A stretch of DNA of 63,200 bases, counting the filler, from Dugesia japonica (lineage: Eukaryota), in the NCBI GenBank assembly GCA_001938525.1. It is 5 parts of 5 records of this genome, joined end to end, with 100 filler letters (N's around TTAATTAATTAA, not from the genome) between each part and the next. Parts side by side here need not be neighbours in the genome. Positions count along the whole stretch, not along the records: positions 1 to 17,703 come from MQRL01579947.1; 4 more parts are not named here. One strand, written 5' to 3'. Of this stretch, positions 1 to 63,200 are shown piece after piece; the stretch's first letter is position 1, and each line of letters opens with the position of its first letter. The notes below the pieces were generated by a model. It saw nothing but the letters and a program-made list of their open reading frames with translations. It was not told the origin of the DNA and made no database searches. A program made the position numbers and the translations under genes.

Positions 1-1228
1 CTGAGGTATGGAAAAAAGAGAATCCATCTAACAAAGATAGAGGAAAACGGCAACAAAAAATTAAAATTCATAGTTGAAAATACCCTATTCAACAAAGTTG
101 CTATGACACAAGATGGTGCACAACTCACATTAGCCATAGATAAAAACAATAACAATTTGTTAAATGTATCAATAGATAGATTATAGTAAAGTTCGTTCAT
201 TAAACACACGCATATATGTATATATAAAGTATTTGTATGAGCTTTATTATATTATGACTGTGTGAATTAATATGTATATATACTTTCAGAATATGGAATC
301 TAGAAGAAGCTTCTTACAGAATAATNNNNNNNNNNNNNNNNNNNNNNNNNNNNNNNNNNNNNNNNNNNNNNNNNNNNNNNNNNNNNNNNNNNNNNNNNNN
401 NNNNNNNNNNNNNNNNNNNNNNNNNNNNNNNNNNNNNNNNNNNNNNNNNNNNNNNNNNNNNNNNNNNNNNNNNNNNNNNNNNNNNNNNNNNNNNNNNNNN
501 NNNNNNNNNNNNNNNNNNNNNNNNNNNNNNNNNNNNNNNNNNNNNNNNNNNNNNNNNNNNNNNNNNNNNNNNNNNNNNNNNNNNNNNNNNNNNNNNNNNN
601 NNNNNNNNNNNNNNNNNCAATAGTTGGGCAATTTGTACCTTTTACCTTATTCATAAAAATGCAGAGTAATAACAATCTCAGATTTGCTCATTTGCACCTT
701 TCATACACCAAATCAACACCCCAGATAGAAGCGACCCCACTAGTGAATTTCTCACACATTCACAATGTTTTATTATTGTAATTTTTGTATTTTATTGGGT
801 GAATTTTTAAATATATATTTTTCTATCAGAACTTGGTTTTTAATGAATTCGTTAAACCTAAGAAATAATAATTCTAACANTAAATTTAAAATAAATTAAA
901 AAATAAAACTTTCAAAAATTTGATAATATTTGTTCCTGTGTTGAAAATTAATTTTAAAATTTTGACAAAAATAAATAAGTAATACCTTTTTATTCACTGT
1001 TTACTAACCAACCAATAATAATGCGAGAAAACTTAGACAACAAATTATTAGTCATGAAATTAACAAAGTTAATTCATGATTAAAACAAAGACTAGTTAAT
1101 TAAAAATAAATAAAAAACAAAGAGATATTTTAATTTTTTACATTTATTACATATAACATACATTTTCAACTACAATGTTGACATTTATTTACATAGACAT
1201 GAATTTCACATATAATGTTGATTTTTAA

Positions 1229-1530
1229 CTATATTAAACAATTTTGTCCGCAAGTCGTTGTAAATGGGTTTTGAAATATTTTTTTGTTATACTCAATTAG
1301 CTTTGATATTTTTGAGAGATGTGAGACCAATATTTCTAAATAATAATATCCAAGCGGATCAAATACTAATATTTTTGCGGTTTATGGTAAACTGCTTTCC
1401 AATGTTCTTCACCGAGATTAGATGTTTGAGTATTGACGATTATGGCTTTATTTATTGGAAAGTATGGAAGCTTGTTCAATGGATATACTCCTAATGACGT
1501 TGATCCCAACAATTTTGAACCGATTTAATT
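1229..1530 (-). pseudogene. Maverick/Polinton adenain-like cysteine protease, frameshifted
   Basis: Minus-strand translation GVYPLNKLP...IIVNTQTSNLGEEHWKAVY, then after a frameshift VFDPLGY and FQNPFTTTCGQNCL: H, D, Q and C motifs in the order of the adenain/Ulp1-fold protease. Confidence 0.8.
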
Positions 1531-1599
1531 AATTTGAATAGAACTAATAAAAAAATAAAAATATATAAATTAAAAATTACTTAATATTTTACAATTTGA

Positions 1600-1909
1600 C
1601 TGCACTTGATTTTGTTCTGTACTCTTCTGCTTGCTTTAATTTGGATTTCATTTTTAAATTCTTCATAAATAATTACGGTGCAGTCAAAGCTTTTGCAAAC
1701 TTTTTATCCAATCTAAAATTTCCCTGTTGAGGTAATTGACTCTGCTTTATATCGAAATTCGGAGCCAATACAAATATAAAGAATGGATACTTGCTTTTGA
1801 ATTCTTCAAGTGTTATTCTGAAATTTATATTCTTATCCAAATATCCCATATTTTTTACTATGGATTGCATATATGTTGTACTAAAATTATCGTTTTCAAA
1901 ACATTGATT
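1600..1909 (-). pseudogene. Maverick/adintovirus major capsid protein, C-terminal fragment
   Basis: ORF 1673-1927 ITLEEFKSKYPFFIFVLAPNFD...QGNFRLDKKFAKAL, continuing after a frameshift as IIYEEFKNEIQIKASRRV; resembles the Polinton MCP C-terminus (FxFDLxPD...GNLRLExxFxxAL...ExxNxIxI). Confidence 0.75.
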
Positions 1910-1915
1910 NNNNNN

Positions 1916-2051
1916 GACTGTATGCAAGTTGTCCCGATAACCACTTTTTGGTCTTTGTTTTTGTTTTTTGTGCTGCTTTTATCAACTTTTCTACGCTGCA
2001 AAGACCTACAGGATTTTTTGGGTCCATCCATATCGTCTTTAGTTTGCCCAT
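1916..2051 (-). pseudogene. Maverick retroviral-like integrase, N-terminal fragment
   Basis: MGKLKTIWMDPKNPVGLCSVEKLIKAAQKTKTKTKKWLSGQLAYS matches the Polinton integrase N-terminus (LxxIYYDPxxP...VxKL...WLxxQxxY); ends at a 6-N gap. Confidence 0.7.
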
Positions 2052-2119
2052 TACAACAATTTGATGAAAACTTTAAGTCAAAATTAGGTAATCATTGTAC
2101 ACCGCCTATTGTTTATTTT

Positions 2120-2376
2120 GAATGAGTTAATCCAAGTGCTGCTAATGCCATTGGTAGTAATGCTACTATAAAACCACCCTTTTGACCCAACAAAACCTTT
2201 CTCACTAATCTCCTATTTTTTGTATTGACAAGTGATATTAATTACTTTTTATGTCTTTTCAATTTTCGTTTTCTAGCTTGGCTAATATTTACATTACGGT
2301 CAACAACATTTACGATACTTTCTAATAAACGTTCAATTAAAAACGATGGGAATGATTGCAGAATTGTCATTCTCAT
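2120..2376 (-). pseudogene. Small basic Maverick/adintovirus protein with QKGGF motif and hydrophobic tail
   Basis: RMTILQSFPSFLIERLLESIVNVVDRNVNISQARKRKLKRHKKVI / frameshift / NRRLVRKVLLGQKGGFIVALLPMALAALGL; lies between ATPase and integrase, like the conserved basic ORF of this group. Confidence 0.6.
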
Positions 2377-2679
2377 TGGTTTAGAGATTTAGGCAATGCA
2401 ATAAAAAACGGAACACTTTGTTCTAATTTCATTTTATTTAAATATTACATATCATTTGATTGTTTATAATGATGTCCATTTTCCGTTTGCATTTCCATAC
2501 ATTTTTGATAGTTTTTTGAACATACTCCACTGCTTTTTCTTTCCAATATGCTTCTATCTTTTACCGATGCCATTTTTTCTGTTAGACCTTTTAGAAGTAA
2601 AATCAGGTAATTGATTTTACCTGATCAATTACAACCTTTTTAAATTTTGTCGTTTTATAAATAAAATATTTACATCGTT

Positions 2680-3100
2680 TGTTTATACACAGTNACACCG
2701 TTAGGATTGAAAGTATTTGTCCGTACCCTCAATTCATCGGAACATTGTTGTGTAAAGTCTAGAAAAAGATATCCATGAGGGTTTAACGTAGCATCCTGGA
2801 ATGATTCAATAATAAATTGTTTATTATTAGGATACGCTTGTCTTACTAGTAAATCGACAACCGTTTGATCTCTCGGAGTTTTGAAAGTAACCCAGAATTG
2901 AACATTTAAATTACGGGTTCTGTGACTTCCTTCTCGATGAAAGAAATTTTGAGTAATGAATATAACAGTTACCTTGGAATGTCTTCATATTAAGTCCTTA
3001 AAGTCTTTTTCTTTGTTTGCCTCCTGATACAGATAATATACTACGATAACATAACCCGGTTTCTATCTCTTGCTCCAATTTTTATCAAATCTATTTATAA
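2680..3100 (-). pseudogene. Maverick packaging ATPase (A32/FtsK-HerA family), C-terminal half
   Basis: HSKVTVIFITQNFFHREGSHRTRNLNVQFWVTFKTPRDQTVVDLLVRQAYP...ESFQDATLNPHGYLFLDFTQQCSDELRVRTN matches the TQN..R..LN..F.xPRD...RQ...DAT..P.GYL.D...R.RTN pattern. Confidence 0.85.
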
Positions 3101-3414
3101 ATTTCATTTTTATATTACAAAATTTCGATTTCGTTAATCTGTGCTCTTCATCGGCACCTCTATTCCAGTAGATGTTGTCAACTTTTGATTTAAATCATTT
3201 TGATTTCAATAATTTACATACAAATAAAGTTTTNNNNNNNNNNNNNNNNNNNNNNNNNNNNNNNNNNNNNNNNNNNNNNNNNNNNNNNNNNNNNNNNNNN
3301 NNNNNNNNNNNNNNNNNNNNNNNNNNNNNNNNNNNNNNNNNNNNNNNNNNNNNNNNNNNNNNNNNNNNNNNNNNNTATATATATACCCTAACAACTATTA
3401 CAAAAACATTAATA

Positions 3415-3810
3415 ATGTTAGTCAATATTAATTACAAAGTTAAAGTGTCGCAAGACATAACAAGCAAAATAAAATTCCCCATTGGTAAACCTTCAACATT
3501 TGTTGACAAAAGCGGGAAATATACAATCATATTCTTTAAATAAGGAAATTGTTGAATCATGGGATGCAAACAACCGATTGAAATAGATAAATTACAGTAT
3601 GACATTAAAGACATTCGGTTGCAATCGTNNNNNNNNNNNNNNNNNNNNNNNNNNNNNATTAATTTATTTAAATTGGCAAAGATAACAAAATGCTGGTTTG
3701 AAGCGGAATCGTTTCCAGCAAAACGTCTTACAAAATATGATCCTAAAAATAAATTTATAACCAACACTATTTGTTTTTTCAAACAAATTAAAACACCATG
3801 CTTTAATTAG
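3415..3810 (+). pseudogene. TATA-binding-protein (TBP)-like pseudogene beside the Maverick module
   Basis: One frame with two in-frame stops: MLVNINYK...KYTIIFFK*GNC*IMGCK...IRLQS[N gap]INLFKLAKITKCWFEAESFPAKRL; recalls TBP repeat motifs IFxSGKxxxxG and IxLxxL...YEPExFPxL. Confidence 0.55.
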
Positions 3811-4070
3811 GAATTATTCTTTAATAAATTTGAAATTTAAATTTAATCATTTCATGTAAAATAATTCAAAAATTTAAAGAAAATATTTATTTGTCATCAA
3901 AATCTTATTTAAGTTCTTCCGAAATTTTTAAACAAAATTGTCATTTCTAAAAATATACAATAAATTGTGTATAAAAATATTTAAATTAATCTTTAAACTA
4001 TTCATTTCAATTGTGTTCAATTAGCGAGAATAAACAGTTAAAAATCGAAAATTAATATTTTGTCTATTTA

Positions 4071-4870
4071 CTATTTCAACAATGTCTTTTTATGGTGGAA
4101 ACTATAGTTATTCATAATTAGAATATCATAAAGATTATTTTGGAAATGTAACAATACTTTATCATGTAAAATAATAATAAAGCTTTCACCATTGAATGAT
4201 CCTTCTATGATTTCAAACGCCATTACGTTTTTGTTTAATAGCAACCATACAACCCAAATCCTTTCCTCNNNNNNNNNNNNNNNNNNNNNNNNNNNNNNNN
4301 NNNNNNNNNNNNNNNNNNNNNNNNNNNNNNNNNNNNNNNNNNNNNNCTTTTTCATCCAGGAAAACCAAATTATCGTCATTCAAAAATTCAAGTTCATGGG
4401 CATATATTTGTCTTGCATCAATATTCCTAAGACGGTTTTTAATAACTAACCAATCTTTTTCTTGTATATTTCATACTCCTTAGTAATCTTGAAATCGAAC
4501 TTTGATTTTTTATTATTCCAAAAATTCTTAATTCTTCTGATAATTCGCTTTATGTAAATGAAGAATCTTTCAGTAAAATTTGAGATAAACGCACTTTGGA
4601 ATATGAATGATTCTTTAGTTTGGGTCCAGTCTTTCTTCGTAAAATATTCTAGTTAGTTTTTCCACAACAAATTTTCTTAATAATATTGCAGACTGTAGGT
4701 CGTGATAATGATTCATCATTGGCTATTTCTTTCACGAAATTACCATAATTTAAAAAATTTCTAATACTTTTTATTATTTCTAGTGCTATTATAACGCGTT
4801 TTTCCTTTTTGTTATTGACAGAACGATTAAATTTTCACATGAATATTCTTCATAATTATGATCGGCTCAT
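4071..4870 (-). mobile_element. Degenerate IS630/Tc1-like transposase
   Basis: HTH-like IANDESLSRPTVCNIIKK near 4700; DDE-region AFEIIEGSFNGESF...LIMNNYSFHH (IMDNxxFH-like); stops and frameshifts. Confidence 0.7.
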
Positions 4871-7800
4871 ATGGGAAAAAATAATAATTATGATAACAGA
4901 AATAATTTCAATACAATTATGATTAATTTTAACTATAATTATCATTAATTTTAAATTTGATTATCAAAAACTTTAAATATAATATTGCATAGCCCTGTAA
5001 CATGTGTTGACCCTATCTTATTAAAAATAAGGTTATTTTTGAAACTTATCTGTTTAAGAAATATTTTCATTTTAACTTTTCGGTTTTTTTTGTTTAATTG
5101 CTTATTGTATCTTAGCATATTGTTAGCATTATTTATTGGAATCGAGGGTTAAATTATGTTTTCGAACAAATTTAAATTAACTTTAAAATAATTTTGGTTT
5201 TATGAATTCTCATTTTGTCAAGCTAAATATAATAAAGTGATAAATGAACCTAAATAATCACTTTTCAAAGTGCATTCGCTACCCGAATTTTTATATCTGA
5301 TAATTGATTTGCTCTAAAATTTTATATGAATCAGTTTCATTCATTCAGAAAATAATATGAAATAAATTAATTATTTCGCAAACCTTTAGTTTAATTTTCA
5401 AAATCTCTTAAATCATCAGATATTTGTACTTGTTCTATAAACTACTCGTTATCAGAATAATTTAGTTGAGTTTTATAATTTTAACTCTAACCGATGTAAA
5501 GAATTTTCACATAATATTAAATTTGGGTCCTTTCAGTTTAGACAAATATCGTCCAATTAAATATTAAATAAGAATCCATGCGCAAAGTAAGAGGATTATC
5601 CCTTCCTAATGATAAAAAAAGTCGTCAAATATAGTCATTGTTTAGATCTTGACGATTCGGACACACTTTACTTTCAAAAACCAGATGGAATCTGGAAAAA
5701 TCACCTTGATTATTATAACTTAAAAAGGTTACCAAACCGCCATAATGGATGGTAGACATTGCAAGGGATCAATTATACTTCATAGACAAGAATTTAAACA
5801 TCGTCAATTGTCTATACCAACAAATAGACTAGAGACCATCTAGCCGTATCCTATAACTTCGATGCGAAACCTATGTCAAAGAAACGTCCGCGTATAATTC
5901 CAAACCCGAAAACGTTGTCTCACGTACCACCATCTAAGCCGAAGAAAAAGAAACCCTCTCAGTTTGGTCCGAGTACCAGTAAGAAATGAAAATTCGAATG
6001 GTGAGAGCCATAGCGTTTCTAGCTATTACCGCTCTACTCTATCAGCGATTCAAGCACAATGAGAACTCTAGCGTTTCTAGCTACTCCCGTTCATCATTGT
6101 TGCCATAACAATCCATAATTATTCCAATTCACAATTCAATCAAAAATGGGAACTATGGCTGTATTTAGCTACTACCGTTCTCCATTACCTTGTTAATAAA
6201 CATTATTATTATATATTTTTGTGGAGTTTATTTCAACAATTATTCACATTTTTTTGTGATCAAATTTCGGTGAAGTTTATTTTTTTGTATATAACGGATT
6301 TTATTTTAAATACTTATGTATATAAATGACTTAAATATTTTATTTTTTTGGGACAAAAACATATTTTTGGGGGATGATATGTTAGGGTTGTAAGCTAAGC
6401 TTACATTAATTTTATTTAGTTTATTAATTTATTTATAAAATTTTCTAGTTTTTTAAAATCACTAACTTAATTTTTTCATAAAGGTCATTGTTTAAATTCT
6501 TTAATTTTTATATTTTGTTTAGAAGTCTTTAAAGTTTTAAAGTTTTGATAAAAAAGAATTTTTATTAATTATTAAATATAGTAACTTAAATTTTAACGTT
6601 ATTTTAAATTATTTATTTAGATCAGCAGAAATTTCAAATATCTAATTTAGGTAAATAAAAATTATCAATTCAGGTAAATGTTTATTTAATTAAGAATTCG
6701 ATTAATTAAATGTAAACAGAAAATTCTGTATATATACTGATTGCAAAATCAGTTTTACTCAGACAAAAAATTTTAAGCTAAATATTAGCGGTAACCAATT
6801 TTTTAAAACAGCAGTAAAGCTAAAAAATTTATTTGTTGCTATAAGTAGCAGTTACATTAAAAACGTCATTTTTGATAATTTTTGAACAAATATAAAACCT
6901 TTTGGATTAATATTTGTTTTTCTTTTAAATCATTTAAATTTGAGATAATATTACATTGGTTCAAACACTNNNNNNNNNNNNNNNNNNNNNNNAATAAAAT
7001 CAGCCGCCTAAAATTACACATATTGAGTTATCTACGTGTGGTGAGGAAACTTAGACCCACCATTCATTACTTATCAGGACGGTATTGTAATACCGGTTTT
7101 CATTCTTCTGTATATATAAATAGAGCGGTTTTCGCAAAACCCCAAAAGTCATTATACGTTTTATTATTTGTAATTTTTATAGTTATTTGATTAATAAATC
7201 CTTAAGTAAAAGAAAGTGTTATTTTAATTTATTATCATATTTTCATATTCAATTTATTTATAACCTTTCACGAATATATTTTCTAATTAAAATTTGGAGT
7301 CAGATTAAATAATTAATAAATTGTTATTTCTCCCCACAAGATCTAACAGATGTAACAACTTGCCCTCAGCGTGAAAAGCAAAGTAAAAATACATGCTCTT
7401 AAATAACTATGAAATTAATTTAAAGATTAACCCTTTCATTACAACAAAAGTATGTATAAACACTCTTTATAAGTGAATAGCATATATTTTCGATTGATGT
7501 TTTTTCTTTTTGAGAACAAGAAATGTAAATATTTGTTGTAAATATGTTTATTATGAAAAATGGTTTTTGGTCAACATATTTATGTTTTAACGATAATACC
7601 AATAGAAATTTGTATTCAGAGAAATATTACCTTGAAAATACTTCTCAACGAAGGAATAAAAAGAAAAATTCATAATTTTTAAAATAAAAAATTCTTTTGT
7701 TTTGCTTTAAAATTCTAATTTTCGTCAGGAGCCTTCAGATAAATTTTCTAAATCAAAAGATCAAATTTCAATAATTATAAAATGATTACAGAAACAAAAC

Positions 7801-8038
7801 AATAGTTCGCTAAAATGTATTCAAATACATTTTACAAAAAACAATACAATTTGTTTAAATTACTTCTTAACATCAAAATGTTTTTATACTAATTTAAATT
7901 AATTAATCTCAACCCAAATTAGTATCATATAAGGGCAGATTATTAAGGTAATTTAAGTAATAAAAAAATAGAATTTAATTATGCAAATTTTTTATGTATA
8001 AATATTTTAAGCTTTTCAACATATTTGTTATAAAATAC

Positions 8039-11000
8039 ATGGAAAATAAATTTTCTAATAATCGCTCTTTGGAGAATGTAGTTCCAATGATTTCTAGTCA
8101 AAAAAGTTTAAAAGGAATTATAGCTGGTAATAATTAGACTAGTATATTTTCCAATAAGTTTATTACAGGAGGTATAACTGGGGGTTTAGAGATTTGCATC
8201 ACTTTCCCCACTGAATATGTTAAAACACAATTACAACTTGATCAGAGGGTTGGCTTAGCAAAAAGATTTAAAGGACCGATACATTGTGTTAAAATAACGG
8301 TCAAAGAACATGGATTCTTTGGTCTATATCGAGGGTTATCTGTTCTTTTATATGGATCGATTCCAAAATCTGCTGTCAGGTTAATTATTAATATATATAT
8401 ATATATATTAAAATGTAATTTTTCTTTAGATTTGGAGCTTTTGAAGAATTTAAAAAGAGAAATTTATCATCTGATGGTACTTTGACTAATAGCAGAAAAC
8501 TTCTTTGTGGATTGGGTAAGATAAAATTCATTTCCTAAAAATTTCATGAAAATACTGTTTGTTTAATTTTATTTTTCCTATTTCAGGGTTTTAACGAGCG
8601 ATTATTATACATATTTCCTTTTTATCGCATTAATTAATAACCTATGCATTTCGCAAAATATTTTCGATCATAATTTATTACTTTATCTTTGAAATGTTTT
8701 GTCAAATACGTATCATTTTTACATTTACATTAATCCAATAAATATTTCTGATACGAATAATATGTAATAATAATATACTAAAATAATAACGAATACTCAA
8801 ATTTCTTTATCCGGTATTGTAATTTTCTATATAAATTATGTTTCCACAAGAAATTTAAAATATTTATCTATAATAATGGAAAGTTTAGTCCGTTTCCTAA
8901 AAAGGAATAATTGTAATTAGAACTTTTGACTGGTAATTATAGTCTAAATATTTTTCAAAGTTTACTAATAATATTGGTGAAGTAAATTATCTTTATAAAA
9001 TAATAGACGAGAAAGAATAGTTGTAAACTTTTATTATTTAAAATATAAAATTAATTGTTTTTTTTTNNNNNNNNNNNNNNNNNNNNNNNNTGTAGGTGCC
9101 GGCGTATCGGAAGCAATTTTTGCTGTAACTCCTATGGAAACTGTAAAAGTAAAATTTATAAATGATCAAATATCTGCAAATCCGAAATATAATGGATTTT
9201 TTCATGGAGTTAAAACTATTATAAAAGCAGAAGGTATTTGTTTTAATTTTATTTAGCTGCTTCTCATTTCTTACATCAACTTAATTATCATTATAATGCA
9301 ATTCATGTTTAATCCAATGAAAATAATGATATTTTTTTAATGTAAATTTCTGTCACACACTAATGATATCCTCTGCTTTAGAACATTCTTCACATCTGGT
9401 TAAAAAGTTACTATACAGTTAAATGAAAATAAATTTATTTACAGAAACGTATAACTATTTTTGTTATATATATACGTATTTTTCTAAACGGTGCATATAA
9501 AATTCACAACTGAAATGGAATGTAATGGATTTTCTGGATTTACTTATAGAACGAAAATTTGATCATTATGAGACAGAAATCTATCGCAAACCAACTGATA
9601 CAGGTTTATATACAGCACNTGGAAGCTTCTGTGAATCTCGTTATAAATTTAATATGATTATAGGATTAGTATATAGATAATGGGCTGACTCTTCTTCCTA
9701 TTTGAACTTTTGTAAAAATGTTCAAAATTTGATGTCTTTATAAAATAAAAAAAATCAATTCATTTAATATAAAAGCTTAGATCAAAATTATTGATATTGG
9801 ATAACAATTCGATATTTCGACCTTGTCTNNNNNNNNNNNNNNNNNNNNNNNNNNNNNNNNNNNNNNNNNNNNNNNNNNNNNNNNNNATATTAAATGAATT
9901 CTATAAAACGATCAATGGTTAAGTCCAACAATTATTCTCATAATAATTGCAATTGTAAAAAAAATCAATTATAGAAAAATTATCTTATGAAATGATTTAT
10001 AAAATTGTACTTAACATTAATAATAATCCAAATGATGAACAGGTTATTAAGGACCCAGATAAATCTAATTATTTCGATAAAATTAGTTATGTTTTAAATA
10101 TTCCTTATTTTGAAGGCTTTAAGGATTTTAAAAATGGTTTGCTAAAATTTTCAGTAAATCTCCCAAAGTTTAAAATTGTGTCTCCGTCTTTTAAAATTAT
10201 AGCTGCGTTCAGTAATAAGTCTAAGACTCATTATGGATTGGTTTCTAATCTTATTTATAAATATGAGTGTAATGGGTGTAATGCCACATACATTGGAGAG
10301 ACTTCCCGTCATCTCTGTAAAAGATGATGTATACAACCACATATTATAATTGGAAAAAAAACTTTTCTAAACACCTTATTTACAAACACATCATTGGTAT
10401 GTCTATTAGATTTAAATATTGCAAACTACTGTTAGAAGCAAAGAATGTAGAAATTGGCACTAAAAGCTAATAATGTAAATCTGCAAATATTAATAATACA
10501 ATAAAAATAATGAAACGATTTTCTCTAATATTTTCCTTATGTTGTTATTTAATAATGTTAAATCTATTTTTAATGTTATTTAAAAAAATAATTAATGCTT
10601 GAAAATATGATATACATTTTTATGATATATACGTATATAAATGTATATCATATTATCGGATAGAAGAAGTAACAAAATAATGTTTTTTCCTTAAATGAAT
10701 GCTCAATTTCCTTTGATTTTATGTTCTTGAGTTACTGGTGATATTATAATATGATGATTCTTATTTGGTATTTTAGTAATGTTGAATTAAATACAAGTCT
10801 GATGTAATACAAGGGTCTGATTTCATTGATTATTTATAATTTAAGTTTTATTAAAAGGAATCAAAGGAGTATATCAAGGAGTGACGGCTACTATAATGAA
10901 ACAAGGTACCAATCAAGCTATTAGATTTTTCGTTATTGAGTCCCTAAAGGATGGATATAGAAAATTTCGGGGTGACACTAGTCCTAACGCTCCCATTCCA

Positions 11001-11090
11001 AAATTATTGACTGGAATATTTGGTGCAATTGCCGGAGCTGCATCTGTATTTGGCAATACTCCAATCGACGTGGTAAAAACACGAATGCAG
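8039..11090 (+). CDS. SLC25A1: Mitochondrial tricarboxylate (citrate) carrier, partial; exons 8039-8126, 8169-8379, 8430-8515, 9096-9233, 10858-11090
   Basis: Spliced in frame via GT-AG introns: [30 protein letters not shown]...[25 protein letters not shown]...[24 protein letters not shown]...[21 protein letters not shown]...[17 protein letters not shown]; three PxE/DxxK carrier signatures. Final exon(s) not found before the contig end. Confidence 0.95.
9520..10400 (+). mobile_element. Penelope-like element remnant (RT C-terminus + GIY-YIG endonuclease) in intron 4 of the citrate carrier
   Basis: [26 protein letters not shown] (PLE RT thumb YRKPT) and [27 protein letters not shown] (GIY-YIG with CxxC). 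Confidence 0.85.
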
Positions 11091-11170
11091 GTTAATTTAT
11101 TATTGAGTGGAAGAATAAATGTTTTAGCTAAAGATTTTCTTATTAATGAATTAAATTTTATTTTGCACGT

Positions 11171-11240
11171 TACAGTGGATTCTGCATATAATGACCTCGA
11201 ACATAATGAATTTTTCGTTTATAATGAACTTTTTTGGTGC
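11171..11240 (+). mobile_element. Tigger/pogo-like MITE 5' terminus
   Basis: TA+CAGTGGATTCTGCATATAATGACCTCG...TATAATGAAC resembles Tigger-type MITE ends. Confidence 0.4.
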
Positions 11241-11519
11241 TATTTTATTACATTATATAGGAAATTCTATTAAGGTTGATAAAAGCGAAATTTACGGATC
11301 TTGTGAAAAAATTTACAGATGATTATCTAACACAAAACATAAACATATTAATGTATAACACAGTTCTGAATGTAAAACAATTTCTATCAGCGTATGTGTT
11401 CAAATTGATTGTCCTCTGCTTTAGAACCTTCTTCACATCTGGTCAAAAAGTTACTATATGTACAGTTAAATGAAAATAAATTTATCTACAGAAACGTATA
11501 ACTATTGTTGTTTATAAAA

Positions 11520-13270
11520 TATACTTTTCTAATTAGATGCTACTGAAAAGGCTCTCTCGCTGGCAGTGAAATTTGGCGGAATAGTAAGCAATGCTTGGTA
11601 CAATTTTTATGTGTTCTTACCTCGTTTACGATTATTACCATTCAATTATTTAAGCTGTTTATCTAGTAATAACAATTTGGATATAGTAATTTTTGGAACC
11701 GCCATAACAATTTTTATGGTTTTTTGAAGCTCATCGTAGACAGAACTTTAAAATTGTACATCCGAATCTGAATCATTATCATGTAATTCTTTTTGGGCTT
11801 GGCTTTCTTCACCATTCCTTAATAACCTTTCAAAAAATTCTTTACATATTTTGATGAATATGTAAAATATTCATTAGACTGGGAATAAGAACCAGTTTGC
11901 AAAAACAACATTAAAGATTCTATAATTTTGTTTCTTCTTTCATCAAATCGCGTCTTTAAGGCATTCTTCATTTGAGTTGCAAGATCATTTTTTGCTTCTT
12001 GTAGCTTATTTATAAAGAAATATACAAACTACTTCAGCGTTCAGTAAATTACCATCTTCTCTGCTCAACTCATTTACAGCTAACTCTATAAGTTGCAAAA
12101 ATTCCAATATGTCCTTCAAAAAATTGTATTCATCTCGATACATTTCTTTCCCCAGCTCTTCTAAAGCTTTGTTAATACATTTTTTTTATTTTAAGAAGTG
12201 GTTAACCATTGGTATAATAGAAGTCCAACGAGTCCTGTAGTGCAGAAATAACCGTAACTTTTTACCTTCCTGTTCTAAAACGTGTTTTTGTAGAATGCTC
12301 TTCCTAATACTAGATTTTTTTAAAAAAATTATTATTTTTCTTGTCTCACCAAGAACGATTCCAATATTTCTACGTCACCAGCAATTAATTTTCAGTTTCC
12401 AAATTTAAATTGGAATCTACAATATAATTGCTATTTTCAGTGGCACTACTGGCATCTTCACCATAATCTATACCATCTACTTCAGATTCATCATCATAAT
12501 TATTATTTGCCTGCCCATCATCTCTGATTGCATTATTTTTTTAAAGAACACATCAATTAGACCAAGATGAATTCCATGATTCATACATAATTGAGACGCT
12601 GCCTCAATATTCCTACCATATTTCACCATTACTGCAGTTTCATCATTAGTAGAGGCTATGATATCAGAAACTAAATTAATTCCGAATTCTTTCTTTTTTT
12701 CCGTTACGAACGTAATAGTGGCTTCTGAATCACAAAACTAAGAACATATGCTGCAGCCAATGCGTGGAGCGTAACATTCATATAGCTTCTCATTTTGATG
12801 TCACTCCATTCGTCTACAGTTATACTAAATCTGTTCCCAGATTTGAATTGAAGCAATAAAAAAGTTATCATTTCAACATTATTGTCTTTATAAAACTGCA
12901 TTATGTATTTGATAATTGTTTGTTTCACTTTTCGGCATATAACCGCGATTATATACAAAATCTTTGATGGCTTCAGAAGACGCTAATCCTTTTATGTTAA
13001 ACCCATCATTTGCAACACATTTCGCCAATATTTCATTAAGTGTTTCCCGATTGACAAATTTTACCATTTTAAATTTTTTTGAAACAAAATGGTCGATTTC
13101 ATCATATTTATTTTCTGTCAAAAAAATGTGAATTTTTAAGTGTTTAATCGTGCAGTAGTATTAGATCCTTGGCATTCGATGATAAATTGGCATGTACTGC
13201 ATATTGCTGGAGATTTTCCTTTTTTTCAAAATACTTCCACACTGGTGATTTGTTCGACAACATTTTTCAT
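11520..13270 (-). mobile_element. Degenerate hAT transposase
   Basis: BED-finger-like SPVWKYF...AICSTC; FSITVDEWSDIKMRSYMNVTLH; RTRWTS; dimerisation motif IPPNFTASERAFSVASN; many frameshifts. Confidence 0.9.
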
Positions 13271-13858
13271 TATTTTTAAAGCTATACTTTAAATAAAATT
13301 ATTATATTATTATCAAATAGTTATGTATTAATAATATTAACATTTAATTAGCTATTTAAACTAATTTAATGTTCGAAAATTAAAAATAATACTTAATCAA
13401 TTAATGGTTTTAAAAGTTATTAGCTCAATTAAAAACAAAGTTAAAATAAATTGTATTTCAATAGCTGAATGTATACAAAAAATAATAATACTTGACAAGC
13501 CATTTTTCACGAACTTATTTTTTCCAATTGAACTTTACTGCACCAAGAAATAAAAACTATTAAAAAACAAAATACCCAAAATAAATCATAGAAATTACCA
13601 CAGTAACATTTTCATTGCTTTGCCTTCTACCTACGTTTTTTAATTTATATTTTAAATAAAACAAGTGTATTTTTTCCAAAATTGATACTCGATATTTGGG
13701 TTAACTTATTTCGAGTACTTAACTACTCGATAATCAGCAATGAATTCTCTATATATGTTTATGCTTTGTACATGAATAAATTTGAATCGGCGTAAACTAT
13801 TTATATTAATCTAAAACAATTAATAAGCTATAAATAAATAGTGTCAAATAAATTGACA

Positions 13859-15770
13859 ATGCCACGAAAGCTGACATTAGATGAAAGAAAATTTGTTTTA
13901 AATTCTTACTGGAAATATGAGAATGCACAAACAGTGATCAACATGTGGAATACAATATTTCAAAACCAGGCATTGCAGTATTAAATTAGGCATTAGTCAT
14001 CTCATTAATGTTTTAAAAAGCGAGTTGAAATTTTTGTGCTTTTATTGGAAACTGTTTCTTTTAAAATCAATTTTAAAAAAAATTAAAAATCACAAATAAA
14101 TTAAGAAGTTAAAATAATTATTTTGAATGAAAGTTTGATCTAAAATTTTGCATTTGATTTTGAATTTTGTTTTTTTTAAAAATCTTTAAATTAGTTTTGA
14201 ATGGAATCTGAAGTTTTAAATCTATTAAAAAATAATTTTCAATTAGAGTATGAAATTTTAATTTGTTTGAATAAACANNNAATTATGTTATAGTTTTTAT
14301 TTGAAATAAATTTTATGGAGTTGAATTTTGATGTTGATAATCCGATGAGTTCTCAAAACTCGTCTAACAATTAATATTCTTCAAGAACTGAAAATGAAAC
14401 CGTACAGACCACGTCTTCTTTAAGGACAATGTAAGGTCAATTCATGGATTTCAAATTTTTTAATGAGATTTTTTAATTTTTATATACATATATAATGTAT
14501 ATTACATGTATAATATTTTAACATTTATTTCTGAAACATTCAAATATTATTGAAAAAAGTGAAGATAGATTTTTAAAAATTATAGTGTTTTATGAAATTA
14601 AATCATTTTAAAATCCAAATAGATATTTTATATTAGATAAAATTATAAAAATTATTTTATGATATTAAAGGGTTTTAAAATCAAGATCGATATTTTATAT
14701 TATGTAAAATTATAAAAATTGTTTTATAAAATTATGATANAAAAAATATTTTAAAAAGGAAAATCGATATTTAAAAAAAATATATTTTATTATAATTTAT
14801 CCGATTGTTTGTATGAATACTGAATTGTTCTTCATCATTTTTTCATTTTAATAAAAGACATGTAATAATCAATAAAAATTTATGGAGACTTGTGAGATTT
14901 TGAATTTTAACTAATAGACTCAAAGAAGATGGTCCTGATCGTCGATTGTAATTTGCGGAAGTATTTATTAGTCAAGCTATGTACTATCCTGAAATTTTCG
15001 ACCAAATAATCTGGTCTGATAAGGCTCAATTTAAACTTAGTGGACACGTTAACGGTCATAATTCGGTCTTTTGGAATTCAGAAAACCCTCACATAACTAT
15101 TCAGAGTCAGTTAAATGAACCAGGTATCACTGTTTGGGCTGGTGTTACGTCATCCAAAATTATGGGGCCTTTTTCTTTGAAGGAACAATAACTGGTACTA
15201 TTTACCTGAACGCTTTGAGAAATTCGATTATACCACAGTTACAACTACGTGATGACTTTCAAACACTTTATTTTAAACAGGACGGTGCTCCTCCGCACTT
15301 TTCACTGGCTGTTATTATCTGGATTAAAATTATCTAGATTAAATTTTTAAACAAAAATGGCTTGGACGTCAAGGCCTCGTAGAATTTCCTTCTCGTTCTC
15401 CAGATTTGACTCCGATAGACTTCAGCATTTGGGGAATTGTTAAGGATTTAGTGTAAGCGAAGAAACCCTTATCTCTTGGCGATCTCAGACAATTTATTTC
15501 CGAAGCATTCAGTGATATTGATGCAAATAAAGACTTATGTTGTAAGATCTTTTGAAGTGTGCTCTTCAAATGTGAAGAATGTTCTAAAGCAGAGGGCAAT
15601 CAATTTGAACACACACGTTGATAGAAATTGTTTTTATATTCATAACTGTGTTAAACATTAATCTGTTTATGTTTTGTTTTAGATAATCATCTGCATATAG
15701 TTTTATAAGTTTTTGTAAATAAATTGATTTTAACTTTAACTGTATAGTAACTTTTTGAACATCATATACA
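13859..15770 (+). mobile_element. Degenerate Tc1/mariner element interrupted by a ~950-bp insertion (~13967-14915)
   Basis: N-terminus MPRKLTLDERKFVLNSYWKY at 13859; resumes ~14920 LKEDGPDRRL, IIWSDKAQF..GHVNGHN, QDGAPPH, WLGRQG..FPSRSPDLTPIDFSIWG; decayed 3' TIR TTTTTGAACATCATATA ~15752-15768. Confidence 0.85.
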
Positions 15771-16378
15771 TAATNGATTATAAAAACAAAATCCGTTCAA
15801 AATGACATTGATACTTTTTCAGTTTTAATATTTTTGTTACCCTGATTTTCTGGTAGCTATCAAATATTTTGACAAAATTTTTATATTTGTTCTCGTGTAT
15901 TATTTCGAACGTTGCCTTTGTTTGCTAATTAAGCTTGCTTATTGTCTATATGAGGTTTTTTAAGTGTATTTCACTTATTAAATTTATTATTATTTTCACG
16001 ATAAATCTATTATTTTCCACATTAAAATTAAAATGTTGCATTATGTATTTTTACTTTTCCATCAAATGATATATGAATTTCATAGGTATGTATATTGCTT
16101 ACTTAGAAATTGCTTAAAATAATTAAATTAATTCAACATTTTCATTAGAATTAACAATATTGCAATATTAAATATAAGTTCTGACGATATTTGAATTTTG
16201 TAACTTAGCACAAAGTTTAATAAAACTAATTTTTCTTAGACTCATTAAAATCAAAGTTTAATACTTCAAATGTAGTGCAATTAGTTCTTATTTCGAAGTC
16301 ATTGTTGTTATTTATAGCTTATATATTTTAATTGAAATTAAAATAAAGAAGTATGTTCCAAGATTTTTAACTTTATAT

Positions 16379-17640
16379 ACAGGGTAGCGCAAAAGTCGCA
16401 TACCATAGGAAATTTTAAGAAAATAAGATAAATTTTATGTATTCTGATAGTTTATCATATTTATTGTTATTTTTTATGCCTTTAATATAAAATATTAGAA
16501 ACATTTAATTGATTATTAATGTTATACTGTAATAATATTAATTCTGCTATATCTAGAATAAATTATAGAAGCTAAATTAACCAAAAGGTAAAGGAAAAGT
16601 CCATAGGGAATTTTTCCTGATTATTAAAATAGCAGTTTATTACATTAAATGTTCAAACTGATAACTCTGAACCTAAAAACACTTGAATTTGGCGTGAACA
16701 AGAAGTTTGGACATTTTGCAACAATTGGACAATGATCTTGGCACATTTCAATATTATTCTTTCTTTCAAATCTAAGATTTGAACCTAGGGAGGTATACAT
16801 ATACAATGAACGTCAAGTGGCCCTATAAATAAAAATCGAAAGTCGTAAGGTCTGGAAACATAAGTGGCCATTCTATAGCACCACATTCCCCTATCCACTT
16901 GTTCGGAAATAAAACATTCAAAAAATTGTGAACGATTAAAAAAATGTAATTAATAAAATGTAATGGTGCACTATCCTGCATGAACCACATATTCGAACAC
17001 TTGTTCTAAACAGGCATTATTAATGTCTGTAAATATGCAAATAACTTTATCCGTGACATTAACTTCAAAAAAGTTTGGACCGATAAGCTTTTCACACCAC
17101 AATGCGGCCCACATTACTTTCAGTTTATGTTTTAAATGAGTTGCTTGCTTTCCAATGATGTTTATCTCAGACCAATAACATACATTGTGCCTATTAACAT
17201 GAGTATTGAAGCGAAATGCCGCTTCGTCACTGAAGAAAATATTAGAGATGAGGTTTCGCTGTTTCAAGAACCATTGGCAGAATTCTATACGACAATCGTA
17301 TCATTATCATGCAATTCTTGAACGAGATGCACTTTGTATGGATGAAAATTATGTTTTTAAGGAATTCGTTGGATAGTGCTGTTGTTAATACATGTCCCCT
17401 CAGCAAGTTAACGTTAAGATTTATTTGGAGTCATAGCGACTTCACCCAAAACCACTGTCGCATTCACTTCATCATTTACTACTTGCGATTGGCCTGTTTG
17501 AGTTTTATTTATTTCATGTTTCTTTGAAACACTTTTTTAGCCTTCCAACAGTTGTCTGGTTTTTTTGGTTCTTCTGTGGATATTTTAAATTAAAATCAAC
17601 AGCTATTGATCGTTTGTAAGAACCTAGCCGGAAGCTCATT
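16379..17640 (-). mobile_element. Degenerate Tc1/mariner element
   Basis: Terminus TA+CAGGGTAGCGCAAAAG at ~16379; IFFSDEAAFRFNTHVNRHN, WAALW...GPNFFE, WPLMFPDLTTFDFYL. Confidence 0.85.
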
Positions 17641-17703
17641 AGAACTACTTCAAATCTTTCATTTTTTGTTAATTTGTTATTAAAACATTTTTTTAGAAAA
17701 CGT

Positions 17704-17803
17704 NNNNNNNNNNNNNNNNNNNNNNNNNNNNNNNNNNNNNNNNNNNNTTAATTAATTAANNNNNNNNNNNNNNNNNNNNNNNNNNNNNNNNNNNNNNNNN
17801 NNN
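17704..17803. other. Artificial contig-join spacer (also 30859-30958, 45078-45177, 54010-54109)
   Basis: Same N-run + TTAATTAATTAA + N-run, 100 bp in total, four times; the 12-mer puts stops in all six frames. Confidence 0.95.
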
Positions 17804-20800
17804 ATGCATAATCTTAGAACACTTCCTGAACATTCTATTCCATTGAGTAAATTATTTTTTATTGAGTAAATTATATTCTACTAAATAAATTATATATGTT
17901 ATTGTTATAATTGTGTTGGGATACCACCTAGTTTATAGTTAGAAAAAATTGTGGCTATGGAAAAAACAGCCCTCGGAACACTCCTTCAAGAATTTGATCT
18001 TAAGTCCCTATTTAGATTTTCGGTATAGAGCGGTTGACCTCCAATATTTATTTGAGGTGCACGCCAGTATACCTTTGTTTTCGGGTTTATCGTTTTCCCC
18101 TATTTGAAATTAATTCAATTGAATTAAATTACTAAAGACTAAAATTTATTTCGAGACATTTTACATATGTTCCCAAGCCCCAGGGCTTAATCACTGGGTA
18201 GGCTCTTCGTCTAGAAAACTGAATGCGGCTTCGTCGTCAAGATCGTTCCAACAAGCGCCGGGATAGATCCGTTATGTATTGTTATAAAGAATCAATTTTA
18301 TGTTGCAGAATCTGCTTTGTTTGTTCGGCTAAGTCACCTTGTTTCTTAACAATGAGGTCGAGTCTTTTTATTTAGCGGTTACGCTGAGCCAGATGTCGAA
18401 GTAGGGTTCACTCATTTTGGCGCTTGATATGCCTCTCTAACAACAATTTCTGAATCAAACGATAACAACGAGGCAAACTAATTGGATGCGTAGCACTGGG
18501 ATGAAGAATGACAAATAGATTTTTATAATATAAACTATATACACATTAATATATAATTAGAAAGAAGATTTCTTAAATTAAAATAATCGAACGGAAAACA
18601 AGTTATTATAAAGTGAGGAAACATTAATTTACAAAATCAAAGAATAAGATGTTATGGGCGCGTTATTTGAGTTCCCTTATCGACCATTAGAAGTTCGAGC
18701 GGCATGGATTTCTTTAGTTCTAGAATATCCGAGACCAGTTAATTTTTACGGTCATGGAGGGACCAGATGATTTCCGCAAAAGATTCTAATTGGGTCTTCT
18801 AGAGTCTTTCCTAAGTGTCGGAGGTCCTGTTTCTTTCCGAAAGGCAGTGCGCTTAGTCTTAATACTTTTCAATATGGTTTCCGCGTTTGAAATATCCGCC
18901 TCCCACGACGCTTGGCGAGCCGATATCGATCCCAGGTCATTTCGGGATCCTCGCATTTCTCCCTTAATTTTTTGGTGGGAGCATGTGGAGGATTTAGAGA
19001 CTAAAGCACTGTAAAGAAGAGAATGATAACTAACTGTGAAAATTAAATAAGTTCAAATAACGAATCAATACTTAAATTATTCTTATTTCAAAATTTTGGA
19101 GAATAACCGTAAAACAAAATTACAGTAAGAATGTTTTATTAATCACCAAATGAAGATAAGCAGTTATACTGAAGTCTCACTACCCCCAATTTTGGTGTTG
19201 CGGATATTCCATAAGTTATTCTGGATATGCGCATCCATTTCGGACCACGATGATAAATGATCGATATTAATGCCTACCACCGATGGGCCTTCATGCCACT
19301 CGCGGACGACACGGGGCTTACCATTTACATCTGTTTGAGTACTAGTAACTGCATGGTAGACGGCGCAAGCTTGATTGGGCCTATTCCAATCATAGAAGTA
19401 GCAGCTCACTGCCTTTCCTCCTCAGCTTCTTCAGCTGGCGGGTTCAATTGGTCTAACTGAACCCCGGCATTTTGGTCATAGGGATTCTTGTATCGTTTAA
19501 AAATGGTACGTCCAGTTTTGCAATCTAAAACGACTTCGCACTTGTGTTCCACTATAAAATATAAATATCATACTCAAATTAAAATTATAATGTGGTAGAA
19601 GCATAGAATACACATATAAATATTCAACAACATTTAACGGGATTAGAATTTATTTAACATAAAACAACACACTGGAGAATGGTTATAATTAGTTTTCTGC
19701 ATCCATGTCTACAGGAAAATTCAGGGGGAACATGTCGACAAAACATTGGAGGTCGGTTTCATTTGGATGTTTGATCTTACCGCTAGATAGAATGTGGGCT
19801 AATAACTGCTTATTACGGGCTCTGCGTCTTTCTTTACGAATTATTCTTAACGTTGATAACAAGAGAGTGGACATCGTAATGAGAATGGGAGCTTTAAATC
19901 CTAATTTTGTTAATGTAAACATTTACGGATGACACATCCAAAATATCAAGATACCCTTGAACCACCATGCGTTGATGCTGGGAACACGAAATGCATTAAC
20001 AATACTAGAAATAATGGTCAGATTAATGCTAGTTTGTAGTATTAAAGAGATAGTAATTCTACCAGTGATTTTAATACTAATAATTGAACCCTACTCAGAA
20101 TGTTAATAAAAAAAATAATACCCACATCCATCGTAATCATAATAATAACAATCGATGACGATCCATGGGTACTAACAGTTGATGATAATAATAATAATAA
20201 TCCTAAAATTAATATTGGTAGTAAAAATGATATTATTAGCGACAATATTAGTGAAGAGTAATGCGAACAAATGTGGTTTAATGTTTAATACCAATAATAA
20301 ATCTGAAGAATAACACTAAAATAATTTCCATATTAATTAAGATAACACACATAACTCTGTGATTATAAGACGTAATCGTATTGTTGATAATAATAGCTAG
20401 CAATAACATTATGAATGAGGAGTGTTAAATAATTCATTTTAATGAGTAATTGTACTACCCTTGGTAGTATTAAGGACATGATTATATAATAGTAAGATTG
20501 ATCAATGATAATAATAACAATACTTAAACCATATTATGTGAATCTTATTCAAAACAGTAATCGCAACCTTAAAGAAAGCATAAAACTGATAATTAGCGTG
20601 ATGAATGTTATTAATGGCAATAATGTCACAAACTGAATAAAAAAAATTTTATTAGATTAATGACAAAATTATTACTGGCAACAATATAACAAAATAAATT
20701 TAACAACAGAAAATTGTCGATAATAACTATATCATTAACCGTGACGATGTTGAACATGAGACCATTCTTGTTAAACGTGATTTCAAACCAGCATAGATAA

Positions 20801-21129
20801 CACTGGTAGGCATATTTATTTACTGGTCACAACAAAACGTAATAACTAAAATTATCTTTCTTCGAATGGCAAAACAAATAATCCGCTTAAAGATCCATTT
20901 GAGAGAAGAGTGAAATTGAAGTAGAACCTTACGGGGTAGTTGTTATGAATGTTTCTTTTCTTCATTTGAATGAAATATTTCTGAATCATTGAATAAAACA
21001 TTATATTTTATAATGAAACAATATCCAGTGAAGTAAAACAACATGTTTTATTTATCAACTATTTGATTAAAAAATGTTTTATTTTTAAATTAAAAAGTTT
21101 AATAAAAATTTTCAGATGCTATTGCAGCA

Positions 21130-21210
21130 AATTTTAGCCGGGACCGGAAACAAAATTTAGCGCCGGAATGCCGGATAACCGATAACGGAATATATTCGGT
21201 CCCATCCCTA
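21130..21210. mobile_element. hAT-type terminus (solo)
   Basis: Subterminal CCGG/CCGA repeats ending in CGGTCCCATCCCTA, the reverse complement of an Ac-like TAGGGATG TIR. Confidence 0.55.
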
Positions 21211-21560
21211 ATATTTTATAAATATGAAATGTTAAAAGAAATAAATAGTTCAAGAATTTGCAGCGAAATATAAATATAAATATAAACAGGTCCAAATTTC
21301 AAACCCGTACATTTGCACATGGGTCAAAGGTCAAATACCGAAATTTGTAAACAATTACAAAGTCTAAAACACAGAATTCGTAAACACTTGGCCGGTGGGG
21401 GAGGTGAGAGGGGTGGGTGTTTACATGCGCCACTATCTATATACTATTATAGCTAAAGAAATTAAAACTATTAAATTCAATAACAAAAATTTTAATAGCA
21501 AGCAAGTATTATGTGCAAATGAAAGTGCCCTAAATATTATAGATAAGGTGGATATAAATA

Positions 21561-22830
21561 GTGAATTTAATTGTAAAAATTGGACTAACAAAAGCTCTGG
21601 TTTATTTTGGAAAACCTCGATGCATTAAACATCTTCGAAGCTTTTTAGGTCTAACAAATGATTATCGCAAATTCATAAAAGATTATTCCAAAATTGCCAG
21701 ACCAATGGAAGAGTTAATTGGAAATAAAGAGGTTAAATTAGTTTAGACTAAAAAATGTGAAGAAGAGTTTAAAAGTTTAAAAGAAAGTCATACAAAGACA
21801 CCAATATTAAGAAACCCAAATTTTTTGAAAACTTGTTTTAGATACAGATGCAAGTTTTGATTCAATGGGTCCGATTTTATCACAAAAAGATTTGCGGACG
21901 ACGAGCACTTAGATGAGTAAATGATAAATACTCAAAAACTAAAGCCTTTTCAAGAAAGAAAGTTGTCAGAGCAATTCACTAAAAAAAGATTTGATTTGAA
22001 CAATAATAGTATGTTTGATACTGGTTTATAATGTATGTATGGTAATGAATTGCTAGAAAATTATTCTTTTAATGATGTGATCATGTGTGATGATGTCATG
22101 TCTGATACAATTGCTGATAATTAAAGTTATTGTGTACATAATAATTATTACAGTGGTAATGATAACTATGGTAATAATAATAATAATTTAACTATTTTTA
22201 AGAAAATTATGAGAAATATAATACTGTGGATAGTCCACCTATGATAAACTTAAAAATGAACAATATTGTTACATCGTTTTAACTTGATACTGTAGCTAAA
22301 ATAAGTGTTAATAAATATGAATTAATAAAAATAATATGAATCTTTTCAATAATTGATTCTGTAATAAATGTAAAATTTGCGGATAATAGTTCTTTAAAAT
22401 ATATGTGAAAAGTCAATTTAAATGTAAAGCTTAATGACAAAATGGAGAGTATTTGTTTTTATGCTACAAAACAATTATCACCGCCTGTTATTTGTGGAAT
22501 AAATCTATTAAATAAATTTAATATAAAACATGAAATATATAATGAAGAATATGGTATTTTACAATTGCAATTATTGCGAGAATAATTGTTGGACATAACC
22601 ATTGATCGTTTTATAGAATTCATTTAATATAAACGCTTTGATCAAATATCAATAAAAAACCAAAATTTTGATCAAAACTTTTATATTAAATGAAGGATTT
22701 GTTAATGTAATTAAATTTAAACCCAGAACATTAGAAATTGAAAATATTAAAGATGAAATGATGATTTTAAAAAATATGAAAAAATTATAATAATAAAATG
22801 AAATAATAACAAATAGTAAATCAATTGCAA
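21561..22830 (+). mobile_element. Rearranged Ty3/gypsy pol fragments
   Basis: LRSFLGLTNDYRKFIKDYSKIARPM...TPIL...LDTDAS..MGPILSQ (RT connection/RNase H, 21600-21900), followed by aspartic-protease-like LDTVAKISV...PPVICGINLL (22270-22510). Confidence 0.75.
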
Positions 22831-22847
22831 TTAGTCCTAGGCGTTTT

Positions 22848-24398
22848 GGTATCAGGACAATATACTCTCTGGACAATATCTCCCTTGGAAAATAGCCCCC
22901 TGGACAATAGGCCCTACAATTATAATTTCGAATTTAAGTGATTGAAAAAAATGAAAACAAAAAATACATAAGGGAAAGAATTTACAAATTAAAATAAAGA
23001 TTTTCAAAAATTGAAAAATTAAAAAACAATTTTTCTGAAAAAGTGTTGTTTGTTTATTCTAGTATTAAATTAAATTTTTTTATAAAAGAAAAAAAAGCAT
23101 AAAAGAATCTATTTAAAACCCTAAATTATGAGCAATGCCACGTAAATAGTCCAAATTGTTACGATTTCTACGTCTTGTACAACAGAGTATCACTGAGGTT
23201 AAAATTAATTAAAGGAAAAATAATCAAATAAAATCGAAAAATCCAGAACTTTGAATAAGAGAAAATAGAAGAACAAAAATTTCGATCTTTTGCTTTTAAA
23301 AGAATTTTATTGTAAAATTTTTTATCGATGAAAATGCAGTTATTTTACAAATCAATGGTTAGAATTATTAAAAAAAATATCTTATTTATTGTTGGCAGAC
23401 AATTTACCGAGAATATTGTCAATGCATTTAAAATTATAATTAAAAACCAATGAGAATTAATCTTAATCTTTATCAAAGTTTATCATCAAAATTTACTGAA
23501 CAACTGTTCCTAAAGAAGGCAAGTCGAAATATTGAAACTAGAAGAACAACAATTTCGATCTATTGCTGTTAAAAAAAATTATTGTAATTTATTAGTTAAA
23601 TTTAAAGTCTCACAAGTCTCCATAAATGGTTTATTGATGAATGGTTTATTTACAAGTCTTTTCTTAAAAATAAAAACATGAAATAACAATTCACAAATTT
23701 CAAACAAATAATCTGAGAAATCTNNNNNNNNNNNNNNNNNNNNNNNNNNNNNNNNNNNNNNNNNNNNNNNNNNNNNNNNNNNNNNNNNNNNNNNNNNNNN
23801 NNNNNNNNNNNNNNNNNNNNNNNNNNNNNNNNNNNNNNNNNNNNNNNNNNNNNNNNNNNNNNNNNNNNNNNNNNNNNACCAATCTTAATATTAAATATAA
23901 AAATTAAAAAATCTCAGACATCCGAAATTCATGAATCGATACTCACATAATTAAAATTATTTTTTTAAAAAAATTCAGTTTGAATAAGAGATTTAAAATT
24001 ATTTATGGTTTAAGACACCATTACAATACTTTCTTATTTGAATAGTTTCTAGATAATACCTTCCGCATTACAATTATTTTGATTTACAAAGTCATTTTAT
24101 AAAATATTCCAAATGAAGAAAAACTAAAAATAAAAATAAGAAGATTAAAATCTTTTAGTTTTTCAATCTTATTTGTTTTATCTTAGATTGTTTTTTAGAT
24201 ATAACAAAAATTGTTGAATAAACAAATAATTTTTATTAAATTTTATTTTGATCGAAGCCTTTACTTATTTTAATGAAATCTCAAATGCGATCAATAGTTA
24301 AGTCCAACAATTATTCTCACAATAATTGTAATTATAAAACAAATAATAATTAATTTTGAGGTAAATATAAGAAGGATATTGTCCAGGAGGATATTGTA
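22848..24398 (-). mobile_element. Non-autonomous Mutator (MULE)-like element with repeat-built inverted ends
   Basis: Left end carries four GGA(C/A)AATA repeats (22855-22915), right end the inverted TATTGTCC/GGATATTGT repeats (24370-24398); internal minus-strand NNLDYLRGIAHNLGF* (~23113-23160) resembles a MULE transposase C-terminus. Confidence 0.55.
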
Positions 24399-24419
24399 AT
24401 TGTTTCATTTCGATTTAAC

Positions 24420-26370
24420 AAATCGTTTAGGACACCCTATTGCAAACAAAAGAGGGGTTAGACAAGGCTGTCCTCTTTCAATGTTGTTGTTTAACATCGG
24501 CATCAGTCCTATTATTAATGAGGTTTCTAAAACTGAAGGTGGCGGTGTTAAATGTGCTGCACATCCCATATCTTGTTTGGCATATGCAGACGATCTAGCA
24601 CTTGTAGCCTCTTCCAAGGCTAGCCTACAGGATATGGTTCATGTCGCTGTAAAATTTGCAGATTTGTCTCATCTTGATTTTCGGCCGAGCAAGGGCGCAT
24701 ATTTGACTTGTCCAATAAATTGTGAACTTGCTCAAATTGTCGTTAGGTGTGAAGCTATATTAAAACTGTTGAATAATGACTCTTATTGGTATCTTGGGAT
24801 CGATTTTAATCGTGAACACTTTCAAATACCAACGGACATGTTTGCTAAATCTGCAAAGGATCTGGAGAAAATTTCTAACTCCATCCACGCATATCGAACC
24901 TGTATTCATTCTAGGTTCACTTTTGCGTTCAGGAACTTTAATATTCCGTTGGGAAAGTTTGATTGCAGTGAGCATTATGAAAATGGTATTCTTCTTCGAC
25001 CACGAGGTATCGATAAGAGCATTCGCACTAGCATTAGGCAAATCTTGCCTGTTCCAACCACTGCTACATGTGACTATTTGTATAGTTCTCGTAAACTTGG
25101 CGGGGTTGGGTTAACTTCTACGAGGGACGAATATTTCGTACAATCTTTGATTCGAGCTTTTAAAATGCTTACTTGTTTTGACAAGACTGTACGGGATGTC
25201 ACCAGCAATGATCTTGTTCATGCTGTGACTAAGCATCTTAAGCGTTTTGATTTGTGTTCTTTAGACGAATCTCTTGATTGTCTCTCCATAGGTACCACCA
25301 ATTTGAATCTGATGTGTTGGTGGTCTAACGTCCATGACGCAATTGCTTCTCTGTACATATTGTATTACATACAAGTTAAGTTCAAACGGAACGAACATGG
25401 CATTTTTATGCAGATAATCGATTGCTTCTCTGAAGGAAATTACTTAATTTCTTTCAAGGACCGGAGAGGTCTGACTAAGTTGCTTCACTATCTTTTAATC
25501 TTGGCTCACACAAGAAAGTGGAACAATCAGTTTAAAGCAGGAAAGACTATCGACTTCAATCGGTGCCTCTCCTCTGTCAACGAAGCCACTGTTTGATGGA
25601 TCGATCAATATAGAATGCTGGAGTTTCATCCATAAGGCAAGAACAAGCACTCTTCCTATAGGAAGCAATCATGGTATGCCTTTTAAATCTTGCAGGAAAT
25701 GTTAGCTCATCTGGAAACTCAAGCACATGTTCTGTGTCATTATGGTCCTTCTTCTTCATTACGAATTGGAAGACATAATGATGTGCTTGAATTGCTTGCC
25801 AGTTTTATCAGATCAAACACAAGCTACACAGTTGTTGTAGNTCAGACTTGTGAATTTGTCAACAGAACTGATCGTGTCGACCTTCAGCTAATAAACAGAG
25901 ATACCAAGCGTATATTTCTATTGGATGTGAAGATTTCATATGACACATCTGATAACATCACACTAGCCAGAGATAATAATATTCTTAAATACACACCACT
26001 CAAGGAAGACATCTTGAAAAACTTGCATGGTTGAGAAGTCTTCCTTGAGACAATCTCAGTGGGGTGCCTGGGATCTTAGTGTGTAGAAAACGAACCAGTT
26101 TTAAAACAGGTCGGTTTAAAGGCTAGTGTGATTAGGAAATTCGCGTTGATTTCGATCAAGAAATGCATTGCGTGGTCAAGCAAAAATTTGCCCTTCCATA
26201 ACGGACAAGCTGGTGCAAAAGACCATTCTGATGAACAGTGCGGCATTGTTTATGACAGTGAGTCCGATATTGAAGAGTTGGAATGATGTCCAGATTTTTG
26301 GTGTCTTTTGAGTTTTTTTTATTTATTTATTTACTTTTTTTTCATCTCTATTTTTCTTTTTGGTTTTTTT
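24420..26370 (+). mobile_element. 5'-truncated RLE-type (R2/R4/NeSL group) non-LTR retrotransposon
   Basis: RT motifs KRGVRQGCPLSMLLFNI, LAYADDL, YWYLGI, RKLGGVGL; ETQAHVLCH, RHNDVL, RVDLQL...LLDVK...KY restriction-like endonuclease; T-rich 3' region. Confidence 0.92.
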
Positions 26371-26779
26371 ACAGCGTTTTAGCTGTCTGAAGCAGGACTA
26401 GATCTATCCTGGGGAGGGTTTTCTGGCCATGGAGACAATGAAATCTTTCCAAATTTTATTTGGCTTAAGATATGGATAAAGACGTATGATCAAGCTATTG
26501 TCTTTCATATGTAACCCATAAAGAGAACATAAAGTTAGGAAGACATGGTAAATTTAAATAATTTGAAAATATTGTTTATACGATTAAAACTAACATTTAG
26601 ATCTAATAAGAAATAAGAGTTAAATTCATATGCTTGATAATTTTAATTATAAATTTCAATTATAATTTTGGTCAATAATATACAAGTTAATGATTCTGTC
26701 GATGAAACTGTAATAAAAATGACCTGTATGGATGTCATCAAATATTGGAGCTTGATATTTTGAGATTCAATATGGCTGA

Positions 26780-28960
26780 GATAATCCTACCTGATAATTT
26801 TATCGATAAATTATTTAAGATATTTGATGAAATAAAACATGTTAAAATCTAGTTTGTAATTCATGTGGAATTTATTAGGGATGGCGAGATTAAGACTTGT
26901 AGATTAACGAAAAGTGCTGTCTCTTTGTCTGATAAATCTTTCGAAGAACGAATCTAACGATTAAATGAGATTATAGTAAGAAATGAATTCGATAGTAATT
27001 AGATTCTTAGTCGGAGTTTAGAAATGAACTTTAAAGTAACTAAAGTAAGTGATATAAGTAGGTTGTCAAGATGTAGTTATATCCCAATATCTGAAAATCT
27101 TGTGAAGAAAACCGCTGTTTTTAATATTTGAAACAAAAACAGTATGTGCTTCATTTAAAGCATTCTTGATATACACAAACAACTTGTAGTTTAAAAGAAT
27201 AATTATTGAGATTCAACTATAAGAATTATATCAAAGAAAACTCAAGTAATTCCTCCAATTTTGGATGGCGTTTCTGATGAAATGTACTTGAAAGCTATTG
27301 AGACGTGGGAATTCTGTGCTTGTAAGAATTTTTTAGAATATATGATGGTATATTTGAAACTTGATGTTTTTCTTTTAGCGTTTTTTTTCAAAGATTTCTG
27401 GCTAAATCATTAGAACATAACAGGTTAGAACCACTTAGTTTCTTTAAAATTCTGGGAATGAGTTGGGTTTTGGCCTTGATGACTAACTAACTCATTGAGC
27501 TTTTGACTGAAAATTAAATGTACAATTTTTTTGAAGGTGGTATGAGCGGAGTTGCTTTTGTAAATAAACATCATGTAACTACATATGATAATACTGAACT
27601 TTTGTATATAGATAATAATAATCTACATAGTCTGGCTTTAAGCCAAAAAATTATTTATCAGATGAGTTTAAGGATAGTAGACTTATTAAGACTAAGGGAA
27701 AATTTTCTTTTGACCTAGGAACTAGTTTAGAAGTTTTAGAGAAAACTCAAGTAAGAGTTACTTTTGTAAATAAACATCATGTAACCACATATGATAGTAC
27801 TGCGCTTTTTATATAAATATTAATAATCTACATGGTTTGCCTTTACGCCAAAAAATTCCTTTTAAAATCTTTGAATGAGTTTATTGAAATTTGAAAAGAA
27901 TTGGGGTTGATTGCAGAATTTTAGATGTAGATTCATTGTCTTATTGTTATAGTGATGAAGTTGATCTGTTAATTCCTTATGTATTACACGACTACTTAAA
28001 AGACTTACCGATTGCTTTTGAACGACAAATTATACCAGGTACAAAAATTAAAAAAACTATTATTAATACATCATCCTAAGAAAAACTATTTAATAAATTG
28101 TAGGCTACTTCAATTGTATTTAAAAATAGAAGCTGAAGTAACTAAAGTTCATAGAGCTTCAAAATTTAGCAAAGACTAAATTTCTAATGATTATATAGAT
28201 GAAAACCCTACATTAAGGTCTGAATGGGAAAATGTGTTTGATAAAAATTAATATAAATGGCTCAATAATGGTCCTTACGGAAAAATGGTTGAAAATTTTA
28301 AGAAAATAATTACAAAGACATATTGTGACTTATACTTCAAAACTAAGCTTTGAGAAAACTTTAAAAATTGACAATGACTTGATTGCTGTCTAGCTTAATA
28401 TGAAGATTATTTGTTTGGATTATCCGAGTTATATAGAACAATTTGTATTATATTTGTATAAGCTCAGGGTGTCTCAACTACAGTATATTGAATTAGACAA
28501 ATATCGTAAGGAGGAAATTTGTTCTATAAGTATTGTTGGAAGAACACAGACAGCATTTCATTAAAAGTTAAAAATATTAAGTTAAAGAAATTGTTAGGTT
28601 TAATCGTACGAGATACGTTTTTTGATAAATCTAATTGTAGTATTAATCATCAACTTTTCAATTATCACTTGAATTAATTTATAGGCAAATTTAAAGATGA
28701 GTTCAAAGTTATAGGATATAAGAAATGGGTTTTTCTGATACAAAAATGTTACAGTATTCCTAGTTTAAAAACGTCTATGAAGGCTAAGGGTGTAACATTA
28801 AAAAGTACCAACATAAACTCTCAGTGGTATCTTAATTGGTACAACAATAATAAAATAGGGACTCATAACCATCAATTCTATAGCTTTAATGATCCTAAAG
28901 AAGGTTTGACTAATACTGATGACAAAAGAGTATGAGTAGAAAAGAAAAAAAGTCTATCAT
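26780..28960 (+). pseudogene. Protein-primed family B DNA polymerase (Maverick/adintovirus type), decayed
   Basis: WEFCACKNFLEYMMVYLKLDVFLLA; IELLTE..MYNFFEGG; LLYIDNNNLHSLALSQK (DxNNLY); EVDL..P..LHD..KDLP; VTKVHRA; LNNGPYGKMVEN; KAKGV; TDDKRV; many stops. Confidence 0.9.
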
Positions 28961-29207
28961 ATAGACATTAAAGTATTTCAAACCATAATAAACAACTTTA
29001 TCCGCTCAATGTAAAGGTAATACTTTTTTATTTGTTAATCGAAATTTTTAAATTTTATTATTTAGTAATTCAAGGTCCTTTGAGTTTGCATTTCAAAAAT
29101 GTAAAAGGTTTTTTCAACTAAATCTTCATGAATAAAAACGTTGGCCTGAAAATATTTTTATATTTCTGGGGAGATGAGTTGGTACGCCACTTTTTATATA
29201 TAATATT

Positions 29208-30606
29208 TTTAGAAATGAAAATCTTTAATCACGATGCTGATTGGTGGATTCCAATTCTGAGAATTTTAGTAAGATTTTCTTCTTTTTCGTTTTTTTCGTT
29301 TAAAAGATTAAGTTGAACCTGATTGCTAATTTTAGTACCTGGCTTCGCTAATATTGAATGTGAGATTTCTTGCTGACTTCGGATTTCAAGCAGTGAACTT
29401 TAGACTCGTGAATCGATATTCAAAATTTATTAAGGGTAATTTTCTAATTTTTCGGCCACTTATATTGATTCGTTTTTTCTCGATTGATTTTTCATAGGCT
29501 TGACCAAAATCCGTAATCATTCTACACAAATCGTTTTGAATTTTCTGGGAAAAGGTCATTTTTCAATTTATTATTTATTAGTTAATTTATTTATTTTTCT
29601 TAGGATATTCCTTGGCGAATTTAAAAAATAAACAGAAGGCATTTCTAAAAATGAACGGTNNNNNNNNNNNNNNNNNNNNNNNNNNNNNNNNNNNCTTTTA
29701 TTATTTGGTGTTCGATTCTTTTTAATTTTTTAATTTTATTTTATTAATACATTTATTGCTTTGCAGATTTCATTTTTACTGTGAATTGGTTGGGTTTCAT
29801 TGAATAATAATAATTTAATTAATTAAATTCAGAAACAAATATTAAATTAAAAAAAATTAATTTTAATTTATAGACAAACATAAACANNNNNNNNNNNNNN
29901 NNNNNNNNNNNNNNNNNNNNNNNNNNNNNNNNNNNNTTTAGAAATGAAAATCTTTAATCACGATGCTGATTGGTGGATTCCAATTCTGAGAATTTTAGTA
30001 AGATTTTCTTATTTTTCGTTCTAAAAGATTAAGTTGAACCTGATTGCTAATTTTAGTACCTGGCTTCGCTAATATTGAATGTGAGATTTCTGGCTGACTT
30101 CGAATTTCAAGCAGTGAACTTTAGACTCGTGAATCGATATTCAAAATTTATTATGCGTAATTTTCTAATTTTTCGGCCACTTATATTGATTCGTTTTTCT
30201 CGATTGATTTTTCATAGGCTTGACCAAAATCCGTAATCATTCTACANNNNNNNNNNNNNNNNNNNNNNNNNNNNNNNNNNNNNNNNNNNNNNNNNNNNNN
30301 NNNNNNNNATTTATTTTTCTTAGGATATTCCTTGGCGAATTTAAAAAATAAACAGAAGGCATTTCTAAAAATGAACGGTATTTTACTTTGATTATTTTTA
30401 TTTTATTAATACAGCTTTTATTATTTGGCGTTCGATTCTTTTTTATTTTTTAATTTTATTTTATTAATACATTTATTGCCTTGCAGATTTCATTTTTACT
30501 GTGAATGGGTTGGGTTTCATCGAATAATAATAATTTAATTAATTAAATTCAGAAACAAATATTAAATTAAAAGAAATTAATTTTAATTTATAAACAAACA
30601 TAAACA
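29208..30606 (+). repeat. Near-identical tandem duplication (~29208-29886 and ~29937-30606)
   Basis: Both copies run TTTAGAAATGAAAATCTTTAATCACGATGCTG...AAACAAACATAAACA-like with few differences, separated by an N run. Confidence 0.9.
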
Positions 30607-30626
30607 TTCTCAAAATATTCATTTTT

Positions 30627-30858
30627 ATGAAAAGAAAAATTAAATTAGTTTTTTTAACAATATTAATTTTATTATTGATTTCTTACAAATATATCACAGA
30701 ACCTTCTTATGAAACTGTGAAATATAGCTGTAAAGAAAATGATGGTGTTAGACAAATTCTTCATTTATCATGGAAAACAAAAGCGATTCCAAAATATTTT
30801 AATAGATATTTGGAATCATGGAAGAAATGTTTTGGAAATTGGACATTTATGTTTTGGA
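30627..30858 (+). CDS. Glycosyltransferase family 32 (SUR1/OCH1-like) type II membrane protein, 5' part only
   Basis: Basic N-terminus and hydrophobic anchor, then VRQILHLSWKTKAIPKYFNRYLESWKKCFGNWTFMFW (IPxIIHQxWK...P...SW...WxYxFW pattern); cut by the contig end before any DxD. Confidence 0.75.
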
Positions 30859-30989
30859 NNNNNNNNNNNNNNNNNNNNNNNNNNNNNNNNNNNNNNNNNN
30901 NNTTAATTAATTAANNNNNNNNNNNNNNNNNNNNNNNNNNNNNNNNNNNNNNNNNNNNTCTACAAAAATCTTCGTATTTCAGCAAAAAA

Positions 30990-31863
30990 TAATTTTTTTC
31001 AAAAGGTTCATGGCAAGTCGCTCAAAAACATAAGAGGAGTCTAGCACAGCAACTTTGAAACCTTATTTCGTCAACAATATTCAAAATAAAACTTTTTAAA
31101 TATCACCATAATTCCTTATTTATTTTTCTCAATTTCTCAACGTTTTAAAATATTGTAAAATTTAAATTTTTTTTTAATTTTTCGAAAAAAAAATCAATAA
31201 AAATTAGAAAGATTTTTTTTTATTTACAACAAAATATGCAATTTCTGCGCGTCCACGTTCCACACACTAATCAACAATCACCATATCATTATCATTTTTC
31301 AGTGCTCAGAAAAATCGATATTTAACAAACTTTGCACGTTTCCATAGCAACCGTCCCATTCTTCGTCACCAAGGCCAAAATAAAATCTACATTCCACTAC
31401 TAAAATAATCTCTTCAAAAAATTCATCGCAAGTCGCTCAAAAACATAGGAGGAGTCTAGCACAGTAACTTTGGAACCTTATTTCGTCAACACCATTCAAA
31501 ATAAAAAATTTTAATCTCATCATCAAATTCCGCATATTTTTCTAATATTTTCCAAAAAAATATTTCAAATATCCAAACATTTTTTTTTCAAAAATATTTA
31601 AAAAAATTTTAAAAATCCGCCAAATTTTTCGTTGCCATGACAACTGATTTCATGGATAGGGTCACCTCTGACACATACAACGCACCCATCGTAGTGACCC
31701 AGTTCCCCTTAGTTACCGCGCAATATCGATTTTTCTGTCACCGCCACGGTTGCCATGGAAACGGTTCCGATACCGTTTCCATGGAAATGGTCGCGATCAC
31801 GGTTCCGCGACTGTTTCCATTGGTTACGGTCACGATCCCCTACCTACTGTGCTAGACTCCTCC
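30990..31863. repeat. Non-autonomous element with ~415-bp direct repeat units and a 19-bp inverted repeat
   Basis: Direct repeats CAAGTCGCTCAAAAACATA.GAGGAGTCTAGCACAG at ~31014 and ~31429; perfect inverted pair GGAGGAGTCTAGCACAGTA 31448-31466 / 31845-31863. Confidence 0.8.
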
Positions 31864-31874
31864 CTTCTATCTAC

Positions 31875-33665
31875 TTCTAACTACTCTCTCTTCTAATTTT
31901 AAGCTTCAATCTTCTTCAGCCATTCCAATCTTCTGGGTTTGAGTTTTCCTGCAAGGTCTATAGGTATCTGATGTGAGCTTATGAATTTAATTATTTTATA
32001 TGGATCTTCAAATCTTAAACCTTCTTTCTTCAGCTTGTGTAGATCAACCGTTACCCATACTTCTTCCTCCTCATTAAATTGTTTATATGTTTGTCTATCA
32101 AATTCATATTTGTTTAACTTTTTAGCCGGTTCATGTAAGTTTCCATCTGCTATTTCCTTCATTTTTTTATGATCTGAACTTTCTTCTTGCAGTAACTCAT
32201 CTAAAACTATCCTTCTTCCAAAGATGATTTTGAAAGGAGATAATCCAAATGATTTCTGTTGAGTCGCATTCATAGAAAATTGTATTCTTGGTAGTAATTT
32301 GTGCCAGCTTGCTTCCGAGCATCCATATTTTATCGTTGTTACCATCATATCGCTCAAATTTCTAATGCTTCTTTATGTTAAGCCATTTGATTGATGTTGA
32401 TATGGCGATGCGAATTCTTGTTTTATCTCAAATATATCTGCAAGTGATTGCATTAATTTTCCTTCAAATATCTTTCCTCTTTCAGTAAAAAATGACTTCG
32501 GTTTCCCAAAACAAATATATCCATTGCTCTTTTATCGCATCCACCACTATCATTTTATCCTGTTTATTCAATTCTACAAAAGAAACTAACTTACTAAATC
32601 TATCAACCATGAAGAGAACATATTTTTTCTTTGTTTGTGCTTTAGAGAAATGAGCAATACCCATGACAACCTGTTCTAAAGATCGAAATTCTGTTCTTGG
32701 GGTCAGACACTCTTTCGTTCTGTCAATATATGTCTTTCTCACATTGCATATCATACATTTTTTTAATTGGTGCTCTACAATCCGTTTCATATTTGGCCAA
32801 AAATAACTTACATTTAAATATTCTGTCCGTTTTTGTCCTCTCACGTGAGATAATTCTTCGTAAATAAAATCAATAAGTTCGGGTATCGATTGCCCTGCAA
32901 GTATTATTTTCTTTTTGTTATTTTCATTGATAATTAACATTTCATTATTCATCTCAAATTTATCAATTTTTGGAAAATATTTACTTTTCGTCACCATAGC
33001 ATTCAGTTTACTATCACCTTTTCCTTTTTCTATATATCCAATAATTTCTCTTGTAAAATCATTTCTTTGTATTTCTTTGATACGAGATTTATCAAAATTT
33101 GTTTTATCTAATACATTGATTCTTTTAATGCAAGCTTGTTCTCCCTTGGCATCTTGATGTGACGTCTGGCAATGTGAACACCAGCTTTCGCCTATTCTTA
33201 AAAGTCTATTGGCATTTCCATATGCTGCTCCTTTTCTGAATTCTAGATCGAAATTAAATTCTGCTAAATTTGTTATCCATGTTTAGAACTGCGAACTAAT
33301 AGGTTTACTCGTCTTCGTCATAAATGTCAGAGCTTTATGATCTGTTCTTGCTATAAATTTTTTTCCGTATAAATAATGCTTGAAATACACCATAAACTCA
33401 TGCAATGCCAACAACTCCTTGCGAGTTACGCAATATCTTTTTTCACGATTATTTCATGTGCAAGAACCATAAGCTTTTACTCGTTCTAATCTATCGGTTG
33501 TAACTTCGCGTAAAACTCCTCCAATTGCCTCAAAACTAGCATTTGTATCTAATATCATTTCACTTTTATCATTTGGAAAAGCCCAGATAGCAACACTAAC
33601 GTAATTTTTAATATTTGAAAACTATCCTCACATTCTTTTGTTCATTCGATATTTTTTTCATGGCA
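31875..33665 (-). mobile_element. Ty3/gypsy 3' fragment (RNase H, integrase, PPT), related to the element at 45637-52761
   Basis: LDTNASFEAIGGVL, YCVTRKELLA, RTDHKAL, YFWPNM..CMIC, VDRFSK, SPYQHQSNG, GLSPFKIIFGR, FEDPYKI...RRLEWLK; stop followed by purine tract AGAAGAGAGAG. Confidence 0.9.
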
Positions 33666-35799
33666 TGCAGTGGCTGCATATAATAGTGCTACCCCTTTTT
33701 TAATAATTCTGGACGGGCACAGTTTTTTATTTTTAATAGGTCCGCACGGGCACAGTTTTTCTTTAATGATTTCTTGTTTGATTGAGATGGAATTATTTTT
33801 TTATTTTTGTTTAAATTAAATGATTTTTTGTTTAAATGAAGTAAAATTAACGACTTTTTTATTTTTCTTTTAAAGTATATTTCCTAGAGCAATATTAACA
33901 TTAGGAGCGCCGAGCAATATTAACATTAAAATTCAATGTTCCCCGGACAATATTTACATTAGTTACTCAAGTTTCATGCTAATGGATGTTTCCGTGTTCA
34001 TACTTTGAGATGTTAGTTAGAAACATTAGTTGTTACAGGGTACAAACTATGAGATGTCTATGAGTACGCAGTCTTGGCTGTAACCAACATTAGATGATCC
34101 CTGAACAAAACTATTCAATACTCCTGACATTAGATGTTCACAATTCTATTAATGTTAGCTGCTCACCAAAAGAAAGGATTACTATCCCAATGAAAATCAT
34201 TCTTAATATTTATATGCTTAAGTAAAATCATTTTGTCTTGGTATAATTAATGAAATCAGTATATTATTTGTATTCAAAGTAAAATTATTATCAATAGTAT
34301 CATTAAAAATTATTTTCATAATAGTTTTGTTTGAATTCCATACCATTACATTTCCTCCTCCGATATGTACAGTCCGACGGAGCGAATCCATCAAGGTTCG
34401 TTGGCATCCAATCGAGTCCGTTCATGATTGAACTTATCGATCAGCTTGTGTAGTTTTAACTAGACTAAGCTCGATTACAGTATGTGCATCTCTGGCAGCA
34501 ATGCTTCCAAATATACATTGCTACAACTGTACAACCTTTCTAAGAGAAAAACAGTTAGTCGTCAACGACAGTATTTGGCTAGACTTAGATCCGCAAAATG
34601 GTAAAGAATTCAAAGTCAGTGGTTATAAATTCAATGCATGATATTGAATAAATCTTTAAATTAAATCATTACAGAAAATCATTACTTATTATCATTAAAA
34701 ATAAAAGCATTACTAAAAATTCATTAAGTTAAATCATTAAAGAAAAATATTACCGTTTAAATAAAATTATTACNNNNNNNNNNNNNNNNNNNAAATCCTT
34801 ACTTATTGTCAAATAACAATGATCATAATTCATAATAAGTTACAATATTTCCAATAACTTTAATCATTACATTAAGAATTAATAACAATTAATATCTGAA
34901 AATCAATTTATTAACGGAAAGGAAACTAATAATTTTAAAACATTAAACTTTAAAACTTTTACTTAAAATAAAATCATTACGAAAATTATTAAAATTAAAG
35001 AAAATCATTATCGTTTTAATTTAAATAAAAAAAATCCTTACCTATTTTCATAATTTATCAAATTTTATAATAACATTGCTCACAATAAATTTTCATATTA
35101 TATATTTATCACAAATCATAAAAGGTTTTCCTAAATAATCTAAAATAAAATTAATATTATAGCAAATTAAATAAATTTCTTACTTGATATTGTTAAAATG
35201 GCGAAATTATAATGAAATAATATGAAATTATTCCATTCAAGCCATATTTAATTAATATGCTTAAACAAAATTATTTAATAATGAATAATTGTTTGACAAA
35301 TTTTAATTAATATGATTTAGCAAAAATCAATTTTAAAAAACATTAATTCTAACTGATCAATTTTAAATTTTAATTTATATTAATTTTAAACTATTTAATT
35401 TTGATTCTTATTAAATTTAAACAGATATATTTTGATTCATAATAATTATAAGCTGCTAAACTTTGATTCATATTAATTTCAAGCTGTACAATTTGATTTG
35501 TATTCATTTAAAACTGTATAATTTTGATTCTTATTAAATTTAAACTGTTAAATTCTTATTTTAAAATTTTATGAATTTTAAGGTTTATGATGAAAGTTGT
35601 ATTTTCAATGACNAGTTCTATACTTTCTATATAGTTGTCTCTAATTTTCTTTGATGACTCGTGTATTTACCATGATGATACCTGTATATTCTATAATGAA
35701 GTGTCTATGTTTTAAGATGAAACTATATTTTTCCATGAAAATTGATTATTTTCCATGTTGAAGTGTTTATTTTCAATAATTAATCATATATTTTACATT

Positions 35800-37860
35800 G
35801 TGGTTAAACCTTTAGTGGGTTCTAGAATTTTGAGTGATGGAATGAAATTTTAAAGAATTGACTTAGAAATTTCAATTTGATGAACTATATTTTTAGTGTG
35901 ATGGATTATAAGTTTAACTAGTCGGTTTGAAATTTTATCTGATGACTTAGAGATTTTATTATCTTCTATGTAATCTTTGAATATTAGTGAATACTTCTAT
36001 GTGATTTATAAAACTTTTTAATAGAAATATACAATGTTTGAAATGTTTTATTGACTTATATGTATTTTTAAATAATTTTAATGACTTCTATATAACTTTA
36101 TCACAAAGAATTATAATATTTATGTACTGGTTTAGAAATTTAATGTGTCTACTTAGAGTTTTACTGTGATTGAATGATATTTTATGAGATAGTATTAAAG
36201 TTTTAGTGTAATGTGCTACAATTCTGTGTGATGGATTGTAATTTCTGTGAGATAAATTATAATTTTTATGTGTTGGCTTAGAAATTTACTTGTTCAGTTT
36301 TATGGTTGAATCAGACTTTTGTAAGGCGGATTATAATTTTAAAGCGTTGAATTAGAAATTTCAATGTGATGAACTATATTTTTAGTGCGACATTATACGT
36401 TTAACTTGTTGGTTTGAATTTTTGTGTGTTAACTACGAAATTTTATGTAACAAACTAGAAATTATGTGTTAGCTTAGACATTTTGTGTTGGCTTAGAGGT
36501 TTTATGAGTTTTCTAAGAATTATGTTTGATAAAAGTATTTTTAGTGCATGAATTATATAATTTTTATGTGTTGACTTAGAATTTTGTGTAATTAATTATA
36601 ATTTTAATGTAATAGGTTTCAGTTTTAGTGCGATAGAATGTAATTTTAGTGTGATGAATTATAATTTTTATGTGTTGACTTAGAAATTTTATGCATTAAA
36701 ATGTAGAGTTTTACTTGTTGAGCTTTAATTTATATTGGGTGGATTAGACCTTTGTGAGATGGATTATACTTTGATGTATTGACTTATATATTTTATGTGA
36801 CGGAATATAATTTTAGTGTACCGATTATAGTTTTAAAGCGATGACTTAGAAATTTTAATGTGATGAACTATATTTTTAGTGTGATAAGTTATAATTTGTA
36901 TGTGTTGGCTTAAAAATTGTATGTGTTGACTTAGAAATTTACTTGTTGAGTGTTAATTTTTATGCGTTTAATTCGACTTTTGAGAGAGCGTTGACTTAGA
37001 AATTCCAATGTGATGAACCACATTTTAGTGTGACAGATTTTAAGTTTAACTTTTGGTTAAAACTTTTATGTGTTTACTAAAAAACTTTAAGTGACAAACT
37101 AAAAATTATGTCTTGGTGTAGAAATTTTATGAGTTGCCAAAGAATTTTGTGTGATAAAATGTGATTTTAATGTCTGGATTATAATTTTAAAGCCTTGATT
37201 TAAAACGTTCAATGTGATGGGTTATTAATTTATTTAGTTGGTTAGCTTTGTAATTTATGAAAAGTTTTTATAACTTCTTTGTATTTTTTGAAATGTTTTC
37301 TTGACTTCCATTTAATTTATAATAATTTTTAATGACTTCTATCTAATTTTAGGGTTATANNNNNNNNNNNNNNNNNNNNNNNNNNNNNNNNNNNNNNNNN
37401 NNNNNNNNNGATGAAATGTAATTTTTATTTGTTTGCTTAAAGTTTTTACATGTTGAGTGTTAATTTTGTTTGACGAAATTGTAATTCATATGATGGAATT
37501 CAATTTTAGTGTGATGAATGGTAATTTTGAAGACTTCAATTGACTTCTAGTATCTCTTTGAAAATTTTTATTGACTTCTATGTAATGTTTTGAGAATTTG
37601 AAAGTTATCGATTACTTCTATGTAATTTATGAAAAATTTGTATGACTTTTATCAAATCTTAATGTTTATTTTTATTTTCATGAGTTGAGTAAATATTTTG
37701 TGTGATGGATTATAATTTTATACGATGGGTTATATCTTTTATTGTTGGTTTTAGAAATTTTCATGAGTTAACTTAGACATTTATGTGATTGAATGCAATT
37801 TTAATGTGATGGATTATAGTTTTTTATGTATTGGCTTAGAAACGTATATGATTGAATATA
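35800..37860. repeat. Degenerate ~21-bp minisatellite array with higher-order duplications
   Basis: Recurring units TTTTAGTGTGATGGATTATAA and GTGTTGACTTAGAAATTTT; ~130-bp block repeated at ~36343 and ~36988. Confidence 0.75.
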
Positions 37861-38335
37861 AAGTTTCATATTAACCCTAAAGATTCCGTATAATTATTTA
37901 AAATGTAGACAATTCTAACCATAAAACACTTATAAAACCATAGAAAATCCTTAAAACTATATACACATAGACTTTGTTTTTCTGTGATATTAGATGTTCC
38001 CCCTTAGACAATATTATTATTAATGTTCCCCAAATAATATTAACATTATATGTCACCCAGGCAATATTAATGTTAGCGTTAATATCTTCCGGGTAATATT
38101 AATATTAATGGTAATGTTAACATACAAAGGTTTAAATTAATGGTGATGTTCTCTGAACAATATTAAAATCATGTAGTCTCCAGACACTGTAAGCACTTAT
38201 TGCTTTTCCATCGATCTTCACAGGTCTTCAAACTTTATTAATTTGCTTTCTTTTAATCTTCACTGGTCTCTATCCTTTTCTTACTTTCTTTATTCTACTT
38301 TTCACATGTTTTCTTTCACATTTATTAGGTTACTC

Positions 38336-39452
38336 GGTACTTTCCGGTTATCTTGACCTCATCAAAAATTTTATAATTTTGTTAAAATCTTTTTATTCCA
38401 AATCATACAATAAACAATAAAAACAAACAATAGAACAATCATTCTCCAATAGCAGGCGGCCAACGATTCTTCACCTCATCGAGAATACCATCGAACGAAT
38501 TCTCTTCGCCAATACTGCTTATCCACATGAACTCCGCCAATTAAGACTTTAGGAAAAGACGATCGGTGCTCTTGTGCTTCTAATTCCTCTACTTTGCAGA
38601 TCCCCACATGCTTTCCACGGTCTGAATGTGTGCGCTTGTCTCGACATCTACAAAATTGTAATGATGGTTGACTTTGAAGTGTTCAAATCCAACCCGCTCC
38701 AGTTCTTGTGTCTTGAAGGCCTTTCAGCTGTCTGAGTAGATGATGGTCTCCTCGGCAATGTTCTTTTTGATTGCAGTCAGCAGAGTAGGCGCACTTAAAT
38801 CTGGCACTTCAATGAGAAAGCATTCCTTGGTTTTGCGACATATTCCTCTGAAGTTTCATTATTGAGGCAGCACCTGACTTGCATTGTTCTTGCGCTTGGT
38901 GAAAAGTGACTCATCAATTTCCACGATCATCCTCTTACCGCAAATTTGTCCTTGATTCTTCCTAAGTAGAGTCTCCACGCATGCTTGCCTCAGATAATTA
39001 CTCTAGTCTGTTGTTGTGTTCTTGTTGATATCGAGCTTTCTCTTGCACAGCTTCCCAGATGTCATTTCCCAGACCCAGAGGTCGATGAAACGCGTGACAG
39101 TAACGAATGGAAGACGAGATTGAGCGAATCAGTTGCCGTTACGAATATTGATAGCAGGCTCTAAGTGTACAGCTCATGAGATGGTTATTCTTGCATCTTC
39201 GTTCATTTGATAGTAGACCACGATCTTGAAAGAATTTCACAGCTTTCTCCTCAGTAGTTGGGAGGCTCCAGAGATTCATCTTTCTTAAAATTAAAGAAGA
39301 AGAGTATTTTATTTAATATTTAATATATTTAATATAATATATTTAATTTTTTTAAGATTGATTTTGTTTAATTTTGAAAATTAATTTATCAATATCTTAA
39401 CATTAAAAAAATTATAAAATTTTTGATGAGGTCGAGATAACCGGAAAGTACC
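38336..39452 (-). mobile_element. Merlin (IS1595/ISXO2-like) DNA transposon with both TIRs, transposase decayed
   Basis: ~45-bp TIRs GGTACTTTCCGGTTATCT(T/C)GACCTCATCAAAAATTTT; minus-strand MNLWSLPTTEEKAV..., IVEIDESLFTKRK, IIYSDS, HFKVNHHYNFVD..AHIQTVESMW, LAEFMW. Confidence 0.92.
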
Positions 39453-42400
39453 ACACCATTTTATGATTAATAAATTTATTATTTTAGTTATAGATCATAA
39501 AGCTACTTATAAATAAACAACCTTTTACTAACTGTTATTGTAATTAAGTGTATCTAAAAATTTATTTATAGAAGATGTTCCATCAAAAGTATTTGACCAT
39601 AATTTAGTAGCTTCTCGGCTCTGAAAGTTTTTGGACGTATGGGCTACCTCAAAATACTTTTGTTGTTTTTTTACAGATTTTGAATGCTTTGAGTTTTATG
39701 TGGAGCATTAGCATTTATTTTGAAGTTTATTTTAGCTTCGGTTTTCGAGTTTCTCTTTTTTTGCCGAGGAGGTATAGGAATTTATATGAAATATGATAAA
39801 GACTGCTATTTTACTGTTGGGATAATCTTAAAAAGGCGTGTTTATTGATTATTATCTTCCAAAAGAGCCATGTCTTTATGACATCAATATTTAAACGTTT
39901 CATCAGATGATCCTTCATATTGGTAGTTGCGTAATTACCAATCTTAGCATTGATGACTCATTTGAATGCATGAATACTCAAGAACTTCAGAATTGACGAA
40001 AATCTTATGATTTGGTAGTGTTGGTCGATATTCTACTATTGGTTTATTCTATTGCTGGGTATCTTGTGCATGATGAATGACAGCCTGCTCCTTAGTCTTA
40101 ATTGCTTAATGAGAAGTTCTTGATTGCTAAAGTTTTACGGGATCAATTCAATGGAACAAAGTTAAATGTCTTTTATAAACAGGAACTCTAATTATCGTTT
40201 TGAGTTTGAGTTGTTACGAGAAGTGCACCTAAAACTGCACTTTGAAAAACTGCGGTGTTCAAACTATAACATGTTTTAAATTATTGGGAAAGTTAAAACA
40301 TGAGTGACAATAGATTAAATTTCAAAAGAGGTTTCTTTCTGTGCTTCAAAGAGAATTACACCAGATCTAATTATGTAAATATGCTATGGATATGCTGAAG
40401 ACACTTGGATACCAGTTTTTTTTACAAAGAATGAACAGTGGAACTGATATTAGATTTGTAATATTGAAGCAAATTTTGGGGAAAAAATTTAAAAAAAGGG
40501 AGGTTGACAAAAAAATTCAAAATAATATATATATATATATCCCAGTCAATCTTTTACCAGTTAAAATTCTTATATATTTTTTCAAAGTGAAAATTTCTTT
40601 CAATTCTTTTAATATTAGATATTTGCATTTTTTTGCATAGTCTGTGAAGTTTTTCCAAATTTTAAATGAAATTTTTAACGCAGTTGTTCCAAATGAGATA
40701 TATTGTCGAATAATCTACTTAAAATTCCTATTGATTGTAAAAGGGTTAGGTTCTCCTAATTCCAAGAACCAGCTGCTGTGATTAAAACAGCATCATGTGA
40801 GTACTTGCAGTTTTGTCTCGGTAGTTATTGTGCTTTCGTAATAATTTCTTTGTATTTTTTATTATTGTTTTCATCACATTCTCTGAAACCCATATCTGAT
40901 TCGAAAAACTGATTTAACATTAATTACAATATACAGTCCATTTCAAAAGTCTGTTCACATCCATTTAAATTACAAAAATTACAAAAAAGTCGTTTGAAAA
41001 GCCAATGGAAACGAAGAAACATTATTTTTACAAACGATAGTAAGTTTATTAATATTTTGTTGGGTATCCTTCCATCTTGATAATAGAAGACACTCTTTGT
41101 GGCATGGAATCAACGAGTCTGAGACATAAGGAATTTTATATATTATATCATTTATTTTATAACTCCGCCCACATTTCATCAGCATTCAGAGGTCCCAAGA
41201 CATTCATTTTGATCTTTATGAAATGCCACAAAAACTTCAAAAAAAATTAAAACAAAATTTAAAATTCACGTAAAATTTCACGATTATTTAAATCATAAAA
41301 ATAGTAAAATAAAAATAAATACATTTATAAATCAACACTTCTTTAAAGATGATTTTTCAACAATTCATGCTCACACATTTACACCCCAGAAAAATATAAA
41401 CCATCATTTTTCTTAATACCAAAATACTCTTTCCACTAAAAATAATTTCGACTCCAATTTTTTTCATTTAACTATACTTCTTACAAACACATAGTCTTTA
41501 TCCCGCCAAAAAACAATAATCCAACAAACCACACGAAAAACCTTACCATCACCTACATCAACACCTCGCCTTTCCTTTAACACCAAATCCAACAACCGCA
41601 CACAACATCATACCATTTTCAATAAAAATACGCGATAACTCATATTGTACAGTTCGCTCACAATTTGAGAACCCACAGGCACATTTTACACCATAGTTAT
41701 TTTAGGCAATGTATAAATCGATTTCAAGGGTCTAGTTAAATCCACACTCAATCCAAAATACAATAAACCCAACAAGCACAATTTGAATCAAATTTCGGTT
41801 TTTTAACACATCCTTACACATACAAACCATAGCTATGGAAACAACACCACAACATACCCACACACAATACTACACAATACCACCATTCACCAATACCACA
41901 ATACCTACATCTATTTACTGCCCGGTTGCGATTGTATTCGGAAAGGGTATTAGCAGTAAAAGGTGGCACAATTCCAATGCTTTAAAGAGAACTGAATAAC
42001 ACATTTCTGAGGTATTTGTGAATATAGAATTCAAAGTAGGAGATTAATCCTCATCAAATTAGAAACAAGAAATAAAAACCAAGACAGATTTGAAGGTCCA
42101 TATCATATAATTGATAAAAATCACGAAAGATAATATATTGCGAAAATGGAAATCGATTGGAAAGAAATGTAGAAAAACTTTAAAAATATCTTAAGAAAGA
42201 GGCTATAAAAATAAATTAAAAAGTTAAAAATTACTTCGGAAATTTTTTTAAATGTCTGTATAAAAGTTTTATAAAGATTTTAATGAAGATAAATTAATTG
42301 TTAAAAATATTTAACAATCAAAATTGGGTAAAATAAATTTTAATAGAATATTTTTTTTATATTTATTATTTTATTGTATTAAGTTATCTTTATATTTTGT

Positions 42401-42889
42401 TGAACAAATATGTCTGAAAATAATAGTTTTGATATGGAAAATAAATTGTCTTTGAACAATCTTCGTAACGATTAGTGTTCTCATAATTTTGCAACAAAAA
42501 TAGTTCTAGACGTAATTATATAATAGTAAAAAATAAAATAAAACTAAAAAAACAAAGGAAAAATTAACTATTGACAATTTACCGAGCCACCATCAATAAT
42601 TCTATTAGTCTTTACTAGGGTACATGGGTACTGTATATCCACTGTATATTCATTGTACATATACTCATAATGAAAAATATTCTGACTTACTTATCTCACA
42701 TAAATTACTTGGATCACTTAGTAAGTTTTAAATTACAACTTATTCATTTCATGTATATTATAGGCATCCAATCATATTTCAGGATATTATTACTCAGTTA
42801 GTTACTTGTATTTTAAACACACTAAACTTTATTTAGTTTGTGTATCTATTTAGCTGTAAAATAAATTAAAATAATATATTGCAGACACG

Positions 42890-43307
42890 GACAAAGTGTG
42901 GCCCTTTGCCAAATTTTTCGTGGCTCAACTATAATTTTTAAAGTTACTACTGAAATTTTGAAATTTTATCCCTCTTTGGTTGTTTCTTTATGCACGCAAA
43001 AAAATTTTTATTTTCTCTATTTTCTTTATTCAGGAAAATTAAATGCATGAATTTTGTTTCTTTTTATTTAATAATAATANNNNNNNNNNNNNNNNNNNNN
43101 NNNNNNNNNNNNNNNNNNNNNNNNNNNNNATTTAATAAATCTCAATAAAAATTAACAACTTAAAAGAAAAAATTTGGTTTTTTATATATTGGCTATAATA
43201 ATAATAAAATTAAATTCAGGTTCATGTTATATCGAAAACTTGTGGCTCAACAACATTTTTAAAATTTCGAAAATGGCTCCCCAAACATAAATCTCTGAGC
43301 ACCCCTG
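42890..43307. mobile_element. hAT (Buster/Charlie-like) MITE 3' end
   Basis: GTGGCCC/GTGGCTC subterminal repeats, ending in TGAGCACCCCTG (reverse complement CAGGGGTGCTCA). Confidence 0.55.
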
Positions 43308-43462
43308 ATTCATTGGATATATAGTGCATATATTTGGCCTAGTATTTTAAACAAATCAATCAATGACCAAAGTAAAATGTTACTTAAAATTTTTGAAAAT
43401 TAATAATGAATAAAATAAGTTCAAAAATTTATTGAGTAATTATTATTTAGAAACCGGTGAAA

Positions 43463-44182
43463 TTATTTCAATAATTTCTTTTTAAATGAACAAAGTGGTC
43501 TTATCACATACTTATTTCTTGTAGGTAAGTAGCTCATTATGGTTTGTAATTCGTCTGCACCAGGAAATTCATCTAATTTGAATCCATTCTTCAACAAAAT
43601 CTTACAATTAAAGATTCCTACTTTAGTTGGAGATTGAACTATTTCTACGTGTAATTTTAAAATATCTTCATTTGGTACTGTTGGTTTGAGAACAAAATAA
43701 AACCGATTGATAAGGTGATCACCCATAAAAATTAATTCATCAATTTCTCTTTCATTAGTTACACAATGGATATTATCCAAATTTGAACCGTAAGCATAGA
43801 AACTATGAAATGTATTTTTAATTTTGATATTTATCATAAATAGTTTCTTTTCATAAAATGGTGAATATTGACCCAATAAAAACGAATATCCTCTGATTTC
43901 TGAATTGATGGAATGAGTTTGCCCCAAACGAAAGTCATCAATGTANNNNNNNNNNNNNNNNNNNNNNNNNNNNNNNNNNNNNNNNNNNNNNNNNNNNAAC
44001 GATTTGTATGAAAATTTACAAAGAGGACAGGCATCTTTCTTGTCCAAAGTATCAATTACCAAACAGTCTAAATGTAATACATGTTTACAAGCATCTAAAT
44101 TTATTATTGCATGATTCGAATTTTTCTTTTCACACAGATGGCACATTTTATTGTCTTCAAACTTTTCATTATAAGAAATCAT
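43463..44182 (-). CDS. Intronless RING-H2 finger protein with an unrecognised C-terminal domain
   Basis: 239-aa ORF (spans an N run) with CHLC...ACKHVLHLDC...ACPLC, a C3H2C3 RING. Confidence 0.7.
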   Translation of the reverse strand: MISYNEKFEDNKMCHLCEKKNSNHAIINLDACKHVLHLDCLVIDTLDKKDACPLCKFSYKSXXXXXXXXXXXXXXXXXXYIDDFRLGQTHSINSEIRGYSFLLGQYSPFYEKKLFMINIKIKNTFHSFYAYGSNLDNIHCVTNEREIDELIFMGDHLINRFYFVLKPTVPNEDILKLHVEIVQSPTKVGIFNCKILLKNGFKLDEFPGADELQTIMSYLPTRNKYVIRPLCSFKKKLLK

Positions 44183-44413
44183 TTTAGATTAATGATTTTA
44201 TTTTTTAAAATTTTTTTATATGGTTTTTATTATGTAACTAATTAAGTTTTTCAGGAAAAATAATTAAATGTAATTTTCTAAAAGAATACTAAAATGCAAA
44301 ATAATTATTTGTTTCCTTAAAGTACTGTTGGGTTGAAACACCCAAAAAAANNNNNNNNNNNNNNNNNNNNNNNNNNNNNNNNNNNNNNNNNNNNNNNNNN
44401 NNNNNNNNNNNNN

Positions 44414-45000
44414 AAAAAAAGAATTAAGAAGAATCAGAATTTCAGCAAATTAATTTAGAAGTAATCAGGAATTAATTAAGAAAATAATAAAATAAATTAA
44501 GAAAATAATTAGAATAGAATAAACAAAGAAGTCTGATCAACTATAATTGAAGTATATTAAGAAATCAAATTAAATTTATTAAAATTAATAAAAAAAATAA
44601 AAAGAATAAAAAAATTATTAATTAATTAGTTCATAAAAACAAAAGTTAATTAATAAAGAAACAAGAAAAAATGAATAACTTTGTCCAGGATGGTTAGAAA
44701 ATGTTGGGACAAAAAAATTGATTAGAATTCGTCAAGAGGAGGTCGATTTTATTAATTTTAAAAATGAGAAATCTTCAGGAAAACCAGGAAAAGGTTACAA
44801 AGAATAGGAAAATAAGGGACCAGAAAAAAGACTTAGAACAAAGAATTAAAAACCATGTAGTTGCCTTAAATAACAATCAATAAAGAACAAAGACAAGTAC
44901 AAAAAATTTAAAATTAAAAGTCCAATCAAATGGCAAAGAACAAGTTTTAAAATAACCCACCAATCAGAAGAGAGCGCAATAAACCCCCCATGAAAATTAG
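44414..45000 (-). pseudogene. Possible mitochondrial-derived fragment (NUMT), nad2-like
   Basis: ~100 hydrophobic codons (44996 to ~44640) open only if three TGA read as Trp: ...GYFKTCSLPFDW...LYWLLFKATTW...KINKIDLLLTNSNQ; strong T skew on the coding strand. Confidence 0.4.
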
Positions 45001-45741
45001 AGTTTTTGTCAAATTTTTGAGAACTAATTTCTTGATCTTAGTTGAGACTTAACAAAAGTATTCTTTGGTTAAAAAACNNNNNNNNNNNNNNNNNNNNNNN
45101 NNNNNNNNNNNNNNNNNNNNNTTAATTAATTAANNNNNNNNNNNNNNNNNNNNNNNNNNNNNNNNNNNNNNNNNNNNTCAAGTGCAATATTAAAATATGT
45201 ATGTATAAAACTAAAACAACGATTTTTGACAATTTCTTTTACTGTTACTTCTTGTATGAAATTTCTTTTAAGACTCCCCAAGAAACTTTGCACCTGGCCT
45301 TATATATATATGTTATTGTTCATGAAAACGACAGACATAAATCTGAAATATTACTGCACAAAACTCCTTCACAGTCATATTTGACCAACAACCGAAAAAG
45401 GTTGTCGATATCTGGTCAAGATGAACAAAACATTGCATTCATTATTCGTGATAATATTTTTATATTCGCTGTCACTCACTTATACTAGACGACAGAGTAA
45501 TGCTCACCTTTCAGTGAAATATCACTGCTGAAGAATTTATCAAACCAGTTTCGACATTGTCGTTCTATCAAGGCTTCCTCCTCATATACATCACGTATCT
45601 ATTTGTAAGCCCGTGGTTCCTTTTTTCTTTTCCGGTAGTCACAATAAGATAATATTTTGTTTTAATATTTAGAAAGTGTTTTAGAATAATTGTTTTAAAA
45701 AAAGCATATATATATTTAATGAGTCAAGATGGTATTGTAAC

Positions 45742-45759
45742 TGGTGACCACGCCGAAAT
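45742..45759 (+). promoter_or_regulatory. Primer binding site, tRNA-Trp-like
   Basis: TGGTGACCACGCCGAAAT directly after the 5' LTR, overlapping its last T; resembles the tRNA-Trp complement TGGTGACCCCGACGTGAT with mismatches. Confidence 0.65.
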
Positions 45760-45960
45760 CATAGTTTTCACAAAAAGTCAGCAGCAGATGAAAATTGTAG
45801 AATAGTTGCCAAAGAATGTTCAAGAATTAATTTATCCCATAATAAAATAGTTTTTTGGCTACAAGAAAGAAAATGAAAAAGAGTAGCTACAATCAATTGA
45901 AGATTTGTAACCATAAACTTTTTTAATTTATGTGCAGCATTCGATCTATTTAAAAAATAA

Positions 45961-48900
45961 GCTTTATTTAACAATACAGCAGGATGATTAGTCCATGATT
46001 TAAGTCCGAGTCAGTATAGGCGAGTCCGTAACCTTAACACTTTTCTTTTAGCATCTAAATTTTTCAAGCAGCCAAGTTTTAATCAAACCCAGCTCAAACA
46101 TCAAGGAAGAAGAGTACTAACAATTGTGTTGTATCTGGTCTCGTTAATCATATGATCCAAAAAAATGCGATTACTAGTCTTGATGACTTTTTCTATAAGA
46201 GCCTGGCGATGTGTTTAATTTCTCTGTTGTTGAGTTCAATTGCTTTAAGAGCTCTTTGATTTGCTGGATATCGCGATCCCAGTAACGATAGCATCGAGTG
46301 TAACCTCTTTGTGGTACTTGGTTCCAAGATCTTTTCGAACTTGCTTATATTTTATTTTGTTGTCAATTCTAGCTTTCTTGACGTCCAAAATGTGAATCTT
46401 GTTGTTCCTATCACTAGTAATAAGCAGATCTGTCTCAGCTTGGTTTCAAGTCCTTGAAGTAGGCAGTCATACTGTACGTCAAAATTCATTTTTCTGAATA
46501 TTGAGGCCGTCTTTTACAGAATTCTGTTGTGTTTTTTGTCTGCAATCTTGGTGTAATCTTCAATGTTCTTAGATATGATTTTCTCAAGGTTGCATTTTTT
46601 CTTTTGACTAAAGAGTACACCTAAATAATTGTAGAGGTTCTCCTCGTCAATGATATGAAGTTTTTCTCCATAGATTCGGATTTCATTAGAGATAAATTGC
46701 CGGTTAGTAGTGAAGTATCCACATTTGCTGGGTCTGAATTTAAGTTGACAAATTTCGGAGAGAACAACTATATGATTTATCATGGAGGCACTCTTCCGCT
46801 GGTTATTTGTCATAAGCATGAGATCATCAGCATAGGCAAAGATAGCTGTATTAAATACAGAGTTTATAAACAGGAAATTTTGTTGCAGTATCCTTGATCA
46901 CAAAATTAATAGTAAGGCTGAATAGAGTCAGTGACATAGAACATCCTTGCTTTACACCTTTACGAATTGGAATATCACCAGTGTTGATATCGAGACATCT
47001 GTAGCTAGTATACGCATCAGTGTATAGATCTCTGAAAAGATGAATAGTATCATTGTGAAGACTCATTCTCTTCAGAGTATTCCATAGTAATTCATGCGGG
47101 GGACTTCTAAAAGCATCAGCAAGATCAAGCCAAGTTAGATAAAGATTTGGTTTTTCTTTTTCTGCTTTTTCCTTTATTATTTGGATAGTAGCGTTGTGTT
47201 GTGAGCAGCCATCGAAGACATTTACAGCATTCTGAGTAATTAAGAGAAAGCAGCTGTTCTTTATCCATTGGAGGAGACGGTAGTTCATTATAATGGCAAA
47301 GATTCTGTAGGAAGTGTCTAGAATAGCAATTGGCCTCCACGATTAAACAAGGTGCGAATCCTCTTCCTTTCCTGGTTTGAGTATAAGAGTAGTGTGAAAT
47401 CTTTTCCATTCGTTCAGGATATCATTTTGTTTAAGAACTTTGTTATTGAGTTCTTTAAGGAAACATTGACTGTTGTCTAGTTTGACCCAGTCTGAAAAGC
47501 TGATCTTGTCAAGGCCTGGCGAAAATTTGTTAGCACAGCTAAAAGCATATTCTATTTCTTGAGTAGAGATTTCGTTGTTAGTGTGGGAATCTTCTGAAGC
47601 AGGCAGTATATGATTTTTGAGCAGATTAAAGTCGAGATCCTTTGGTTTAATCTTGGTAAGATCTTTGACAATGTCTTCTTTAGTAGGACACGAATCAGGT
47701 GAGGAGGATCCAATGATTTCATTGAAATCCGATGATGGATTCTTCAGATATCTTGTTTGTAGTTTGTATTTTGATTCCACAAGGTTGTTTCTCATAAAGT
47801 GATAAGATTTCTTAGGATTTCTGTCTTTGATTTTGTTAGGTGAAACTTTGGCTAGTTCCTGTTGAATTAAAAGAAGAGATTCAGTAGTTGTGATTGAACC
47901 GTTAGCTAGCTTTTAACTGATTTGAGATATGTTGTCTCGGTTGTCTTCTTTGAGAAGTTTTTTGTTTATCGATTTAATGTGCTCGTATACTATCGTTTTG
48001 ATGTTTTTTCGGTATTCTTTAACATTTGGAACAGACAAGCAGTTGTTGTTTAGGATACATTTTGCATAATGCAGAATCAATATCTCACAGTCATTATCAT
48101 TGATCTGGAGTGGATGGCTGAACGAGGTTTCTGAGTTGATAGAAATGACATGATTGCTTAGTCATAGTTGTGATGCATCTGATTCAATCACTAAAACATT
48201 ATCACTTGATTGTAAAGGAGCATCATTATTTTTGTTTTTTTGCAAGAATCCATATGTTGGATTAAGTTTTCGAAGTTTGCACTATGACCACAATTGCAAA
48301 GGATGAGATTATCGGTATCCTTAATTTCTTTAATGAGATGTAGGTTGATATGTTCCTTGATATTGATGGTGTTTAGCGGACTGTTGAAGAGTAAACCACA
48401 GATTTTCCCATTTTTTGATGAGTATTTGCATTTAGCACTACCAGAAAAGCAGTCAACATCTAGCAGGTGAGGGTAATTTTTTCCTGAGCCGAGAAGAACC
48501 TTCCTTTTCTTGTTTCTAACTTGAATTTTAGAAGGGAGAGAGCTATCGAAGGTATCATCATAGAGTTTTAGATCTGATTAGTAGAAATTCCGTTTGGTTC
48601 CAAGAGTGGCAGGACAGATGTCACACTGGACAATGAACTCTTGATTAAGTTTTATTTTGTGGATCATTGAGCAGTGATCGTACAGATATTTGCTGTTGAT
48701 ATTTTTCTTTCCTACACTGCATTGTGCGGGATGAGTGCATTTAGTTCCTTTTCAATTTTGAGTCGATAGGCAATGAATTTGTTGGGGTAAGTATTGTCTA
48801 GAGTTTTGGTATCTTTGGATGTAGGCTTTCTAGCATTTTTAGGAGTACGTTTTTCTTCTGCAAGGTAGTCGTTCAATTGTAGTAGTTTTATTTACTTCGT

Positions 48901-49389
48901 CCGTAAATAGAATATTTTGAAGAACATCAGTAGTCAGATCACTTTTTTCATTGCATTCAGAGTCTGGAGATTGTCTGTTGATTTTTTTTGGATTGGAATG
49001 ATCCTCTAATCTTTCAACAAGAACCATGTGTACAATGTTTAAGACGTTGATAAGTTTTTTATGTTTGATATTGTTGACTGTGTATCTGAAGGCTTTTGAT
49101 CTTCATTATCTGTATCTTCATGCTCAGTGGCCGCGAAAATGGGACTATCTCCTCCGTGTATAGATCAGCATGGAGACACAGAAATTTTACTGAGTCCAGT
49201 GAAGAAACCGGTAGGTAGAAGGTCCGCATCTAGGTTAACTGATTCAGTGATTTTTGTAGATGACAACTTTGGAGAAGCAACTTTGGTGTGTGGAGGTAAA
49301 TCTAGATTATTTAGAGAAGAGTGTGGGGAATCATTTCTGTCCTTTTGAGATCTGTTGATAGAGATTGTGTTTGACCCATGGTTTTGCTT
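45961..49389 (-). mobile_element. NeSL-like RLE non-LTR retrotransposon nested antisense in the gypsy gag region (ends approximate)
   Basis: Zn-finger-like QCRKK..YLYDHCSMIH and QCDIC; Ulp1-like HPLQINDNDCEILILHYAK; RT SPGLDKI, WRPIAI, WLDLADAF, KGVKQGCSMS, FAYADDL, FRPSKC, YNYLGV; RLE HNRIL...ILDVKK...KYK. Confidence 0.85.
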
Positions 49390-52300
49390 AAATAACACAA
49401 GAAAGATTCAGTGTATTCACGAAGAAAATAATTCAAACGATCTAGCATATGATTGTGACGATATGAAACATGATGAAAGCAGAGATTTCAAAGAGAAAGA
49501 GATTAGAGCTATTATATATGATCAAAACACAAATATACAAAATCATAATTTAAACGACAGACACTCCATGGCATGCATTTCGTCTGTGAAGCTGTTGAAT
49601 TAAATGCTGCAAATGCAGGAAATCGAAATGCTATGATGTTCAAGAAGGTAAATGGTAGATCGTGGAGTTTAGTTTAATGTTGTTGAAAGAGGATAGAGAT
49701 GTTATAGGATACGGGTGCAGCAGTAACGGTGATGTCAGAAGATAAGCGGAAAATATGCGGAAATCCTACCTTACCGCAAGCAGACATATCTCTTAGAGGA
49801 GCATTCGATGCTAAAGCAATAAAATGTTTAGCTGAGTTTAAAGCTTTGATAAGTAGGAATGGAATGATTAAGAATATCCAGATTACTGTAGTTAAAGATN
49901 TAAATCCGAGTTTTGTTGGTGGTATGAATATTATTTGAGCTTTTGGATGGAAGCTTTTATCGAGAGTCGAAATAAATTCTATCGATTCGGAAGTCTTAGG
50001 TGCCACATATCAAGATAAAGAAAGAGGACGAAGAACTTTAAATATATTTGGATCTAATCATTTGTCAAAGTTGACAGAATCATTATTGAAATATGGTACT
50101 GTTTTTATGGCATCGGAGTTCGATTTAGGATGTACAAATCTGATAACACATTGTATAAAAACAATAGGGACTTCTATAAGTCAAAATCCAAGACGAATAG
50201 GAATCTAAAGTGGATGATATGATCTCAAAGTTCTTGAAAACGAGTATAATTAGGAAATGTCATAGTCCGTGGAACTCGCCACTCGTAGTTGTGGGAAAGA
50301 AGGACGGAGCAATTAGGATGTGTCAGGACTATAGGAAGATTAATAAGGATACAGAGAAATTTAGTTTCCCCATGGGAGATCCGTAAACCATATTTGATAC
50401 GTTGGCAAGAGCTTCCATTGTTTCGTCGTTAGATTTAGGACAAGCTTATTATCAAGTGTGCTTGGATGAATCGTCACAATTGAAAACAGCATTTTCGACA
50501 CAAAAAGGCCAGTTTTGCTTAAACCGAATGCCGTTCAGATTGTCAACAGCTCCAGCGACTTTTCAAAGTGTCATGCATGTATTATTCGAGGCTATCCTTT
50601 ATAACGGAGTCGTGGTGCATTTAGACTATGTCTTGGTTTACTGGACAACAGTGGTAGAACACGATAAAAACCTAGAGGAAGTTTTTAAACGAATACAAAA
50701 CGCTGGGTTAAGACTCAATCCAAAGAGGTGTAGTCGGTATAAAACTGAACTTAGTTTTTTAGATCATAAAATATCAAAAGAGGGAATAAGTACTAATAAT
50801 GGCATGATTAAGAAAATTGCTGAAGCGAAAATTCCAAGATGCACCAAACAATTATGGTCATTTTTTGGTTTGGCAAATTACTACCGTAAATTTGTTTTTA
50901 ATTTTGCTGAAATTGCCAAACCATTATATGAGGATAATAAAGGACATGTGAAAGACATACAATAAAATGAAGAGTGTCATGAAAATTTCCTGAAACTCAA
51001 ACATTCTTTATCAATTACTCCAGTATTGGCATTCCCAAACAAATATGATTATTTTATTTTAGACACAGATGTATGTTTTAGCAGTATTGGTGCTGTTCTT
51101 AGTCAGCTACACGATGGATGTAAAAGTGTTATCGCATATAAATCAAGGCTTTCAAGTACTCACAAGAAAGATTATTGTGTGACACGGAAGGAATTACTGG
51201 CTAAATATGAGTATGTGCTTTACTTCAAGCAATACTTATACAGTAAGAAATTTGATATACGTACAGATCACAAAGCGACCACACTTTCAGACATGGTCAA
51301 GTGAATTATCTGGCTATGATTTAGATCTGAAATATTTGAAGGGGGAAAACTATAGCAATGCAGATGGATTATCCAGAATATTATTCAGCTATTGCTCTCA
51401 ATGTTGAAGTGAACACGAAGAAGAAAACATAAAGAAGAGCAGAGTACGATGTTTAAATGCAATTAAGTCAGACAAATTTAATATTGAAACGTATCGTGCC
51501 ACTTAAGATTAGAATTCTGTTTTGGAAGCGATTAAAGATTTTATTATGAATCCTTCTTCAATAGTAGCAAAGTTGATACAAAATTCTGTGTATTTTCATA
51601 AATTAGATAGGATACTGTTGAAAGATAATTTATTATAAATAGAAAGTGGAAATAAACAAAAGATAATCATTCAAGTAAGCTTGTCGAGAAGATTGTAGTA
51701 TATATGCAAAATGAAATTTGTCATTTAGTTTTTTAAGAAAACTATAAATTATATTGCTAGTCATTCCTTTTGGATAAAAATGGTAACAAATACAAAGTCA
51801 ATTATAAAACAATGTGAGTCGTGTATGAGACGAAAGACGCTAACATCAAAAAAAGTCGAATATTTAATACTAAGAAAGGTTATAAACCATATGGATCAAA
51901 TCGTGATAGATATTGCGCATATGAAGAAAGGCAAAAGCCATAATCGATATATCGTCGTAATAATCGATAAATTTAATCGATAATTTAACATAAACACAAA
52001 AACAAGATGAAAATACTATTCACTGTGTTACCTTACATCAATGGATTTAAAAATTTGGAAAACCGAAATGGATTGTATCGGACAGAGGTTAAGTCTTCGA
52101 AGGGAGTCAGATCAGATTAATATTGAGTGGACTTTTACATCACCATATGATCATTAATCGGACGGTTTAACAGAGCGAGCAATTTGAACGGTCTAAGATA
52201 TGGTTGTCAATTTTTCAAATGATGGGTGAACTGTTAGGACAAAATTATACCAAAAATTGAATATTCGATTAATTCAACAATACAAAAGTCAGTAGGATTT

Positions 52301-53422
52301 TTTCTAAGGAAAATTATATTTGGAAGAAAGATAAATATTCATGGCAAAGATCCGTACGTAAAATTGGATCAAGAACAAGTATTGTCAAAGATACGAGGTA
52401 ATCTTAAGATTTCTGCGGAAAGAATGAAAGGTGAAGATATTGAGAAGAAAATGCAAAGAGTTTTCGAAATGGGACAAATAGTGTTGGTAAAAATAGACCC
52501 ACAAAAGAAGCTAAAAGATGGAAATGTATTTGAAGGTCCTGTAAAGATTGTTGCTTTCCCGACGGATCATCAAGTCGAACTAGAGTATGCAGATAGAAGG
52601 AAATACCGAAGAATTGAATGGCTGAAAGAGTACCACAGTTCTTAAAGAAAGAGAGAGTAACAATAAGATAATATTGTTGTTTAAATATTTAGAAAGTGTA
52701 TTAGAATAAATTTTTAAAAAAACCATATTTATATTTAATGAGTCAAGATGGTATTGTAACTCCGGTAAAATAAGCCTGGTATACATATTTTAATTTTCTA
52801 TGTTAAATATGACAACAAATAATAAAAACATAATTAATCTAAAAATTTAACTTATTAATTGCAAAACCATCAGAGTATACCATTTATCTTGCAATATTAT
52901 CTAAACAACGTTTATTTTACTTGAAATTAATTTAATTAATTAAATTAATTTCTTTTGCAAAAAAATCGGCAATTACTTACTTGTTAACGTAATANAATTA
53001 CGAAACTAGATTATAACATCTTATCCAATCAATATTGGAAGTATTTCTTTAAAAATATAAGTAATAAAACCCATTTTTCTGCCAACAGTTGATAAATATA
53101 TAACGCTAATTTTACAGGTTTTATACTCAGATTTGGAATGTTTGTAACTTTATTTCGAAGTTTAATACTTGTTTTTCAAGGATTTTTACTTTAAAAACTT
53201 TGGAATCATGATTTCAAATTTTTGTAAGCACATTTAAAATATATTATAAAGTGTTATGCTAATTTAAAAATACAACTTAAAATGTTTTGCATATTTATTT
53301 TAAAACATAGATATTAAAAATGAATATGTAAGAATTCCGAAACACAAATAATTTATTAAACAGATACAATGTAGATGCAAGTATAAAAGATAAACCTAGA
53401 GTGTTTAGCTCACAATTTATTC

Positions 53423-54009
53423 TTATTCATAAATAATTGCTTCACGATTTATGCACCTAGATATAAAACCAATCATATTTCGATAATAGCTTGCACATTC
53501 TCCAGGGGTTATTAAATTATCACCATTTTCAATCAATATAAAAAGTTCTTGTTTTTTAGTCGGCCTTGCTTGCCTTAAATTTTGCTTCCATTTGAAAAAC
53601 GAATTTTCAATTGAGAAAAGGTGAGTAGACTGAAAGAAAAAGGAGGGTATGTCTTTTCTCACTAAGTATTTCGTTTATTTGATGTAATTGATGGAATGGA
53701 ACATTATCGATTATTATTACTGCAAGCCCACGCCCATCAATTGTTGTTATTAAATTTACATTATAGGAATCAAATGTAATCGTATTATATAGAGGTTTTT
53801 GCCGATGGTATTTGATAATTTCTGTTTTTGCCATTGCACAAAGAACTGAAATATTGCGTGATCTTAAACCTGTAACTACCAACAAAGGTCATGTGCTACA
53901 TAAAGACCTACCTCTTCTCAATCTTCAAGACACATTAAACCCAACTTCACCCACAAATATTAAATTATTTTCATCATGTAAGATTAAAATTTCAAGGAAT
54001 CTTCTAGCG
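53423..54009 (-). mobile_element. IS630/Tc1-like (DDE_3-type) transposase fragment
   Basis: IFVGEVGFNVS..RGRS, IIDNVPFH, LFLSVYSPFLN, IENSFFKWK; runs into the contig spacer. Confidence 0.85.
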
Positions 54010-57000
54010 NNNNNNNNNNNNNNNNNNNNNNNNNNNNNNNNNNNNNNNNNNNNTTAATTAATTAANNNNNNNNNNNNNNNNNNNNNNNNNNNNNNNNNNN
54101 NNNNNNNNNGGGTAAAACCCCAACAAATTTTATTAAGTAGAATTAAAACAAAATATTGTTATTTGATTAGAAGAAAAAGAATCAAGAGGAACCGATGTAA
54201 AAATAGATGGGTATTATAATTGTTGTTAAAATATGTATACACATTATTATAATTTAATAGGAAAGACCTATCTTTATAATAAAAGTATTTGAATAATTAG
54301 AATGAAGTATNNNNNNNNNNNNNNNNNNNNNNNNNNNNNNNNNNNNNNNNNNNNNNNNNNNNNNNNNNNNNNNNNNNNNNNNNNNNNNNNNNNNNNNNNN
54401 NNNNNNNNNNNNNNNNNNNNNNNNNNNNNNNNNNNNNNNNNNNNNNNNNNNNNNNNNNNNNNNNNNNNNNNNNNNNNNNNNNNNNNNNNNNNNNNNNNNN
54501 NNNNNNNNNNNNNNNNNNNNNNNNNNNNNNNNNNNNNCTCAAATGCGATCAATGGTTAAGTCCAACAATTATTCTCACAATAATTGTAATTATATAATTG
54601 TATTTATTCACATAGAAATTCCCATTTGTATTATAGCAGCAAACTATCTAAAATTATTATTATTGTAAGATAAATATTATTAAAATTATGATTATTGCAT
54701 AAATATTATTATTTATAGAAAGAATTTGAATTAATAGTACAGAGTTGTATGAAAAGAAAGACAATAAAAAGTTAATTTAGAATTAAAAAATTATATTAAA
54801 TTATTTATATTTATTTATGTTAATATTTATATTTAAAGATCAAAAACGAGAAAATTGAATTATTATTTTTAGTCAAAATTATTATTAAAAATTATTTTTG
54901 ATTCGTGCCGGTCCGATGATCATGGATTTCATCGGCACCGTTGCACGTTGGAACAAGATCATGATTAGAAAATAAATGTGACGGGTGAGCACCGCACATC
55001 GTGTATTAAAAAATTAAATTATTTGTATCGGGTGAGCACTGTGCATTGTATGGAAAATAATCTGTGTAGGGTAAGCACCGCACAGTATAAACATTAACAA
55101 AAATTTGTTACAGCATATGATGCCAATTGAACACCGGTGTTCATATGTAAAGATGAACTTGTCTGCAAAATATGAGAGAACAAATGGATAAAAATAAATG
55201 TCCAAATTAAGACATCGTACACGAATCTGCGAGTGAGCACCTCATGGTTCAGTGAATTCTCTAAAAATGTTTAGTAACCACCTGCATCACCTGTCAAAAC
55301 TGACAAACAGGAGAGACAATTTTCATAAAAATATACTCTTAAATCTCATAAAATTTGTGGCTCTAGCTATCTTATTGTTCAAAGATACTAGTAGCATTTA
55401 TACTTTTATTTTACGGCAAAGCTATCATCAAACGACAAGTAATGTTTGAATTTGTATGTTAATGTATGATCGTAAGACTGGGACGATGTTTATCGTTGAC
55501 TGGCAGCGCCGGCAATGATGGACATTAGTCTTCAGAGATCCGAATTAATATGTGAGATTATCCACCATTAAACTATGAATTATTATGAGAGATATGCAAT
55601 TATGAATTATGATGAAAGTCATGAATTATTATGAGAGTTATGAATTATCGTGAACTCTTATGACAGTTGAATTATTCTGGGAGTCGTGAAAGATGTTAAT
55701 GAATAATCAGTAAAGATGTAAATAGGGTGTGAGAGAAAGCAATGTGTGGATATGAAAGTGGTTAAGGAATGAAAGCGAGATGGAGGTTGTTAACGGATGA
55801 GATGAAGTTATGAAATTAATAATAAGATAATGTGTTGACATTGATTAATAGAGAAATGTGTTGGTTGAGTACTAACATTTAATTGAATCTTATCTCTTAG
55901 TAACTTATATATTATATTTGGTTCGTATCATTATGATTGTAAATGTTATGAAAATATTATTTCCCTTTGATGAATATTGATTAGTTCTTGTTATAGATAT
56001 TTATTAGTGACAATGAAATAATGATCTTTTACTTAAAGAAAAGGCTGGCCAATGGATCAATCGTCATTCGGAGGATGATGAATATCTCGCCAATAATAGA
56101 TGAATGCAAACAGGATGATGAAGTAGCAGTACATAGTTTGACAAAGATTTTTTAAAAGAAGACATGATTATGAATTGATTGTGAATTATGATTAGAGAAT
56201 CCAACCTCATCCTCAATGACTAGTGATTCTTAATTGAACCAGAGTAAAAATTTAATTCTTATATTAAATTATAATAAATTAAAATTATTACGAGATTATA
56301 TTTGTATTATAAATTATTAAAATTTTGATAAAAGACAAAGAGTTAATGTTAATATCTAGAATGTTCAAATCGCTGACCACGACAGTATCTAATGAATCGT
56401 TAAAGCCAGAAGAGTGTTCATTCCAGTCAAACATCATAAACAATATGCCTAAACTATGGGACTCCATCGGGGAGTATGGAACGGACCGTGATCCATGGTG
56501 GATCATTCAGGATCGCCTCTGACAGAAGGATCAGGAGCTGTTAACGCTGAGGGAGAAATTGAATAAACAGAAGGAGACACTACGACAGAAGGTCGCCATA
56601 TTGGAGGAATTGCAGAAAAAGTGGAACAACAAGAGCAGCACTACAACGATCAGCTAGTGGAGATCATGAGCAGGAATGAACGACGGGGAAAAGAACTGAC
56701 ATCTTTGCTGATACGATATACAGAACTGAATCAACATCAACAGCGAGTAATCCAAAGTTCACTCACTACTCAGCTTGAAGCGGAAGAATTCAACAAGATG
56801 TCGGATCGGTTAATCATAAAAGTCAAAGCTATGTTATGACAGATTATAATCCCGCTCGATGGAACTATTGCAAATCAGGAAACTTTAGTGTGATTAATGT
56901 TTGATCATTGTGTTAACAGCAATGCAGTTTTAACTCTAGTATTTTCATGTCTTGATTGTATTCCATGATAATTTGTTAAAATGAATCAACGGATTAGGAG

Positions 57001-57999
57001 AAGTTAAAAGAGAAATTCGTTTTAAATTTTTGTGAATCCCGATTTAAATGATATTGATAGATAATATGCTGAATGATTTTTATATTTGATAAAACAATTG
57101 TATAATTAAAGTTATGAATATTATATATCGAATTATTTCCAGTGATGAATACAAAGAAATTAACGGACACTTCAATCGCAGATATTCGAAGAAAGTGGGC
57201 TTCGTTACAAAAGAAAGTGCAGCAGAAAATCGTAGAGCTACAATGAAAGAATGCTACGTTACGTGAAAGGAACACCAGATTACAGGAGCGAGATCTGGCC
57301 TTAGCTCAATCATGTCGGGCAATGGCAAACATTAATCAATCGTATGCGGATCGGGAGAGCGTCATGATCGCCACGGTGGGTACGCTCACACAAGCATCAA
57401 AATTTACGCCTGAAGTGGAAAAAGAAAAGCCAAAGGATATCATTGAACTAGACGAACAATCTTGATTGAAATAAAAGTTTTGTACAGCATGTATTTTGAA
57501 TTTTATTTGTTAATATTGATTAATGAAGTCTAATTTCCAAAACGAGAGCCGGATAGAAATTGAAATCTAAGACGGGATACAGCATAGTCCCNCTGAATCC
57601 GGGAAAAGGAGGATCGTGTTACTAGAGAGAGTAACACAAATTTCTATGGTTGCTAGGTATCATCCCCCAGACAGAAAAGAGATTTAGAAGAAGGAAACAA
57701 ATATAATAAAGTGATTATAAATAAAGATCAAGAGAAACACAAGATTAAAACTACATCAAAAAGCCTAGCAACCCAACAATAGTAATTTTGTTAAGATCTC
57801 CTTTATAATACTTTTCAGATAATTATAACTTGAAAAAACTTTTTATGCTTATGCTTTTTATGCTTTTTTAAAAATCAATTTACAACAATCAAACCATTTT
57901 TACGAACTTTTGTTTGGTTGACATCTTATATCGAGTTTGATTTTAATTCTATAAGAACCGTTTTATAAGTCCCAATATTATAATTTATTTATCATATCA

Positions 58000-58720
58000 A
58001 ATAAAGGAATGTTTGATAAGATACAGTCGCAGAGATTTTACGGTGCAAAGGTCAGTATCGTAACTTCTTTACGAGTGACGCCTCATTATAAAGCATTAAT
58101 TATAAATCCATTATCTATACGTAGAAATATACGAATATTATAAAATTTAAAATTGAATATATCACCACATCATCAATAAGAAGATGAGTTAATCAAATAG
58201 TTCAATGAAATCTTGGTAAAAATGTTGAAATCCTATGTAAATGTTGAGCAAACGGATTGGAACATCCGCATACCAACCCGTTTATTCATATACAGGAATG
58301 CAACTTAGTCAAATACTGGTTATTTCACATAATTTTTGATTTTTGAGAAATAGCAATTTGCCAATAAATCTTATATTTAATACTCAATTATCTCAATATT
58401 TCGATGAAAATGATTATTTATTGAAGAACAAATTTTTGAATGCATATAGTCTAGCCAAAAGACAATTTAAGAATTAAAGAAGGCATACAGGAAAACTTTA
58501 ACACAGAAACTAAGTCATATGCAAGATTTAGTTATGTTGAAATGGCATAACACAACTAAAGGATTGTCTCCAAAATATATAAAGAATTTTACAGGACTTT
58601 ATGAAGTTATCAAGACAAAGAATACTAATTTGGTGTTATAATTATGTTCAAACAAAATAGCAAAATCTATATTGGTTCATGTAAACAGATGTAAAAGTCA
58701 CTATACGAATGAGAAATAAA
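58000..58720 (+). mobile_element. Ty3/gypsy integrase remnant (different family)
   Basis: SPHHQ..ELIK.FNEILVKMLKSYVNVEQTDW...FIYRNA...TGY; GLSPKY..NFTGLYEV; VHVNRCK. Confidence 0.75.
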
Positions 58721-60559
58721 ACGTATAGGAAATAAAAGGAAATCAAAATTGGTCAAAAATAAAGAGAACATTAAAATCGCGGCGAAAAATATCCGCTAAG
58801 GTCACAAATATCGATTCAATCATCACAATAAGCTGCTTAGCCATGAAAGTAACATCAGAAATATTCAAATCAGAATCCGTTCTAAAATTGTGTCTTAAAG
58901 TTGTAGCCACACCATTTTAATTAAGTTGATATTTACATAGCAATGTAAACTCAAGATATCATTCTGCAAGTGGTATATGGTAAATACTCTGTGTCCCGTT
59001 CTAAGTATTACAAATCTCTATTTAAATCCGAGATATCTTGTTCTATTCGTTTATCTGACAAACGGAAAGGTGGAATAGAGAGATGAAACCAACGCAGAAT
59101 GGTCTCTTATCATTGCACCTATTCAAAGTATAAAATAGTATTGCTATAATCAATCAAATTAACTTAATCGTACTAATAAATGTCACCTTTTGGAGAGTAA
59201 ATAGCCGTAAAACAAATTGGTATATACTATTTTGTGTTATAACTTTAATTATTCTAGATATCATGTGACACAGTTAGAAAGTTTTAAATCTATATAGTAA
59301 AAGAACTTACNAAAATATGTAAATTGCCAAAAATTATGCATATCAGTATATATTCAAGAAGATAATGTTACACTCAAGCTATAAAATAATACAGTACAAT
59401 TAGTAAGACCACAGAAAGGCAGTCACATAGAATAAACTTTACCTCGTCAATTACAACCAGCGATTTTCAAAAAACTAAAAAATCAATAGTCAGAAAATTA
59501 AATGCTGAATTATGGAACAGACTTAAATTATGTAAAAATGTAATAAATAATTCCACAGGTAGATCACAGCACGAATGCTAGTTTCAGAATAGTGAAATTT
59601 TACATTTCATTCATTTCGATCACAAAGTCTGCTAACATTTACAATTTTTTCCAAACCCTGAAAAATAAATCTAAGACAGCTAACATTTTTATTCACGTTA
59701 TTAACAGATTATAAACTATGTAAATATAAATAATCTCTTAATATTTTTAAGGTTACCTCAAATCAGGTACCAAGAAGACAAGCTAACTTATTTTGTCACT
59801 TCTTATTACGTTAGTCACAAATATAATTTCATTCCATTAATAATCGCTTTGACGATTTTGAATTTCAAAGGAGAAAATATAGTCCTTAAAATAGTTAAGC
59901 CTAGAAACTCAGTAAAACATTATGACACTCATGCTTTAAGTCTAAAANAGGTGCAGATCAGAGATAACTTTTACGGAAAGAATTGCTAAATGGAAATTAA
60001 AAGTGTTTTGGATGGAAGCTTAATCGTGCGAATGTTAGTCATGGATATATTTGAAGCAATCAACTTCACTTTCCCCAGAATGCTAGGTATTCGAGACATA
60101 GAACGAGCAAAAAGCTTTGAAAACTATATTTGCAAAAGTGTAATGGAGCATTTTATATCAAATGCTTACAAAANCAATTTATCCCCATAGAAGAAAAGCA
60201 GGTTGCAACGGACCTCCAATCAGAAATTGATGAGAAAAGCATTCGCCAAATTTACCTTAAATATGCGTTAAATTTGAAGATGACGTTTCATCCGAACCAA
60301 GATAGAATATTCTCTAATCGGCTATCAACCCGGTGCACCAAAACCAACAATTAAGAATAGAAAGCAGACATCCTTCAATGAACAATGAAACCAAATAAAT
60401 CATACAATCAAACAATAAAATAAGAAGGACGATAGTAAACCAACCTCGACCAGATCAATCATAGAATAAATGTAAGTAGAGGATTTATGACCATCTTCAG
60501 TCGTATCCATTTATGAAATAGAAGACAAGGTGTTATTAAATATATTCTTTAAACGTTTA

Positions 60560-60632
60560 ATTTTGCTTTTTTCCGGGACCAAAATTAATCGTCTCTAAAT
60601 GAAAGGTGTTCTTCAATAGATTTTTGACTGTA
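60560..60632. mobile_element. Tigger/pogo-like MITE 3' terminus
   Basis: CCGGGACCAAAA...GTCTCTAAAT..AGGTGT..TTTTGACTG+TA. Confidence 0.4.
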
Positions 60633-61043
60633 TTCATTAGTTTTATTTATCATTAAATTAATAGCTTAAAAAATAAAATTACTATTGCAAAAAACTTTAT
60701 AATACGAAATAGTTTCTCAAAAAATGTAATCTATGTCTATAATATGTCTATTTATTATATCTATATTAATCTATATTATATTTTAATTTTAAATGAATTT
60801 TTATTGCAGTTCTTCATAAATATTTTTTTACCTTGTATAAATTTTATTTTAATTTTTGCAGTTACGTTTGTTTCAAGTGGTTAATAGAATAAATATTTGA
60901 AAAGTGTATTTTAAAATTGATAAAATTTATTATTAGATTACTTATAGGTTGTTCGTTTTTGTAATAAATTTTATCGTACACTAATAGTATTAATTATAAA
61001 ATTCAGAATAATCATATTAATTTTACCTTAAATTTAAAATTAG

Positions 61044-61717
<674 letters not shown>

Positions 61718-61989
61718 GTTAATTTAAAAATTTAATTTCAAATATTAATTTGTTAATATCCACGTTATTTTAATTAATTTAGAGAATTACCCAATAATTT
61801 AGTTTTCAATGTTTTATATTTCTGTACCAAACTTTCTCCTTCAAAATTATTTTGTTGTAAAATTTATTGTAAACTATTGGTAAAATAATCTTTTTTTATT
61901 TAAAAATTAAAAAATTAGTTTTCGTTTTTATTAATTAAATTTTAATTAAATTTTAATTTTATTCGAAATTTTTGATTATATTATAAATT

Positions 61990-62945
61990 TTTAATTTAAT
62001 TTTTTTCGGAATTTTTAATTTTATTCGAAGTTTTTAATTTTCTTCGATATTTTTAATTTTATTCTGAATTGTTAATTTCATTCGATATTTTTAAATTTTA
62101 TTCAAAATTTTTAATTTCATTCGGAATTTTCAATTTTATTCTAAATTTTTAATTTTATTCTAAATTTTTAATTTTATTCTGAATTTTTAATTTTATTCTG
62201 AATTTTTAATTTTATTCAAAATTTTTAATTTCATTCGGAATTTTCAATTTTATTTGGAATTTTCAATTTTATTCTAAATTTTTAATTTTATTCTAAATTT
62301 TTAATTTTATTCTGAATTTTTAATTTTATTCAAAATTTTTAATTTCATTCGGAATTTTAAATTTTATTCAAAATTTTTAATTTCATTCGGAATTTTTAAT
62401 TTTTTTCGGAATTTTCAATTTTATTCAAAGATTTTAATTTTATTCTAAATTTTTAATTTTATTCGGAATTTTCAATTTTATTCAAAGATTTTAATTTTAT
62501 TCAATATTTTTAATTTTTTTCAAAATTTTTAATTTCATTCGGAATTTTTAATTTTTTCGGAATTTTCAATTTTATTCGGGGTTTTTAATTTTATTCAATA
62601 TTTTTAATTTTATTCAAAATTTTCAATTTTATTCAATATTTTTAATTTTATTCAAAATTTTTAATTTTATTCTAAATTTTTAATTTTATTCAAAATTTTT
62701 AATTTTTTTCGATATTTTTAATTTTATTAAAAATTTTTAATTTTTTTCGATATTTTTAATTATATTCTAAATTTTTAATTTTATTCTATATTTATTCTAA
62801 ATTTTTTATTTTTTTCAAAATTTTTAATTTTATTCTAAATTGTTAATTTTATTCTAAATTGTTAATTTTATTCTAAATTGTTAATTTTGGTCTAAATTTT
62901 TAATTTCATTCTAAATTTTTAAAATTATTCAAAATTTTTAATTTT
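61990..62945. repeat. 19-bp AT-rich minisatellite downstream of the third AK3 exon
   Basis: Tandem variants of CTAAATTTTTAATTTTATT / CGGAATTTTCAATTTTATT over ~950 bp. Confidence 0.92.
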
Positions 62946-63158
62946 ATTTTTAATTTTTAATAAAAAACGTTTTTTTGAAAAGGTTTTTGTTACTTTAATA
63001 AAAATTTGAAAAAGAAACATTTTTTTGAAACTTTTTTTATCTACGTCTTAGTTTATTTTCGTAATTTTGAACATATTTAATTTTTTTAATTCACAGATCA
63101 ATGGTTAAAGATTTTAAAAAAGTGAATATTTACACAATGAAAATTTTCACAATAAACA

Positions 63159-63161
63159 AAA

Positions 63162-63192
<31 letters not shown>

Positions 63193-63200
63193 AATAATAA
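63159..63200. repeat. (AAT)n microsatellite
   Basis: Direct AAT run to the window end. Confidence 0.9.

Follow-up and report, generated by a model that had tools for sequence, protein, structure and literature searches.

A clade of Polinton-type (Maverick/adintovirus) elements carries its own compact TBP-like factor of about 150 amino acids, the mini-TBP, and an oriented ATAAAC[AG] motif stands a short distance 5' of most packaging and virion genes in the same elements. From this comparative evidence, it is likely that the mini-TBP is an early viral factor recognising a late promoter private to the element's virion genes. A member of the family lies in a 63,200-nucleotide stretch of Dugesia japonica DNA (the window). 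This copy is a fossil, and its value lies in the mini-TBP family to which it belongs.

The pseudogene occupies positions 3415..3744 of the window on the plus strand. As given in a preliminary description of this DNA, a single intronless frame is present at 3415-3810 (+), both peptides quoted there were recovered from it, and it is interrupted by in-frame stops at codon 43 (3541..3543, +) and codon 47 (3553..3555, +). TBP homology accounts for the frame as far as about 3744; the remainder continues through unrelated sequence to a stop at 3808-3810. A 29-N run lies within the gene (3629..3657), and a TATA-like stretch lies 30-39 nt 5' of its start (3376..3385, +), where relatives have a canonical TATA box and where it may have served the same function. 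Identity of the window copy to five intact relatives, 149-153 aa long, was 65-71%. When a profile built from 108 relatives was run against the six frames of the window, its only significant match was to this frame (E=2.6e-34, covering profile positions 1-112 of 148). In the Pfam TBP search proposed earlier, the window copy itself fell under the cut-off of 22.9 bits (E=0.055, 13.8 bits), whereas 5/5 intact relatives scored above it (PF00352, 47-58 bits, two stretches each). The second IFxSGK-type strand that the preliminary description expected of a TBP is absent, as the kept part ends before it: the last ~40 residues, comprising this strand and the C-terminal helix, are missing, and the second TFIIB-contact glutamate is not retained. 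On the TBP tree the window copy nests within the mini-TBP family. Thus, with two stops, a 29-N run and about 40 C-terminal residues gone, the window copy is a dead, truncated pseudogene.

The truncation is real in the genome, since a contig with 3 differences from the window spans 3673-3944 across the truncation junction. Other contigs either stop at 3745 or start at 3746, a pattern suggestive of a join to another repeat. Over codon 43, nearly all of the depth in run X2 comes from 47 contigs that differ from the window within this codon, indicating that this stop is not common to most copies. The 1000-4300 stretch is covered by about 7,000 contigs in each DNA run, the majority of them less than 95% alike, indicating a large, diverged repeat family. 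RNA reads over the TBP-like gene were few, 4 and 11 in two runs, all less than 90% alike; over the wider stretch one run yielded 567 reads, of which 3 were at least 99% alike.

The Polinton-type genes beside the TBP lie on the minus strand. The neighbouring A32-like packaging ATPase (2676..3233, -) was confirmed, with 63% identity (E=1.7e-74) to the ATPase of locus L020 and a relative that matches Pox_A32, and it is likewise decayed, with three stops in 186 codons. Its distance from the TBP had been put at about 300 bp; homology in fact reaches 3233, 181 nt away, and 142 of these 181 nt are N. This gap (3234..3375) is the expected site of the ATPase start, as the ATPases of relatives align from residue 19-31 at base 3233 (tblastn). 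On the ATPase tree the window ATPase falls inside the TBP-carrying clade (support 99/97). Beyond it lie a small, decayed basic gene with a QKGGF motif (2167..2432, -; 42% identity, E=2.4e-12 to an L005 ORF), which we presume from gene order to be pX-like; an N-terminal fragment of an rve integrase (1902..2063, -; E=2.3e-7 to the L050 integrase, a relative matching rve); a C-terminal fragment (1614..1906, -; 57% identity, E=1.5e-25 to an L050 ORF) that has no Pfam match and that we take, from gene order, to be the putative major capsid protein (MCP); and a decayed adenain-like cysteine protease (1232..1521, -; E ~1e-15 to relatives, of which L046 matches Peptidase_C5). Several kb must have been deleted or collapsed where the integrase start abuts the capsid end, at a run of six N (1910-1915). 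No convincing inverted repeats were found in window positions 600-7000, and the window copy is a fragment of an element. ATAAACA sites persist 35 nt 5' of the QKGGF-type gene (2461..2467, -), within the family mode of -40 to -31, about 65 nt 5' of the integrase fragment (2110..2116, -), and in the last ATPase codons, which encode the conserved YKQ (2680..2686, -). Across the whole window the motif was not enriched (56 sites vs 46.6 expected).

A search with the window copy as query returned 64 representatives at E<=0.001, and of the 1056 candidates from a profile search 319 proteins, mostly of ~150 aa, passed E<=1e-10. From a metagenome scan, 80 of 82 loci were kept, and 76 of these belong to the mini-TBP family. 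The TBP frame is open and full-length in 60 loci, while in L050, L051, L061 and L079 the TBP match is not within one open frame. Structure prediction, which the preliminary description had asked for, was performed on the intact relative P0002; the AF2 model (pLDDT 95.6) matched TBP, with TBP chains occupying the top 44 ranks in Foldseek (E=4.8e-9) and a Z of 13.1 to TBP in VIA (rmsd 2.8 A over 148 residues) against 6.6 for the best non-TBP structure. These results show a two-repeat saddle TBP fold for the model of this intact relative. Among 30 informative pairs, limited to 70-98.5% protein identity with unsaturated dS, the median dN/dS was 0.17; 29/30 pairs were below 0.5, and one very close pair gave 1.15. 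Judged from these substitution rates, the mini-TBP family is under purifying selection. Phylogeny against other TBPs placed 70 of 74 rows, including the window copy, in one group (SH-aLRT 100); a long branch separates it from the L092 protein and the three near-canonical TBPs on the tree. The TBP tree contains the same two deep subgroups as the ATPase tree.

Linkage of the TBP to Polinton genes held up across the metagenome loci. A core Polinton gene was found in 36/76 family loci and some element gene in 60/76; among loci of at least 3 kb, these counts were 25/32 and 30/32. Pfam backs the names pPolB, rve, Pox_A32, Peptidase_C5 and PLA2 in the family's loci: relatives hold a protein-primed PolB (L064, DNA_pol_B_2, E=2e-21), an rve integrase (L013, E=1e-12), a Pox_A32 ATPase and a Peptidase_C5 (adenain-like) protease. 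The names MCP, penton, core, pX-like, exoDEDD and ssb? are assumed from gene order. ORFs with the size and location expected of capsid genes have homologues from locus to locus, the TBP-less L085 among them, and no Pfam match. In the 25 loci with both genes, the ATPase was downstream and co-oriented with the TBP in 22, divergent in 2 (L006 and L061) and upstream and co-oriented in 1; 18 of the 22 co-oriented cases were at most 1 kb apart. The divergent layout seen in the window thus recurs in L006 and L061, but as a minority arrangement that is incidental to the linkage. The ATPase tree, of 33 rows, places 26 TBP-linked rows, together with the window, on one side of a branch with 96/94 support, at a node where the tree tool flags long branches meeting. 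Collectively, the TBP fold of the intact relative, the metagenome linkage and the single ATPase clade bear out the proposal of a compact TBP-like factor belonging to a Maverick lineage itself. Scans of IMG/VR with TBP, ATPase, MCP and integrase alignments returned no family member; one of them gave four TBP matches in giant-virus-like contigs.

The family protein has the general build of a TBP and an altered first repeat and DNA face. Two near-canonical viral TBPs have a longer first repeat; that of the family protein has no stirrup and an 11-residue gap at helix H2, and the P0002 model is predicted to have no long helix at the H2 position. Three of the four intercalating Phe of canonical TBP are conserved among the 108 relatives (F41 in 108, F100 in 107, F116 in 108); that of the first-repeat stirrup is absent, and the apparent loss of one of four could weaken DNA binding. 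Among the columns predicted to face DNA, N6 (105), R47 (107), M49 (108), S71 (106), T73 (95) and N114 (108) are fixed or nearly so, and at the N6, R47, M49, S71 and N114 columns near-canonical TBPs have hydrophobic residues, Thr or Asn. Residues are assigned here to bases or partners as in known TBPs, in which the 3' half of the box is read by the N-lobe. The stirrup glutamates are retained (E96 in 104 and E98 in 108 of the 108 relatives). In the available text of PMC7221094, the two C-lobe stirrup glutamates are described as contacting TFIIB. No TFIIB-like gene was found beside a family TBP when the loci were searched by tblastn with the TFIIB-like protein of L092, which matched only L092, and no zinc-ribbon pattern was found in the ORFs of family loci.

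Motifs were counted in the 100 nt 5' of each gene, with expectations from shuffles and with upstream regions de-replicated. The counts leave out upstream regions at least 80% alike, genes whose start could not be placed or had less than 100 nt before it, loci L001-L004 and L081-L084 (near-canonical or giant-virus TBPs) and a weak ATPase match in L073. ATAAAC[AG] was present 5' of virion-module genes in 84/102 regions against ~5.5 expected, with 0 on the reverse strand, the motif having been found on the same loci that supply most of the counts. Sites were mostly near -35, 48/97 of them lying at -40 to -31. By gene, it stood 5' of the ATPase in 19/20 regions, pX-like in 15/15, MCP in 9/9, integrase in 7/12, penton in 8/12, core in 5/6, protease in 3/5, PLA2 in 7/9 and exoDEDD in 11/14, each with less than 1 expected and none on the reverse strand; at pPolB starts it was found in 1/4. 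An unbiased hexamer count ranked ATAAAC first (72/79 regions vs 7.7 expected), and 58/135 motif sites lay 25-60 nt before an ORF vs 3.2 expected.

The copy of the motif in the ATPase end was examined as a possible product of the protein sequence. YK[QH] terminates 112 of the 120 best ATPase relatives, and in 15/15 YKQ ends one codon triplet is used, though synonymous codons are common in these genes. Two ATPases reading HK preserve the C form of the motif, and one further end is cut by the contig end. The identical codons and the C form kept in the HK ATPases indicate constraint at the DNA level, and a protein-level reading of YKQ was rejected on these grounds. A poly(A)-signal reading was also rejected: over 91 sites, a C or T precedes ATAAAC in 95% and an A in 2%.

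The TBP genes themselves are preceded by a different arrangement. Here the ATAAAC[AG] motif was at chance (2/52 vs 2.0), while a canonical TATA was present in 29/52 upstream regions vs 13.3 by chance. A TCA-type initiator was found in 41/52 TBP upstreams vs 17/102 virion-module regions, and the TATA-to-initiator spacing peaked at 31-32 nt. By these upstream signals, the TBP gene has a host-type TATA+initiator promoter, with 23/52 regions having no canonical TATA.

The association of gene and motif was examined in 13 control Polinton-type loci fished by pPolB or ATPase, without use of TBP. Two control loci, fished by ATPase, hold a family TBP and had the motif in 9/10 regions. Ten loci without a detected TBP, which are partial contigs, had it in 2/26 regions, and L092, with a different TBP, in 0/4. 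The controls include L086 and L087, which are more distant element types; three loci came from two pPolB scans of IMG/VR, and no TBP was detected in them. A Fisher test gives p=3e-12, treating non-independent genes as independent, and since gene and motif co-occur within a single clade, they represent one evolutionary event.

We infer from these patterns that the motif is a core promoter, that the mini-TBP rather than a host factor is its reader, that the TBP is early and the virion genes late, and that host TFIIB is used. Under this model, host machinery would transcribe the TBP gene early from its normal TATA+initiator promoter, and the mini-TBP product would bind the (C/T)ATAAAC(A/G) box as a core promoter. 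Through its retained stirrup glutamates it would then recruit host TFIIB and Pol II, and the packaging and virion genes would be switched on late. The preliminary description had suggested that the factor might drive or hijack transcription; the promoter evidence would favour its driving the element's own late genes. We lean slightly towards a still more specific view, that a Polinton-type virus clade has a minimal orthogonal switch in which a re-specified 150-aa TBP reads (C/T)ATAAAC(A/G), escapes host regulators of the N-lobe, plugs into host TFIIB and gives an early-to-late programme.

The Forkhead consensus is RYAAAYA, and ATAAACA matches it. The motif might therefore be read by a host factor, either a Forkhead protein or host TBP/TRF acting on a weak TATA variant, with the viral TBP doing something else; gene and motif may then be two independent traits of one clade. 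Other Forkhead forms are unenriched (GTAAAC[AG] in 3/102 regions, ATAAATA in 6/102), however, and the motif is strictly oriented with a core-promoter-like placement. For host TBP, TATAAAC is one base off the canonical box, and we take it to be the C(-25) variant of the literature. That variant is bound by cellular TBP in crystals (1qn3) and, going by the 1qn3 title and by PMC4402545 and PMC8643651, whose available text cites Patikoglou 1999, fits it only with Hoogsteen pairing. CATAAAC, however, is two changes from the canonical box and occurs in 31/102 regions, and the DNA face of the mini-TBP is altered and invariant; on this evidence a host reader is unlikely. The retained TFIIB-contact glutamates (for whose role see PMC7221094, in part), the lost first-repeat surfaces and the apparent loss of one intercalating Phe would also suit a decoy or repressor that binds TFIIB or host TATA boxes and so shuts off or redirects host transcription. 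This would leave the element-specific motif, and its absence before the TBP gene, unexplained, and new polar residues that do not vary point to specific recognition, not to a lost function; we regard such a role as distinctly improbable.

Binding of element DNA for a non-transcriptional job at termini, in replication or in packaging has a precedent of sorts in the divergent Giardia TBP, reported in the available text of PMC12209930 to bind single-stranded DNA, and the TBP is often near the ATPase, as in the closely spaced co-oriented pairs described above. But the motif tracks gene starts and the TFIIB-contact glutamates are conserved, so that we give this reading little weight. The window frame might instead be a retrocopy of a host TBP, or unrelated DNA joined to a Maverick across the N gap by scaffolding; in favour of this, the divergent layout is rare and no contig countable under the 31-letter rule bridges 3234-3375. 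Three runs each have one contig joining 3229 to 3500, with a short side of 29 letters; one contig in each of three runs also joins 1076 to 3859, omitting the element fragment, a weak join with a short side of 20 letters. Against such an artefact, the frame is 65-71% identical to a Polinton family that is set apart from near-canonical TBPs by a long branch (SH-aLRT 100), the adjoining ATPase falls in the TBP-carrying clade, the divergent layout recurs within single contigs in L006 and L061, and thousands of contigs cover both TBP and ATPase. We consider it scarcely credible.

The mini-TBP was compared with known TBP systems. It shares with cellular and archaeal TBP (PF00352; PDB 1tbp, 1cdw, 1ais) the two-lobed saddle (Z 11-13, ~20% identity), and it retains three Phe and the EPExFP stirrup. 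It differs in length (~150 aa against ~180 aa), in a first repeat without stirrup and helix H2, and in invariant polar substitutions on the DNA face. Lacking the fourth Phe, a full first repeat and H2 in alignment and model, the family protein does not appear to be a canonical cellular TBP.

The TBPs of beta- and gamma-herpesviruses (BcRF1, ORF24, UL87) resemble it in the proposed logic, in which a viral TBP-fold factor and a one-base TATA variant before structural genes work with host Pol II; this function has been demonstrated there (PMC4893493, PMC12529657, in the parts available). The shared feature is the distribution of the variant box, 84/102 virion-module regions vs 2/52 before the TBP, where 'late' and 'early' denote gene type and not timing. 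The herpesvirus protein is large and multi-domain and uses a TATT box, whereas the mini-TBP is a stand-alone protein of ~150 aa paired with ATAAAC; the base change falls at box position 4 in TATT and at position 7 in the Polinton motif. The mini-TBP also keeps the TFIIB-contact glutamates, has no known viral pre-initiation complex and sits in an element of ~15 kb. Structural similarity of BcRF1 to the mini-TBP was weak (E=7e-3, BFVD). By analogy, the mini-TBP may work like the herpesvirus system without belonging to it.

Large DNA viruses have TBP-like proteins that are alike in being virus-encoded, two-lobed and without the N-lobe signature, and the best BFVD matches were of this kind; in the portion of PMC7221094 available, loss of that signature is said to let viral TBPs evade host regulators. 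These viruses mostly have their own TFIIB, and their TFIIB-contact glutamates are ~40% conserved, against 104/108 and 108/108 in the mini-TBP (same source, in part). The word 'Polinton' is absent from the available main text of PMC7221094.

The elements share pPolB, rve integrase, A32 ATPase, adenain protease and a PLA2 accessory gene with the adintoviruses, Mavericks and Polintons of Starrett et al. 2021 (PMC8502044), whose available text describes no TBP-carrying clade, altered DNA face or promoter motif. In the accessible parts of that paper and its preprint, TBP in Polinton-type elements appears only in figure-legend labels, the labelled gene being a possible member of the mini-TBP family; 'TBP' is absent from the text of the supplement, the search having covered text and not figures. 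A word search of PMC11161782 and PMC10748475 gave no mention of TBP, TATA or promoter. A Dugesia genome preprint (10.64898/2025.12.11.693146) reports Maverick expansion, and 'TBP' is absent from its available text. No description of a TBP-carrying Polinton clade or of the ATAAAC motif was found in the searched literature, most subscription papers, figures and bioRxiv supplements being outside its scope.

No description of the timing of Polinton virion-gene expression was found in the searched papers, and a 2021 abstract states that Maverick particles had not been observed (PMC8097293, abstract). If the proposed reading is correct, a dedicated factor with a dedicated promoter would be evidence for a regulated Polinton viral cycle, and would mean that a far smaller genome has converged on late transcription of the herpesvirus kind. 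The mini-TBP would also be a very compact TBP and one half of a natural altered-specificity TBP/box pair, informative on TATA recognition. A 7-nt motif and one small protein are assayable without a virus.

Several other genes were observed in the related elements. A conserved gene of 110-150 aa (L013:1788-2135 and homologues in many loci, working name 'ssb?') often flanks the TBP; it found no family in Pfam or the Atlas, mostly lacks the motif (ATAAAC[AG] in 3/20) and is a candidate early partner. In L092, a Polinton-type element with ATPase, integrase, putative MCP and protease, a different TBP of 173 aa (4726-5840; Pfam E=2e-18) has directly behind it a TFIIB-like gene that matches the TFIIB repeat (E=7e-7) and a zinc ribbon (E=3e-6). 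As L092 lies outside the family on both trees and is without the ATAAAC motif, its TBP/TFIIB pair may have been captured independently. Accessory genes encode a ubiquitin-conjugating enzyme (L021:225-719), KilA-N (L064:7145-8002) and a RING finger (L056:13315-13893), and the TBP-less L085 has a PC4-like gene (11376-11885; E=0.003, below cut-off). The Polinton-type contigs L088-L097 sit in bacterial metagenome-assembled genomes and are probably binning contaminants.

Elsewhere in the window, 3746 to ~4020 is another multi-copy repeat, of unassigned kind, and a decayed IS630/Tc1-like transposase (4071-4849, -; DDE_3 E=3.5e-4, below cut-off) lies just 3' of the TBP truncation. A decayed pPolB remnant related to the family polymerases (26841-28983, +) lies 23 kb away from the TBP, beyond a host gene, and is probably a separate copy. 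Remnants of non-LTR/Gypsy-like retroelements occur at 24400-25596 (RVT_1 match) and, as judged by eye, at 31899-33282, 46514-47912 and 50387-52645. The window further contains mitochondrial carrier gene exons at 8138-11273 (+), a RING-domain ORF at 43463-44188 (-) and an adenylate kinase exon at 61218-61580 (+).
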